From positions 1,551-65,550 of the forward strand of contig CAYQVF010000011.1 of the NCBI GenBank assembly GCA_964421045.1: DNA of 64,000 nucleotides, in the 5' to 3' direction. A model generated the notes under the pieces. That model made no database searches and had not been told where the DNA came from. It worked only from the letters and a program-made list of their open reading frames with translations. This stretch comes from an uncultured Chromatiaceae bacterium (lineage in GTDB: Bacteria; Pseudomonadota; Gammaproteobacteria; JAADHS01). The position numbers and the translations under genes were made by a program. This document shows positions 1-64,000 of this stretch, piece after piece. Each line of letters starts with the position of its first letter. Positions within the stretch are counted from its first letter, which is position 1.

Positions 1-1984
1 TATACAAATCTTCACTTAAAGGATTAATTTTGCCCGTGATTAACAGGGCTGCGTGGTCATCGATTCGGCCTGAAATATCGACATCTGCACGAGCGAAATG
101 ATCTGAAGACAAGCCTTTGATTGTCCCGTTGGCTTTTTTAAAGCGCGAAGAAAAGCGAGGGGTGACGGTATTATCAACAAAGGAGAAGGTATTGTTTTTT
201 AAGCGGACTATGCCGATTGATATAGGAAAGGGGTCCGAGGTCTTGTCTGCTTCTTTTTCTTTTTCCGGTGGTGGGCTGGCAGTAGGTTCCTCCGTTTTCG
301 CTAAGCTCGACACATTGATATCACCATTTTTTGCGATGATGATTCGGCTATTCAATTGATCCAGTGAAACCGAGTCTATATCGAGTTTGTCTGGCGATAA
401 CTGCAAGTTAATGTCATCTAATGCCAGTGCTTTCCAGGAGATGATCTGGTCTTCGCTCAAACGATTTTTTGCGGAAAAGTCCTTGACTTTCAATTGACCC
501 GTGAGCGTGATGTCCGCGTCATTGGCTGATTTTTTATAAAATAATTGACTTTGTAAAGAGGCGTGACCTGATAATAAATCAACATTTGTTGTTTGATTGA
601 GATAAGCCTGAAAATCAACAAGGGGGATGTTTGTTATGTCTAGTGCTAGGTCTGCCATAGGTTCTAAAGCGGCCACTTTCCCTGATATTTTTAATGAGCC
701 TTTATCATTTAACGTCAGGCTGGCCTGAAGGTCAAATTGATCCTCTGCCTGGTTGGTTATGTCCGTCAAATCAATGGTCGTGTCAGTTAGGCGAATTTCT
801 GCGTGGGGTTCCGTGGCGCGGTCAATAAGTCGAATATTAAAAGCCTTTATCGACGCCCGATCTAATTTAAACGTCCAGGGTTTCTCTTCTGTTTCCTGTT
901 CAGCTTCATCTTGGGCGGGTGGCGGGGTCTCTTCTGTTATGGGGGTCAATAATTGTGCAAGATGTAAGTTGCCATCTCTATCCATAAAGGTATCAATGTC
1001 GCCTCCTTTTATAGCAAATTCAGCGATACTTAAAGTCTGTTGACGCAAATCAAATTGCCCACCTGAAAGTGATATGTTGGGTAGAGCAAGGATACTTTTT
1101 TTATGGGATGGGTCTTGAATTTCTACTTCAGTGACCTGTATTTGTAGATCGTCAGTGAAAAACTCTGGCCCGGCATCACTCATATAAAAATCATAACCAA
1201 GCTCGCCTGAGAGCAAACCTGAATCCAGAGAAAATTTTAAATGATCCTGGGCGTATTGCCATGCTGTCGTCAAGGGTAGCGAACTTAACTTTAAGTTTCC
1301 TGTTGATCGTAGGGGGTTAACTGAAATATCACCTTGCCAGCGTATGACCCCTTCGCCAGGGACTTTGACATAAATAGCATAAGGTCCTTCTTTTTCAGGG
1401 AGCGTAGAAAAATCCATTAGATTAAAATTAATAGGATCTATTAATTGTTTAAAAGGCGTGGCGATGGACTGGTCTTCAAAATTAAATTGCCCGCCACTGA
1501 CATGAAATCGTTGAATGACTACCCTGGGCAAGGGGGTTTCTGCGTTTTCTTGGGTGGAGGGGGGGTCTGTGTTGATGAGATCAGCAAAGCTTGGCGTGCC
1601 TGATGGATCAATTCGGAGATTAAATCTGGGTTGTGTAAAACTAATGTCACTGAATGTCCAGGCCCAGCGGAATAACGAAAAGGTGTCGAAATTGACATGG
1701 AGTTTTTCCAGGCCCATCAGTTCAACGTCATCTAAATCGGCAAGAGAGAGGTCTTGTATCGTTATCGCGAAGGTAAAGGGATTGACGTGTACTTCACTGA
1801 TTGAAAGCTGGCGGTTTAATAGCTCGGGGGTTTTTGCAATCAGTTGCGATTTAATAATGTAGGGTGCGCCAATAAAGCCAAACAAAGTGTAAGTGAAAAA
1901 GAAGAGCAACCCCCAGAGTCGCCAGCTACGCAAAGGTCGTGAGCCAAAAAAACGGCTCGGGTTTGCATCTTTTTTTTCAGACAT
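1..1984 (-). CDS. AsmA-like / DUF748-type envelope protein (3' end cut by window edge)
   Basis: Hand translation of the minus strand from the ATG at 1984 gives MSEKKDANPSRFFGSRPLRSWRLWGLLFFFTYTLFGFIGAPY..., with one N-terminal TM. The two segments translated by hand (1861-1984 and 1-118, ending ...GKINPLSEDLY) share this frame and contain no stop; the stretch between them was not hand-checked. It is missing from the ORF track because it has no stop in the window. The family call is from memory of DUF748/AsmA-like proteins. Confidence 0.6.
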   Translation of the reverse strand, partial: MSEKKDANPSRFFGSRPLRSWRLWGLLFFFTYTLFGFIGAPYIIKSQLIAKTPELLNRQLSISEVHVNPFTFAITIQDLSLADLDDVELMGLEKLHVNFDTFSLFRWAWTFSDISFTQPRFNLRIDPSGTPSFADLINTDPPSTQENAETPLPRVVIQRFHVSGGQFNFEDQSIATPFKQLIDPINFNLMDFSTLPEKEGPYAIYVKVPGEGVIRWQGDISVNPLRSTGNLKLSSLPLTTAWQYAQDHLKFSLDSGLLSGELGYDFYMSDAGPEFFTDDLQIQVTEVEIQDPSHKKSILALPNISLSGGQFDLRQQTLSIAEFAIKGGDIDTFMDRDGNLHLAQLLTPITEETPPPAQDEAEQETEEKPWTFKLDRASIKAFNIRLIDRATEPHAEIRLTDTTIDLTDITNQAEDQFDLQASLTLNDKGSLKISGKVAALEPMADLALDITNIPLVDFQAYLNQTTNVDLLSGHASLQSQLFYKKSANDADITLTGQLKVKDFSAKNRLSEDQIISWKALALDDINLQLSPDKLDIDSVSLDQLNSRIIIAKNGDINVSSLAKTEEPTASPPPEKEKEADKTSDPFPISIGIVRLKNNTFSFVDNTVTPRFSSRFKKANGTIKGLSSDHFARADVDISGRIDDHAALLITGKINPLSEDLY

Positions 1985-2189
1985 GGTGAAACCTGCATAA
2001 GAGTTGATGTTTTATTTCTGCTCTGTAATTTACCACAATAAATACTTCTTATGACATAATTTTCAGTGGTATAATACCGGCTTTGTTGAGAATTAAGTCG
2101 AAACGGTCTCGAGTGAAGGTATCAAGAGCTTGAGACACTGTTAGACTCGTCTTGATCTTATAATACCTCTTGATTTAGAAGGAAAAATT

Positions 2190-2558
2190 ATGCTTAAGTA
2201 TCGTAAGAGTATAAAAAAATTCACTTTGGTCACACTTGCCACTGGAGCGGTATTGCTTGTAACAGGGTGCAGCACTTTGCAGACCCAGACCCAGAGTCTC
2301 GTTACTAAAGCTTCAAGTACGCTTGATATGGCCAATACGGCTGGTGCGGAAAAATATGCCCCAAAAATTATGGAATTAGCCAATAAAAACATTACGTTGG
2401 CGAAAAGCGCTCTTGGAGAAAATCGTTATCAGGATGCTCAACGATATGCAGAAAAGAGCATTGTAGAGTCTGAGCGGGCAGGTGTTGAATCGAATAAAAA
2501 TGAACGTAGCAGTGAAATTAGCGCCTTACGCGAGAAAATCGCAAAACTAATGCCATAA
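2190..2558 (+). CDS. DUF4398-like lipoprotein
   Basis: 122-aa ORF with a lipobox (LLVTGCST). A helical A/K/E-rich region (AGAEKYAPKIMELANKNITLAKSAL) resembles the N-terminal module of the next gene. Confidence 0.6.
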   Translation: MLKYRKSIKKFTLVTLATGAVLLVTGCSTLQTQTQSLVTKASSTLDMANTAGAEKYAPKIMELANKNITLAKSALGENRYQDAQRYAEKSIVESERAGVESNKNERSSEISALREKIAKLMP

Positions 2559-2602
2559 CTCTATACCGAATAACGACCTTTACATTTAAGGACCATTTGA
2601 TC

Positions 2603-3514
2603 ATGCATAAGCCAGTTTTCTATTCAAAAAAAACACGTTATTACGCCGTTATCGGGCTGATGGGTGCTGCCGCACTTATTTCCGGTTGCAGCACAACGCC
2701 AGCCCATCACAATGCGTCACTTGAGCGCGCAAAAGGGGTCATCGCTGAGATAAAGAGTGATCCTGCCACGTCTGAAAATGAAGCCGCAGCTCAATATCTC
2801 GCCGAAGCTGACCAGGCGTTGGCAAAGTCACAATATAAAAACGATTCTCTGAAATTTTTTCGACCCGGCGATGATCAAGGAGATGTCGACCACTGGGCTT
2901 ACATTGCAGAACAAAAAGCCTTGACTGCTCAAACGATGTTGCAAGGCGACGGAGAAGCAGCAGAGTTGGCTCAATTGAAAGCGGAACTTGATCAAGCCAA
3001 GCTCGCAAAGCAAGATCGCGATGCGGCTGAAGCACTACGGCTAGAAGAAGAAAGGCTGGCTCAGGAAAAGCTGCAACAACAGCATGACGCTGAACTGCAA
3101 GCCGCATTGCAGCGTGCTGAAGATGCGGGTGCGGACGTCGTGCGCGCGGAAGGTTTGACCACCGTCACTTTTAATAATGTGAGCTTTGCGTCCAACAAGG
3201 CGACTTTGCCTCAGGAGTTCGAGTCTGAATTGCTTAATATCGCCGAAGCGCTCACTACGACTGCCCCTGAGGCGACACTCGTGGTTAGAGGTCACAGTGA
3301 TGCCAGTGGAGCAGAGGCCTATAATCAGTTGTTATCGGAGAAGCGTGCAACGTCAGTAAAGACCTTTTTGATTACACAGGGGGTTTCGGCCAGCCGTGTG
3401 TCTAGCGAAGGATTAGGGGAAAGCACCCCGGTCGCGTCCAATGATTCTGCTGAGGGACGTGCCAAGAATCGTCGCGTGGAATTGATCATTACCGAAAAAG
3501 GCCATCAGCATTAA
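2603..3514 (+). CDS. OmpA-family peptidoglycan-binding lipoprotein with a DUF4398-like N-terminal region
   Basis: Lipobox ISGCST. The C-terminus has OmpA_C hallmarks (FASNKATL..., RGHSDASG, NQLLSEKRA, NRRVELII). I prefer the ATG at 2603 over the track TTG at 2597 because AAGGA lies 10 nt upstream. Confidence 0.85.
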   Translation: MHKPVFYSKKTRYYAVIGLMGAAALISGCSTTPAHHNASLERAKGVIAEIKSDPATSENEAAAQYLAEADQALAKSQYKNDSLKFFRPGDDQGDVDHWAYIAEQKALTAQTMLQGDGEAAELAQLKAELDQAKLAKQDRDAAEALRLEEERLAQEKLQQQHDAELQAALQRAEDAGADVVRAEGLTTVTFNNVSFASNKATLPQEFESELLNIAEALTTTAPEATLVVRGHSDASGAEAYNQLLSEKRATSVKTFLITQGVSASRVSSEGLGESTPVASNDSAEGRAKNRRVELIITEKGHQH

Positions 3515-3534
3515 GGTTATAGGTTGACCACAAT

Positions 3535-3558
3535 CAGAGCAACGCCTCTGTTGCTCTG
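3535..3558 (+). terminator. Candidate hairpin downstream of the OmpA-family gene
   Basis: CAGAGCAAC-gcctct-GTTGCTCTG forms a 9-bp stem. The T-run is weak and not adjacent (aaggccgtttta). Confidence 0.4.
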
Positions 3559-3670
3559 AAGGCCGTTTTATCTCTCTACTCTGTCCTCATTACTGTAACT
3601 TGATTAGGATGTCGTATTTGCTCAAGTGTGCCACGGAGCACGCTTGAGCAAGTCGAGTCTCCTCTCCCTC

Positions 3671-4456
3671 TTATTGCTGTGGTGAAACCGCCGCCGCGAC
3701 GTCAAACTGTAGTTGGACATGCTGATCATGACCAGCAAATATGTTAATTCGAGACGGTGTGCCACCATAAACACTGTGATCTGAGTGATAAATAAAATCT
3801 AGTGTCCTTACCGTTTCCAATAGATTATAAGGGAGCGTGCGTTTCAGGCTTGCATTACCCCGATGATCCGTAGTGAGTACGTTGGGAAGGCCTGCAAAAG
3901 GCCCCGGTGGCCCCATCAAATTAAACTGCCAAACGGTATAAAGACTATTTGGCAGCAAACCTTTAACTTTCATTTTTACCTTTGTTGTACCATTGTTCAG
4001 AACTTTAACGATAAGTTTGGAGTGTCCTATATTTATCCAGTCACCGTATGTGATTGGATTTGGAGCGCCAGCAAGAGCCAGTCCGCGCATCTGGTTATCT
4101 GCACTGATCGGTTCATCAATGACCACCGGTACGGGAGTAAATTCTCCAGTTCTAATATCGGCTGGATTGACGGGACCGAAAACTCCGTCAGTCATATATA
4201 ACGTCGGAACTTGTCTCAAAGGGACGGGTTCAATAACAACATCGGGGTTGGCAGAGTAGGGGATATTATAAAGGATTTCATTTTCATCGGTGATGCCAGG
4301 CTCAGGTTTCATAAAACCATCCGTCGTCATAACTTGTACGCCCGCCACAGCGGACTGGCCATAAATAACCGTCTTCTCGTGAGAAAATGCCAAGGACATC
4401 GTCGCCAAGTTGAGCAGCACATAGCTTAAACCTACTATCAGTATTTTTGCTTTCAT
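3671..4456 (-). CDS. Secreted hypothetical protein (no recognisable family)
   Basis: ORF with a signal peptide (MKAKILIVGLSYVLLNLATMSLAFS). The start at 4456 is preferred because GGAGA lies 8 nt upstream (the track start is 4471). The sequence is beta-rich and I recognise no motif. Confidence 0.5.
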   Translation of the reverse strand: MKAKILIVGLSYVLLNLATMSLAFSHEKTVIYGQSAVAGVQVMTTDGFMKPEPGITDENEILYNIPYSANPDVVIEPVPLRQVPTLYMTDGVFGPVNPADIRTGEFTPVPVVIDEPISADNQMRGLALAGAPNPITYGDWINIGHSKLIVKVLNNGTTKVKMKVKGLLPNSLYTVWQFNLMGPPGPFAGLPNVLTTDHRGNASLKRTLPYNLLETVRTLDFIYHSDHSVYGGTPSRINIFAGHDQHVQLQFDVAAAVSPQQ

Positions 4457-4788
4457 CTGTTCTATCTCCATGAAGAGTTAATATGTGCGTACCATCGACA
4501 CGCAGTAAACTGGCACAAATAAGCAACAGGCTGCAGATATTCATTAGGATAATTCCTGTGTTAAGATTAATCTAGAAAACGCAATTGGATGCAAATAGAG
4601 AGTGCAAGAGATTGATTCGAATAACGTAGCGGGAAATCGTCGTTGCCTTAAATTGATGATAAGATTTTTTCTCGCACAGTTAGGTGGATCAAAAGCTTGC
4701 ACCCAAGAAGCCAAGCATAAATGCTATACCTCGCGGAGCAACTGCGTTTTTTGAATTAATGTACCAGCATGGAAAATACTAAATTCAG

Positions 4789-7700
4789 GTGGCTTACAAT
4801 AAGCTGACTTCAGCGAATTCTGAATTTCAATCGTCACGGGTATATAATGGTAGAGGGTACGAGGACATCATATTGACATCAAAACAGCGAATGTTGTCTG
4901 GCTCGCGTAAGGTCTATCGCCCCTTGTTGCACAAGGCCTTGACTCGACTTCGCCTTTGTAAGCTTCTCGACGATGCCGCAGATCGACCTGCTACGGCGGT
5001 TCTTGCTCCCCCCGGTTATGGCAAAACAACCCTGGTTTCTAATTATTTGGAATCGAAACAAGTTTTGTCTGTTTGGTATTGCGTTGATGCAGGTGATACG
5101 GATTTAACCAGTTTTTTTGTCCATTTTACATATGCAATAAAGCAGGCCACAGCAAAACGCCGTAAAACGATACCTTTTTATCAGCCTGAAAATATTTTAA
5201 ATATAAAATCATTTTCTCGCCACTATTTTAAAGCGGTGTATCAACGACTGGATCAACCTTTTTATCTGATTTTTGATGATATTCACGAATGTTCTTCTCA
5301 GCAGTGGGTCGATGTTATTACGATAGCCATTGAAGAACTGCCCGTGAATGGACGCATTTTTATTATCGGTCGGCATGCCTTGCCTGGTGAGTTTTCCCGT
5401 TTGCATTTCAATCAGCTTATTTTTACGCTACGAGAAAAAGATCTTCACTTTAATGATCAAGAGCTGATTCAGCTTGCAACCATTCATGACATCAATACCT
5501 TATCTCAAGAGCAATGCAAAAAGCTTCAGGAGATGATGGTAGGGTGGGCCGCAGGATTGACTTTGTTACTGACACGAAGTGAAATTATTGACAATACTTC
5601 TCTGCACGCCTTTGAAACACAAGAAGAGCTGTTTAAGTATTTTACCAATGAGGTGCTACGGCACATCGATCATGAAACATTGGGGGTTTTATATTGCACC
5701 TGCTATTTACCTGATATTCCTATCGAGCATGCAGTGGAACTGACGCAGAACCCTCAGGTGGGCCATATTCTACAAAAACTCCACGATCAGCGTTATTTTA
5801 CTTATCGTACTACGGACACAGCGATAGTCTATCGCTATCACCCTTTGTTTCGAACACTATTGATCGCACAAAGCAAAAAAATGTTGAGTGAGAAAAATTT
5901 ACAATATGTATTTGATACTTCAGTCCAGTTGCTGGAAAAAGAGGGTGCCTTAGAAGCGGCGGTGACCTTGCTGGTTCTGATCGCGGACGGGACACGTCTT
6001 GCACAGTTTACAATGTTGCACGCAGAAGAATTAATAACCAGCAATCGTATGCAAATTTTAATGAAATGCTTGCAACACATTCCGGTAGAAACTATTTTGG
6101 CATCAGGCTGGTTATTGTATTGGCGAGGGATGTGTCTCGTTGCGATGCGCCCCCCCGTTGCACGGCAGGATTTCATTCTGGCTGAAAAGTTTTTTGCTTT
6201 GAAGCGAGAGGTTACGGGTCAGTGCTTGTCCTTGGTTGGTATTATAGATAGTTATACCTTGGAGCGAGATGAATTTTCAAGTTTGGATCCGTGGATCAAA
6301 AAAGCGGATCAATTGCGATTTCTATTTGATCAGCAAGCTACCTTGCCCGCCTTGAATGGGCTCACTCTTAGCATGTTTTCAGCATTATTGCATCGAGCAC
6401 CCAGCCATCAAAATTTTGATTTATGGCTTAAGCGTATTGATAATATACCGATGACTGAGTTGCCCCCCGGTTTGCAAATTAAAAGACAACTTTCACTCAT
6501 ATTGCATCGTCTCTGGCAAGGTGATTTTTATCGTGCGGAAATACATCACAGCATTTTGGAAAAACAACTTGGAAATGTTCCTGAACATGTGCCAAATATT
6601 TTGTGGCACATCATTCATTCCGGATTTTTGTGGATGACAACAGCCAAGGCACAAGAATCTTTAGCGATAGCGAAAGAAGGTCTGGAGCGTATTAAAGAAT
6701 ATAACTTGCCCCTGTTGAATGTTGGGCTGTTGACACACGCAACTGCAGCAGCTTTGATGGCGCACAATAATGATGAGGCGAAAAAGCTGTTAAAAACCGC
6801 AGCTCCGCATATTAATGAATCAGGTCAGACTCATCTGGCGTTATATCACAACCTTCATACGACCTATTCATTTAGAGTCAATGATAAAAAAACGGCATGC
6901 TATCATGCTGAAGAATTTTTGCAGGCGGCAACAGCATCCGGTTTACCCTTTTTTCAAAGTGCGGCGCACTTTTCTCAAGCACAGCTTTGTATGCTGAACA
7001 GCGATATTAAAAAAACCCGATACCATCTAAATATAGCGAAAGATATTGCGCTTCATTCTCGGAGTTACTTTCACCAGTTTCAAATTCAACTTCTGGCTGC
7101 TATTTTCGATTGGTCCCTTGGCCAGCAAGACTTGGCTCTGAGTGGTTTAAAAACCTCCTTGTTGCTCGCCAAGCAATACAACTTGCTGACTGGCTTGTGG
7201 ATTTGTGAGCCCGAATTATCACATATTTTGGCGCAAGCCTTGCGGCATGATATTGAATCGGCTACCGCGCAAAGAATCATTGGGCAACGTCGATTAATAC
7301 CCAAAGAACCATTCTATGATATTGACTGTTGGCCCTGGCCTATTCGTATCTATACATTGGGTCGCTTTGAAATCTATATTGACGGTAAACGATTAGAATC
7401 ACCCGGTCGCAATCGACCTAAAATTTATGCTTTGCTGAAAACCTTAATTGCTTTTGGCGGACGTCATGTTCGTGAAGAAATTATCTGTGAAGTGGTATGG
7501 CCTGATGCCGATGGGGATGCCGCGCATCAGTTGTTTGATACGACACTTTTTCGATTGCGAAAAATACTGGGTTTGCGCGATGCATTAATTAATCGTGAAG
7601 GCATGTTATCGCTCAATAAAAAATTATGTTGGCTCGATATATGGGCTTTAGATCTTGAGATCAATACATTAAAGCGGTCTATCAAAGATAAACGAGTTAC

Positions 7701-8094
7701 TGATGATCGTATAAGTAAATACGAAAATTTTTTGGACCGTGACTACTATGGAGATTTTTTATATGCTGAAGACCCTTTTCCTGTTGTCGTTCAACAGCGG
7801 CAAAAAATACGCTCCAAGTTATTATCTGCCTTATATCAGTTAGCAGATTATTGGCTGTGTAACAATGGCATTAAAGAAGCAGAAAAATGCCTGAAAAAGA
7901 TAACCAGCACATTTTTTCAAGAAGAAAAAGCTTATCAGATGTTGATGAAGTTGTTTATATCGCAAGATCGGTTTTCCGATGCGGCGAGTACTTATTATGC
8001 CTGTAAGCAGGTATTGATGATCGAGCTTGGCGTAACACCCTCTGCCGAGACTGAGCGCGAATATCGAAAACTCCCGAATTCCGGGTCTCGTTAA
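4789..8094 (+). CDS. Large STAND-type NTPase / TPR regulator with a C-terminal SARP (OmpR-type wHTH plus BTAD) module
   Basis: Walker A is PPGYGKTTLV and Walker B is YLIFDDIHE. A long helical middle region follows. The C-terminus has YTLGRFEIYIDGKRLE...LFRLRKILG (wHTH) and then a BTAD-like ...ELGVTPSAETEREYRKL. The start is GTG and is uncertain. Confidence 0.75.
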   Translation: MAYNKLTSANSEFQSSRVYNGRGYEDIILTSKQRMLSGSRKVYRPLLHKALTRLRLCKLLDDAADRPATAVLAPPGYGKTTLVSNYLESKQVLSVWYCVDAGDTDLTSFFVHFTYAIKQATAKRRKTIPFYQPENILNIKSFSRHYFKAVYQRLDQPFYLIFDDIHECSSQQWVDVITIAIEELPVNGRIFIIGRHALPGEFSRLHFNQLIFTLREKDLHFNDQELIQLATIHDINTLSQEQCKKLQEMMVGWAAGLTLLLTRSEIIDNTSLHAFETQEELFKYFTNEVLRHIDHETLGVLYCTCYLPDIPIEHAVELTQNPQVGHILQKLHDQRYFTYRTTDTAIVYRYHPLFRTLLIAQSKKMLSEKNLQYVFDTSVQLLEKEGALEAAVTLLVLIADGTRLAQFTMLHAEELITSNRMQILMKCLQHIPVETILASGWLLYWRGMCLVAMRPPVARQDFILAEKFFALKREVTGQCLSLVGIIDSYTLERDEFSSLDPWIKKADQLRFLFDQQATLPALNGLTLSMFSALLHRAPSHQNFDLWLKRIDNIPMTELPPGLQIKRQLSLILHRLWQGDFYRAEIHHSILEKQLGNVPEHVPNILWHIIHSGFLWMTTAKAQESLAIAKEGLERIKEYNLPLLNVGLLTHATAAALMAHNNDEAKKLLKTAAPHINESGQTHLALYHNLHTTYSFRVNDKKTACYHAEEFLQAATASGLPFFQSAAHFSQAQLCMLNSDIKKTRYHLNIAKDIALHSRSYFHQFQIQLLAAIFDWSLGQQDLALSGLKTSLLLAKQYNLLTGLWICEPELSHILAQALRHDIESATAQRIIGQRRLIPKEPFYDIDCWPWPIRIYTLGRFEIYIDGKRLESPGRNRPKIYALLKTLIAFGGRHVREEIICEVVWPDADGDAAHQLFDTTLFRLRKILGLRDALINREGMLSLNKKLCWLDIWALDLEINTLKRSIKDKRVTDDRISKYENFLDRDYYGDFLYAEDPFPVVVQQRQKIRSKLLSALYQLADYWLCNNGIKEAEKCLKKITSTFFQEEKAYQMLMKLFISQDRFSDAASTYYACKQVLMIELGVTPSAETEREYRKLPNSGSR

Positions 8095-8104
8095 GAATGT
8101 CGTA

Positions 8105-8998
8105 ATGGAGGCTCATTCGTTGATTGAAATGCTTTTTCCCATTTTGGTTGTTTCGGTTATGTTTGGCTTGGGGTTAAGCCTGAACACTGATGACTTTAAG
8201 CGCGTGATGATCAAGCCGAAGGCAGTCATTATTGCTCTTACCCATCAGCTTGTTTTTTTGCCAGTGACCGCCTTTTTTTTGGTCAAGCTGTTTTCTTTAG
8301 AACCAGAACTTGCCGTTGGATTTATTATTATTGCGGCAGCGCCGGGCGGAATTATTTCCAATGTATTGACGCTATTGTTAAAAGGGGATACGGCTCTGTC
8401 AATTACTTTGACGACGCTGTCAAGTATTGTCGCTATTATTTCAATTCCCTTTTGGGTTAGCCTGGCTTTAGAGCAGTTTATGAGCGGTAGCGAATCGGTA
8501 TCTTTTTCGGCCGTCCAGCTTGTTTTACCCGTTGCCGTGTTAACGCTTATTCCTCTTGGTTTAGGCTTGTTTATTCGTCATCGATGGCCCGCTTTTGCCG
8601 AGACTACAAAACCTAAAGTTAGAATAGGGTCAAGTATTTTTATTATGATTGGCATTGCTGTTTTTTTGATAGATCAACGACAAAATATATCAACCTATTT
8701 GGTTCAAGCGGGGCTGGTCGCGGTAATACTTTGTCTGGTAACTACTTTGTTAGGGTATAGTTCAGCTCGCCTGTTTAAGTTGCGCCGTTCAACCCAAGTG
8801 ACTATTGCCGTTGAAACGGGTATTCAAAATATTCCATTGGCCATGACGATTGCAATGATGCACTTAGGCCATAATCCCCTTTTTGCGATTGCACCCGCAA
8901 CCTACGGTGTGGTTATGGTCATCGTCATGGCGGTTGTTTTAGTGGGCATTATGGTTGGTTGGCCAGGTTTTCAATTTTCGACCCGAGAGACCAAGTAG
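8105..8998 (+). CDS. Bile acid:sodium symporter (BASS/SBF) family transporter
   Basis: 297-aa polytopic membrane ORF with AAAPGGIISNV and ETGIQNIPLA motifs typical of SBF. It starts 10 nt after the regulator stop. Confidence 0.8.
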   Translation: MEAHSLIEMLFPILVVSVMFGLGLSLNTDDFKRVMIKPKAVIIALTHQLVFLPVTAFFLVKLFSLEPELAVGFIIIAAAPGGIISNVLTLLLKGDTALSITLTTLSSIVAIISIPFWVSLALEQFMSGSESVSFSAVQLVLPVAVLTLIPLGLGLFIRHRWPAFAETTKPKVRIGSSIFIMIGIAVFLIDQRQNISTYLVQAGLVAVILCLVTTLLGYSSARLFKLRRSTQVTIAVETGIQNIPLAMTIAMMHLGHNPLFAIAPATYGVVMVIVMAVVLVGIMVGWPGFQFSTRETK

Positions 8999-9007
8999 CT
9001 ATAGCAT

Positions 9008-11188
9008 TTATACGGCTTGTAGTTTGGCAAAGGAGAGTGCCAGGATTTTACACCCTACCTGTTCAAACTGAACTTCAACTTGATCGTTGCCATCATGATT
9101 TAGAATAATGCCGGAACCGAATTTTTTGTGCGTAACCGGTTGCCCAATATGAAACCCGCCACAATTCCCTTGCGCTATTTTTCGGGTCGATTTCGGTGTT
9201 GTTGATCTCTTTGCCTGTGGTCTGGAGTTGTAAGCCGGACGAGACACATGCGGTTTTATTTCATGTAATAGCGTCGCGGGTATTTCCTTGAGAAAACGTG
9301 AAGGCAGACAGCTACGTATTTCGCCATGCAGCCTTCTTTGTTCGGCGTGAGTAATGATTAATTTCTGGCAGGCACGGGTGATACCTACATAACAAAGACG
9401 TCGTTCTTCTTCCACTTTTTCCGGGTCATCTTTTGAAAACTGGTGAGGAAAAAGCCCTTCTTCCAGGCCACAAAGAAAGACCAATGGAAACTCCAGACCC
9501 TTGGCGGAATGCAGTGTCATAAGTTGTACACAATCATCCCAGTTCTCAGCTTGAGTACCGCCATTTTCTAAAGCGGTATGTGTTAAAAAAGCAATGAGTG
9601 GGCTTAAGTCTTCCTCAAAGACTTCTTGATTAAACTGCCTGGCGGCATTGCCTAATTCTTCTAGATTTTCTAGGCGTGATTGGGCGCGTTCGCTGTTGTC
9701 TTTTTGTATGTGGTCAAGTAATGTGCTGAGTCGCACGACTGTATCTACTTGTTCACCCAGTGGTAATTCCGTTGTTTGTTCAGTCATGGTATCAATCAGA
9801 TCGAGAAACTGTTTGATGGCATTGGAGGCTCTGGCAGGTAAGCTTTGTTGCTGAATGAGGTTGATTGCCGCTTGCCACAATGGAATCTGTTGTTCACGTG
9901 CAATGTCTCTGATGACGCTGCGACTGCGTTCACCAATGCCGCGCGGTGGGGTATTGAGGGCGCGTTCAAAAGAGGCGTCATCAAGGCGGTTTTCGACGAG
10001 ACGCAGGTAAGCCAGCGCATCTTTAATTTCTGCACGGTCAAAAAAGCGCAAACCACCATAGATCTTATAGGGTATCGCTTGTTGTACCAGCTGTTCTTCA
10101 AATTGTCGTGATTGTGCATTGGAGCGATAAAGTATTGCCGCGTGGCGGCGCAAGTTGCCCTCCGTCATCCATTGTTTAATTTGGTTGATGACAAATCGTG
10201 CTTCATCAATATCATTAAAAGCGCAATAAAGTGTGATGGGTTCACCGGCTTTATCCTGGGTCCACAAGTTTTTTCCCAAACGACGGCCATTATGTTCAAT
10301 CAACGCATTCGCTGCGCTTAATATCGTGCTGGTTGATCGATAATTTTGTTCGAGTCGAATGATGCGGGTGTTTTTATAATCTGTCTCGAAACGCTGTAGA
10401 TTGTCGGCACGTGCGCCTCGCCAGCCATAAATAGACTGGTCATCGTCGCCGACGATAAAAATACTACTCTGGCTGTGACTGAGTAGTCGCAGCCAAGCGT
10501 ATTGTAATGTATTGGTATCTTGAAATTCATCGACCAAAATACAGCGAAATCGTTGACTGTAATGTTCCAGTAGAGCGGGGTTGTCACGCAGCAGCTCATG
10601 AGCTTTGAGCAGCAAATCAGCAAAATCAACCATCCCACTACGCTGGCAGGTCTCATCATAAGTTTTGAATATATGAGTCAGAGCCGCTGTCGTTGGATCG
10701 TCATAGCTTTCAATATTCTGCGCTCGTAAGCCCTGGTCTTTTTTTTGATTGATGAAAAACTGGGTTTTTTTCGGCGGAAAAGTTTCAATATCGTAACCTA
10801 ATTCTTTACTGATGCGCCGAATTAAACGCAGTTGATCGTCAGAGTCTATAATCTGAAAAGACTGGGCTAATTTAGCTTGTTGCCAATGGCTGCGTAGCAA
10901 ACGATGGCTGAGGCCGTGAAAAGTACCTAACCACATGTTTCGAAGTGGCATTTGTAGCATTTTTTCAACCCGGTCGCGCATTTCTTGTGCGGCTTTATTG
11001 GTGAACGTCACAGCCAGTATATTGCTGGGAGAAATGCCCTGTTGTTGTACTAGCCAGGCAATACGATGGACGAGTACACGAGTTTTACCACTGCCGGCAC
11101 CGGCTAAAACAAGAACTGCATTGTCTTCGGTAGAGACAGCGTGGCGTTGCTCGTCATTTAAAATATCGAGTAGTTTATTTGTTTGCAT
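9008..11188 (-). CDS. uvrD: DNA helicase II (UvrD)
   Basis: 726 aa. Contains AGAGSGKTRVL (Walker A), VDEFQDTN and QNYRS, plus a C-terminal FHIGQPVTHKKFGSG tail domain. Confidence 0.9.
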   Translation of the reverse strand: MQTNKLLDILNDEQRHAVSTEDNAVLVLAGAGSGKTRVLVHRIAWLVQQQGISPSNILAVTFTNKAAQEMRDRVEKMLQMPLRNMWLGTFHGLSHRLLRSHWQQAKLAQSFQIIDSDDQLRLIRRISKELGYDIETFPPKKTQFFINQKKDQGLRAQNIESYDDPTTAALTHIFKTYDETCQRSGMVDFADLLLKAHELLRDNPALLEHYSQRFRCILVDEFQDTNTLQYAWLRLLSHSQSSIFIVGDDDQSIYGWRGARADNLQRFETDYKNTRIIRLEQNYRSTSTILSAANALIEHNGRRLGKNLWTQDKAGEPITLYCAFNDIDEARFVINQIKQWMTEGNLRRHAAILYRSNAQSRQFEEQLVQQAIPYKIYGGLRFFDRAEIKDALAYLRLVENRLDDASFERALNTPPRGIGERSRSVIRDIAREQQIPLWQAAINLIQQQSLPARASNAIKQFLDLIDTMTEQTTELPLGEQVDTVVRLSTLLDHIQKDNSERAQSRLENLEELGNAARQFNQEVFEEDLSPLIAFLTHTALENGGTQAENWDDCVQLMTLHSAKGLEFPLVFLCGLEEGLFPHQFSKDDPEKVEEERRLCYVGITRACQKLIITHAEQRRLHGEIRSCLPSRFLKEIPATLLHEIKPHVSRPAYNSRPQAKRSTTPKSTRKIAQGNCGGFHIGQPVTHKKFGSGIILNHDGNDQVEVQFEQVGCKILALSFAKLQAV

Positions 11189-11238
11189 GTGATTTATTTT
11201 ACCGTAGAAGCAGGTTTAAGTGATGGTATCATTAAACA

Positions 11239-12192
11239 ATGAATAAATTGATACCGTTATCCCTTTTTGCCATCTTTGTGTGTTTTGTTCCGATGTCGAT
11301 GGCCTGGGCAAATTTAGAGGCTGGAAACCATATTTTTAAAACTGAAATTAATGGGAAGGAAAGAACCTATATCCTCCATGTTCCGCCTTTATCTTCCGAA
11401 GTGAAGACCTTACCTTTGGTCATCAACTTTCATGGCGGGAAAGACAACGCTCAACAATTTCAGGAAGCGGTGCAAATGGATAAAGTCGCTGACCAAATGG
11501 GCTATGCGGTGGTTTATCCCAATGGCTCCGGAAGATGGAATAAAAAAAAATTGACCTGGAACGCTGGCCAATGTTGCGGGTCAGCCGTGTCGAAAAAAAT
11601 AGATGATGTTGCTTTTGTACGGCAACTTGTTCGTGATGTTGCGCAATATATTCCTTTGGATCGTGAGCGAGTCTATACCACCGGTTTTGACAATGGTGGC
11701 ATGATGGCGTACCGGTTGGCGATCGAAGCGGCTGACTTGATTGCGGCGGTTGCTCCTGTTGCGGGATCCATCGCCCTGGAGCAGTTTGCGCCGACCCGAT
11801 TTGTACCGGTAATGCATGTGCACAGTATTGATGATTCTCAAGCGCCCTATAAAGGTCGCACCACCGGCTTTCTCTTTAATAAGGTGGTGCATACCAGTGT
11901 GGCAGAGAATATAGAGCAGTGGGCTAAATTTAATCAATGCACGTCGAAGTATGACGTGGCTCGTTCTATCATCGGTGGTTTGGGAACAAGCTATGCGGGA
12001 CAAAAGGCAAATTTAATCGTTTATTCCGGTTGTGAACAAGGGGCCGAAGTCTCTTTGTGGCAATTGCAAGGGATCGACCATGAATGGCCAGGTGCCCCCT
12101 TGGCGACCCAGCTTATTAATGCGAATAAGGAAATATTGCAATTTTTTTCCCGTTTTCGTCGCCAAAGTAATGGTCAAATCTCATTGCAGTAG
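11239..12192 (+). CDS. LpqC/PHB-depolymerase-family alpha/beta-hydrolase-like secreted protein with a non-canonical nucleophile position
   Basis: Signal peptide present. Family-like blocks are PLVINFHGG, TWNAGQCCG, DDVAFVRQL and RVYTTGFDNGGMMAYRLA. Asp occupies the position where Ser is expected. Confidence 0.7.
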   Translation: MNKLIPLSLFAIFVCFVPMSMAWANLEAGNHIFKTEINGKERTYILHVPPLSSEVKTLPLVINFHGGKDNAQQFQEAVQMDKVADQMGYAVVYPNGSGRWNKKKLTWNAGQCCGSAVSKKIDDVAFVRQLVRDVAQYIPLDRERVYTTGFDNGGMMAYRLAIEAADLIAAVAPVAGSIALEQFAPTRFVPVMHVHSIDDSQAPYKGRTTGFLFNKVVHTSVAENIEQWAKFNQCTSKYDVARSIIGGLGTSYAGQKANLIVYSGCEQGAEVSLWQLQGIDHEWPGAPLATQLINANKEILQFFSRFRRQSNGQISLQ

Positions 12193-12454
12193 TGATTTTT
12201 TTTCAACGAAGCGAAAGGAGTGATGAGTCATACTCTATAACAATCAATATCTTTTCCGAGCATTGATCTATTCCATATTATAATGTTTTTATAAGCTGCT
12301 GATTGTCTATATTCTTCGAGTATTTAATCTCCTTGAGGATTTAGGCATGTTGTTCTATTTTGTGGTAATATTTGCCGCTTCGCTTACGGCTGAGCCAGGC
12401 GGGATTCTTAAAAAATAACTCTAAAGCAAACTTAAATTTTACGAGGAGAGACAC

Positions 12455-14452
12455 ATGCCCTCACGAAGAGAGCTAGCCAACGCTATTCGCGCATTAAGTA
12501 TGGACGCCGTTCAGAAAGCAAATTCTGGGCATCCTGGAGCCCCGATGGGGATGGCGGACATAGCGGAGGTATTGTGGAACGATTTTATGCAGCACAACCC
12601 AACTAATCCAGACTGGGCAGATCGCGATCGTTTCATCTTGTCTAATGGTCATGGCTCCATGCTGATTTATTCTTTATTACATTTGACGGGCTATGATTTG
12701 TCTATGGATGATCTTAAGCAGTTTCGTCAAATGCATTCCAAAACGCCAGGCCACCCGGAATATGGTTATGCGCCCGGTGTGGAGACGACCACCGGCCCAC
12801 TCGGTCAGGGTATTACTAATGGTGTGGGTATGGCGTTGGCAGAAAAAGTACTGGCTGGCCAATTTAACAAAGATAAACATAATATTGTCGACCACTTTAC
12901 CTATGTCTTTCTGGGTGATGGCTGTTTAATGGAAGGAATCTCCCATGAAGCTTGCTCTCTTGCGGGGACACTGGGTCTTGGCAAGCTTGTTGCTTTCTGG
13001 GACGATAACGGTATTTCAATCGATGGCCATGTTGAAGGCTGGTTTACGGATGATACACCCAAGCGTTTTGAATCCTATGGCTGGCATGTTGTTGCCGATG
13101 TGGATGGCCACGACCCTGAAGCAATCAAAAAAGCAGTGATAGAAGCACGCTCAATTCATGACAAACCTTCCTTGATATGTTGTAAAACTGTCATTGGCTT
13201 TGGTTCGCCCAATAAGTCGGGCAGTCACGATTGTCATGGTGCGGCACTCGGCGACGAAGAAGTGCAAGCAACCCGAGAAAATTTGGGCTGGAAATATGAA
13301 CCCTTTGTTATTCCAGAAAATATTTCTTCTGGCTGGAGCGCTAAAGAAAAAGGCGCACAAGCAGAGCAAGCCTGGAATGATAAGTTTGCGGCCTATAAAG
13401 CAGCTTACCCCGAACTTGCGTCTGAATTTGAGCGACGCATAGTGGGCGATTTACCCAGTGATTGGACACAAAAATCAGCTGATTTCATCAACGCAGTTCA
13501 TGTTAAAGCTGAGAAAATAGCGTCTCGTAAAGCATCGCAAAATGCCTTGAATGGCTATGGTCCCGTATTACCTGAGTTGCTGGGTGGCTCGGCTGATTTG
13601 GCCGGTTCAAATTTGACCTTATGGTCTGGCTCGAAAAGCATCAGCAAGAGCGAAACGGATGGCAATTACATTCACTACGGTGTACGTGAATTCGGTATGG
13701 CAGCCATTATGAATGGGGCTGCTTTGCATGGCGGTTTCATTCCCTACGGTGCTACTTTTCTGATGTTTTCTGAGTATGCCAGAAATGCATTACGCATGGC
13801 TGCTTTAATGAAAGTACGTAGCTTGTTTGTTTTTACCCATGACTCTATTGGTTTGGGTGAAGATGGGCCAACACACCAAGGTGTTGAACAAACCGCAACG
13901 TTGCGTTATATCCCGAATATGTCGGTATGGCGACCTGCCGATGCGGTGGAGTCAGCGGTTTCATGGCAAGCGGCTATCGAACGTAGTGATGGGCCAACAA
14001 GCTTGATTTTTTCTCGCCAGGGTTTACCACATCAGGAACGCGATAACGCAACATTGAAAAACATCAGTCGGGGTGGATATACTTTACTAGAAAGTGAAGG
14101 GACACCCGAGGCGATTATCATTGCCACTGGTTCCGAAGTGGGGCTGGCCATGGATGCAGCAAAAGTATTGATTGAAAAAGGTCGCAAGATACGCGTGGTT
14201 TCGATGCCGTCAACGGATGTATTCGATGCTCAGGATGAGAGCTATAAAGAGCAAGTGTTACCCAATGCAGTTAGAGCTCGCGTAGCTGTTGAGGCAGGAA
14301 CAGCGGATTATTGGATGAAGTATGTTGGTTTTGATGGCAAAGTAATTGGTATGACCACCTTCGGTGAATCAGCGCCTATTGATGACCTGATGAAACATTT
14401 TGGCTTTACGGTTGAAAATGTTGTTGAAGCGGTCGAAGCGGTTTGCAGTTAA
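12455..14452 (+). CDS. tkt: Transketolase
   Basis: 665 aa. Contains [34 protein letters not shown] and [15 protein letters not shown]. Confidence 0.96.
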
Positions 14453-14461
14453 TAAAAAATA

Positions 14462-14620
14462 TACCCGTGGTGTTTGAGGTCTAGGTATTAGTGTACGTTC
14501 AATTCATTTCATGAGCAGGAAAAATTCCTTGCAATAGCGAGCTATTATGAGGAATTTTAACGCCGCTATGGAATGAAGAGGACGTGCATGCAACACGATC
14601 TAAGCTTCAGTCATGGGGTA
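14462..14620. repeat. 159-bp imperfect palindromic MITE-like element with TA flanks
   Basis: The left arm TACCCGTGGTGTTTGAGG...CATTTCATGAGCAGGAAAAATTCCT pairs imperfectly with the right arm AGGAATTTTAACGCCGCTATGGAATG...TCATGGGGTA. TA dinucleotides lie at 14460-61 and 14621-22. Confidence 0.45.
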
Positions 14621-14640
14621 TATACGCTGGACTCGCTGTA

Positions 14641-14677
14641 AAGGATGAAACTGTAGTAGTTTCATCCTTCGCCTTTT
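14641..14677 (+). terminator. Candidate tkt terminator hairpin
   Basis: AAGGATGAAACT-gtagt-AGTTTCATCCTT forms a 12-bp stem, followed by cgccTTTT. Confidence 0.4.
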
Positions 14678-14902
14678 CAGATACAGAATTCGTAACGATT
14701 CAGAGAGCAGTCAAGATCACATAGTCACTGTTCAGATTGCCACTGAAATATGTCAGCTCAAGGCGAAAAATGTCAATTTACTAAAGGTAAATAATTATTT
14801 TTCCTGGGAGGCTAGTCCCTTGAGGGGCCACGCAAAAAATAGCGGATTTCAGTGAGTCAATACCAGAATTTTTTATTTTTTAAAACCTTTGGAGAGCTAT
14901 AA

Positions 14903-15907
14903 ATGACGATTAGAGTAGGTATAAATGGGTTTGGCCGTATTGGTCGTATGGCATTTCGTGCAGTCGCGCAAGAATTTCAAGATATGGAAATAGTGGCGAT
15001 TAACGACTTGCTGGATGCAGATTATTTGGCGTATATGCTGCAATATGACTCCGTACACGGTCGCTTTGACGGTGAAATTTCTGTAGATAATGGCAGCTTG
15101 ATTGTCAACGGCAACAAAATTCGTTTGACCGCTGAACGAAATCCTGCTGATCTCAAATGGGGTGATGTTAACGTTGATGTTGTTCTTGAATGTACGGGTT
15201 TTTTCCTAACAGAAGAAACGTGCCAGGCGCATATTGATGCGGGTGCTAAGAAAGTGGTTCAATCTGCTCCCTCTAAAGATGCTACGCCCATGTTTGTTTT
15301 TGGTGTTAATCACAACACTTATGCCGGTCAAAATATTGTTTCTGCGGCATCTTGTACCACGAACTGTCTAGCGCCTTTGGCGAAGGTGATTAATGATAAA
15401 TTTGGTATCAAGCGAGGTTTGATGACCACAGTTCATGCGGCTACCGCAACTCAAAAAACGGTAGATGGCCCTTCAATGAAAGATTGGCGCGGTGGCCGGG
15501 GTATTTTGGAAAATATTATTCCTTCCTCTACGGGGGCGGCTAAAGCTGTTGGTGTTGTGCTTCCAGAGTTAAATGGCAAATTGACGGGTATGGCTTTCCG
15601 TATACCAACCTCAGATGTTTCTGTAGTTGATTTGACTGTAGAGTTGAACAGCGAAGCGTCTTACGAGCAAATCTGTGCAACGATGAAAGCGGCTTCTGAG
15701 TCTGGCGACATGAGTCAAACTTTAGCTTATACCGATGATAAGGTTGTTTCTACAGACTTTCGTGGTGTGGGTTATTCTTCAATTTTTGATGCCGGAGCCG
15801 GTATTGCACTCGATGGTACGTTTGTTAAATTGGTCGCCTGGTACGATAACGAATATGGTTACACCTGCAACATGATGCGTTTTGTACGCCATGTAGCAAC
15901 ATCGTAA
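14903..15907 (+). CDS. gap: Glyceraldehyde-3-phosphate dehydrogenase
   Basis: Contains INGFGRIGR and the SCTTNCLAP active site. 334 aa. Confidence 0.96.
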
Positions 15908-16060
15908 AAGCGATTTGAATCGCGACAAAATAAAATATCGCTCCTGCACTCTGGTTAAGCAGAGGTTTTTGCAGGCGCGGCCTTTTAGCTGAAAACAGGT
16001 TGGTTTGATAGTGAGAAATTGCCTTGCATGGTTTTCAGGATAAGTTTTTAGGAGTGCATG

Positions 16061-17236
16061 ATGTCTGTAATCAAAATGGTTGATTTAGATCTAGCCGGCA
16101 AACGAGTGTTAATTCGCCAAGATTTAAACGTGCCAATAAAAGAGGGGGTTGTGACGTCTGATGCGCGTATTCGTGCATCGTTACCGACGATACAAAAAGC
16201 GTTGGCCGCAGGTGCGAAGGTGATGATTATGTCGCACCTGGGACGGCCTGTTGAAGGTGAGTATGCTGAAGCATTTTCTTTGGCACCCGTTGCGAAACAC
16301 CTGGCTGGTTTGTTAGGCAAGGACGTCGGTGTGGTGAAAGACTATTTAAATGGTGTTGAGCTTAACGATGGTGACGTCGTTGTCCTTGAGAACGTTCGTT
16401 TTAATGTTGGCGAAAAGAAGAACGATGATATTTTGGCAAAAAAATACGCCGCTCTGTGTGATGTATTTGTGATGGATGCCTTTGGTACGGCTCATCGTGC
16501 GCAAGGTTCGACTCATGGTGTGTCTAAGTTTGCCACCACAGCTTGCGCGGGTCCGTTATTGGCGGGTGAGTTAGAAGCACTGGGTAAAGCACTTGATAGT
16601 CCAGCTCGCCCTATGGTTGCTATTGTTGGCGGCTCTAAAGTCTCGACAAAATTGACTGTTCTGCAGTCACTCTCCAAAGTGGTTGATCAGCTCGTTGTAG
16701 GAGGCGGCATTGCCAACACTTTTATTGCCGCAGCAGGGCATAATGTAGGCAAATCGCTTTATGAAGCAGACCTCACCGATACTGCCAATAAACTGAGTGC
16801 AGATGCTAAAGCACGAGGGGGGGATATCCCAGTTCCTGTTGATGTTATTTGTGGAAAAGAATTCTCTGAAACCGCAGTAGCGACGTTGAAAACAGTCGCA
16901 GAGGTTGATGATGATGATATGATTTTTGACATTGGCCCGGATAGTGCCGCAGCGTTGGCGGAAGTGATAAAAAACGCAGGGACGATTGTTTGGAATGGTC
17001 CTGTTGGCGTTTTTGAATTTGACCAGTTTGGCGAAGGTACGAAATCAATTGCTATAGCGATTGCAGAAAGTTCAGCATTTTCTATCGCTGGTGGTGGGGA
17101 CACGTTGGCCGCGGTTGATAAATACGATATTGCGGATAAAATCTCTTATATCTCTACTGGCGGTGGCGCCTTCCTTGAGTTTTTAGAAGGTAAAAAACTA
17201 CCTGCTGTTGCCATACTGGAAGAACGAGCTAAATAG
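16061..17236 (+). CDS. pgk: Phosphoglycerate kinase
   Basis: The N-terminus [25 protein letters not shown] matches the classic Pgk N-terminus. AGGAG lies 6 nt upstream of the ATG at 16061 (the track start is 16058). Confidence 0.95.
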
Positions 17237-17286
17237 CGAATACTCAAAAACCGTCTGTCTATATTTGAAAATTTAAAGAGCGTTTA

Positions 17287-18729
17287 ATGCTACGAAGAAC
17301 AAAAATAGTTGCAACCCTGGGTCCGGCTTCTGAAAGTAAGGCGGTGATTGATGACATGATAGAAGCGGGTCTGGACGTGGTACGCCTTAATTTTTCTCAT
17401 GGGAACGCTGAAGATCATATTGCCAGAGCGGCGTTAGTGAGAGAGCGGGCAGCAGCAAATGGTCGTCCGATCGGCGTTCTCGTTGATTTGCAGGGGCCGA
17501 AAATTCGTATTGATCGCTTCAAAGACGGAAAAATAGAGCTGGTTGAAGGCGAACAGTTTGTTCTTGATATTCATCATGATCCACTTAATGGTACCCAGGA
17601 AAGAGTCGGGGTGACATATAAAAAACTGGCAGATGATGTCAGTCGAGGCGACACGTTATTACTTGATGATGGCCGTGTCACTTTGTGGGTGGAGGAGGTC
17701 GTTGACGGAGAGGTTCGTTGTAAGGTTGTATTGGGGGGGGCTCTTTCAAATAATAAAGGGATCAATCGTCAAGGTGGTGGTCTATCAGCCGATGCGATCA
17801 CACAAAAAGATCGCGAAGACATTAAGACAGCTGCAGAAATTCAAGCGGACTATGTTGCGATCTCTTTTCCTCGTTGTGCTGCTGATGTTAATCTGGCGCG
17901 TCAGTTACTTCGTGAAGCAGGTGGACACGGTAGCATCGTTTCAAAAATTGAACGGGCTGAGGCGGTAGATGATCTGGAAGCCATTGTCGCAGCATCAGAT
18001 GTCGTCATGGTTGCGCGTGGCGATTTGGGTGTTGAAATCGGAGATGCTGAGCTGCCTTCGGTACAAAAAAAGATCATTAAAATGGCCAGATCAATGGATA
18101 CGATCGCAATTACTGCGACGCAAATGATGGAATCAATGATTGAAAGTCCGATTCCCACTCGGGCGGAAGTTTTTGATGTTGCCAATGCGGTGCTAGATGG
18201 TACCGATGCCGTTATGTTGTCAGCCGAAACTGCCGCTGGAAAGTATCCGGCCAAAGCCGTTGCTGCGATGGATCGGGTGTGTCGCAGAGCGGAACATCAG
18301 CCTTTGGCAAAAGTGTCTGATCATCGTATCAATACGCAATTTGCACGTGTCGATGAAGCCATTGCTATGGCAACAATGTATACGGCGAATCATGTCGGAG
18401 TAAAAGCAATAGCTGCATTAACCGAATCAGGTTCAACCCCTTTATGGATGTCTCGTATTAGTTCCAGTATTCCTATTTATGCACTCACGCCTCACAGTAA
18501 AACACAGCAGAAAGTGACATTATTCAGAGGCGTTTACCCTGTTAAGTTTGATATCAGTACAACGGATCATGCATTGGCTAATAAAAAAGCCGTTGCTGAA
18601 TTAGTTCGTCGCGGCGTGGTGAGCGATGGCGACCTGGTCATTATCTCTAAAGGTGACCTTGTAGGTATAGGTGGGGGGACTAATGCCATGAAAATTGTCC
18701 GTGTTGGCGATATGGTGGAGCCTCAGTAG
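17287..18729 (+). CDS. pyk: Pyruvate kinase
   Basis: Contains TKIVATLGPAS, RLNFSHG and MVARGDLGVE. 480 aa. Confidence 0.95.
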   Translation: MLRRTKIVATLGPASESKAVIDDMIEAGLDVVRLNFSHGNAEDHIARAALVRERAAANGRPIGVLVDLQGPKIRIDRFKDGKIELVEGEQFVLDIHHDPLNGTQERVGVTYKKLADDVSRGDTLLLDDGRVTLWVEEVVDGEVRCKVVLGGALSNNKGINRQGGGLSADAITQKDREDIKTAAEIQADYVAISFPRCAADVNLARQLLREAGGHGSIVSKIERAEAVDDLEAIVAASDVVMVARGDLGVEIGDAELPSVQKKIIKMARSMDTIAITATQMMESMIESPIPTRAEVFDVANAVLDGTDAVMLSAETAAGKYPAKAVAAMDRVCRRAEHQPLAKVSDHRINTQFARVDEAIAMATMYTANHVGVKAIAALTESGSTPLWMSRISSSIPIYALTPHSKTQQKVTLFRGVYPVKFDISTTDHALANKKAVAELVRRGVVSDGDLVIISKGDLVGIGGGTNAMKIVRVGDMVEPQ

Positions 18730-18787
18730 GCTATTATTTTTTCAGAACAATAATTTTTTAATTGAATCACTATAAGGAGATTTTTTT

Positions 18788-19852
18788 ATGGCTCTTATAT
18801 CATTGCGCCAGCTTTTAGATCATGCAGCAGAAAACGATTACGGTGTTCCCGCTTTTAACGTGAATAATATGGAGCAAGTTCACGCTATCATGCAAGCGGC
18901 TGATGCGGTGAATAGCCCGGTTATTATGCAAGGTTCAGCCGGTGCGCGTAATTATGCGGGCGAACCTTTTCTACGCCATTTAATTTTAGCTGCCACGGAG
19001 CAATACCCTCATATCCCGGTTGTAATGCATCAAGATCACGGTTCAGAGCCGGCGATTTGTCTGCGTTCAATTCAGTCTGGTTTTTCTTCTGTCATGATGG
19101 ATGGTTCTTTAATGGCGGATATGAAGACCCCTTCTTCCTTTGAATACAATGTTGATGTGACTCGTGAAGTGGTGAAAATGGCTCATGCCGGTGGCGTTTC
19201 TGTGGAAGGTGAGCTGGGTTGCTTAGGGTCACTTGAAACGGGTGAAATGGGCGAAGAAGACGGTCACGGTGCGGTAGGGAAGCTGGATATGGATCAATTA
19301 TTAACTGACCCAGAAGAAGCCGCTGACTTTGTTAAAAAAACGGGTGTTGATGCTTTGGCGATTGCGATTGGTACCTCTCATGGTGCCTATAAATTTTCAT
19401 CCAAGCCGACGGGTAAAATTTTGAGACTGGATCGTGTGAAAGAAATTCATGAACGTATTCCCTCTGTTCACCTGGTTATGCATGGTTCTTCTTCTGTTCC
19501 CCAGGAATGGTTAGAAATTATCAATAACTATGGTGGTGATATGGGTCAAACATATGGTGTGCCCGTTTCAGAAATTGTTGATGGCATCAAAAATGGTGTG
19601 CGTAAAGTTAACATCGATACGGATCTACGTATGGCTTCTACGGGTGCCGTTCGCAAACATCTTAAAGAAAATGCGGCAAACTTCGATCCTCGTAAATTTC
19701 TTAAAGAAGCGACCAAAGCCATGTCAGAAATTTGTAAAGCTCGATATGAAGCATTTGGTGCAGCAGGACAAGCTTCGAAAATCAAAATAGTTTCTTTGGA
19801 TGACATGGTGGCTCGCTATGCCACTGGAGAACTGGATCCAAAAGTAAACTAA
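18788..19852 (+). CDS. fba: Class II fructose-1,6-bisphosphate aldolase (long FbaA/CbbA-like type)
   Basis: Contains [17 protein letters not shown] and [11 protein letters not shown]. 354 aa. Confidence 0.95.
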
Positions 19853-19866
19853 ACAACTGCCTAGCT

Positions 19867-19909
19867 AGCCCTGCTATCATCTTGTACAGTTAGATAGCAG
19901 GGCTTTTTG
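19867..19909. terminator. Bidirectional rho-independent terminator between the convergent fba and TPR genes
   Basis: AGCCCTGCTATC (19867-19878) pairs perfectly with GATAGCAGGGCT (19893-19904) around a 14-nt loop. A TTTTT run follows. Confidence 0.7.
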
Positions 19910-19979
19910 CGTTTCTAAGGGGGGTATTTTATGAAGCGATACCACAAGATAGTTGTGTCGGATTAAGTCGAAACTAATA

Positions 19980-21917
19980 TCACATAAAGGACTTTTCGGG
20001 TTTTGCAGACGTTCGGTTTGCCTCGTTGTTCTTTGCTGTGAGGGTCAGATCATATATTTGTGCAATTGTGTATTGAGCCTGTTCTTTATAATGCGTAAGA
20101 CGTTGTATCTGTTTATTTAATTGTACTGTTGCTGCTGATTCTATTTGTGTTCTTTGAGCCGCCATAATTTTTCCCGACTCGGTTTCCATACGGTTAACTC
20201 GTTTTCTGAGTTCAGAGATTCGATTTTGATAGTGTTCGAATAGCTCAGGTTCTCGCTGTTGTGCTTTGTCTAATTTTGTTCGAAGGGAAGTCGCCTCCTC
20301 TATTTCAAATGCTAATGCTTGTAAATTTTTTTTGCTGTCATGCAATCGGGGTTTGTAATTATTTGCTATTTTCCAATAAAGAAGACCTTGCGTACGCCGC
20401 GCTCTTTCTTGGTAATTTTGCATTTTTTCTGGCGAAAGAAGGGCGCCGATTTTTGCAAGTCGAGAATTAACTTCAGTATTACGTTTAAGTGATTTTGCTT
20501 CCTCTGTTGTTTTAAGTGCCAAGAGGTCGTTCTTGTTTTCTATACGTTGTAGCTCCTTAGCTAGAGTGTTATAACGAATATTCATTTCAGCTATGCCGAG
20601 TGATTTGTATTTTTTCAAAGTGAGAGGTAGTTTATTGTTATAACCATGGCGACGGGTATTCAACATGATGGAAAAAGCTGAGATGCTATTTTTCCATGTC
20701 TTAAATTGTTGATTAATATATTCGAGATCGCGATAGCTTTTTAGTGCTTCTATAAATTCATGGCTAGATATTAATTTGGCGATGGCATGTCTTTTTAGTG
20801 CTTTAGGTAGATTATCAGGATTCCATTGCCATGGCGTTTCATTAAATTCTATTTTATCGAGTAGGATTTTATTCATGAGATGATTAGATTTAATGTCAAT
20901 AATAGTGTGTTGCAGTAGCGTTATATCAGAATCTATCGTGTTTATGGCTTTATTTAAATACATGAGCGCTTGAGCATACTTTTTTTCTGTAATGTAAGCT
21001 TTTGCAATAGCCAGGCTAGACTCGAGAACGGCTGCGCCATGAATATTTCTGTTGTTGAGTTCTTTCCAGGTAGTAATAGCTTTGGTAGGTTGTTTTTCAA
21101 TGAACCAGGCTTGACCTAAACCAAAAAGTGCTTGGTTGGAATAAGGGCCGTGAAGATGAACCTGTTCAAAATAACGACGCGCAGATGCAGTTTGCTGGTG
21201 ATCTAGAGCGGTATATCCCAACGCAATGTTCGCCCTGTCACGTAACGCGGCAGCCTCTGGATGTAAATATTTTTTGTTCGTTGTGATCGCTTCGATTACT
21301 TCTATGCCTTGTTTTGTTTGCTGAAGTTTGATGAGTGCAACCCCAAGATTAAAGCGGGCATAGTGAATCCAAATCGTTTCTTTTTCTTTGATATTACGCA
21401 ATAGCTCAACCGCTTTTTCATATTTATTTTGAGCGAGAAAGATATTAGCATTTAATATAATTTTTCTTGCCTCAAAGGTGGAAGGCAAGGTTTGTTTGAT
21501 GCGGTTCAATGCCGCATGTGCATTGTTGTATTCACCGCGACGATAAAATATTTCAGATAAATAGAGCCAGGCCTTATCTCTGAGGGCGGGGTGGCCATTG
21601 TTGTCTGCGACTATAATAAATAATTTTTTTGCATCGTCATAGAGCCCATATGCTAGATAAAGTGCTCCCAAAAGCAAGTTCCCGTCATATTTTTCAGGAT
21701 GATACCGCTCCGTTTTTTCGAAAAATGATGATTTGGATATTGCGGATAAATATTTTTTTTGTAAAAAATAATAAAGTACGTTGCTGTGATGGATGTCGCT
21801 GGTGCGAGAGGACATTGTTGAGCCATCATCACTCCGAACTGAAAGAGGTATGAACAATGATATTATCAAAAATAAAATCAAGTTTATTTTTTGACGTTTT
21901 ATTCTGTATTTTACCAT
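19980..21917 (-). CDS. Secreted TPR-repeat protein with a long C-terminal coiled-coil region
   Basis: 645 aa with an N-terminal signal/anchor (INLILFLIISLFIPLSVRS). There are about 300 aa of TPR-like A/Y/L-patterned repeats, followed by a heptad-rich K/E/Q/R region. Its start overlaps the upstream gene stop (ATGGTAA). Confidence 0.7.
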   Translation of the reverse strand: MVKYRIKRQKINLILFLIISLFIPLSVRSDDGSTMSSRTSDIHHSNVLYYFLQKKYLSAISKSSFFEKTERYHPEKYDGNLLLGALYLAYGLYDDAKKLFIIVADNNGHPALRDKAWLYLSEIFYRRGEYNNAHAALNRIKQTLPSTFEARKIILNANIFLAQNKYEKAVELLRNIKEKETIWIHYARFNLGVALIKLQQTKQGIEVIEAITTNKKYLHPEAAALRDRANIALGYTALDHQQTASARRYFEQVHLHGPYSNQALFGLGQAWFIEKQPTKAITTWKELNNRNIHGAAVLESSLAIAKAYITEKKYAQALMYLNKAINTIDSDITLLQHTIIDIKSNHLMNKILLDKIEFNETPWQWNPDNLPKALKRHAIAKLISSHEFIEALKSYRDLEYINQQFKTWKNSISAFSIMLNTRRHGYNNKLPLTLKKYKSLGIAEMNIRYNTLAKELQRIENKNDLLALKTTEEAKSLKRNTEVNSRLAKIGALLSPEKMQNYQERARRTQGLLYWKIANNYKPRLHDSKKNLQALAFEIEEATSLRTKLDKAQQREPELFEHYQNRISELRKRVNRMETESGKIMAAQRTQIESAATVQLNKQIQRLTHYKEQAQYTIAQIYDLTLTAKNNEANRTSAKPEKSFM

Positions 21918-22453
21918 TCGTTAATAACAAACTCAGGTTGCTGTTTAAGGGCGTTACCTTGAATTGTTAGTTCAATGTATTTAATATCATCCGTTTTCGT
22001 TATTTCGAATGTGGCACCGCGTCGATACTCTCGGCCATGGGGACCTTTTCCGGTAAAAAATGCGATCAACTCGTTTTTTCCTGAACGAATATTGCCGCTA
22101 AATAATTGTTGAACGCCTCCTCGATGTAGTGCATCAAGTTCTCTGTCGGTATAAAGATACTGTGCTACTGTTTTATTATTCATTTTAAGTTCGACAGAAT
22201 CTAATGAAAATAAGTTATCTGTTTTGAGTGAAACAAAAACAATGATTTGAGTGTTTGCTGGAAATAGCAGTTCTTCTTCAAGAATAAAAAGATCTCGATT
22301 GAGTTTCAATACTTCTTTTTTTAGGTTTTGAATTTGTTCGTTAATTATTTTATTTTCAAGTTCTGTAGAATAGCTTAATGGAGGAAAAAAAAAGCATATT
22401 AACAAAGAAAAAACGAAAAGAGGATAGAGTAAATTGTTAAAAAATTTGAGCAT
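21911..22453 (-). CDS. Small secreted/anchored hypothetical protein (short coiled coil plus beta domain)
   Basis: I prefer the start at 22453 (MLKFFNNLLYPLFVFSLLICFFFPPLSYS signal-like) over the track start at 22528. No family recognised. Confidence 0.55.
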   Translation of the reverse strand: MLKFFNNLLYPLFVFSLLICFFFPPLSYSTELENKIINEQIQNLKKEVLKLNRDLFILEEELLFPANTQIIVFVSLKTDNLFSLDSVELKMNNKTVAQYLYTDRELDALHRGGVQQLFSGNIRSGKNELIAFFTGKGPHGREYRRGATFEITKTDDIKYIELTIQGNALKQQPEFVINEW

Positions 22454-22630
22454 TCCTGAGCTATCCCGGGTTGGAAATATTGTTAATGATATCGGTTTAA
22501 AAATTTGAATTATTAGGGGGAAGGTCACATTTTTAATGATCCACAGTAACAGGGCTAAGACTTAAGATAGATTTATGGTGGTAAAGAAAGGGTAAATCTC
22601 TTGCCGTCATTGTGTGTTTGGATCTCAGGT

Positions 22631-23743
22631 TTATTTGAGTAATTCCTCTAGCTCTTCCTCCTGAGGGGGTTCAGTTTCCATGCTTTGGTGTGTAGTTTCC
22701 TCAGTTTGTAACGACTCAATATTATTGAGTTCATCTAAAATATCATCGGCTTTATCGTTCGATGTTTGTTTTTTGACCTTGGGTGAACTTTTTTCTATAA
22801 GTACACTTTTGTTTTCATCTGCGACTTCTTCGATTAAGGCGTCAATATCAACTTCTTCTGGTTTTTTTTCAGTGGCTTCGATTTCCGCGTCTAATATAGC
22901 GTCGATATCGTCTTCGATGGCAAGACTGGTTGGTTGGGATTCGTTCTGTTTTGTGGTGATATTCTCTTCTTCGGGCATTGTTGGTTGATCAACAGGCCGA
23001 TCTTTCTGAGCCTGAATATGATTAGGGTCAACGTCTTCTGTGGCTTTGGGTGAAATTTCTTGTTCCTCTAATAGAGGTTCATTATTTTTATCTATCTCTT
23101 CTTTTTTAAGTGAATTTTCATTTTTTTCATCGACATCTTTTACAGTTTCTGATGTTGTTAAATCAGCTATGCTCTCTTCAGAGGTATTACTTTGGGTTTC
23201 CTGTTTATTTAGTGTTGGGCTCTCAATGGTGGTTTCGTCGATGGTGATGGGGGTGCGGGCTACCACCTTAATAAGCTGGTTTTGTTCATTTCTTATTTCT
23301 TGTACTGTCGTGTGTAGCTCTGATAAATTAAATACAATTTTTTCCAGGCCATCCCGAGTTTTTATTTTTTTATTTAAACTTGCTTTGCTTATACTGTGAG
23401 TAAGTGATTCAACATGTTTATCCAGATCAGACAGTTGGTTTAAGTCAATTTTTACCAGGGCATGAACGATATATTGATAGAATATAGTTTCGTTTTTCAT
23501 GATTTCACTGCTGATCATGAATAACTGCTCTTCATCTGGAAAGCCTTGTTCTTTTAACAAGCGGATGAGTTCTGCCTTCCTCTGTGATCCATTTTCTTTT
23601 AATTTATAGACAATATCGATGAGCGTTTTTTTACGCTTCAAATAGTGTTTTATTTGAAAAAATGACAATATGGCTGTTAATAATATAAAAACGGCTAGTG
23701 CTTCTAATAACAGGTAATATAGGCCGGAGTGTATATTAATCAT
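22631..23743 (-). CDS. Single-pass membrane protein with a long, highly acidic, low-complexity C-terminal region
   Basis: The N-terminal TM (LYYLLLEALAVFILLTAILSFF) is followed by KHYLKRKK, so the positive-inside rule places the C-terminus in the cytoplasm. The C-terminal half is E/D/T/K-rich with DIDAILD / DIDALIEE / DDILDEL motifs. The start overlaps the upstream stop (ATGATTAA). Confidence 0.6.
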   Translation of the reverse strand: MINIHSGLYYLLLEALAVFILLTAILSFFQIKHYLKRKKTLIDIVYKLKENGSQRKAELIRLLKEQGFPDEEQLFMISSEIMKNETIFYQYIVHALVKIDLNQLSDLDKHVESLTHSISKASLNKKIKTRDGLEKIVFNLSELHTTVQEIRNEQNQLIKVVARTPITIDETTIESPTLNKQETQSNTSEESIADLTTSETVKDVDEKNENSLKKEEIDKNNEPLLEEQEISPKATEDVDPNHIQAQKDRPVDQPTMPEEENITTKQNESQPTSLAIEDDIDAILDAEIEATEKKPEEVDIDALIEEVADENKSVLIEKSSPKVKKQTSNDKADDILDELNNIESLQTEETTHQSMETEPPQEEELEELLK

Positions 23744-25556
23744 AGGATAACATCCCTTTTAGCTTGTAAATCCATTTTTTGTTATAGCGACGCCAAAAAT
23801 GAAATGTAATTAGAATAAATGTGAGTAGTAAAAAGTTGATTAATACGAGTTGTACTGCTGGCGTTGTCCAAACTGAAGAGCTTGACTTTATTTCTTCGTC
23901 TCTACTAGAGCCCTTATTATTTTTTATTAGGGTATCCGGTGATGTTGTCAGATTGTCATGATCGATTAAGTCATGGTGTTTGTGCGTGACTTTTTTTCTG
24001 ATTTGAGTTGGCTGTTGTCCTACTATCATAGGGTCTAGCCAAATACTCAGAGATCTTCCTCTATAAGTGATGGTTGCAATATTTAATTCAACAATATAAG
24101 GAGAAAGTTCCGGAGTATTAGCAAGAGCAAGCTGCCATTCAAAGTTATTTTTGCGATTTAATCGAATTTCTTTTTGTTCTCCATTGGCGGTAGTAATGGA
24201 GGCCGTGATGGTTGTCGTTTCAGCATGAATTAATTTGGCATAGGGTACAACAGTAATAGTATGTTTAGAGGCATCATTAGAGAGTATATTAAAAAATTCA
24301 AAGGGCTTTGCAACGACGTTGAGCGAAGTGTTAAGCTGGCGTTGAAATAAATGACCATCAACGTCAATTTTTAAATAATATTGACCGGCTAATAACGCAT
24401 CGCTAAGCTGTACGCTATAAATACCATCGCCAGCCAGTCTGTCTCCATTGCGACCGTTGTCCATGGGAAACCATGTTTGTTCTGCATCTTGCGTACTTAA
24501 CATAGTTACTTTGATAACAACATGGTCTAGTATTTTTGGTGCGGTGATATGTCTATTTTCTTGAGTTAATCTTATAGATAAAATTTGTGCAGAATGAGGA
24601 AAAAGCTGTAATGGTACGGGGTTTATTTCAATTTGAAGGGCAGACGTGATAACCGCTCTATCCATCGGGTGAGATTGAGCATTTATTTGCCATGTTCCTT
24701 TTTCGGGTTTATCGATATGAATGATTTTGAAGTTTTTTTCTTGCAGCCAATGGACATTGTCTGGATAGTTGTATTGATTAAATTTTTCCTCTTGTGGTGG
24801 AATAAATTGAATGGGCAAGTTTTTATCTGTACCAAATAATAAGAAGCTAATTTTGTCTGTATTATTGTCTATACGAACCAGGTTGTCATGAAAAGGCAGA
24901 TAGTTTAGTTGTAGTGAAAAAGAGATGAGACTTAAAAACTCTTTTTCTAGTTTTTCTATATTGACAATACTCTGATAGCGGCCATTAGTCGCTGTTGTTA
25001 GAGCGTGGAGCTGGAAGTTTTTTCCCGAAGAAGTGGAGCCTAAATGTATAGTGGAAATACTTATATTATTTTCTTGAAATTTTTTGATTAGCGGCGAAAT
25101 GCTATTGTATTCCTCATTTGTTAAAATCGGTACAGGTGAGTGTGCGTCAAATATAATAAAAATATGGCGAACTGTTTTCTGTTGCTGTGCTTGCTTGCTG
25201 ATGGATGAAAAAAGATCGAATAAACTTTTTTTGTCTGGAGCAGGAAATAGGTTTTGTTTAGAGTCGTTAATTTTTTCTGAAAAACGGCTGAGTTCAACTG
25301 AAGTTAGGGCGTGGTTTTTAGTTAAATTCCAAAAATTAATTTTTTTGTGTTGTTGGAGTATCGAGGCCAAGCTGGCGATTGAAGATTTTGTACTGTGTAG
25401 TTGAGTGTTGGTGATGATATGGAGTTCATCCAGGGAGGCAGGTCGCGTATCACTTTTTTGCGATGTTGCCTTTACGTTAGGCGCAGCGATACATAGCAGC
25501 GCGCTGAGCAGTGCCATGACTACACCCCATTGTATCGTTTTCAAACCTTTTTCCAC
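23736..25556 (-). CDS. Secreted vWA-like domain protein with Ig-like middle region and a C-terminal TM anchor
   Basis: Signal peptide present (ALLSALLCIAAPNVKA). The vWA-like block is HIFIIFDAHS...ISISTIHLGS...LTTATNGRYQSI. It also has a GDRLAGDGIYS motif, and a C-terminal TM (VQLVLINFLLLTFILITFHF) followed by WRRYNKKW. Confidence 0.65.
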   Translation of the reverse strand: MEKGLKTIQWGVVMALLSALLCIAAPNVKATSQKSDTRPASLDELHIITNTQLHSTKSSIASLASILQQHKKINFWNLTKNHALTSVELSRFSEKINDSKQNLFPAPDKKSLFDLFSSISKQAQQQKTVRHIFIIFDAHSPVPILTNEEYNSISPLIKKFQENNISISTIHLGSTSSGKNFQLHALTTATNGRYQSIVNIEKLEKEFLSLISFSLQLNYLPFHDNLVRIDNNTDKISFLLFGTDKNLPIQFIPPQEEKFNQYNYPDNVHWLQEKNFKIIHIDKPEKGTWQINAQSHPMDRAVITSALQIEINPVPLQLFPHSAQILSIRLTQENRHITAPKILDHVVIKVTMLSTQDAEQTWFPMDNGRNGDRLAGDGIYSVQLSDALLAGQYYLKIDVDGHLFQRQLNTSLNVVAKPFEFFNILSNDASKHTITVVPYAKLIHAETTTITASITTANGEQKEIRLNRKNNFEWQLALANTPELSPYIVELNIATITYRGRSLSIWLDPMIVGQQPTQIRKKVTHKHHDLIDHDNLTTSPDTLIKNNKGSSRDEEIKSSSSVWTTPAVQLVLINFLLLTFILITFHFWRRYNKKWIYKLKGMLSYD

Positions 25557-25719
25557 AATTAATCCGATTAATACTCTAGCCCTTTAATTTTTTCGGCATA
25601 GCGGGTGATTTCTTTAGTTTAGTGCGTTGTTGTGAGCAGGGCGCGGATTTTTTATGGTGGCATGGATGCAGAAAAAGTTAAAGTTATTCAGGGGGGGTAA
25701 GCAGGGAAGTGATGTGACA

Positions 25720-26787
25720 TTATTCCTGGCGTGCTGGTTCATTGATTAATGCGACCTGGGTAATGATATAAAGTGTTACTCGCCGGTTTCGAGCTTGTCC
25801 TGAGCGTGTCCAGTTTTCATCAACGGGGGTGGTTTTTCCTCTGCTGGAGATTTCTAGTAATGCGATGGGTACGCCCCGGTTGAGTAAATAATCCTTTACC
25901 GTTTGTGCGCGGCGATCAGTAAGTTGATAGCTGTTTTTGATGCTTGCAGTATGGTCGGCATGAGCTTCAATGATGACTTTTGTTGTCTGTTTCGAATTCA
26001 TAATATATTTTGCTGCTTCATCAAGCGTTGTCTTGGCGCGCCTTGTCAGCTGATCTTGGTTGTGTGGAAAATAAATGCTTTCTAATGGAATAAATTCAAA
26101 GCGGTTTTTTTCTTGATTTTTGTATTGGGTAATTGATGCATGACCCGGAGTCCGTTGGTTTTTGTCCATGTGGTATGCATAATTTGAGGAGGGGGCAGGT
26201 GAGCTTGGTTTTGTTTTTATTTTGACGAATGTTTTTTTTGTTTTTTGAGTAACATGTTTTTTATGTTTTATTTTTTCTTCATCGTCAGGCAATACAGAAC
26301 CAAAATGTTTTTTTCTCGTATTTTTAAGATGAGCATAAACTCCTTTTTCAATAAAATATTGTTTTATTGCAAACGCTTGTTTGCGATAACGTGTTTGTAA
26401 TGTTTTATCTTTTGAGTCGGCTCCAACAATATCGATGTAGAGGCGGATGACAGAGTTGCGGTTGGCGAGATAAGCAATGGTATCTTCTAATGCTTGGGTT
26501 GCGTTGGCATCAAGTAATGCTTGAGTTTTTGTGGTGACGGGGATACAGCCGAGATTAAGGGTTCCGTATTGATCCTGATGTTTAGTTTTTGCCATCAGTT
26601 TAATATAAGGTTGTTGTTCCGTTTGTTTGGTGCAGCCCAGAGCGGTGTGGGTCATAGGCGGAGGCATTACCAGTTTTGCTTCGTCGGTTTTTTTGTGCGC
26701 GCCAGGATCAGCAGCGACCCATGCTGGGCTGCTTATTATAAAGAGGCCTATGAAAAGTAAATATGTTTTTCGCTTGATTATTTGCAT
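25720..26787 (-). CDS. OmpA-like peptidoglycan-binding protein (canonical C-terminal OmpA_C, degenerate second copy upstream)
   Basis: Signal peptide present. The C-terminus reads IYFPHNQDQL...IEAHADHT...LTDRRAQTVKDYL...NRRVTLYI. An internal K-rich linker is present. Confidence 0.75.
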   Translation of the reverse strand: MQIIKRKTYLLFIGLFIISSPAWVAADPGAHKKTDEAKLVMPPPMTHTALGCTKQTEQQPYIKLMAKTKHQDQYGTLNLGCIPVTTKTQALLDANATQALEDTIAYLANRNSVIRLYIDIVGADSKDKTLQTRYRKQAFAIKQYFIEKGVYAHLKNTRKKHFGSVLPDDEEKIKHKKHVTQKTKKTFVKIKTKPSSPAPSSNYAYHMDKNQRTPGHASITQYKNQEKNRFEFIPLESIYFPHNQDQLTRRAKTTLDEAAKYIMNSKQTTKVIIEAHADHTASIKNSYQLTDRRAQTVKDYLLNRGVPIALLEISSRGKTTPVDENWTRSGQARNRRVTLYIITQVALINEPARQE

Positions 26788-26925
26788 AGCTCTTTCTTTT
26801 TATGAATGCTCAAAATCAGTATTAATGTTTTTGATCCTATCGGCATGGTAGGGAAAGGACTTTATATTGATGCTAGGGTCAAGCTGTTATATGATTCACA
26901 AAATTTTTTTTGACGGGAGAAAATT

Positions 26926-27969
26926 ATGAGTAATTTCAGTTTAGTAAAGGCTGTTGATTGGTGTGATGAGAAGCTGAGAATGTTGGATCAGCGTGTTTTG
27001 CCGGAAACGGTCGCCTATATAGAATACAGTGATGCCGCTGCCGTTGCTGAGGGTATCCGGCAAATGGTTGTTCGCGGTGCGCCTGCAATTGGTATAGCGG
27101 CTGCTTATGGGGTCGTGCTTGCGGCGCGTGCAGCTTACGCTCAGGATGCTGAAAACTGGCGTTCCAGGATTGAGCCGGATCTAAAATGCTTGGCTCAATC
27201 TCGGCCTACTGCGGTCAATCTATTTTGGGCTTTAAAAACCATGAAGGCGCGTTTTACCTCGATTACGGGTCACCCTGAATCAGAATTGTTATCTTTGGCA
27301 AAAAAAATTCATGCAGATGATATTGCGGCCAATCAGAAAATGGGTGATTTAGGAGCGGATTTGATTGGGTTGGATTCAGGTGTGCTCACTCATTGCAATG
27401 CCGGTGCGCTTGCTACCGGAGGCTATGGAACGGCGCTTGGCGTGATTCGCTCAGCCTTTGCTCAAGGTAAAATCAATCATGTTTATGCTGATGAAACAAG
27501 GCCTTGGATGCAAGGAGCGAGGCTGACGGCCTGGGAAATGGTAGAGGATCATATTCCGGTCACTTTGTTGGCAGAAGGTGCAGCAGCTTATTTGATGAAG
27601 CTCAAACGAATAAAATGGATCGTTGTCGGGGCTGATCGTGTTGCCGCGAATGGTGATGTTGCAAATAAAATAGGGACTTATAGTTTGGCTGTGTTGGCAC
27701 GCCATCACGGTGTTAAATTCATGGTCGTAGCCCCTGCTTCGACTTTGGATATGAATGCGATGAATGGAGAACAAATTCCAATTGAGGAGCGATCTGCTGA
27801 AGAATTGCATTTTAGTTATGGGCGTCGTATTGCTGCTGCGGGCGCGCAAGCTTGGAATCCGGTCTTTGATGTCACGCCTGCGGGCTTGATTGATGTCCTA
27901 GTGACGGAGCGAGGGCGAGTCGAGCAACCATCCATAGAAAAAATAAGTGTTTTGATGGGCGAAATATAA
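26926..27969 (+). CDS. mtnA: S-methyl-5-thioribose-1-phosphate isomerase
   Basis: 347 aa. Contains [39 protein letters not shown] and [10 protein letters not shown]. Confidence 0.9.
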
Positions 27970-28097
27970 ATACGTTGAGCCGGTTCCCCGGGTCATTATG
28001 CTGACATTCTTATATAGCTGCGTATCAGTTTTTCAAATATGCTACAATTGCGCGTTTAAATTCTTTCCCATCAAACTGTGTGAGATGCGCTTGACTT

Positions 28098-30686
28098 ATG
28101 TCTGAGGCTGCAAAAGAAATTCTTCATATCAATATTGAAGATGAGATGAAAAATTCCTACATGGAATACGCCATGAGCGTCATTGTAGGGCGAGCCTTAC
28201 CCGATGTCAGGGATGGGCTAAAACCCGTTCATCGACGTGTCTTATATGCGATGAGTGAGCTGAGTAATGATTGGAACAAAGCCTATAAAAAATCGGCACG
28301 GGTGGTTGGGGATGTTATAGGTAAATACCATCCGCATGGTGATACAGCGGTGTATGACACGATTGTTCGTATGGCACAGCCATTTTCACTGCGTTATATG
28401 TTGGTTGATGGCCAGGGGAACTTTGGTTCGGTTGATGGTGATGCGCCCGCAGCAATGCGTTACACCGAAGTGCGCATGTCTCGCATTGCCCATGAATTAT
28501 TAGCCGATTTGCATAAAGAAACGGTTGATTTTTCACTTAATTACGATGAGTCTGAGCGTGAACCTAACGTTTTTCCTACGCGTGTCCCCAACTTATTGGT
28601 TAATGGCTCGGCAGGTATCGCAGTTGGTTTGGCGACTAATATTCCTCCGCATAATTTAGGTGAGGTGATCGATGCAACGCTGGCTCTAATGGATAATCCA
28701 GAAATAGAGATTTCTGGATTATTAGAGCATATTCCTGGTCCTGATTTTCCAACGGCGGGAACAATCAATGGTGCAAGCGGAATTTACCAGGCCTACCAGA
28801 CCGGGCGAGGTCGCATCTATATCAGAGCTAAAACGCATGTTGAAGATATGGGCGTCGCTGGGCGGCAGCGTTTGGTCGTGACGGAGTTACCCTACCAAGT
28901 GAATAAAGCCGTTTTACTAGAAAAAATTGCCGACCTGGTAAAAGAAAAGCGGATAGAAGGCATTAGTGAGATGCGCGATGAGTCTGATAAAGACGGTATG
29001 CGTATGGTCATTGAGCTGAAGCGCGGTGAAATGCCGGAAGTCTTGCTTAATAATTTGTATAAGCAAACCCAGATGCAAAATGTATTTGGCATTAATATGG
29101 TTGCACTCATTGACAGTCAGCCAAAACTACTGAATCTGAAAGAGATTCTAGAAGCTTTTGTGCGTCATCGACAAGAGGTGGTGACTCGTAGAACAATTTT
29201 TGAATTGCGCAAGGCTCGTTCAAGAGCGCATGAGCTGGAAGGCTTGGCCGTGGCTTTGGCTAATATTGATGAAGTTATTGCGTTAATCAAGGCCGCGCCG
29301 AACCCTTCTACAGCAAGAGAAAAATTAATGGCGCGTAGTTGGCCGCCGGGTTTGGTCACTTCGCTATTGGAGCGTACGGGCAGTGATAGTTCTCGTCCGG
29401 AGGATCTGGAGCTCCATTTCGGTTTGCTTGACGGTGAGTACCATTTGTCGGAGCGTCAGGCCAAAGCGATTTTGGAATTACGATTACACCGCTTGACGGG
29501 GCTTGAGCAAGAAAAAATTGTCAAAGAATTCGAAGAAATATTAAATATAATTCAAGAGCTCATGGTGATCATTAATAGTCATGCTCGGCTTATGGAAGTG
29601 ATTAGAGAAGAGCTGGAAGATATTCGTGATCGTTATGCAGATGAACGCCGAACCATCATTGTAACAACGCAAGAAGACCTGGAAGTTGAGGATCTCATCA
29701 CCGAAGAAGACATGGTGGTGACGCTGTCGCATGCGGGCTATGTGAAGTCTCAGCCTGTCACTGCGTATACAGCACAAAAGCGTGGAGGGCGAGGTAAAGC
29801 AGCGACTTCCATGAAAGATGAAGACTTTATTGATAAGCTGTTTGTTGCCAGTACGCACGATACCTTGTTGTGTTTTTCCAGTCGTGGCAAAGTGTACTGG
29901 AAAAAAGTTTACAGTATCCCCCAGGCCGGACGAGCTGCGCGTGGCAGACCCTTTGTGAATGTTTTACCCTTAGAAGAAGGTGAGCGGATTACCGCCGTGT
30001 TGCCCATTCGAGAATATGATACCGAAAAGTTTATATTTATGGCGACCCGTCGTGGTGTCGTGAAGAAAACGCCATTAACAGATTTTTCTCGTCCGCGAAC
30101 AAACGGCATCATAGCGCTGGATTTGCGTGACGATGATGAACTTGTTGGTGTGGATATTACCTGTGGTCAAAGTGATGTGATGCTGTTTACTGATGCAGGT
30201 AAAGCTATCCGTTTCAATGAGACAAAGGTTCGGGCCATGGGCAGAACAGCGCGTGGGGTGCGGGGGATTCGTATTCATGAAGACCATCAATTAATTTCGC
30301 TTATTATCAGTAATGGAGGTGAGGCTGTTGCTGACGATGAAAAGAACATTCTCATTGTGACCGCTAACGGTTATGGTAAACGGACTTCCGTCGATAGTTA
30401 TGCGGTTAAAGGTCGTGGTGGTCAGGGTGTGATTTCGATTCAAACTAATGATCGTAATGGCGAGGTTGTGGGTGCGAAACTGGTCAGCAGTGATAAAGAA
30501 GTGATGTTGATTTCCAATGGCGGTACTTTGGTGCGGACTCGAGTCAGTGAAATTTCTATAACAGGGCGTAATACCCAGGGGGTTCGTGTTATTGCCTTGG
30601 GCAAAGGCGAGACCCTGGTTGGCTTGGCACCCGTGGACGAGGCTGAAGAAGACATTGACGATGACGAAAAAAACGGCGTTGAGTAG
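28098..30686 (+). CDS. gyrA: DNA gyrase subunit A
   Basis: Contains [16 protein letters not shown] and [12 protein letters not shown] (QRDR), plus C-terminal beta-pinwheel repeats. 862 aa. Confidence 0.97.
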
Positions 30687-30840
30687 TGCGCGTCAAGATG
30701 TTCCCCTGGCGATTGAAGTTTAGGTATATACATACCGTCCTCTTTATTTCATGTCGTGTGAACATGAAATAGACACACAGTTAAAAACCTGAATAGCAAG
30801 TGCCACGGATGTAGATTTTGCTCAATAACCAATAGGAAAA

Positions 30841-31929
30841 ATGAAAGTGTCTCGTGTGTTTAATTTTAGTGCTGGGCCGGCGATGTTACCTGAAGCGGTA
30901 TTGGATCGGGCTAGAGAAGAAATGTTGGATTGGCAGGGAACAGGCATGTCGGTGATGGAGATGAGTCATCGCGGCAAAGAATTTATGTCTATTGCTGAGA
31001 AAGCGGAAACGGATTTGCGTGCGCTGCTGAATATTCCAAACAACTATAAAGTACTTTTTGTTCAAGGAGGGGCGAGTACACAGTTTGCTGCTGTGCCAAT
31101 CAATTTATTAGGAACCAAGAAGCAAGCGGATTACTTTCATACGGGGGCTTGGTCGAAAAAAGCCATCGCTGAAGCGCAACGTTATTGCAAGGTAAATCTG
31201 GTTGCTAGTGCCGAAGCCAGTCACTTTAATGAAGTGCCCGATGAATCAATCTGGCAATTTAGCAATGATGCAGCTTATGTACACTTTACTCCAAATGAAA
31301 CCATCGGCGGTGTACGTTTTTCCAGTCTTCCTGATGTCGGGGATGTGCCTCTTGTTGCTGATATGTCTTCAGAGATTTTATCTCAGCCTATCGATGTCTC
31401 TCGTTATGGGGTGATTTATGCGGGCGCGCAAAAAAATATCGGGCCAGCGGGTTTAACTTTAGTGATTATACGCGAAGATCTGATGGGGTTACCGTTAGAA
31501 GGTGCGCCCTCAATGCTTGATTACAAAGTCATAGCGGATCATGACTCTATGTACAATACACCGCCGACCTATAGCTGGTATTTGGCCGGTCTGGTGTTTG
31601 AATGGCTGCAAAAACAGGGCGGGTTAAGTGCTATGGCAGAGCAAAATCAGCGCAAAGCAGCAAAGCTCTATGCTGCGATAGATGGCTCAGATTTTTATGC
31701 TAATCCGGTGCGTAAAGCGAATCGTTCATTAATGAACGTTCCTTTCACATTAGCCCATGCTGACCTGGATAAAGCGTTTCTAACTCAGGCCGCAGCAGCG
31801 GGCTTGATCACTTTGAAGGGGCATCGCTCAGTCGGTGGTATGAGAGCCAGTATCTATAATGCGATGCCTGAAGCGGGTGTGGACACTTTGGTTGAGTTTA
31901 TGAAGCACTTTGAGAAAACGAATGTATAA
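30841..31929 (+). CDS. serC: Phosphoserine aminotransferase
   Basis: Contains [33 protein letters not shown] and [11 protein letters not shown]. Confidence 0.95.
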
Positions 31930-33085
31930 AATTTTAACTTTGAACAATATATCGGTGGTGGGTTTGGAAAAATTACCTCGCGACCATTACGAAATCGCTT
32001 CAGAAATAAAGCATCCGGATGCTATTTTATTACGTTCATATAAAATGCATGGCATGGCGTTACCCAAATCAGTGCGCGCAATTGGTCGTGCGGGCGCAGG
32101 TGTCAATAACATTCCTGTTGATCAGTGTAGTAGTTTGGGTATTCCGGTTTTTAATGCGCCTGGAGCTAATTCTAATGCGGTGAAAGAGTTAGTACTTGCA
32201 GGCATGTTGTTGGCTGCAAGAAATATTTGTCCGGCCTGGGAGTTTGCGCGTCATGTTGAGGGTGATGATGCCAGTTTAAATCAGCAGGTAGAGGCAGGTA
32301 AAAAGAATTATGTTGGTTTTGAACTGCCAGGTCGGACATTAGGTGTTATTGGTCTGGGTGCGATTGGTGTTAAGGTGGCCAATGCGGCGTTAAATTTGGG
32401 CATGAATGTAATTGGTTTTGATCCGCAAATCACCGTAAAAAGCGCCTGGCAATTGTCTTCTTCTGTGCAGCAAGCGAACAGTGTGGATGAATTATTGAAT
32501 CAGTCTGACATGGTTTCTTTGCACGTGCCGGAAGTGGACGCAACTCGGGGATTGATCAATAAAGAGCGTTTAGCCAATATGAAAGATGGCCTCGTTGTTT
32601 TAAATTTTGCACGTGCTGGTATAGTGGATAACGTCGCCGTGTTACAAGCGCTGCAATCGGGGAAAATGCACAGTTATGTTTGTGACTTCCCATGTAATTT
32701 GTTAAAAAATCAACAGGGTGTGATTGCTTTGCCGCATCTAGGTGCGTCAACTAAAGAAGCTGAAGAGAATTGTGCGATCATGGTTGCTGATCAGATTCGA
32801 GAATTTCTTGAAAATGGCAATATAGTGAATTCGGTTAATTTTCCAGAGGTGGTGATGCCGAGAACGGAAGGGTATCGCATTGCTATTTCTAATACCAACG
32901 TGCCCAATATGCTGGGTCAGATTTCTACTGCATTGGCAAAATCAGATTTAAATATCGTCGATATGATTAATAAATCCAAAGGGGAAATCGCCTACACTAT
33001 GGCGGATGTGGATAAATCTGTACCAAAATCAGTCATAGATGAAATTGCCTCTATTCAGGGTGTTTTGTCTGTGCGTTCATTGTAG
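31922..33085 (+). CDS. D-3-phosphoglycerate dehydrogenase-like 2-hydroxyacid dehydrogenase with a C-terminal ACT domain
   Basis: Rossmann motif [13 protein letters not shown] and the GAST catalytic region are present, with an ACT-like tail ([18 protein letters not shown]). The ATG at 31922 overlaps the serC stop (ATGTATAA); the track start at 31910 is TTG. Confidence 0.8.
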
Positions 33086-33097
33086 CCTGGCTTTGAG

Positions 33098-34180
33098 ATG
33101 AGTGACAACCCGTCATTAGAATCCGTGCGGTTACGTATTGATGAGCTGGATGTGCAGATTCAAAATTTGATTGCTCAGCGCGCTGCTTGTGCTATACAGG
33201 TTGCAGAGTTGAAAGGGCGTGATGCGAATACGGTTTACTATAGGCCTGAGCGAGAGGCACAAGTACTACGCCAGGTTATGGCGCGAAATTGTGGTGATTT
33301 GGAGCCTAAAGCCATGGCGCGAATTTTTCGTGAAATTATGGCCGCCTGTTTGGCGATAGAGCAGCCTTTAGCCGTCGCTTTTTTGGGGCCAGAAGGTACC
33401 TATACTCAAGAGGCTGCCCGCAAACATTTTGGTCAGGCCTCCAAAATGATCCCGGTGACGAGTGTTGAAGATGTGTTTCATGAGGTTGAGTCAGAACGAG
33501 TTCATTATGGCGTCGTGGCGGTAGAAAATTCTACCGAAGGCAGTGTTACTCTGACCCTGGATATGTTTCTCGATTCTTCTCTAAAAATATGTGGTGAAGT
33601 GGCGTTGCGTGTTCGCCATTGTTTGTTGAGTCGTTGTGACGCATTAAATGAAATTAAAGTGATATATGGGCATCAGCAGGCATTGGCTCAGTGTAAAAAT
33701 TGGCTGAATGCCCATTTGCACGGTGCGGAGCAGATTGCAGTAAGAAGTAATGCTGAAGCTGCACGTATTGCTACAGAAACGCTTGGTGCGGCAGCTATTG
33801 CGGGTGAGCGTGCTGCTGAAATTTATCAGCATAATATATTAGCAACCGCCATTGAAGATAATGCGAATAATATTACTCGCTTCCTGGTGTTGAGTGCTTC
33901 TTTTCCTTCATCTAGCGGTGTTGATAAAACTTCATTGTTAGTGACGACAGGTAATCAGCCCGGGACGTTGCATAAAGTATTGACCCCCTTTGTTAATCAC
34001 CAGGTTTCAATGACGAGTATAGAGTCCCGGCCTTCTCGTAGAGGAACGTGGGACTATGTCTTTTTTATCGATATAGAAGGTCATATTGAAGAAGCGCATG
34101 TTGCTGCTGCGGTGCGAGAGCTAGAAGAGACTTCAGTTATGGTCAAGTTGTTAGGATCTTACCCCAAGTCGGTTTTGTAA
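33098..34180 (+). CDS. pheA: Bifunctional chorismate mutase / prephenate dehydratase (P-protein)
   Basis: N-terminal CM (LRIDELDVQIQNLIAQRA), PDT core (AFLGPEGTYTQEAA; NITRFLVL) and a C-terminal ACT domain (ESRPS). Confidence 0.92.
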   Translation: MSDNPSLESVRLRIDELDVQIQNLIAQRAACAIQVAELKGRDANTVYYRPEREAQVLRQVMARNCGDLEPKAMARIFREIMAACLAIEQPLAVAFLGPEGTYTQEAARKHFGQASKMIPVTSVEDVFHEVESERVHYGVVAVENSTEGSVTLTLDMFLDSSLKICGEVALRVRHCLLSRCDALNEIKVIYGHQQALAQCKNWLNAHLHGAEQIAVRSNAEAARIATETLGAAAIAGERAAEIYQHNILATAIEDNANNITRFLVLSASFPSSSGVDKTSLLVTTGNQPGTLHKVLTPFVNHQVSMTSIESRPSRRGTWDYVFFIDIEGHIEEAHVAAAVRELEETSVMVKLLGSYPKSVL

Positions 34181-34199
34181 AGTTACCGCTAACATAGTA

Positions 34200-34355
34200 A
34201 GTGCCCCGTCATAATTATTTTAACTCAACTTCTGCAGTATTTTCGCGTGAATCAAGGCGCAGAGAAACGAGCATAGTGCGCTATGTGACCGGAGCTACAA
34301 CGCGGAGTTACGCGAAAAAGACCAAAAAATGTTAAAATAATTATGGCGGGGTACT
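34200..34355. repeat. MITE-like element, copy A (156 bp, TA flanks, about 25-bp terminal inverted repeats)
   Basis: The termini are AGTGCCCCGTCATAATTATTTTAAC ... GTTAAAATAATTATGGCGGGGTACT. TA lies at 34198-99 and 34356-57. Its reverse complement aligns along its full length with 41197-41351. Confidence 0.8.
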
Positions 34356-34356
34356 T

Positions 34357-35217
34357 ATGAGTAGCATGTTGGTCATCGGTGTGGGTTTGATTGGCGGCTC
34401 GTTAGCTCGGGCACTCAAACGTGTTCGCTATTGCGACGAGATTATCGGTTTTGGGCGAGATCGCCAGCAGTTGCAGCGCGCAGTTGAGTTAGGTGTGGTG
34501 GATCGTTTTGCTACTGATTTAGCTGACGCTGTGCGGGGTGTTAAGCTGATCATTGTTGCGGTTCCTATGGGTGCGATGCCGGAGCTGTTTCATCGATTGG
34601 CCGAGGTTGTTGAAGCCGGCACCATTATTAGCGACGTGGGGAGTGCCAAGGGGTCGGTGGTTGCCGCAGCCAAAGCTGCTTTTGATGATCAAATGCTCCC
34701 TTTTTTTGTCCCCGGACACCCTATTGCAGGTACCGAAAATAGTGGTGTGGACGCGTCTTTTGCCGAGCTTTACGATCAGCGCCAGGTGCTTTTGACCCCG
34801 ATTGTTGAAACCGATTCGGCGGCACTGTATGAGGTTGAAGCGATGTGGCGTGCGGCAGGGGCGGTGGTTGAAACGCTGACTGTAGATCATCACGATGAAG
34901 TGTTGGCGGCAACCAGCCATTTACCTCATGTTTTGGCTTATTCGCTAGTGGATATGCTGGTGGCAATGGGTGATAGCGAAAAAATATTTCGCTATGCGGC
35001 AGGAGGATTCAAAGATTTTACCCGTATCGTATCTAGCGATCCTCTCATGTGGCGGGATATTATTATGGGGAATCGCGAGGCAATCTTGCCCGTATTGGAT
35101 CGATATATTGAACGTGTTGCGCAATTGAGGGCGGCGATCAATCATGCTGACAGTGATGTTTTATTTGCGACGTTTAGTCGAGCTAAGGCAGCAAGAAATC
35201 GCTATTCTGGAAAATAA
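34357..35217 (+). CDS. tyrA: Prephenate/arogenate dehydrogenase
   Basis: Contains VIGVGLIGGSLARAL (Rossmann), GHPIAG and the HDEVLAATSHLPH motif. Confidence 0.87.
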   Translation: MSSMLVIGVGLIGGSLARALKRVRYCDEIIGFGRDRQQLQRAVELGVVDRFATDLADAVRGVKLIIVAVPMGAMPELFHRLAEVVEAGTIISDVGSAKGSVVAAAKAAFDDQMLPFFVPGHPIAGTENSGVDASFAELYDQRQVLLTPIVETDSAALYEVEAMWRAAGAVVETLTVDHHDEVLAATSHLPHVLAYSLVDMLVAMGDSEKIFRYAAGGFKDFTRIVSSDPLMWRDIIMGNREAILPVLDRYIERVAQLRAAINHADSDVLFATFSRAKAARNRYSGK

Positions 35218-35219
35218 CT

Positions 35220-36524
35220 ATGAAAAATGAAATGGAGAAGCTCAGGGTGCAGCCCGGTGGTGCTTTGGTCGGGCGTATTCGTGTACCAGGGGATAAATCG
35301 ATCTCCCATCGCAGCATTATGTTGGGTTCTCTGGCCGAAGGGATCACCGAAGTCAGTGGCTTTTTAGAAGGTGAAGACAGTTTGGCCACCTTAAATGCTT
35401 TTCGTGCGATGGGGGTTCGTATCGAGCGTCCGGCTGAGGGCGCCGTGGTGATTCATGGTGTGGGTATGCGGGGTTTAGCTCAGCCTGCTGCGCCATTGGA
35501 TTTAGGCAATTCGGGTACCTCGATGCGCTTGCTGGCAGGGTTATTATCTGCGCAGTCGTTTGCTGTCACGCTGACCGGTGATGCCTCCCTGTCGAAAAGG
35601 CCGATGCGACGCGTAACTACGCCATTAGCGGCGATGGGCGCGGTTATAGAAGATGCTGAGGGTATGCCGCCTTTGATTATTCATGGCGTGCAAAATTTGA
35701 CCGGAATTCACTACGCTATGCCTGTTGCGAGTGCGCAGGTTAAATCGAGTTTATTATTGGCGGGATTGTATGCACGGGGTAGAACCCGAATTATAGAGCC
35801 CGCGCCGACCCGAGATCATACCGAACGTATGTTAAGTGGTTTTGGTTATGAAATTGTGCGTGATGAAGATAGTGTCAGTTTGGCAGGCGGTGGGCGCTTG
35901 ATGGCGATGAATATAGACGTACCGGGAGATATTTCTTCCGCTGCTTTTTTTTTGGTCGGTGCGGCTATCGCCCCAGGCTCTGATTTGATGATCGAGCATG
36001 TGGGTGTTAACCCAACAAGGATGGGGGTTATTACTATATTGAAGGCAATGGGTGCGGATATTGCTTTGTGTAATAAACATGAAGTGGGGGGGGAGCCTGT
36101 TGCTGATATTCGAATAAAATACAGTCCTTTGCATGGTATCAATATACCGAAAAACCAGGTTCCATTGGCGATAGATGAGTTTCCTGCTTTGTTTGTTGCT
36201 GCGGCATGTGCAGAGGGAACGACCGTATTGACCGGGGCAGAAGAGTTGCGTGTCAAAGAAAGTGATCGCATTCGAGCCATGGCGGAGGGGTTGGCTGTGC
36301 TGGGTGTTGATGCACAGCCGCAACAAGATGGTATTATTATTAAAGGTGGCGCGTATCAAGGTGGCATCGTCGACAGTTTGGGCGATCATCGTATTGCCAT
36401 GTCTTTTGCGATGGCGGCTTTGCGAGCAAAGAGCGAAATAAATATTAAAGAATGCGAAAATATCCGCACTTCATTTCCGAATTTTATTTCTTTGGCCGGT
36501 TCGGTTGGCTTGGGCGTGGAGTAA
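35220..36524 (+). CDS. aroA: 3-phosphoshikimate 1-carboxyvinyltransferase (EPSP synthase)
   Basis: Contains PGDKSISHRS, LGNSGTSMRLL, RPMRRV, KESDRI and DHRIAMSF. Confidence 0.95.
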   Translation: MKNEMEKLRVQPGGALVGRIRVPGDKSISHRSIMLGSLAEGITEVSGFLEGEDSLATLNAFRAMGVRIERPAEGAVVIHGVGMRGLAQPAAPLDLGNSGTSMRLLAGLLSAQSFAVTLTGDASLSKRPMRRVTTPLAAMGAVIEDAEGMPPLIIHGVQNLTGIHYAMPVASAQVKSSLLLAGLYARGRTRIIEPAPTRDHTERMLSGFGYEIVRDEDSVSLAGGGRLMAMNIDVPGDISSAAFFLVGAAIAPGSDLMIEHVGVNPTRMGVITILKAMGADIALCNKHEVGGEPVADIRIKYSPLHGINIPKNQVPLAIDEFPALFVAAACAEGTTVLTGAEELRVKESDRIRAMAEGLAVLGVDAQPQQDGIIIKGGAYQGGIVDSLGDHRIAMSFAMAALRAKSEINIKECENIRTSFPNFISLAGSVGLGVE

Positions 36525-36545
36525 GCCATAAATTGGTGCTAGGCA

Positions 36546-37283
36546 ATGGAGGCTGGGTGCCAGGAGATTGAGGTGATAAAAAAGAACATTCCAGTGATAA
36601 CTATTGATGGTCCGAGTGGCACAGGCAAAGGAACGATCAGTCGTCTTGTCGCTCAAGAGTTGGGGTTTCATTTTCTTGATAGCGGTGCTTTGTATCGTTT
36701 GTTGGGTCTGGCAGCGCGCCACCATTCGATTCCGTTTGACGATGAAGCGGCGTTGGTTACACTTGCGGGTCATCTGGATATTCAGTTTGTATTTGATAGT
36801 GAAGATCAAAAAACAGATATTTTTCTTGAAGGAGAAAGAGTTACAGATGTTGTGCGGAGTGAGCTGAGCGGTAAAGATGCTTCCATTGTAGCGGTATTAC
36901 CCGCTGTGCGTCAGGCGTTAATGAATCGGCAGCACGCGTTTTTAGAGCCGCCCGGTCTGGTAGCTGATGGGCGCGATATGGGTACCGTGATTTTCCCTGG
37001 GGCCGAGTTGAAGATTTTCTTGACGGCAAGCTTGAATGAGCGTGCGAGAAGGCGATATAAGCAGTTGAAGGGCAAGGGGAATGATGTTACGCTAGAAAAC
37101 CTGCAAGATGTATTGTCTGCAAGAGATGCGCGTGATAAGCAGCGAGAAGTAGCCCCGCTGTTACCCGCCGATGATGCCGTACAGATTGATACCACAGAGC
37201 TTGATATTGAAGGTGTTTTTATACGTGTGATGTCATTGTGGAATAATTGCAGTATGAAATTTAAAGAGTCTAGAGTTGTTTAA
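36546..37283 (+). CDS. cmk: Cytidylate kinase
   Basis: Contains [18 protein letters not shown] and [11 protein letters not shown]. The exact start is uncertain. Confidence 0.9.
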
Positions 37284-37422
37284 ACTTCTAGAATACTTCC
37301 TATTCCGCTAGGAATTCGAGTTGGGTGAGGGTAGGTCGTCGGTAAGATCACCGTCCCTTGTTTTATTTACTAACTTTTACATATTTGGAGTGTGTTGTTA
37401 AAACACACAAGGTTATTTGGCG

Positions 37423-39120
37423 ATGAGTGAAAGCTTTGCAGAGTTATTTGAAGAAAGTCTAGCGTCCCAGCAGATGCGTCCCGGTTCAATTATGATCGCA
37501 ACCGTAGTTGAAGTTCGGCCTGACGCCGTGGTGGTTAGTGCAGGACTTAAATCGGAAAGTATGATTCCGATTGACCAGTTTTATAATGAAGACGGAACGC
37601 CGAATATCTCGGTGGGTGACGAGATTGAAGTTGCACTGGAGGCGGTAGAAGATGGGTTTGGTGAAACTAAACTATCGCGAGAAAAGGCAGTACGAGCACG
37701 CAGCTGGGTCAAATTGGAGGAAGCCTTAAATACTGGGGCGACGGTGACCGGTATCATCACAGGTAAAGTTAAGGGTGGTTTGACGGTCGATGTTGAAACG
37801 ATCCGTGCCTTTTTACCGGGTTCTTTAGTTGATGTGCGCCCAGTACGAGATTTGGGTCACCTGGAAGGCAAAGAGCTGGAATTCAAAGTTGTCAAATTAG
37901 ATCGAAAACGCAATAACGTTGTCGTCTCTCGTCGTGCGGTTGTTGAACGCGAGTCGGACGCTGAGCGTACGAAACTGCTTGAAAATCTGGAAGAAGGGCA
38001 GGTTGTAAAAGGGATTGTTAAAAATTTAACCGATTATGGTGCTTTTGTTGATTTGGGCGGGATAGATGGTTTACTGCACATTACCGATATGGCATGGCGG
38101 CGTGTTCGTCAACCTTCGGAATTTGTGAATGTGGGCGATGAAATTTCCGTTAAAGTCCTAAAATATGATCGAGAACGTAATCGTGTCTCACTCGGTCTGA
38201 AGCAAATGGGCGAAGACCCCTGGGTGAATCTAGCGCGACGCTACCCGGTTGCGACCCGGTTATTTGGCAAAATCACTAATATCACGGACTACGGTTGTTT
38301 TGTCGAAATCGAAAGTGGGGTTGAAGGTTTGGTTCACGTTTCTGAAATGGACTGGACAAACAAGAACGTCAATCCATCAAAAATGATACATCTTGATGAA
38401 GAAGTCGAAGTGGTTGTTCTGGATATAGACGAAGAACGTCGTCGTATTTCTCTGGGTATGAAGCAGTGTCAAACGAATCCATGGGAAGCGTTTTCAGCAA
38501 CACACAACAAGGGCGATAAAGTCGAAGGGCAGATTAAATCCATTACCGATTTTGGCATCTTCGTTGGCCTTGATGGCGGTATTGATGGTCTATTGCACTT
38601 GTCTGATTTGTCCTGGAGTGGTTCTGAAGAAAGCCCAACGAGTGGGCATGGCTATAAAAAAGGAGATGACATTGAAGCGGTTGTTTTGGCTATTGACGCA
38701 GACAGAGAGCGTATTTCTTTAGGCGTGAAACAGTTAGAGCAGGATCCTTTTTCTTCTTACGTTGCTGAAAATGCAAAGGGTAGCATCGTTAAAGGTACGG
38801 TGAGCGAAGTTGATGCTAAAGGTGCGGTTATTAATCTGGGTGAAGGGATTGAAGGCCAATTGCGAGCATCAGAGATGGCTCAGGAGCGCGTTGAAGATGC
38901 GCGTACGGTATTGAATGTGGGTGATGCTGTAGAAGCGAAATTTATGGGCGTTGATCGCAAAAATAGAGTGTTAGTTTTATCTATTAAAGCGAAAGATTCT
39001 CAGGATGAAGCTGAGGTCATTGAGGAGTATAGTCGCAATACAGGCTCTCAGGGTGCAACGACATTGGGTGATCTTCTAAAAGAGAAAATGGAAGGCCGCA
39101 GCGACGAGCAACAGAAATAG
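37423..39120 (+). CDS. rpsA: 30S ribosomal protein S1
   Basis: [14 protein letters not shown]-terminus and repeated S1 domains ([20 protein letters not shown]). The ATG at 37423 is preferred over the track TTG at 37417. Confidence 0.97.
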
Positions 39121-39124
39121 ACAG

Positions 39125-39170
39125 GGGTAGGGCGCTTGTTATTGTGACTTGAGCCCACCCTTTGTATTTT
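39125..39170 (+). terminator. Candidate terminator/attenuator between rpsA and ihfB
   Basis: GGGT(A)GGGC pairs with GCCCACCC (GC-rich stem, one bulge, about 19-nt loop), followed by TTTGTATTTT. Confidence 0.4.
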
Positions 39171-39225
39171 ATGAGCAGTAATTGTTGTAGTGTAGTCCGG
39201 TTTGGGGCCGAGTGAGGGAGTTTTA

Positions 39226-39606
39226 ATGACCAAGTCTGAATTAATTGAGTTGTTAGCGCAAAGACAAAAACACTTGAGCTACAAGGATGTTGAATTTGCG
39301 GTTAAGGTGATGATAGAACATATGGCAAAAACCTTGGCTGGCGGTGAACGTATCGAAATCCGTGGCTTTGGTAGTTTTTCGTTGCATTATCGACCCCCTC
39401 GAGTTGGACGAAACCCAAAAACCGGGGTTTCAGTGCCGCTTTCCGGGAAATATGTTCCCCACTTCAAGCCAGGCAAAGAACTTCGCGAACGTGTTAATAA
39501 TAGCAAAGCTCAAATTGTGGTGGATGATTCTCCTGATGAGGATGATAACGAGGCGATGAATGCTGGTCGATCTAATGAAATAGCAGGTGGGTCGTTAATT
39601 AACTAA
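39226..39606 (+). CDS. ihfB: Integration host factor beta subunit with an extra acidic C-terminal tail
   Basis: MTKSELIE..., [33 protein letters not shown] lies upstream of the ATG at 39226. It is 126 aa, and about 30 residues extend past the usual end. Confidence 0.9.
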
Positions 39607-39712
39607 CAGCAAGGCTAGGTTTTGGCTGTTACCTGGTTTATCATGCTAATATAGCTCTAAAAATAAACTTGTTTGGCAGCGCCGATGCTGTTGTTCAGGA
39701 TAGCAATAGGGG

Positions 39713-40024
39713 ATGATGATGCTGAGTCGAATTTTAGTGTTGATTGGATTAGCTGCTCTAGCGGTGATGGTTGTTGGTTTTACGATGCTCAATAAAGGTT
39801 CGATAGAACTGAGCTATTATTATGGAATATGGGAGTTACCCAAAGCATTGGTTGTTGCTGCATCGGTTTGTGTGGGGATCGCGGTAGGTTTTATTGTTTG
39901 TTTTTTTAAAGTACTGCAGTTAAAGCGACAAATCGCGATTATGCGTAGAACGGAAGCACGAGAAAAGAAAAAAGCAGTATCTTCACAGCTGCGTACGGTC
40001 TCACTTGAAGGCTCTGGAATCTAA
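39713..40024 (+). CDS. lapA: LapA-like (DUF1049) inner-membrane protein
   Basis: Two TM segments sit immediately upstream of lapB. The call rests on conserved position. Confidence 0.65.
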   Translation: MMMLSRILVLIGLAALAVMVVGFTMLNKGSIELSYYYGIWELPKALVVAASVCVGIAVGFIVCFFKVLQLKRQIAIMRRTEAREKKKAVSSQLRTVSLEGSGI

Positions 40025-40030
40025 ATAAAT

Positions 40031-41197
40031 ATGTCTTTCTTGTTGTGGTTGCTACTCCCTGTGGCAGCCGCTTCAGGATGGTGGTTTGCCAGAAGGTCTT
40101 TTTTGTCTGCTCCTCCCATTTCACAGAACATTTCTCCAGAATATTTCAAAGGTTTAAATTATCTGCTTAATGAGCAGCCCAATAAGGCGATCGAAGTTTT
40201 TTCTCGTTTGTTGAAATCTGAACATTCCGAAGAGGTTGAAACGCACATTGCGGTTGGTGTTTTGTTTCGCCGTCGTGGCGAGGTGGATCAGGCCATACGC
40301 ATTCATCAAGATATTTTGTCTCGTAGTGATATTGATGAAAAGCAACGTAGGTTAGTTTTGTTGGAGTTGGGTCGTGATTATCTGCGAGCGGGTTTGTTAG
40401 ATAGAGCCGAAGGTTTATTGCATGACTTGATTCGAGTAGAACCTGTTAATGTCTCCGCTTTGGACTTGCTTAAAACAATATATGAGCAAGAAAAGGAATG
40501 GCTAAAAGCCGCAGAGGTGGTGAACGTTCTGGCGGCTTCGGAGAGTGAAAATTATCAGCCCGTTTTAGCACAATATGCTTGTGAAATGGCCGTTATCGCC
40601 AACCAGAAGCGTGATTTTAATAGGGCTCAAGGGTATATCGATAAAGCTTTGCACAGCGATCCTCTGTGTGTACGTGCTTCAATTCTAAAAGCCCAAGGTC
40701 TGGCAGAAAATGGTGCATTTGAGAAGGCGGTAAGCGCTTACCAGCGTGTAGCAGATCAAGATCCTGACTATCTGTCTGAGGTCATAGACCCTATGTTGGA
40801 ATGTTACTATCAGCTTGACCGGCTCGATGACATGCAAGATTATTTACAGGGTCTGTTGAGACAATATGCTTGCACTAGAGCCGTGTTGGCATTATCGGAA
40901 TTGTTACGGCAGCATCGTGGCGATCATGATGCTGCCATATATATGGCCAATTATTTAGGTCGTACCCCTTCATTAGCCGGTTTGCATCGATTGGTTGATC
41001 TGAATTTGGCTGAAAGTAAGGGCGAATTACGGGATACCTTTCGCGTAATTCGTAAAACTTTAATGGGCATGATAAAAACTCAGCCCCTCTATCAATGCAG
41101 GCAATGCGGTTTTTCGGGCAAGTTATTACATTGGTTATGTCCCAGTTGCAAAAGCTGGAATCGTGTTAAACCAGTTGAGAGTTTAGGGTTTGAATAA
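40031..41197 (+). CDS. lapB: LPS assembly protein LapB (TPR plus rubredoxin-like zinc finger)
   Basis: N-terminal TM and TPR repeats, with C-terminal CRQCGF...WLCPSCKSWN. Confidence 0.9.
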   Translation: MSFLLWLLLPVAAASGWWFARRSFLSAPPISQNISPEYFKGLNYLLNEQPNKAIEVFSRLLKSEHSEEVETHIAVGVLFRRRGEVDQAIRIHQDILSRSDIDEKQRRLVLLELGRDYLRAGLLDRAEGLLHDLIRVEPVNVSALDLLKTIYEQEKEWLKAAEVVNVLAASESENYQPVLAQYACEMAVIANQKRDFNRAQGYIDKALHSDPLCVRASILKAQGLAENGAFEKAVSAYQRVADQDPDYLSEVIDPMLECYYQLDRLDDMQDYLQGLLRQYACTRAVLALSELLRQHRGDHDAAIYMANYLGRTPSLAGLHRLVDLNLAESKGELRDTFRVIRKTLMGMIKTQPLYQCRQCGFSGKLLHWLCPSCKSWNRVKPVESLGFE

Positions 41198-41351
41198 GCA
41201 CCCCGCCATAATTATTTTAATATTTATTGGTTTTTCGCGTGACTCCGTGTTGCAGCTCCAGTTACATAGCGCACTATGCTCGTTTCGTTGCGCCTTGATT
41301 CACGCGAAAAATACTGCAAAAATTGAGTTGAAATAATTATGGTGGGGCACT
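41197..41351. repeat. MITE-like element, copy B (155 bp, inverted relative to copy A)
   Basis: The termini are AGCACCCCGCCATAATTATTTTAA ... GAAATAATTATGGTGGGGCACT. TA lies at 41195-96 and 41352-53. Hand alignment to the reverse complement of copy A gives roughly 15 substitutions plus 2 one-base indels. Confidence 0.8.
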
Positions 41352-41360
41352 TAAGTGAAT

Positions 41361-42065
41361 ATGAAAACTGAATCAAAAATTATTGTTGCATTGGATTATT
41401 CTAATGAATCTGATGCTTTAGCATTAGTAGAACAATTGGATCCAACACAATGTCGTTTAAAAGTGGGTAAAGAACTATTTACATCAGCGGGGCCGAATTT
41501 TGTTAAGCGTTTGGTTGATTCGCATTATGAGGTGTTTCTCGACTTAAAGTTTCACGATATTCCCAATACCGTTGCTAAAGCTTGTGCGGTGGCGGCAGAT
41601 TTAGGCGTGTGGATGATCAATGTTCATGCCTTGGGTGCTCGAAAAATGCTTGAAGCAGCAAGAGCCGCAGTTGATTCAAGACGGTCCAGCACCTTGTTGA
41701 TTGGCGTGACTATTCTCACCAGCATGGATAAAGAGGACTTGTCCGAAGTTGGGTTGAAGGGGAGTCCCGAGGTCAATGTATTACGTCTTGCACGTTTGGC
41801 GCAATCAGCTGGTCTGGATGGTGTGGTTTGTTCACCTCTTGAACTTAAGGTGTTGCGAGCCGAGTTGGGTGCGGGTTTTTTGCTGGTGACTCCGGGGGTT
41901 CGTCCAGCCGGTTCAGTTATTGGTGATCAAAAACGAATAATGACACCGGGTGAAGCGGTTTCGAACGGTGCGAACTACCTGGTTGTAGGTCGCCCCATTA
42001 CCTTGGCTGACAAGCCCTTAAGTGTTTTGCTTGCGCTATCAGAAGAAATTTGCTCTATGTCCTGA
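41361..42065 (+). CDS. pyrF: Orotidine-5'-phosphate decarboxylase
   Basis: Contains [14 protein letters not shown] and [10 protein letters not shown]. The start is either the ATG at 41361 or the GTG at 41355. Confidence 0.9.
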
Positions 42066-42173
42066 AATGTCAGATTGCTAATCTATATGCGTCGTTGCGA
42101 CACAAATTAAGTGCGAGGCGATGAATTTTCAATTGTTTGTTTTATAGATTACTGATAAAAATGGAGATAAAAC

Positions 42174-42470
42174 ATGAAGTTAAATTATTTTTTTAGTGGT
42201 ATTGCAGGGGTTTTAACGCTTGTTCTTTCAAGTAGTGTCGTTGCCGGGTCTAGCGTCAACATTAATTCAGCGAGCGGTGCCGAGTTAGCTGATGCGCTGG
42301 ATGGGGTGGGTTCGTTACGCGGCCAGGCGATTGTTGAGTTCCGTGAAACTTACGGTGATTTTCAGTCCGCTGAAGCTTTAACGCAAGTTAAAGGTATTGG
42401 TGTGAAAACAGTCGAACGAAACCGTGATTATATTATGATTGTTCCTGTTGCTACAGCAGCGGAGCAATAA
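42174..42470 (+). CDS. comEA: ComEA-family helix-hairpin-helix DNA-binding protein
   Basis: Signal peptide plus INSASGAELADAL...VKGIGVKTVERN. Confidence 0.8.
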   Translation: MKLNYFFSGIAGVLTLVLSSSVVAGSSVNINSASGAELADALDGVGSLRGQAIVEFRETYGDFQSAEALTQVKGIGVKTVERNRDYIMIVPVATAAEQ

Positions 42471-42486
42471 TTATTATGCATGGCAA

Positions 42487-42527
42487 GGCTACTTTTACAC
42501 ATATAGTGATGTAAAAGTAGCCTGTTT
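42487..42527 (+). terminator. Candidate comEA terminator
   Basis: GGCTACTTTTAC (42487-98) pairs with GTAAAAGTAGCC (42511-22), followed by TGTTTG. Confidence 0.45.
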
Positions 42528-42672
42528 GCAGAATTTGCTGCCATTTATATTCTCCTTTACACGGCAACGACCCCTGATTTAGAATAACGCCACTGTTCAT
42601 GCCGTGAACAATAAGTTTTTGTAGTTAAAATAGTCTTGATTTTATTATGTTGAACCAAAAAAGGGACGGCAG

Positions 42673-42684
42673 GGCGGTAGCGTG
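42673..42684 (+). promoter_or_regulatory. ops element (RfaH recruitment site) within a JUMPStart-like leader
   Basis: This is an exact GGCGGTAGCGTG. The wider context cagGGCGGTAGCGTG resembles the 3' half of the enterobacterial JUMPStart sequence. It lies 35 nt upstream of the first gene of a 15-kb same-strand polysaccharide locus. Confidence 0.7.
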
Positions 42685-42719
42685 TCTAAATCAGAAGCCG
42701 GGAGTGTGTTAGTCAATTA

Positions 42720-43070
42720 ATGACGGTTTTAACCGACGAAATTCGCTATCAGTTGTTTAAACAACTGGAGCGAAATCCAAATCTGACGCAGCGTGAGTTG
42801 GCTGAAGCACTGGGGATCAGTCTGGGTAAAACCAACTACTGCCTCAATGCACTGATCAATAAAGGGTGGATTAAGGTACGTAACTTTGGCTGTAGTCAAA
42901 GCAAGTTAGGTTATGCGTATCTTTTAACCAAAAAGGGCATGGAAGAAAAAGCCATAGTGACGATGCAGTTTTTTAGGCGCAAACAGCAGGAATATGATGA
43001 CTTGGTTAAAGAGCTCGATGCCTTACGCAAAGAAGCCGCACAGCTTGAGTCCATCACAGAGGGAGAATAG
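42720..43070 (+). CDS. MarR-family (EPS-locus-associated type) winged-helix regulator
   Basis: 116 aa. Contains LTQRELAEALGISLGKTNYCLNALINKGWIK and a coiled C-terminus. I recall this family as associated with EPS/exosortase loci. Confidence 0.7.
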   Translation: MTVLTDEIRYQLFKQLERNPNLTQRELAEALGISLGKTNYCLNALINKGWIKVRNFGCSQSKLGYAYLLTKKGMEEKAIVTMQFFRRKQQEYDDLVKELDALRKEAAQLESITEGE

Positions 43071-43074
43071 CAAG

Positions 43075-43572
43075 ATGCATCAGTGGTACGTTGTACAAAC
43101 CAAGCCGCGCAAAGAATCCGTGGCTGTCGAACACCTAGAGCGTCAAGGCTATATTGCTTATTGCCCACAAATCAGCAGTGCTCGTCATCGACGCAAACGC
43201 TGGCAGCAGATTACAGAACCTCTTTTTCCACGATACTTATTTGTGCAACTGAACAGGGGTGTCGATAATTTTAGTCCGATACGCTCTACTGTCGGTGTAC
43301 TCAACATGCTCCGGTTTGGTAATACGCCCGCGACGATTCAACATCGCGTGATTGAGGGTATTCAGCATCAAGAGCAATATCTCGTTGATGGTGCAAGCCA
43401 TCACCCGAATTGGGAACCCGGTGATAGTCTCGAAATTATTAATGGCCCTTTTGCGGGTATGAAGGGCTTGTTCGAGAGCAAAAGTGGCGAAGAGCGAGTG
43501 ATTGTTTTGCTGCAGCTACTAGGGCGGGATAACAAAATAACTGTTGCAACCCATGCTGTTGTTTCAGCATAG
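43075..43572 (+). CDS. RfaH-like NusG-paralogue transcription antiterminator
   Basis: MHQWYVVQTKPRKESVAVEHLERQGY (NGN domain) plus a C-terminal KOW-like region (GDSLEIINGPFAGMKGLF). The ATG at 43075 lies 4 nt after the MarR stop. The track start at 42994 is an upstream extension. Confidence 0.8.
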   Translation: MHQWYVVQTKPRKESVAVEHLERQGYIAYCPQISSARHRRKRWQQITEPLFPRYLFVQLNRGVDNFSPIRSTVGVLNMLRFGNTPATIQHRVIEGIQHQEQYLVDGASHHPNWEPGDSLEIINGPFAGMKGLFESKSGEERVIVLLQLLGRDNKITVATHAVVSA

Positions 43573-43827
43573 GGGCGAGAGCAGGTCGAGATATCAATTG
43601 TGTGTATCCTATCGTTCATGAATTGTGATTCAGAGCCGTGTCACTGCTTTTATAGCAGCATTCAAAACACGATATGCCTGTTTTCTAAAATCCACCAGGT
43701 TATCACTAGGACCTAATAGTTCGCTCGTGTCTTATATACTGCTCTAAAAGCCCTGAGCCTAATTTTTTATGTAACGATAGGGTATAATAATTGATATCTA
43801 AATTTAAACGAATACGGAAATAAACAT

Positions 43828-45300
43828 ATGGATTTGCAGCCCGTTATATTGTCAGGAGGGTCGGGAACCCGTCTTTGGCCACTTTCACGCGAACACTACC
43901 CCAAACAACTGTTGCCGCTCCATGGGGATGACACCATGTTGCAAGACACGGTTCTGCGGCTAGATGGGTTTTCGTTATCTGGAGACGTTGTGGCTGATGG
44001 CGCAATCAACCCCCCTTTGGTCATTTGCAATGAAGAACACCGGTTTTTAGTTGCAGAGCAAATTCGTCAACTCGGTAGACATTATGAAAAAATTTTGCTT
44101 GAACCGGTTGGCCGTAATACGGCTCCAGCGCTGACATTAGCCGCGCTGTCTATTGTCGAAGATCACGGCGATAGCATGATGCTGGTGATGCCCGCTGATC
44201 ATGTTATACAAAATAAAGCGTCATTTCACAATGAAGTACAACAAGGCTTTGATGTTGCATCTCAAGGGGCTTTAGTTACTTTTGGTATTGTGCCCACAGC
44301 CCCAGAAACAGGCTATGGATACATCAAAAAAGGTGAGCTATACACTATACAAGGTGCAAAAAATGCCTTTTCCTTGGCGGCTTTTGTTGAAAAACCTGAT
44401 TTAGAACGCGCAACAATGTATTTAGAATCAGGTGAGTATTTATGGAATAGCGGTATGTTTATGATGCAGGCAACAACCTGGTTGACGGCCATTGAACAGT
44501 TCAACCCCGGTATGGCTCAGGCCTGTCGTATGGCCTATGAAAATGGAGAAGTAGATAGCGATTTTTACCGAGTGGATGCAGAAGCTTTTCAGAATTGTCC
44601 CAATGACTCCATTGATTACGCGGTGATGGAGCATGTTACAGAATCTACGACTATCGATGCTTTATCTGCTGTGGTTATTCCCTTGGATGCCGGGTGGTCC
44701 GATGTGGGTACCTGGCCCGCTTTATGGGAAATTGGTAAGCAAGACGAACAAGGTAATGTTGTTAAAGGGGATGTTTATGCCTTTAATACAAAAAACACCT
44801 TAGCGTTATCAGAGTCTCGTTTGGTTGCGATGGTTGGGTTAGAAGATGCCATTGTTATAGAAACAGCGGATGCCGTTTTAGTTGCTCACAAAGACCATGC
44901 ACAAGATATTAAACTTGTCGTCAATCGGCTTAAAGAAGAAGGGCGAACACAGCATCAAATGCATCAACAAGTTTCCCGTCCCTGGGGAACCTACGAAGGC
45001 ATTGATCGCGGCGATCGTTTTCAGGTCAAGCGCATCACGGTTAATCCCGGTGCCGCATTATCATTACAAATGCATTATCACCGTGCCGAACACTGGATTG
45101 TAGTCAGAGGCACAGCCAAAGTCACCAAAGGCGATGAAGAAATTTTACTCACTGAAAATCAATCGACCTATATTCCGTTAGGGGTGACACATCGACTAGA
45201 AAACCCGGGCAAAGTGCCTTTAGAGTTAATCGAAGTTCAGTCAGGGAGTTATTTGGGTGAAGATGACATTGTGCGATTTGAAGATGTTTATGGCCGGTGA
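43828..45300 (+). CDS. manC: Mannose-1-phosphate guanylyltransferase / mannose-6-phosphate isomerase
   Basis: Contains ILSGGSGTRLWPLSR, a C-terminal cupin region (RPWGTYE, VKRITVNPGAALSLQMHYHRAEHWIVV) and EDDIVRFEDVYGR. Confidence 0.92.
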   Translation: MDLQPVILSGGSGTRLWPLSREHYPKQLLPLHGDDTMLQDTVLRLDGFSLSGDVVADGAINPPLVICNEEHRFLVAEQIRQLGRHYEKILLEPVGRNTAPALTLAALSIVEDHGDSMMLVMPADHVIQNKASFHNEVQQGFDVASQGALVTFGIVPTAPETGYGYIKKGELYTIQGAKNAFSLAAFVEKPDLERATMYLESGEYLWNSGMFMMQATTWLTAIEQFNPGMAQACRMAYENGEVDSDFYRVDAEAFQNCPNDSIDYAVMEHVTESTTIDALSAVVIPLDAGWSDVGTWPALWEIGKQDEQGNVVKGDVYAFNTKNTLALSESRLVAMVGLEDAIVIETADAVLVAHKDHAQDIKLVVNRLKEEGRTQHQMHQQVSRPWGTYEGIDRGDRFQVKRITVNPGAALSLQMHYHRAEHWIVVRGTAKVTKGDEEILLTENQSTYIPLGVTHRLENPGKVPLELIEVQSGSYLGEDDIVRFEDVYGR

Positions 45301-45362
45301 GTTTTACCTCCGTTTGGCCGGCTCAATTTTAGCCATTACAAATTATAGATAGGACGTCTTCA

Positions 45363-46481
45363 TTGGATAAAAAAACTAGCACACAACCCATTCCGGTATA
45401 TTTCGCCCCGACAATGAATGAAAGCGACGAAATCAGTCTAGTTGATTTATGGTGCGTGATTGTTAGGCGAAAAATAATTATTTTAGTTAGTTTTCTTGTG
45501 TCTGTGTTACTTATGTTGGTTTATCTGTTTTTTGCGGAACCTGTCTATAAAGCGAATACCACTCTGTTACCGCCACAGCAGGAACAAATTCAAGCTTTAT
45601 TGATAAACCTACAAGGAATAGAAGGTGTTGATGATGATCGATACACGGTGGAGAGTGTGTACACGACTTTTCTTAATAACTTAAATTCTCAAGGCATGCG
45701 TCGTGAATTTTTCGACAGTCACGGTTTGATCAAACACTATGTCGATGGTGCTTCAACGGAAAAAATTAATGCCGACCGTGTTTTCGAGGAGCTGTTTAAT
45801 GAACGACTTACGGTACAAGCTGATCTGGAAAATACGTTGTTTGTGACGGTGAGTTTCAGTGACAGCAATCCGGAATTGGCGGCAGAATGGTTAAATCAGA
45901 TAGTTGATACAGCCAACAAACGTACCGTTTTCCAATTGTCTGATGATATCAATGCGGCGATTCAGTCAAAAATCACTCAAATTCGTACGCGATTGAATAA
46001 TAAGTTGAGATTTTCTGAACAAAAAAGACATGACAAAGTTGTCGCCTTAAAAGAAGCGTTGCTCATTGCTGAAGCGCTGGATATTAAGGACACGGGTACA
46101 TTCACCAGCATGATGAAACAAACGACATCAGAACTGGTTATTAATACGAGCCAGATCCCTTTGTATATGAGGGGGATAAAAGCGTTGGGAGAAGAAATAT
46201 CAGTGCTTGAAAAAAGAAAATCGGATGCGCCTTTTAATGAAGTATTTCGCGATCTTCAAGAAAAACTCGCTTATATGGAAGCGATTTCGGTAAAACCTGA
46301 GTTCTTGTCATCTGTTACAATCGATGTCACTGCGCATATTCCTTATCAAATAGAAAAGCCCCGAAAACGTCTTTTGCTGATCATCGCAGCGATGCTGGGT
46401 TTTATGGTTGGTATATTTTTGGTGTTTGTCGCTGAATTTAGGTCAAAAATGAGTAATGAGCATAAAAAAAATGTGGCGTAG
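45363..46481 (+). CDS. wzz: Wzz-type polysaccharide chain-length determinant
   Basis: Has an N-terminal DEISLVDLW motif plus TM, a long periplasmic coiled region, and a C-terminal PRKRLLLIIAAMLGFMVGIFLVF TM. The start is TTG at 45363, or possibly the ATG at 45414. Confidence 0.75.
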   Translation: MDKKTSTQPIPVYFAPTMNESDEISLVDLWCVIVRRKIIILVSFLVSVLLMLVYLFFAEPVYKANTTLLPPQQEQIQALLINLQGIEGVDDDRYTVESVYTTFLNNLNSQGMRREFFDSHGLIKHYVDGASTEKINADRVFEELFNERLTVQADLENTLFVTVSFSDSNPELAAEWLNQIVDTANKRTVFQLSDDINAAIQSKITQIRTRLNNKLRFSEQKRHDKVVALKEALLIAEALDIKDTGTFTSMMKQTTSELVINTSQIPLYMRGIKALGEEISVLEKRKSDAPFNEVFRDLQEKLAYMEAISVKPEFLSSVTIDVTAHIPYQIEKPRKRLLLIIAAMLGFMVGIFLVFVAEFRSKMSNEHKKNVA

Positions 46482-46512
46482 TCGCTATAAAGTGCTAAAT
46501 TGATATTGATAG

Positions 46513-46925
46513 TGATCCCCAGATTTTGGACAGTAGTATAAGATAGAGCCACTGTCAAAAAAAGGGATAATATGAAGCGCAAAAAATTTAGTAAAAAATA
46601 CAAAGGCCAAGGTCACACTGGAGGCGTTAAAAGGAAATAAAACAGTCAATGAACTGGCTGCGGAATACGAGGTTCATAGCACGCAGATCAACACCTGGAA
46701 AAAAGAACTCCAACAAGGTGCGAGTGATCTATTCAGTCGATCAAAGGGTCAAGACGTCAGTGAACTTGAGGAAGACTGGCTAAAAAAAAGACCGGACATC
46801 TCGATTAAGTCTGGAGGAAAAATGCGCAATGATAGACACAAATTATCCAGAGTTAAGTGTCGTTCGGCAGTGCGAATTACTGAGCCTGGCTCGCCCACGA
46901 GCTTATCAACAACGGACTAATTAGA
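46513..46925 (+). mobile_element. Decayed, truncated IS3-family insertion sequence remnant
   Basis: An IRL-like TGATCCCCAGATTTTGGACAG lies at 46513. The orfA-like reading MKRKKFSKK / KAKVTLEALKGNKTVNELAAEYEVHSTQINTWKKELQQGASDLF is split by a frameshift. An orfB-start-like LSLEEKCAMIDTNYPELSVVRQCELLSLARPRAYQQRT sits in another frame, and the rest of the transposase is absent. Confidence 0.8.
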
Positions 46926-47152
46926 TTGCAACAATAAGATTTATATCTTAATTTTTTGAATTACTGTCTTGATTATGGGGTCTACTTTAGTCAGCAGCGT
47001 AGGCTGCTGATCAACTGGCATACCGGTTTACCAAGTTGTAAGACAGCATAAAAATGAAATTTTATCCTAAACGAAACAGACATCACCGTTGTGAATGTCG
47101 ATGCACCTCTTTTAACTGATGACATTGAAAGCACTGCGCAGGGAGTTTTTAT

Positions 47153-48592
47153 TTGTTAGTGCGTCATAGCGCCCTCTACGTGCTGGCGCGCGGTGGACCG
47201 GGCTTGATCAATTTTCTTGCGCTAGTCCTGTATACGCGATTGCTGACGCCGGAGCAATATGGGCAATACGCGCTTGTCCTTGCGGGATTGGGATTGGTTC
47301 AGGTTGTCGGCTTTCAGTGGTTGGGGCTGTGTCTGGCTCGTTTCCTCCCGGCAAACAGTGACGCGCCAGGACGCTTCCTGTCTGAAATAAAATTTCTTTT
47401 CGCTACGCTTGCCTTTCTCTTCAGTGCTGTGGGTTTAGTGGTCGCGCTACTGTGGCCAGATCCAGTTTGGCAACGTTTGCTTGCCCTTGCGGTTCCGCTG
47501 CTTATCGCCCATGCATGGTTCGAACTTAACCTGATTCATGCAGCGGCAGCACTCAAACCTAGCCTTTATGGCCGCATTAATCTGACTAAGTCAGCAGTCG
47601 CCTTGGCTCTGGGTTCACTCCTTGCCTGGGTTGGGTTGGGTGCCTACTCGCCTTTATGGGGCTTGTTGCTAGGAGCAAGCCTATCAACCCTGGTTGTTGG
47701 TCGTGGTATCTGGCAGGGTGTCAAATTTATCCGACCTGATCCCGAGAAGATCAAAATGCTGTTTGCATACGGAATGCCCCTGGCTGCCAACTTTGCTTTG
47801 GTATGGGTGGTCGCTAGTTCCGATCGTTTTTTGCTAGGCTGGTTACTCGATGTGGGTTCGGCAGGCCAGTATGCCGTGGGTTATGATCTTGCGCAGCATT
47901 CTATCGGTATGTTGCTGATGATCGTCAATCTTGCGGCTTATCCTCTCGCAATCCACGCCCTCGAGCGGAGTGGTGCAGAAGCTGCGCGGGTTCAGTTGCG
48001 GAAAAATGGCGCGGTTATCTTCAGCATGGCCTTTGCAGCGTCGGCGGGTGTCGCTGTTTTGGCTCCTCTGCTTGGAGGATTGCTGCTTGGTGCTGAATAT
48101 CGCGATACCGCAATTGAACTGTTGCCATGGGTCGCGCTTGCCGCGGCGTTGTCGGGAGTTAAAGCCTATTATTTTGATATCGCTTTTCATCTTGGTCGTG
48201 GCACGGTAAAACTGGTATGGATTTCGGTGGCTGCTGCATTTGTCAATGTTATTTTTAATCTCGTATGGATTCCGCATTACGGTATATTAGGCGCCGCCTA
48301 TGCGACGGTGTTGGCGTACCTCGTGGGCACGGTAGCTAGTGCTTGGCTTGGACGCCATTTTTTCGTTTTGCCAAATGTCATTCCCCTCGTGGTGTCGGCG
48401 TTGATTGTTGCAATCCCCAGCGCTGCTGCTGCCTGGTTTGCGATGCAGTACGATGGCTGGATTGGTCTTGGCCTTGGGCTGCTGGCTGGTATGTTAGCGG
48501 CGATGCTGTGTGCCATTAGCATTAATCTCGTTGGGATAAGGCATGGGTTACATCGATGGCTTCAATCGCAGAAAGCGAATCATCGCTTGTGA
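47153..48592 (+). CDS. wzx: Wzx-like oligosaccharide flippase (MOP superfamily)
   Basis: 479 aa with about 12-14 hydrophobic segments. The N-terminus (LARGGPGLINFLALVLYTRLLTPEQYGQYAL) is typical of polysaccharide biosynthesis/flippase proteins. TTG start. Confidence 0.72.
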   Translation: MLVRHSALYVLARGGPGLINFLALVLYTRLLTPEQYGQYALVLAGLGLVQVVGFQWLGLCLARFLPANSDAPGRFLSEIKFLFATLAFLFSAVGLVVALLWPDPVWQRLLALAVPLLIAHAWFELNLIHAAAALKPSLYGRINLTKSAVALALGSLLAWVGLGAYSPLWGLLLGASLSTLVVGRGIWQGVKFIRPDPEKIKMLFAYGMPLAANFALVWVVASSDRFLLGWLLDVGSAGQYAVGYDLAQHSIGMLLMIVNLAAYPLAIHALERSGAEAARVQLRKNGAVIFSMAFAASAGVAVLAPLLGGLLLGAEYRDTAIELLPWVALAAALSGVKAYYFDIAFHLGRGTVKLVWISVAAAFVNVIFNLVWIPHYGILGAAYATVLAYLVGTVASAWLGRHFFVLPNVIPLVVSALIVAIPSAAAAWFAMQYDGWIGLGLGLLAGMLAAMLCAISINLVGIRHGLHRWLQSQKANHRL

Positions 48593-48638
48593 CCAGGTAT
48601 TTTTTTGTTTTTGACTAATGTAATTATGAGGCGAGTCA

Positions 48639-49514
48639 ATGAATCATAAGATGCTACTTTTTCTCCGAAAAGCGACGATCAAGGTTAAGTCAGTTCCAGG
48701 TTCCGTATTGGTACTGAACTTGATTCGTCGCTATTTCATCAAGAAACCGCTATCAGTAAAAATCGATAACTTTGATGGTGATCTGATGATTAATTTGCGC
48801 CTCAACGAACACATGCAGAGCCAAATATTCTGGTACGGTTTCTATAGCAGAGATATTCTGTTGGTTCTCCGGGGTCTTTTAAGACCCGGGATGGTTGTAA
48901 TCGACGCGGGAGCGAATATAGGAGAGATCACTCTGGTAGCAGCCAAGATGGTTGGCGAATCAGGTCACGTTTACTCTTTTGAACCTCAATCAGAAGTTGC
49001 TGAGGAGTTATCTCAAAACGTGCGTCTGAATAATTTCAACCAGGTTTCTATCCAGAAGAAAGGCCTTTCAGATGAAGCCGGGGATAAGGAAATTTATCGT
49101 GCGTCAGCTGATTTTCATGATGGTTCCAAGCATGAAGGGTTAGCTACACTGTATCCATCGGAGAAGCGTGGGGCAAAAGCTGGTGTAATTAATTTGGTGA
49201 CCCTTGATGATTTTTGCGAGCAGACTGATCTCAAACAGTTGAATCTGATTAAAATAGATATTGAAGGGGCGGAGTTACCTGCCTTGAAAGGTAGCATTGA
49301 GACGTTGCGGCGTTTCATGCCGTATATCATAGTCGAGGTTCAACAGGAGACTGCAAGTCAAGCTGGCTACAACGCCACAGATATTTTGACGTTATTACAT
49401 CCCATGGGCTATCGGTTTGACGTAATAGGAAGAAAGGGTCGGTTGCATCCCGTGGATGTAACTTCTCTTGGACGGTTTCAGAATATTCTTTGTTCTCCTG
49501 TAGGGGGGAATTAA
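48639..49514 (+). CDS. FkbM-family methyltransferase
   Basis: Contains VIDAGANIGE, YSFEP and IDIEGAELPALKG. Confidence 0.8.
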   Translation: MNHKMLLFLRKATIKVKSVPGSVLVLNLIRRYFIKKPLSVKIDNFDGDLMINLRLNEHMQSQIFWYGFYSRDILLVLRGLLRPGMVVIDAGANIGEITLVAAKMVGESGHVYSFEPQSEVAEELSQNVRLNNFNQVSIQKKGLSDEAGDKEIYRASADFHDGSKHEGLATLYPSEKRGAKAGVINLVTLDDFCEQTDLKQLNLIKIDIEGAELPALKGSIETLRRFMPYIIVEVQQETASQAGYNATDILTLLHPMGYRFDVIGRKGRLHPVDVTSLGRFQNILCSPVGGN

Positions 49515-49515
49515 G

Positions 49516-50607
49516 TTGCGAGTGGCGATCTTTTTGCCTTCTCTCCGCGGTGGTGGGGCAGAGCGCGTAATGCTTTACCTTGCTCAGGGGTTTGCGGAGA
49601 AGGGTTATGAGTTGGATCTCGTTCTGGCCAAATGCGAAGGTTCGTATCTGAACGAGGTGCCGGAAAACATCAATGTTGTGGATCTGAAAGCAGAGCGGGT
49701 TGTTACAGCTCTGCCGGCACTGGTGCGCTACCTGCGTAGGGCGCAACCTGTCGCGTTGCTCTCCGCCATGGATCATTCCAACATCATCGCGCTTTGGGCA
49801 CGAAAGTTTGCCAAGGTTCGAGTGCGCGCTGTCGTGAGTGTACATACTACGTTTTCTTTAGGTGCGAAAAATTCAAATAGCCGAGCTCGGCTGATCCCCT
49901 ATATCGCGCGTTGGTGTTATGGGTGGGCGGATGGCATTGTTGCGGTATCTCAGGGGGCGGCCGATGATTTAAGCAATACTATTGGCCTGCCCCGTGAAAG
50001 AATACGTGTAATTTACAATCCCGTCGTTGTGCCTGGGCTTTTCAAACAGGCTATGGAGTTAGTGGACCACCCGTGGTTTCTTACCAGTGAGCCGCCGGTC
50101 GTGCTTAGTGTTGGTCGGTTGACCACCGCTAAAGACTATCCCACGCTGCTACAGGCTTTTTCTCTAGTGATAAAGGAGCGTCCAGCGCGATTGGTTATCC
50201 TTGGCGAAGGTGAGGCGCGGGCTGAACTTGAAACGATGGTGCAGAACTTGGGTCTTGAACATGTTGTAAGTCTTCCTGGCTTTGCAAAGAACCCTTATGC
50301 CTATATGTCCAAAGCGAGAGTGTTTGTGCTGTCGTCGCTCTGGGAAGGGTTTGGCAACGTATTGGTTGAAGCAATGGCCTGCGGGACACCAGTGGTAAGC
50401 ACAGACTGCCCCAATGGACCAGCAGAAATTCTCGAAAACGGTCGTTGGGGACAACTGGTGCCAACAGGCGATGCGGATGCGCTTGCTGCCGCCATCATGG
50501 TGGCATTGGATGACTCCAACCCCATAGACGTTGCTCACCGCGCGATGGATTTTACCGCTGATCAGGCGGTTTTGGGGTATTTGACTGCGCTGGGTTTGGA
50601 AACATGA
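49516..50607 (+). CDS. Glycosyltransferase family 4 (GT-B)
   Basis: N-terminal LPSLRGGGAERV. The C-terminus has the E-x7-E region SSLWEGFGNVLVEAMACGTPVVSTD. Confidence 0.85.
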   Translation: MRVAIFLPSLRGGGAERVMLYLAQGFAEKGYELDLVLAKCEGSYLNEVPENINVVDLKAERVVTALPALVRYLRRAQPVALLSAMDHSNIIALWARKFAKVRVRAVVSVHTTFSLGAKNSNSRARLIPYIARWCYGWADGIVAVSQGAADDLSNTIGLPRERIRVIYNPVVVPGLFKQAMELVDHPWFLTSEPPVVLSVGRLTTAKDYPTLLQAFSLVIKERPARLVILGEGEARAELETMVQNLGLEHVVSLPGFAKNPYAYMSKARVFVLSSLWEGFGNVLVEAMACGTPVVSTDCPNGPAEILENGRWGQLVPTGDADALAAAIMVALDDSNPIDVAHRAMDFTADQAVLGYLTALGLET

Positions 50608-52004
50608 CTGACCTTGCCATCTTGCTAGGGCTGGCATTCATGGCTGTCTGTGCGGCATTCGCGACACTGCACAGCATGCGCCTAGGCCGACTAACACTGA
50701 TAGACTGGGCCTTTCTCAGTATGGCCGGAGTCTATGGTGGTGGGTGGGCGTTGGTAGCATTTGTGACAAAACAAGGTGGTAACCCCACTTGGTCAGCCTG
50801 GCTGCTGCCTTTTGAAAACCTCTATCCGATTCACACCCTCAGTAGTTTGATTCTCGCAGGCTCCATGGCGGTTGGGTGGTGGCTATTGGGATCACGGGCA
50901 CGCCTTCAATATCAACAAATACGTCTGAGGCCTTTGAAAAGTATCGAGGCTCGGTTGGTCGCGATGATGTGGCTACTGCTTTTCAGCGCTTTTTTAACGC
51001 AATGGCTTTACTCACAGGCTTATGGTGGCTTTATTGGCATGCTCGAGTATTCTTCATTAATTCGTGCATCAATATTCGATAAGGTTCCAACCAACTTTTT
51101 TAGTTTTTTAAAACCATTCGGTGGCCTGGCTTTATTTGCATCGTTCGGGTTCTTCGGTCTCTGGCTATGCAAACGGCGTCGTGCGGGCGTTATTGTTGGC
51201 CTTGTGTTATCCACCATGTTTTCGGTTTACCTACTTTATTCTTGGCTAGGGAGAATTGGCTTTCTCGTATATTTGGCAACCTTTGTACTCGGGGCATTAT
51301 TGTATATGCGCCCGCGTCCATCGATCCTGCTGGTGATGGGCGCTATAACAATGTCTGCCATCCTTGCTGGATCCTACTATATTAGTGTATGGCTGAATCT
51401 GAAATCGGCTGATAATTTTTTTGTTTTTCTGGCTCGCGAACTTTCGTTTCCATTTAGCAGCTTCTTTGCTCAACTCGACTTAGGGGAACACCTGTTTCGT
51501 GGATTCAAAGATTTTCTTATTTCTCCTATATATTTGCTGCCCTCGTCGTGGTGGTCGGAATGGGTAGTGAACATTAGTCAGATCAATACTGCCGTCATTA
51601 TGGGTATGCCTAAGGGCGAGCAGGGAGTAACTCGCGGTATTCCGGTCGATTTGCTTACACTTGGCCTCATGCAGGCATCGGTTTTTGGTGTTGCCGTTGT
51701 CGGGCTTATGTTCGGGGTTCTGCTTCGTTTTATTCAATTTCTGCTTGACCGACTTCCACATCCCGGTGTTCGTGCAGTATTCGAGGCTTATGTGACGCTT
51801 ACTATTGCCGTTCTGGGAGTGTTTTATGCCCAGCCGGAACTGTTTATTTCATCAAATTTGGCTTTACTTGTAGTGGTGACGCTGTTGATTATTTTTCTTA
51901 AAACTCCGGCGTTTGTATGGTTTACGGTACGTTGCAAACCGCCCGCAATATATGCATGCAGCACCGATGAAGGCTATGTGCCCTTAGGGAGGCAGACAAA
52001 ATGA
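50604..52004 (+). CDS. wzy: Polytopic membrane protein, candidate Wzy-type polymerase
   Basis: 466 aa with more than 10 hydrophobic segments. It is ATGA-coupled to both flanking GT genes and sits in a wzx/wzz locus. There is no diagnostic motif, as expected for Wzy. Confidence 0.5.
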   Translation: MTDLAILLGLAFMAVCAAFATLHSMRLGRLTLIDWAFLSMAGVYGGGWALVAFVTKQGGNPTWSAWLLPFENLYPIHTLSSLILAGSMAVGWWLLGSRARLQYQQIRLRPLKSIEARLVAMMWLLLFSAFLTQWLYSQAYGGFIGMLEYSSLIRASIFDKVPTNFFSFLKPFGGLALFASFGFFGLWLCKRRRAGVIVGLVLSTMFSVYLLYSWLGRIGFLVYLATFVLGALLYMRPRPSILLVMGAITMSAILAGSYYISVWLNLKSADNFFVFLARELSFPFSSFFAQLDLGEHLFRGFKDFLISPIYLLPSSWWSEWVVNISQINTAVIMGMPKGEQGVTRGIPVDLLTLGLMQASVFGVAVVGLMFGVLLRFIQFLLDRLPHPGVRAVFEAYVTLTIAVLGVFYAQPELFISSNLALLVVVTLLIIFLKTPAFVWFTVRCKPPAIYACSTDEGYVPLGRQTK

Positions 52005-53143
52005 GGGTCGTTCATATCATTACTGGTCTCGCTATAGGTGGTGCAGAGAGAGCACTTTATAATCTTCTACATGGGGGGCTGAGCACGTGCTTTGATAATC
52101 ATGTAATTTCATTGAGCGATGAAGGAACCATGGGGCTACAGATTAGAGCGCTTGGGGTGCCTATTACTACACTGGATATGCGTGGTGGACGACCCTCGTT
52201 TTCCGGGTTGGCAAAATTACGTCGGACAGTTCGAGAACTCAAGCCTGACTTGATCCAAGGCTGGATGTATCACGGCAATCTTGCTGCTTCTATGGTGCGC
52301 TACTTTTTATCGGGTCACCTTGTGCTGGCCTGGAATATACGCCACTCCCTGTCGGACTTAGCTTATGAAAAGCCAATGACACGACAGGTGATACGTGCGA
52401 ACCGACTTTGTTCTTCTGTCCCTGATGTTCTTCTCTACAACAGCCATCTTTCGAGAAAACAACATGAAGCATTTGGCTTTTCTTCACTGAATGGGTGGGT
52501 TATTCCTAATGGGATTGATCTGCAGAAATTTTGTTTTTCATCGGATGCGCGATTGCGAGTGCGAGCTGAGCTATCTATCCCTGCTGAGGCTTTGATTGTC
52601 GGACATGTGGCGCGTCTACACCCGATGAAAGATCATGCCAATTTTTTACAGGCGGCAGAGATGATTGCCCTGCGTTATCCTAATGCCCATTTTGTACTCA
52701 GTGGTCGGGATGTCAGCTTAGATAATGCTAGCCTTAAGAAAAAAATACCGATCGTACTCCAAAATAGATTCCATCTTCTGGGTGAGCGTCGCGATGTGGC
52801 TGATTTAATGAGTGCTATGGATGTTTTTTGTCTTTGCAGTGCATGGGGAGAAGGTTTTCCTAATGTGTTGGGAGAAGCGATGGCGGTTGGTATACCTTGT
52901 GTTGCCACTGATGTGGGCGATAGTGCATTAGTTATTGGTGACTGTGGTGTGGTGGTTACCCCTAGGGATAAAGCAGCTCTAGCGTTTGGTATTGAGTCGC
53001 TGTTTGCGTTACCTATCACTGAACGTCGCCTGTTAGGGGAGCAGGCGCGTAGCCGAATTGAAGATAAATTTACTTTGGGCGCAATCGTTGAACAGTATGC
53101 CGCTCGTTATAAAACAATAATTTTAGAAAAGAGAATGGGTTAA
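52001..53143 (+). CDS. Glycosyltransferase family 4
   Basis: N-terminal VVHIITGLAIGGAERAL. C-terminal CSAWGEGFPNVLGEAMAVGIPCVATDVGD. Confidence 0.85.
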   Translation: MRVVHIITGLAIGGAERALYNLLHGGLSTCFDNHVISLSDEGTMGLQIRALGVPITTLDMRGGRPSFSGLAKLRRTVRELKPDLIQGWMYHGNLAASMVRYFLSGHLVLAWNIRHSLSDLAYEKPMTRQVIRANRLCSSVPDVLLYNSHLSRKQHEAFGFSSLNGWVIPNGIDLQKFCFSSDARLRVRAELSIPAEALIVGHVARLHPMKDHANFLQAAEMIALRYPNAHFVLSGRDVSLDNASLKKKIPIVLQNRFHLLGERRDVADLMSAMDVFCLCSAWGEGFPNVLGEAMAVGIPCVATDVGDSALVIGDCGVVVTPRDKAALAFGIESLFALPITERRLLGEQARSRIEDKFTLGAIVEQYAARYKTIILEKRMG

Positions 53144-54113
53144 TGTGCGGCATAGTCGGTTATTGGGATAAACGTGGCGCAGATGCCACGATGGTCGAAC
53201 AGATGGCGCTGCGTATTCAACATCGTGATCCAGATGATGCGGGTGTTTGGTTGAATCAATCGGAGAATTTAGCGATGGGTGCATCGTTGCCTTGCTATTA
53301 TAGACCTGTCACTGACAGGGCATCAGCCAATGATATCCCCCTGTGGCCGTTTTACCCTAGTGTTTAATGGAGAGATCTATAATCACCCTGGTTTTCGCGT
53401 AGATAGAGAGTGAGAAAGGTTATTTTGATTGGCGAGGTCATTCGGATACGGAAACTTTGTTGGCCGCCTTGCGACCTTGGGGAGTAGAAGGGGGCGCTTC
53501 AACGGCTGAATGGTATGTTTGCTTTTGCGTTGTGGGACAATGTGGAACGTACCTTCTTTCTGAAATCGTAATGAGAGAGGAGCCATTTTACTATGGTTAT
53601 AGTGGCGGTAGCTTCTTGTTTGCTTCAGAGTTTTGTGGTCGTTCGAGATATCGAGCAGGAAATTTCCGAGCCTCAGCAGTGCTATTGGGATTTGGGTTAA
53701 ATCGCCGGAAACGCTGTGATAGATGCGAAGGGGTCGCCGAAGGAGTAGTACATTAATGAATTAGACCCCCTGTGTCAGGGTAGTTAAATTTGCTATACCA
53801 ATGTCTCTCAAGTATAGAGGTGGTAAAGGTAAGTGGTTACTCCGTGAAGTGCTGTACTGGTATGTACCTCGTGAGCTGATGAAACGTCCTAAAATGGGTT
53901 TTGGAGTGCCGATAGATTATTGGTTGCGTGGCTCTTTGCGCGAGTGGGGTGAGGGTTTTTTGGTGAGAAACGCTTTAGAAAAGAAGGTTTTTTGGCCCTG
54001 CGTCGATACGGAAAATGTGGCATGAGCATGTTGTCGGCAAGCGCCGGTGGCACTATTATTTGTGGGATGTACTGATGTTTCAGGTTTGGTTAGAAAGTAC
54101 AAAGGGGATTTAA
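53143..54113 (+). pseudogene. asnB: Glutamine-hydrolysing asparagine synthase (AsnB-type amidotransferase) pseudogene
   Basis: The MCGIVGYW N-terminal nucleophile is present. [58 protein letters not shown] and PFYYGY..FLFASE lie in three different frames with stops between them. The reading then jumps to a C-terminal KGKWLLREVLYWYVPRELMKRPKMGFGVPIDYWLRG. The total is about 970 nt, against the roughly 1.8 kb expected. Confidence 0.85.
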
Positions 54114-55006
54114 TGAAGAGGTTTTTTCCGTGGTGGGCAAAGATAATTGTCAAGATGGTATTGTCAAAAATGCCACTACGTTACAGTTTTTTTGCCAAAA
54201 TTGGTTTGTTTCGTCATGGACAGATGGACAACCCTAGATATGCACTGCAGATTTTTCAGAATCATTTTCAACGGACAGAGTTTTCTAAAAAAAAAGGTGG
54301 TTTCGTAGCGCTAGAGCTTGGCCCGGGTGATTCTTTTGTCTCAGCAATTGTGGCGAATGCCTATGGTGCATCGAAGTGTTACATGGTTGATGCAGGTAAC
54401 TTTGCGGTTAATGATATAAAAGTTTATCAGCGGTTAATGGAAAACTTACAATCTGTTGAGGTTGATGTCAGGGTAGCTGTTGATAGTGCATCGATAGAAG
54501 ATCTTTTGGAGCGGGTTGGTGGAATATATTTAACTAATGGGTTGCAATCTCTTCGTTCCATTCCAGATGATAGTGTGGACTTTATCTGGTCACAGGCTGT
54601 TCTCGAACATGTTAGGTTAGGAGACTTTAATGAAATGATGTATGAATTAAGACGTATTTTACGGCCTAATGGTGTTGCATCCCATCGCGTTGATTTGAAA
54701 GACCACCTTGGGGGAGCGTTAAATAATTTAAGGTTTTCTACAAAAGTTTGGGAGTCGAAATGGATGGCTAAGTCTGGATTTTATACAAACCGAATTCGAT
54801 ATTCGGATATGACCGACCGATTTGAAAATGCAGGATTTAGTGTGGATGTGTTGCAGGTGGATAAGTGGGATCGTTTGCCTATTCCAAGAGAGAGTATGTC
54901 AAAAGAGTTTTTAGATCATTCAGAGGATGAACTCTGTATTTCTGGTTTTGATGTTTTATTGCGTAAAAATGATTTTGAGTATACTTTGAGTAGATCCATT
55001 GCCTAA
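54113..55006 (+). CDS. Class I SAM-dependent methyltransferase
   Basis: VALELGPGDSF (motif I) and VDFIWSQAVLEHV are present. The ATG at 54113 overlaps the asnB-remnant stop (TAATG); the track start at 54047 is an extension into the pseudogene. Confidence 0.72.
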   Translation: MKRFFPWWAKIIVKMVLSKMPLRYSFFAKIGLFRHGQMDNPRYALQIFQNHFQRTEFSKKKGGFVALELGPGDSFVSAIVANAYGASKCYMVDAGNFAVNDIKVYQRLMENLQSVEVDVRVAVDSASIEDLLERVGGIYLTNGLQSLRSIPDDSVDFIWSQAVLEHVRLGDFNEMMYELRRILRPNGVASHRVDLKDHLGGALNNLRFSTKVWESKWMAKSGFYTNRIRYSDMTDRFENAGFSVDVLQVDKWDRLPIPRESMSKEFLDHSEDELCISGFDVLLRKNDFEYTLSRSIA

Positions 55007-56153
55007 AAAAAAAATTATTTATTTAGTTACCGAGGATTGGTATTTCTGTTCACATCGACTGCCTATCGCCAGGGCTGCCAGGGCTGCTGGGCTTGAGGTT
55101 GTTGTTGCAACTCGCGTAAATGCACATGCCGATAGTATTACGCAAGAAGGGTTTCGTTTGATTCCTTTGCAAATGCGTCGGCGAAGTAAAAATCCCCTAC
55201 GAGAATTGGCGGCAGTTCTGGAAATTATTAATATCTATCGTCGCGAGCGCCCAGACCTGGTTCACCATGTTGCTATGAAGCCTGTGTTATACGGTTCTCT
55301 AGCTGCCCGATTAGTGGGGGTATCGGTTGTAATTAATGCACTTGCGGGATTGGGTTTTGTGTTTTCCTCTGATCGTTGGAAGGCAAAACTGCTCAAACCA
55401 TGGATCCGATTTGCTTTCCGGCTGTTGTTTAATCAAGGGCGTGGCAAGGTTATTCTTCAGAACCCAGATGATCAACGCCTGTTGACTGAATCTGATGTGA
55501 TACCACTGGATCATTCTGTGCTAATTCGAGGTTCGGGTGTGGATGTCTTGCGCTTCCGGGCATTTTCCGAACCAGAAGATAGCCCGATAGTAGTAGCTCT
55601 GGTTGCACGGATGCTGCTGGATAAGGGTGTGGTGGAATTTGTAGAAGCTGCTCGGTTACTTATGCAGCAGGGTGTATTATTCAAGGCAATTTTGGTGGGT
55701 GAGCCTGATCCAGAAAACCCAGAGTCAATTTCAGAGGATCAACTGCGGTCTTGGCAAACTGAAGGAATTGTTGAATGGTGGGGGCAGCGAAGCGATATCC
55801 CGGCTGTATGGGCGCAATCACATATTGCGGTGCTACCTACAACTTATGGTGAAGGGTTGCCTATGACTCTGCTGGAAGCCGCCGCTTGTGCTCGCCCAAT
55901 CATTGCCACTGATGTACCGGGTTGTCGGGAAATTGTACAGCATGAGAGTAATGGCTTACTGGTTCCTGTTAAAGATCCCATAGCGCTTGCCTATGCGATC
56001 GAACAATTGGTTACTAATAAAGAGCTACGTTACACTATGGGCAGAAAGGGTAGAGAACTTGTGCAACGTGAGTTTTCTGAGTCGATTGTAGTATGCAAAA
56101 CACTGGACTTGTATCGTTCTATGCTTGGGCAATGCTGGCCGGAATCTTCATGA
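54999..56153 (+). CDS. Glycosyltransferase family 4
   Basis: N-terminal IIYLVTEDWYFCSHRLPIARAA. C-terminal PTTYGEGLPMTLLEAAACARPIIATDVPGCRE. The start is TTG, immediately before an A10 tract. Confidence 0.85.
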   Translation: MPKKKIIYLVTEDWYFCSHRLPIARAARAAGLEVVVATRVNAHADSITQEGFRLIPLQMRRRSKNPLRELAAVLEIINIYRRERPDLVHHVAMKPVLYGSLAARLVGVSVVINALAGLGFVFSSDRWKAKLLKPWIRFAFRLLFNQGRGKVILQNPDDQRLLTESDVIPLDHSVLIRGSGVDVLRFRAFSEPEDSPIVVALVARMLLDKGVVEFVEAARLLMQQGVLFKAILVGEPDPENPESISEDQLRSWQTEGIVEWWGQRSDIPAVWAQSHIAVLPTTYGEGLPMTLLEAAACARPIIATDVPGCREIVQHESNGLLVPVKDPIALAYAIEQLVTNKELRYTMGRKGRELVQREFSESIVVCKTLDLYRSMLGQCWPESS

Positions 56154-57133
56154 TGTCGTCACTTCGATTTGCACTGGTAAGTGGTGCAACGGGCTTTATT
56201 GGTCAGGTGCTGTGTCAGCAGCTCCGTGAACAGGGTGTGCAGGTTCGGGGGGGGATGCGTCAGGTGACCAAAGGTCCTTGGGATGAAGTGGTTTTGTTCG
56301 ATCTTGTGCAAAAATTACCAGAGGATGCGCTGGTTGGTGTCGATACCATTTTCCATTTAGCTGGAAAAGCGCATGCGCTTTCTGAAACCCAACAGGATGA
56401 AGAAGAGTATTTTCGTATCAACACGGAAGGAACCGCTACCTTGCTTGAAGCCGCTAAACGTGCAGATGTGCGTTGCTTTGTTTTTATCAGTAGTGTGAAA
56501 GCGATGGGTGAAGGTGGCGATGTTGGTCAGGATGAAAGTGAAGAGTGTTATCCGGAAACACCCTACGGTAAAAGTAAGCGAGCTGCAGAACGTTTGGTAT
56601 TGGAGGGCGGCTATGTGCCGGAGCCTGTGGTGCTACGTTTGTGCATGGTCTATGGTTCCTCACATAAAGGCAATTTACCTCGGATGATCGAAGCCGTAGC
56701 AAAAGGACGTTTTCCACCTTTGCCGGAGGTGGGTAACCAGCGCTCCATGGTTCATGTGATGGATGTAGTACAGGCAGCATTATTAGCTTCGGAAAAACCA
56801 GCGGCGATTGGTCAGACGTATATCGTCACCGATGGGCAAGCTTATTCTACGCGACAAATGTATGAATGGATTTGCGAAGCACTGGATAAGCCGGTACCGG
56901 CTTGGGCTATACCGATAGTGATATTGAAAATACTGGCGAAAGTGGGCGATGGTATGGGTAGGGTGCGCAGGCGACGATTTTTATTTGATTCAGATGCTTT
57001 GGATAAATTGATTGGCTCTGCTTATTACTCATCAGAGAAAATCCAGAGAGAGCTGGGGTTTCGACCCGCGCGGGATTTGCGATCTGCTTTGTTAGATATG
57101 GTAACTTACCTGGGTGTGACGCGCTCTAGTTAA
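56150..57133 (+). CDS. NAD-dependent sugar epimerase/dehydratase (SDR family)
   Basis: Contains VSGATGFIGQ and YGKSK (YxxxK). The ATG at 56150 overlaps the upstream TGA (ATGA); the track start at 56093 is an extension. Confidence 0.85.
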   Translation: MMSSLRFALVSGATGFIGQVLCQQLREQGVQVRGGMRQVTKGPWDEVVLFDLVQKLPEDALVGVDTIFHLAGKAHALSETQQDEEEYFRINTEGTATLLEAAKRADVRCFVFISSVKAMGEGGDVGQDESEECYPETPYGKSKRAAERLVLEGGYVPEPVVLRLCMVYGSSHKGNLPRMIEAVAKGRFPPLPEVGNQRSMVHVMDVVQAALLASEKPAAIGQTYIVTDGQAYSTRQMYEWICEALDKPVPAWAIPIVILKILAKVGDGMGRVRRRRFLFDSDALDKLIGSAYYSSEKIQRELGFRPARDLRSALLDMVTYLGVTRSS

Positions 57134-57147
57134 CAACGAAGTCGAAA

Positions 57148-57711
57148 ATGCCAAAACGATTTTTTGATATTATATTATCTGCTACTTTGTTAGTGGTCTT
57201 TACACTGCCCATTGTGTTGATCGTAGTGGCGATCCGCCTGACTTCGGCGGGTTCGGTAATTTATTACTCAGACCGGGTTGGTAGGAATAACCAAATATTC
57301 CACATGCCAAAATTCCGCACCATGCGAGTCGAGACCCCCGCGATAGCTACTCATCTTATGGAAAACCCGGAGGTGTATCTCACTCCAATTGGTGCATTTT
57401 TACGTAAATCGAGTCTCGATGAATTACCTCAACTCTGGAGTATTTTGATTGGTGATATGAGTGTGGTGGGCCCCCGACCTGCCTTGTTTAATCAGGATGA
57501 TTTGATAGCGCTGCGTTCTGCAGCGGGTGTTCAGAAGATCACTCCGGGCTTGACCGGCTGGGCACAAATTAATGGTCGAGATGAGCTTCCCATCCTTGAA
57601 AAAGTGAAGCTTGATGTAGAGTACATGCAACAGCAATCGTTTTATTTTGATCTTAAAATCATTTTTTTAACGTTTGCTCGTGTTATTTATCGCCAGGGTG
57701 TATCTCATTGA
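57148..57711 (+). CDS. Small monotopic phosphoglycosyl transferase (PglC/WbaP-C-terminal type initiating sugar transferase)
   Basis: 187 aa. Contains KRFFDIILSA, RVGRNNQIFHMPKFRTM, DELPQLWSILIGDMSVVGPRP and GLTGWAQING. Confidence 0.9.
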   Translation: MPKRFFDIILSATLLVVFTLPIVLIVVAIRLTSAGSVIYYSDRVGRNNQIFHMPKFRTMRVETPAIATHLMENPEVYLTPIGAFLRKSSLDELPQLWSILIGDMSVVGPRPALFNQDDLIALRSAAGVQKITPGLTGWAQINGRDELPILEKVKLDVEYMQQQSFYFDLKIIFLTFARVIYRQGVSH

Positions 57712-57921
57712 TCTCTAAAGTGGATCCTATACCCTAGCGTTGCATAAAATTCATACTCAAATAGATCATGCCGTTTGATTTCTTTTACTGAAACACCAGA
57801 TTTGACAATAACTCGTATTATTATCTGGGGAATTGTGGGTAATCGGAAACAGATTTAAGTATGGCTGAGCATTATGGGTAATCAGGAAAGTCTATTGGGG
57901 TAGCTTGTCGTCGTACTTCCC

Positions 57922-58836
<915 letters not shown>

Positions 58837-58852
58837 CTATTTAGAATGAAAA

Positions 58853-59308
58853 TTAATGTCGACCTGAATGACCAAATCCCCCTTCGGCGCGCTCACTTTC
58901 GTTAAATTCAGTGACGATGGCCAATTCAGCAACGATAATGGGTACAAACACCATTTGCGCGATACGTTCCCACGGCTGAATGGTATACGCCGTATTGCCA
59001 CGGTTCCAACAAGAGACAAAGACTTGGCCTTGGTAGTCTGAATCAATTAAACCGACCAAGTTCCCCAGAACAATACCGTGCTTATGACCCAGACCCGAAC
59101 GGGGCAGTAGCATCGCAGCCATGGCCGGATCTGCGATATGAATTGCAATACCTGTGGGGATGAGCTGCGTTTCGCCGGGTTTGATTTCCAGAGGTGTATC
59201 AAGGCAGGCTCGCAAATCCATGCCCGCCGAACCTTGTGTGGCATAATCAGGTAAAGGAAACTCGTTACCGATACGGGAATCAAGAATTTTTATTTCTATT
59301 TTTTTCAT
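58853..59308 (-). CDS. dut: dUTP diphosphatase
   Basis: Contains [33 protein letters not shown] and [10 protein letters not shown]. Confidence 0.95.
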
Positions 59309-60485
59309 TATATTTCTCTATTATGAGGGCTACAAGTCGTTTTGCCAGGTCACACTTCGCCATAACGGGAAACGTTTCTTCTCCCCCTTGCCAAATAACG
59401 GTTAATGCATTTTGATCGCTATCAAAACCTTGCCCCTCGATACTGACATCGTTGGCTGCGATCATATCCAGTTGCTTTTTTTCCAGTTTAAGTCTGGCAT
59501 ATTTTGCAATATGCTCTGTTTCCGCAGCAAACCCTACGCTGAATATTGAACTTGCTGTACGTACACCTTCAGCAAGAACATCCGGATTTAATATCAAGGG
59601 AAGAACCTGTTCTGCTGTTGATTTTTTAATTTTGTTACTGGCAATATCGCGGGGGCGATAATCGCTAACGGCGGCAGCGGCGATAAAAATATCACACTCT
59701 TTCAGGTTTTGCTGTACAGCCTGATGCATCTCCTGCGCGGTTTCAATTTGGATCCGGCTAACCCCAAAAGGCGTTTCAAGCGTAACAGGGCCACTCACCA
59801 AAACAACTTCAGCGCCATAGTCATGCAGCGCTGCGGCAAGCTCATAGCCCATTTTTCCAGAGCTGCGATTGCTAATGTAGCGCACTGGATCGATGGGTTC
59901 TCTGGTCGGCCCTGCGGTCACCAGGGTTCGCACTCCCGCCAACGCGCAATGCATACCTTCATTGTCAACAAGCCGCTGCATGATGTCCTGCGGCTCTAAC
60001 ATGCGCCCGAAACCCACATCACCGCACGCCTGCACCCCTTCAGTCGGATCCAGAATGATCACGCCTCGCTGACGCAACACAGCACAGTTGTCCTGGGTTG
60101 CAACATTAGACCACATCCATTGATTCATTGCCGGTGCAATAAATAGAGGCACAGACCTCGCCAGGCAAACGGTTGTCACCACGTCATTAGCTTGTCCGGT
60201 TGCCAGTTTTGCCATAAAGTCAGCAGTTGCTGGCGCAATCAAAACCATGTCAGCCCAGCGCGATAATTCGATGTGGTCCATGCCGGCGACACTATTAGCC
60301 GTCAATAAATCGGTGCAAACAGGATGGCCTGATAGCGCCTGAAAGGTCAACGGTGTCACAAATCGGGTTGCCGCTTCGCTCATTACCACTCTAACCTCAG
60401 CTCCTGAGCGCTGCAAACACCTTAAAAGCTCTGCGCTTTTGTAGGCCGCAATGCCACCGGTGATGCCTAACAGTATTTTTTTCAT
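59280..60485 (-). CDS. coaBC: Bifunctional phosphopantothenoylcysteine decarboxylase / phosphopantothenate-cysteine ligase
   Basis: Contains [31 protein letters not shown] and AAAVSDYRP. The 3' end overlaps the dut start by 29 nt. Confidence 0.95.
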
Positions 60486-60611
60486 TTGTTCTACTTTAAT
60501 CTACAAAAATAATGTCTAAATATGCCTACACAAATTGTAGCCTTTATTGGCAGCGACCCAAGCGATCTTCCGGGTATTGTAACGCTTTAATTTATAAGAG
60601 GTAAGCACATC

Positions 60612-61286
60612 ATGGCCATTACTCATTGGCCTCTTGCCGAACGGCCAAGAGAAAAACTATTAGCAAAAGGGCCGCAATGTCTCTCCGATGCAGAATTACT
60701 CGCCATTTTCTTGCGGACTGGCATTAAAGGTAAAACCGCTGTCGATCTGGCGAGAGAACTCATTCAGCAATTTGGGGGTCTCCGTCCTTTGTTGAAAGCC
60801 GGACAAAAGCAATTTTGTGTGATGCTCGGGCTGGGACCCGCCAAATATGCGCTGTTACAGGCCGTGCTTGAAATGAGTCGTCGACATTTGCTAGAACAGC
60901 TTACAGCGGGAGATTGTATCGCCCAACCCCGCGACACTCAACAATTTCTTATTGCTCATTTACGTGACTACCCACACGAGGTGTTTGCTTGTCTGTTCCT
61001 GGACAGTAAGAATCAAGTGATTAATTTTATAGAACTTTCCCACGGAACCCTCAATGGTGCAGCGGTCTACCCTCGAGAAGTGGTCAAGAAAGCTTTGCAT
61101 CATAACGCAGCGGCGGTCATCTTTGCGCATAATCATCCATCCGGTGTCACTGAACCCAGCCAAGCCGATATCAGGCTCACGCGCCGTTTGGTTGAGGCGC
61201 TGGCTCTGATCGATATACGGGTTTTAGATCATTTTATTGTGGGTAACGGCAAAACCACGTCCTTGGCTGAAAGAGGCTTATTATAA
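60612..61286 (+). CDS. radC: RadC-like JAB-domain protein (YicR/UPF0758)
   Basis: Contains [22 protein letters not shown] and HNHPSG (JAMM motif). Confidence 0.9.
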
Positions 61287-61295
61287 ACTCCTTAC

Positions 61296-61324
61296 TTGAT
61301 CTGAAGCTGTAATTTTGGTATAAA
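61296..61324 (+). promoter_or_regulatory. Candidate sigma70 promoter for rpmB-rpmG
   Basis: TTGATC (61296-61301), a 17-nt spacer, then TATAAA (61319-61324). An 8-bp leader hairpin GGTCACTC-gtg-GAGTGACC lies at 61343-61361. Confidence 0.4.
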
Positions 61325-61393
61325 GTTCGGCTACGTTTGTTAGGTCACTCGTGGAGTGACCAAAATAAAAGAATTTCTTGGAGGTTTTTGTTC

Positions 61394-61630
61394 ATGTCAC
61401 GAGTTTGTCAGGTCACAGGTAAGCGGCCCATGACGGGGAATAATGTTTCCCACGCCAAAAACAGAACGCGACGTCGTTTTTTACCTAATCTTCAAACCCA
61501 CCGTTTTTGGGTTGAAAGTGAAAATCGCTGGATTCGACTGCGCCTTTCAACAAAAGGAATGCGTATTATTGATAAGTTAGGTATTGACTCGGTACTGCAA
61601 AAAATCCGCAATCAGGGTGAAAAAATTTAA
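61394..61630 (+). CDS. rpmB: 50S ribosomal protein L28
   Basis: Reads [34 protein letters not shown]. The ATG at 61394 follows GGAGG; the track start at 61337 is an extension. Confidence 0.95.
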
Positions 61631-61641
61631 GGAGTTAAGGC

Positions 61642-61797
61642 ATGCGCGAAAAAATTAAACTCGTCTCCTCTGCCGGAACGGGTCACTATTACACGACTAC
61701 CAAAAATAAAAGAACGATGCCAGAAAAAATAGAAATCAAGAAATATGACCCTGTTGTACGTAAGCATGTCGCTTACAAAGAAGCAAAAATCAAATAA
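61642..61797 (+). CDS. rpmG: 50S ribosomal protein L33
   Basis: Hand-translated as [51 protein letters not shown] (51 aa, below the ORF-track cutoff). AAGGAG lies upstream. Confidence 0.93.
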
Positions 61798-61864
61798 CAT
61801 AAAAAATGACTGACAAGGGGGCAATCTTGTTTCTGATCTGATACCCCCTCCATATCTTGCACTA

Positions 61865-61915
61865 TGCGCCCTGAAAGAAGTGCCCTTTGGGGTGCGCCCT
61901 GAAAGAAGTGCCCTT
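61865..61915. repeat. Two tandem copies of a 23-nt motif (28-nt period)
   Basis: TGCGCCCTGAAAGAAGTGCCCTT occurs at 61865-61887 and again at 61893-61915. Confidence 0.6.
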
Positions 61916-62239
61916 GGAGTATCCACGCTCAACTGATTTTTCTGGGATAAAGAGGCTCAGCGTTTGAGTTGATAGTGGTATCGTAGTGGGTTGCACTCGA
62001 TTTGACTTCGATGGAGATCGCTGCACCGGGTTTCTTTGATAAAAAAAGCAAATTTAGATCCAGTTTCCTTCCAATCTTAGCGTGCGTCCAGCATAAGAAA
62101 ATTATCAACAGCGTGCATTCTGCATTCGCGTCCAACTGAATTTTTGCCTTCGATAGGCAAGGTTTTACTCAATGAAAAATAGATATAATAGGCATGTTTT
62201 CAAAATTTCATCAATATATTGAATCACAAGGAGTGTGAA

Positions 62240-62953
62240 ATGACATTAACCAAAAAGCTAGGCGCAGAATTTATTGGTACATTTTGGCTGGTATTAGGAG
62301 GCTGCGGCAGTGCGGTGTTGGCTGCGGCATTTCCTGATGTTGGTATAGGCTTATTAGGCGTCTCCCTGGCTTTTGGTCTTACCGTGCTGACGATGGCTTA
62401 CGCTATTGGCCATATCTCTGGCTGCCATCTAAACCCCGCTGTTTCATTAGGCCTGTGGTCATGCGGCCGGTTTCCAACTGCGGACCTTGTACCCTACATC
62501 GTAGCACAAGTATTAGGCGGTCTTGCCGGTGCAGCGACACTCTATGTTATTGCGACCGGGCAAGCTGGTTTTGATGTTACTGCGGGCTTCGCATCAAATG
62601 GCTATGGGGAGCATTCTCCTGGTGGTTACAGTATGACCGCTGCCCTCACCATTGAAGTGGTTATGACATTTATGTTTTTGATAATTATTTTAGGTGCGAC
62701 AGATAAACGTGCACCTCAAGGTTTTGCTCCTCTTGCCATTGGTTTTGGCCTCACCCTGATTCATCTCATCAGCATTCCCGTTACGAATACGTCAGTTAAT
62801 CCTGCAAGAAGCACGGGGGTTGCAATATTTCAGGGCGACTGGGCAATTTCTCAATTATGGCTTTTCTGGCTCGCGCCTATCGTTGGCGCTCTATTCGCCG
62901 GGGTTCTTTATCGATGGTTTCAAGCTGAAAAAGCATCGACATCTAACGAATAA
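62240..62953 (+). CDS. aqpZ: Aquaporin Z
   Basis: Two NPA boxes are present (HLNPAVS, SVNPARS), along with [18 protein letters not shown]. The ATG at 62240 follows AAGGAG; the track start at 62219 is TTG. Confidence 0.93.
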
Positions 62954-63490
62954 AATACGAAAGATAACTTTTTACCCAAGCCGGGCAAGTGATCGTACAC
63001 TTAGCGCTAGATATTGGTTCACAAAGCGAATGAAAACGTTAATTTGTAATGCCTGAAACGTTTCATCTCTATATAAAATCAATAGCTTGCTCTAATATTG
63101 TACGAACGCTTGCACGGAGGCAGCTTTACCTGAACAGCTATGCTCTTGTTACGCCTCGACCTGCGACATCAAAAAAGCACACTTCAACTCGTTCAATTGT
63201 GGGTTTTAGGTTGACCTAAGTTATTGCGTACCCATTCCTAATGTCCGACAGGCTCCTAATGTGATTGATTCATTGGTAAATCGATTTGGGTGGAAAAAAA
63301 TTTAGCTCAAATCTAAAAAAACTAACAGACATCCATAAAAAAATGGGGAACTGTCAGATCAGGTCTGAGTTACGACATTTTTATATGAGCTATTATCATT
63401 CTATTTTATCTACCTTTTAATTCAAAATATTTCCTCTTATACTTAAATCTGTACAATGAAAAACACACATCAACAGGGATAAAAATAAAT

Positions 63491-64000
63491 ATGGACATTT
63501 TTAAACAGCTTAATACTCAAAAGCTCACCAACTTAATGACTCGAACCGTTTTAATTGGCTTGTGTCTAACTTCAACGATGACCTATGCTGATAGGGATGG
63601 TCAAGATAGCGGTGAAACACTGCACACCATTTCAGAACTATCATTAAATTTAGCGAATAAAGCGGCCATGGCCGCCTTTCGTAAATGCCGTAGAGATGGG
63701 TATGCGGTCAGTGTTGCTGTTGTTGATCGTAGTGGCGTGATCATTTCTCATGTTCGTAACCCAAAGGCGGGCCCTCATACGGTTAATAGCAGTTTAGGTA
63801 AAGCGTTTACTTCCGCAAGCATGGGACGAGCAACATCAGGTTTGGCCGATGCCATTGCCACAAACCCTGCGTTAGAAGGACTTCGTGATATGGATTCTCG
63901 AATGGTTATTTTGGCAGGTGGGTTACCCATTATGTTCAATGGAACAAGAGTGGGAGGGATTGGTGTTGGGGGTGCACCGGGTGGCCAACTTGACGAGGCG
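63491..64000 (+). CDS. GlcG/HbpS-like (DUF336) protein with signal peptide, 3' end cut by window edge
   Basis: Hand-translated as MDIFKQLNTQKLTNLMTRTVLIGLCLTSTMTYA...AVSVAVVDRSGVIISHVRN...GGLPIMFNGTRVGGIGVGGAPGGQLDEA. The frame is open to position 64000. Confidence 0.7.
   Translation, partial: MDIFKQLNTQKLTNLMTRTVLIGLCLTSTMTYADRDGQDSGETLHTISELSLNLANKAAMAAFRKCRRDGYAVSVAVVDRSGVIISHVRNPKAGPHTVNSSLGKAFTSASMGRATSGLADAIATNPALEGLRDMDSRMVILAGGLPIMFNGTRVGGIGVGGAPGGQLDEA

Follow-up and report, generated by a model that had tools for sequence, protein, structure and literature searches.

BatA and BatB of the Bat (BatA-E) system are characterised by N-terminal transmembrane (TM) segments, FimV and HubP carry a periplasmic LysM domain, and the TonB2/Ttp cluster places TtpB (DUF3450), TtpC/ExbB, ExbD and TonB2 next to the TPR protein TtpD. 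In Myxococcus, the vWA adhesin CglB is retained at the outer membrane through a complex that docks on GltC. According to Luciano et al. 2011 (PMC3169522), the Agl/Glt core complex gave rise to the Myxococcus gliding and Nfs spore-coat machines, and its genes in gammaproteobacteria have the order gltC-gltD-gltE-extra gene-aglR-aglQ-aglS-gltG. The cluster analysed below is still undescribed and is built from partly known modules, of which one leads back to this last complex.

Organisation and composition of the locus

The locus lies in a 64-kb window, i.e., the whole stretch of 64,000 nucleotides analysed, and consists of five co-directional minus-strand genes between fba (18788-19852, plus strand) and mtnA (26926-27969, plus strand), with all five ORFs recovered as the sequence-only reading had listed them. 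In the order of transcription these encode an OmpA-family protein (P1, 25720-26787), a vWA-like/Ig-like membrane protein (P2, 23736-25556), an acidic single-pass protein (P3, 22631-23743), a small secreted protein (P4, 21911-22453) and a secreted TPR protein (P5, 19980-21917); as also claimed, no ATPase, MoxR/DUF58 protein or transporter is encoded in the locus. The cluster is indeed AT-rich (37.5% G+C versus 45.3% in the remainder of the window), and both the GC and the GC3 of each of the five genes are below those of the flanking genes. At this site, three close relatives (L001, L003 and L004) have orthologous clusters of 38-39% G+C, versus 44-46%; the low GC is therefore an old trait and does not point to recent transfer.

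Two junction overlaps can be read in the sequence just as had been reported, namely ATGATTAA at the P2 stop and P3 start (23736-23743, minus strand) and ATGGTAA at the P4 stop and P5 start (21911-21917, minus strand). Such overlaps are confined to the junctions within these two pairs. The remaining junctions on the minus strand are a P1/P2 gap of 163 bp (25557-25719), which marks the border of a lineage-specific OmpA gene, and a P3/P4 gap of 177 bp (22454-22630), which in relatives is the site of a gene for a receiver-domain and TPR protein (REC-TPR), a histidine kinase gene and mostly one or two opposite-strand genes; on account of these gaps a single transcript is not implied. The hairpin at 19867-19909, 70 bp past the P5 stop, had been regarded as a strong bidirectional terminator. 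Its strength is borne out (12-bp stem, -21.5 kcal/mol, z = -4.1) but not its bidirectionality: it has a U-tract on the plus strand and none on the minus strand, and hence it is the intrinsic terminator of fba.

The reading of P1 as a peptidoglycan-binding OmpA_C protein is supported by a Pfam PF00691 match of 68 bits (cut-off 27.2) to residues 239-335 of this secreted, 355-residue protein, which thus has a canonical OmpA_C domain, while every match to NCBIfam stays under its equivalog cut-off. A degenerate OmpA_C-like stretch was also judged by eye at about residues 85-165. Assignment to an anti-phage defence system was rejected, as the PADLOC matches were all of a generic MotB-like (ZorB) kind and fell on the OmpA_C domain.

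P2 and P3: a proposed membrane-anchored stalk and its coupled partner

P2 is predicted to be a type I membrane protein with a signal peptide, a TM segment at residues 565-588 and a short basic cytoplasmic tail; Asn574 within the TM segment is near-invariant in the family alignment. TTG 25544 may be its real start. Of its earlier description as a periplasmic vWA plus Ig-like protein with a C-terminal TM segment, the signal peptide and the TM segment stand, but the vWA match stays below the Pfam threshold (VWA_3, 23.7 bits against 27), and a vWA-like domain at about residues 45-216 is suggested only by family alignment and homology. The MIDAS signature DxSxS is absent from P2, the position reading T-N-T-Q-L against the family consensus DVSGSM; the branch that bears MIDAS is sampled by two loci. 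A beta-rich region resembling TIGR03503 and choice-of-anchor X follows at about residues 220-512. The TIGR03503 profile aligns at nearly full length with residues 220-591 (E = 1.6e-37), yet P2 scores 129.4 bits, and six relatives 80-179 bits, against the curated cut-off of 305.6. The choice-of-anchor X model, which describes a 37-residue domain and is likewise an uncharacterised NCBIfam entry, is the one curated model that P2 reaches (32.5 bits, cut-off 25). The P2 family, with 1,101 representative clusters, is related to the uncharacterised TIGR03503 family, from which P2 differs in its extra N-terminal vWA-like domain; no paper mentioning TIGR03503 was found in the literature library searched. 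The secondary-structure pattern of the AF2 model of P2 fits this picture at low confidence, and both AF2 models obtained were too poor for use.

The description of P3 as N-terminally anchored with an acidic cytoplasmic tail agrees with its N-terminal TM segment and with the composition of residues 171-370 (29% D+E, pI 4.07). The predicted topology is single-pass, with the N-terminus outside and the C-terminus inside. The TM segment bears an invariant Glu14 and is followed by about 125 residues of conserved cytoplasmic helical region and then by an acidic disordered tail with two conserved motifs, DIDALIEEVADEN and a C-terminal ELEELLK, both of which are kept in the window protein. P3 has no NCBIfam match at E<=1, and its Pfam matches are at noise level only. 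A P3 homologue follows P2 in all P2 loci examined, and the P2/P3 overlap is kept in L001, L003, L006, L007, L009, L010, L094 and L095. P2-P3 is thus a deep, widespread, translationally coupled pair.

P4 and P5: a pair that elsewhere mostly heads Agl/Glt-type operons

P4 was correctly recognised as a small secreted protein, but its start is most likely ATG 22453, giving 180 residues, as in all homologues, and not the GTG 22528 of the longer ORF (21911-22528). Besides a signal peptide it has a single conserved helix (LKKEVLKLNRDLFILEEELLFP) and a domain rich in beta structure, and it finds no match in Pfam, NCBIfam or PDB; more than 270 metagenomic relatives are found at about 50% identity or higher. 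P5 is a secreted protein of 645 residues, for which the predicted signal peptide and TPR matches were upheld. Its C-terminal half is helical, being Pro/Gly-poor and helix-prone, but the coiled coil of about 300 residues proposed for it was not recovered, a crude heptad score being strong only at about residues 511-570. Curated families provide no name for P3, P4 or P5.

Analysis of 80 metagenomic loci centred on P4 places this pair in a recurrent context. The P5 gene comes straight after that of P4 in 76 of them; the other four contigs end within about 220 bp of P4. A gene for a GltD-like TPR protein lies immediately after that for P5 in 38 of the 39 loci with at least 1.5 kb downstream, and a complete TolQ/TolR/TonB-like set, with ExbB and a TonB-like protein carrying an AgmX/PglI domain, is present in 21 of the 23 loci with at least 7 kb downstream. 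Any vWA gene is found upstream in just two of the 33 loci with at least 4 kb on that side. One such operon, L028, encodes a P5-type protein of 628 residues and then proteins of 945, 202, 103, 219, 166, 171 and 316 residues; the 202-residue TPR protein matches GltE weakly, and the last has an AgmX/PglI C-terminal domain and matches GltG. P5 accordingly sits in the GltC position of the gammaproteobacterial Agl/Glt operon. Its likeness to GltC (MXAN_2541) is one of position and size, its homologues having about 620-660 residues versus 550-692 for the listed MXAN_2541 homologues.

Since the P4-P5 family elsewhere almost always heads a Tol/Ton-like operon, the cluster derives in part from such a module. 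This qualifies the earlier statement that the locus is not a Ton/Tol module, which holds to the extent that the window has no motor gene: phmmer searches with the L028 operon as queries found no GltD-like, ExbB, ExbD or TonB-like gene in the window or in L001-L013, and motor genes are likewise absent from the 10-kb flanks of every relative.

Distribution and evolution of the cluster

The five genes had been expected to form one co-occurring set, and this expectation fails: all five are found together only in one very close metagenome-assembled genome (L004), whose cluster proteins are 85-90% identical to those of the window, against 98-99% for fba and gyrA. P1 is confined to the window and L004; no OmpA gene was found in the other relatives, where a phosphoglucomutase gene precedes P2. 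Comparative genomics thereby divides the locus, precisely at the two junctions that do not overlap, into three modules of separate inheritance: OmpA, P2-P3 and P4-P5.

The ancestral layout, found in a group of Gammaproteobacteria that come mostly from vents and sediments, comprises P2-P3, a receiver plus TPR response regulator, a minimal soluble histidine kinase, mostly one or two opposite-strand envelope genes, and P4-P5, and in most relatives it adjoins fba-pyk-pgk. Between the pairs, L001 and L003 have REC-TPR, the kinase and a 202-residue putative envelope protein, to which L006 and L095 add a Big_13 protein; in L007, from a different genomic neighbourhood, nothing beyond REC-TPR and the kinase lies there. 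P4-P5 is missing from L009 and L094, which carry P2-P3-REC-TPR-kinase, and L010 and L011 have P2-P3 alone. Opposite-strand genes lie between the pairs in five of the six relatives with both, and there P4-P5 and P2-P3 are separate transcription units. Histidine kinase and receiver-domain proteins are absent throughout the 64-kb window, and these comparisons show that the window lineage deleted the kinase/regulator block and now has the OmpA gene upstream. Given that sister lineages have the response regulator and kinase between the pairs, the "no enzymatic component" noted earlier represents a secondary loss and not a design feature. The MIDAS loss in P2 is older than the deletion of this middle block.

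The dN/dS ratios versus L004 are 0.15-0.47 over all five genes, which indicates purifying selection, and those of P2-P5 resemble the values for the L001/L003 pair, which keeps the kinase and regulator. The proteins of the cluster have a dN of 0.05-0.07, against 0.004-0.02 for the housekeeping proteins on either side, and thus evolve 5-15 times faster.

Functional interpretation

The reading we favour, at a probability of roughly 0.45, is that the locus descends, in cut-down form, from a clade-specific envelope cluster and is not a stand-alone five-protein machine. P2 would form a long periplasmic stalk, with a vWA-like head lacking the metal site and Ig-like domains, and its TM helix (Asn574) may pair with that of P3 (Glu14); this pairing is proposed because Glu14 is invariant, Asn574 near-invariant and the P2/P3 overlap conserved. 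P3 would present its conserved cytoplasmic domain and acidic tail, the short tail motifs of which could dock cytoplasmic partners, in relatives perhaps the response regulator by way of its TPR domain. P4-P5 may form a GltC-type adaptor in the periplasm, close to the outer membrane, that the P2 ectodomain could contact, and P1 might tie the assembly to peptidoglycan. In the window genome the set would serve as a scaffold or relay whose partners are encoded elsewhere, or else be a purely structural remnant.

The alternative that fares best, possible though doubtful, holds that the two pairs are functionally unrelated, with P4-P5 serving an Agl/Glt-type motor encoded elsewhere, P2-P3 acting independently, and their adjacency left by deletion of the genes between. 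History, and not function, could indeed account for the adjacency: the motor operon accompanies P4-P5 in the 38/39 and 21/23 loci above, most P4-P5 pairs occur without P2-P3, P2-P3 stands alone in L010 and L011 and does without P4-P5 in L009 and L094, and opposite-strand genes part the pairs in most relatives. Against this, the adjacency holds where P2 identity is 85% and still where it has fallen to 23%, as well as in the other neighbourhood of L007, and no motor genes are found in the window or the relatives' 10-kb flanks. Additionally, a simple neighbour-joining tree, with no bootstrap support, unites the vWA-linked P4 proteins in one distinct clade, which is the argument for a single origin of the linked cluster.

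A descent from one clade-specific cluster can be extended to a more specific proposal, which is speculative and on balance unlikely: P2-P3, REC-TPR, the minimal kinase and P4-P5 would together constitute an undescribed envelope-to-cytoplasm signalling system, wherein an adaptor pair of the GltC kind had parted from its Tol-like motor and taken up a new use with a vWA stalk devoid of its metal site, and the acidic tail of P3 recruits the TPR response regulator via its conserved C-terminal motifs. If so, the window lineage would represent a case in which the periplasmic and membrane half persists without an adjacent kinase and regulator.

The sequence-only reading, in which a single operon encodes the five as one dedicated trans-envelope complex serving as a scaffold, as a landmark or in adhesion, appears improbable. 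The predicted topologies do span the cytoplasm, inner membrane, periplasm and peptidoglycan, and the five genes are co-directional, under purifying selection and shared with L004; but a self-contained five-gene system is at odds with co-occurrence in that one very close genome only, with the missing OmpA in all other relatives, with the differing histories and typical partners of the pairs and with the 163- and 177-bp gaps at the module borders. Least probable is a decaying, functionless remnant of kinase/regulator loss, since the elevated dN, the lost MIDAS motif and the dN/dS of 0.47 for OmpA are outweighed by ORFs intact in two lineages, dN/dS below 1 throughout with P2-P5 close to relatives retaining the kinase and regulator, a MIDAS loss preceding the deletion and the kept P3 tail motifs.

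Annotation or study of the five genes as one operon-level system is not advisable. Two large families without a name also come to light here. One is the P2-P3 pair, with about 1,100 representative clusters; the other combines REC-TPR with the minimal kinase and numbers more than 1,600 proteins in Gammaproteobacteria and Nitrospirota. A curated whole-protein family model, or a paper, was found for neither.

Comparison with described systems

The earlier verdict that the set fits no described system is sustained by profile searches, which name no curated whole-protein family for P2-P5. The locus shares with Bat the presence of vWA and TPR proteins in the envelope. However, it lacks the MoxR ATPase, DUF58 and BatD, and P2, unlike BatA and BatB, combines a signal peptide with an anchor at its C-terminus; MoxR and DUF58 find no match among the five proteins, the neighbours are fba and mtnA, and the best BatB match, from a P2 relative, reaches 21 bits against a cut-off of 350, in agreement with the exclusion of a Bat operon. 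A TonB2/Ttp cluster was likewise rejected: DUF3450, MotA_ExbB, ExbD and TonB_C are missing from the five proteins, and ExbB, ExbD and TonB-like queries find nothing in the window. P3 resembles FimV/HubP in being a single-pass protein with a long acidic cytoplasmic region, but its short N-terminus leaves no space for a periplasmic LysM domain. FimV/HubP identity was rejected, with no NCBIfam or Pfam match above noise (the FimV models being TIGR03504 for the C-terminal and TIGR03505 for the N-terminal part).

A vWA-type protein alongside a GltC-type TPR protein recalls CglB and GltC of Myxococcus, a resemblance drawn from the literature. CglB, a lipoprotein of the outer membrane, has a functional MIDAS, whereas P2 is predicted to be anchored in the inner membrane and is MIDAS-less.

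The closest correspondence is with the Agl/Glt core complex. Unlike its operons, the window lacks gltD, gltE, aglRQS and gltG, but homologues of P4-P5 head operons whose gene order and protein sizes are those of Table S3 of PMC3169522, with P4 as an addition to the genes of that listing. The GltC-position gene, together with this conserved and previously unlisted upstream partner, represents a sub-module separable from the motor. Hence the locus offers a handle on this complex, and especially on its periplasmic, outer-membrane-proximal end.

Organization and composition of the locus

The five minus-strand genes located between fba and mtnA form a mosaic, combining a lineage-specific gene for an OmpA_C protein (P1, 25720-26787), a widespread membrane-protein pair comprising the vWA-like/Ig-like P2 (23736-25556) and the acidic single-pass P3 (22631-23743), and a second pair, the small secreted P4 (21911-22453) and the GltC-type TPR protein P5 (19980-21917), detached from a Tol-like motor operon. 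The locus is the shortened form of a larger cluster, itself undescribed, in which a response regulator and a kinase are normally present. The sequence-only reading had described a single, unplaced five-protein envelope system with no enzymatic component: its observations are largely borne out, but its interpretation as one system is right only in part.

All five open reading frames, as well as both proposed overlaps, ATGATTAA (23736-23743) and ATGGTAA (21911-21917), are present, while P1 and P2 lie about 163 bp apart, and P3 and P4 about 177 bp. The cluster is indeed AT-rich (37.5% G+C vs 45.3% in the remaining window), with the GC and GC3 of each of its genes falling below those of pyk, fba, mtnA and gyrA. 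As low GC also marks the orthologous clusters that three relatives (L001, L003, L004) have at this site, there is no evidence of recent transfer, and it is ruled out as the cause. A defence island was rejected, as PADLOC gave none but MotB-like matches to OmpA, as was a plasmid origin, given that blastn against plasmids returned no match. The strong hairpin at 19867-19909 (-21.5 kcal/mol, z=-4.1), described as a bidirectional terminator in the sequence-only reading, has a U-tract on the plus strand only and is hence the terminator of fba. Elsewhere in the window, an apparent polysaccharide/O-antigen stretch (43828-57711), coding for a ManC-type GDP-mannose enzyme, a Wzz chain-length determinant and a methyltransferase, contains patches at 46-47 kb and 54-55 kb in which GC is as low as 0.395-0.398. 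Additionally, a 1,101-aa reading frame with a GTG start (4789-8094, plus strand) matches a single family, the BTAD (bacterial transcriptional activator) domain at its C-terminus, and none over its first ~980 residues.

Domain architecture and topology of the five proteins

Family scans (Pfam/NCBIfam) and hydropathy support most of the domain calls originally made, excepting the long coiled coil of P5. P1 contains an OmpA_C domain (68 bits vs a cut-off of 27.2); a second protein of this family (2597-3514, plus strand, 305 aa; Pfam OmpA, 78 bits), encoded 22 kb away from the cluster, shows no more than a distant relationship to P1 (phmmer E=6e-11). P2 has a signal peptide, a C-terminal TM segment and a beta-rich region resembling TIGR03503 (E=1.6e-37; 129 bits, below the cut-off of 305.6), along with a choice-of-anchor X domain (32.5 bits vs 25) and a sub-threshold vWA match (VWA_3, 23.7 bits vs 27). 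In P3, the N-terminal TM segment is followed by KHYLKRKK, which places its C-terminus, a tail with 29% D+E, in the cytoplasm. P4 has a signal peptide if translation starts at the ATG at 22453, the start used in all homologues. P5 combines a signal peptide with TPRs and a helix-prone C-terminal half, in which a crude score gives a clear heptad signal only at residues ~511-570. PDB sequence searches with P2, P4 and P5 recovered only noise or designed TPR proteins, and structure predictions were too poor for use (pLDDT 56 for P4 from a single sequence and 39 for P2 from five sequences).

Gene neighborhoods of the relatives

The five genes were found together in only one very close relative, the vent MAG GCA_013151745 (L004), which matches the window at 98-99% identity in fba and gyrA and at 85-90% in the five cluster proteins; this does not sustain the view of the five as one set. 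A genome-contig scan with the P2 alignment, whose patterns proved overly specific, returned just this close MAG, and a profile search with a 59-sequence alignment recovered only the same five proteins, none of them named.

More distant P2 relatives (53% down to 23% identity), in which homology of the cluster genes was confirmed by phmmer/hmmsearch, show a larger and different layout. Its core order is P2-P3, a 537-aa response regulator combining receiver and TPR domains (REC-TPR), a soluble, sensor-less histidine kinase of ~230 aa, and P4-P5. The interval between the kinase and P4 may additionally hold opposite-strand genes that are not found in the window: L001 and L003 carry a 202-aa putative secreted envelope protein with no family match (L001:10859-11467, minus strand), L006 and L095 carry both this protein and a Big_13/OmpL47-like surface protein of ~663 aa, and L007 is without both. 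Such opposite-strand genes were noted at L095:12333-14996 (minus strand), and also in L006 and L094. In L001, L003 and L095, the cluster lies between a phosphoglucomutase gene and fba-pyk-pgk; the L006 contig terminates at fba.

No regulator or kinase homologue was detected by phmmer/hmmsearch anywhere in the window, and P1 is restricted to the window and L004 among these loci. Together with the larger layout of the relatives, this shows that the window locus is a reduced form, which has lost the middle block precisely where the 177-bp gap now separates P3 from P4, and has gained the OmpA gene upstream. Partial versions also exist, with P2-P3, regulator and kinase but without P4-P5 in L009 and L094, and P2-P3 alone in L010 and L011. 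The main rival explanation, that P2-P3 and P4-P5 are unrelated neighbors, is a doubtful but live possibility, favored by these partial loci and opposed by the recurrence of the two pairs in the core order.

The regulator-kinase pair (L001:8549-10854; L013:10001-12315) stands alone in L013. REC-TPR itself shows very high conservation (identities of 45-70% within the best 120 of 1,669 proteins at E<=1e-20) and ranges across Gammaproteobacteria and Nitrospirota/Thermodesulfovibrionales, magnetotactic lineages included; no curated family fits it or the kinase, and a literature search found no paper on them.

The P2-P3 membrane pair

Exhaustive HMMER searching from the P2 alignment recovered 1,101 representative clusters at E<=1e-3 and 698 at E<=1e-10, mostly of ~600 aa. 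All six relatives tested against NCBIfam match TIGR03503 below its cut-off, so that the P2 family is a broader one surrounding that uncharacterised model, on which the literature search found no paper. A canonical MIDAS motif (DVSGSMKxNDP ... LLTDG) is present in the consensus of the family but gone from every REC-TPR-linked P2, including that of the window (ITNTQ); its loss is thus older than the deletion in the window lineage.

A P3 homologue lies 3' of P2 in all loci examined, with the same 8-nt overlap in most. P3 has an invariant Glu14 within its TM helix (window 23702) and a conserved region of ~125 aa, and its otherwise variable acidic tail retains two short conserved motifs, DIDALIEEVADEN and a C-terminal ELEELLK. 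The TM helix of P2 has a near-invariant Asn574 (window 23835-23837), suggesting that it and Glu14 could form a polar contact within the membrane. From these residues, the conserved P3 region and the tail motifs, we infer that P2 and P3 may be a TM-paired heterodimer, in which a long periplasmic stalk would be joined to a cytoplasmic docking tail. In the relatives, the evident candidate for recognizing these tail motifs would be the TPR domain of REC-TPR. We tentatively prefer a model, at a probability of roughly 0.45, in which the locus provides a periplasm-to-cytoplasm scaffold or relay.

P4-P5 and the Agl/Glt core complex

Metagenomes scanned with the P4 alignment as seed yielded >270 loci, of which the best 80 were tabulated. 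P5 directly follows P4 in 76 of these 80, the remaining four contigs ending within ~220 bp of P4. Of the 39 loci extending at least 1.5 kb downstream, 38 have a ~930-aa TPR protein immediately 3' of P5, the sole exception being the L001 contig itself; of the 23 extending at least 7 kb, 21 have ExbB and TonB-like genes. A short TPR protein, a ~100-aa protein and both ExbD genes accompany these in 20 of the 21; the short TPR protein alone went undetected in the remaining one, L077. The TonB-like protein has an AgmX/PglI C-terminal domain (E=3e-21) and a GltG match (E=2e-16), and the short TPR protein matches GltE weakly.

An Agl/Glt "core complex" has been reported in Gammaproteobacteria, Geobacter and Fibrobacter, and the Myxococcus gliding machine has been proposed to descend from it (Luciano et al., PMC3169522); its function was unknown there and was still so in the 2020 literature. 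Table S3 of that paper lists a gltC homologue (550-692 aa), gltD (933-1016), gltE (162-263), a skipped locus tag, aglR, aglQ, aglS and gltG (321-334), an order and set of sizes reproduced in a reference metagenomic operon (L028), where P5 (628 aa) is followed by proteins of 945, 202, 103, 219, 166, 171 and 316 aa. By this correspondence, the operon headed by P4-P5 is that core complex. P5 is in the GltC position, the GltC assignment being a positional one. One gene further upstream lies P4, conserved but absent from the published list.

Motor genes are absent from the window and from the flanks of every vWA-linked relative. Among the 33 loci reaching at least 4 kb upstream, a vWA gene of any kind was seen in just two, namely the L001 contig and one with an unrelated vWA-TM protein. 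The latter, directly upstream of P4 in a motor-linked locus (L047:2786-4336), has a vWA domain with a MIDAS, a TM segment and a C-terminal region that is FHA-like by eye, recalling the FHA domain of Myxococcus GltG; it was rejected as a P2 homologue. A simple neighbor-joining tree, lacking bootstrap support, groups the vWA-linked P4 proteins into a single clade separate from those linked to the motor, suggesting that detachment from the motor, or co-option, happened once.

Many Agl/Glt-type core operons are also preceded, in either orientation, by a conserved block (L028:2744-9569 and ~20 other metagenomic loci) encoding a 432-aa protein, a ~918-aa protein with Laminin_G_3, a 539-aa protein and ApbE, with a DUF3570 or thioredoxin-like gene in some loci. 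Three of the four proteins gave no family matches, and hhalign of P2 and P3 against these upstream genes (up432, up918, up539) showed no relation.

Selection on the reduced locus

In comparison with L004, dN/dS is 0.47, 0.22, 0.33, 0.15 and 0.20 for P1 to P5, as against 0.015-0.08 for the flanking housekeeping genes. The L001/L003 pair, which keeps the kinase and regulator, gives 0.18, 0.23, 0.07 and 0.20 for P2 to P5. The cluster genes hence evolve fast, yet under purifying selection, at a level about equal with or without an adjacent kinase and regulator.

Comparison with known systems

The exclusions made by the sequence-only reading hold. A Bat operon has MoxR and DUF58 and a different vWA topology, whereas the window locus is without both genes; DUF3450, ExbB, ExbD and TonB are all missing, unlike in TonB2/Ttp clusters; and P3, as opposed to FimV/HubP, has no family matches and an N-terminus too short for a periplasmic domain. 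In Myxococcus, an outer-membrane complex that docks on GltC retains the vWA adhesin CglB, offering, as a literature lead only, a parallel for a vWA-like protein beside a GltC-type protein; P2 differs from this arrangement in its inner-membrane anchor and lack of a MIDAS. The closest curated family for P2 is TIGR03503, whose cut-off it misses. Although the window locus is without the defining feature of the Agl/Glt core complex, i.e., clustered motor and GltD/E/G genes, that complex is the closest described system for P4-P5.
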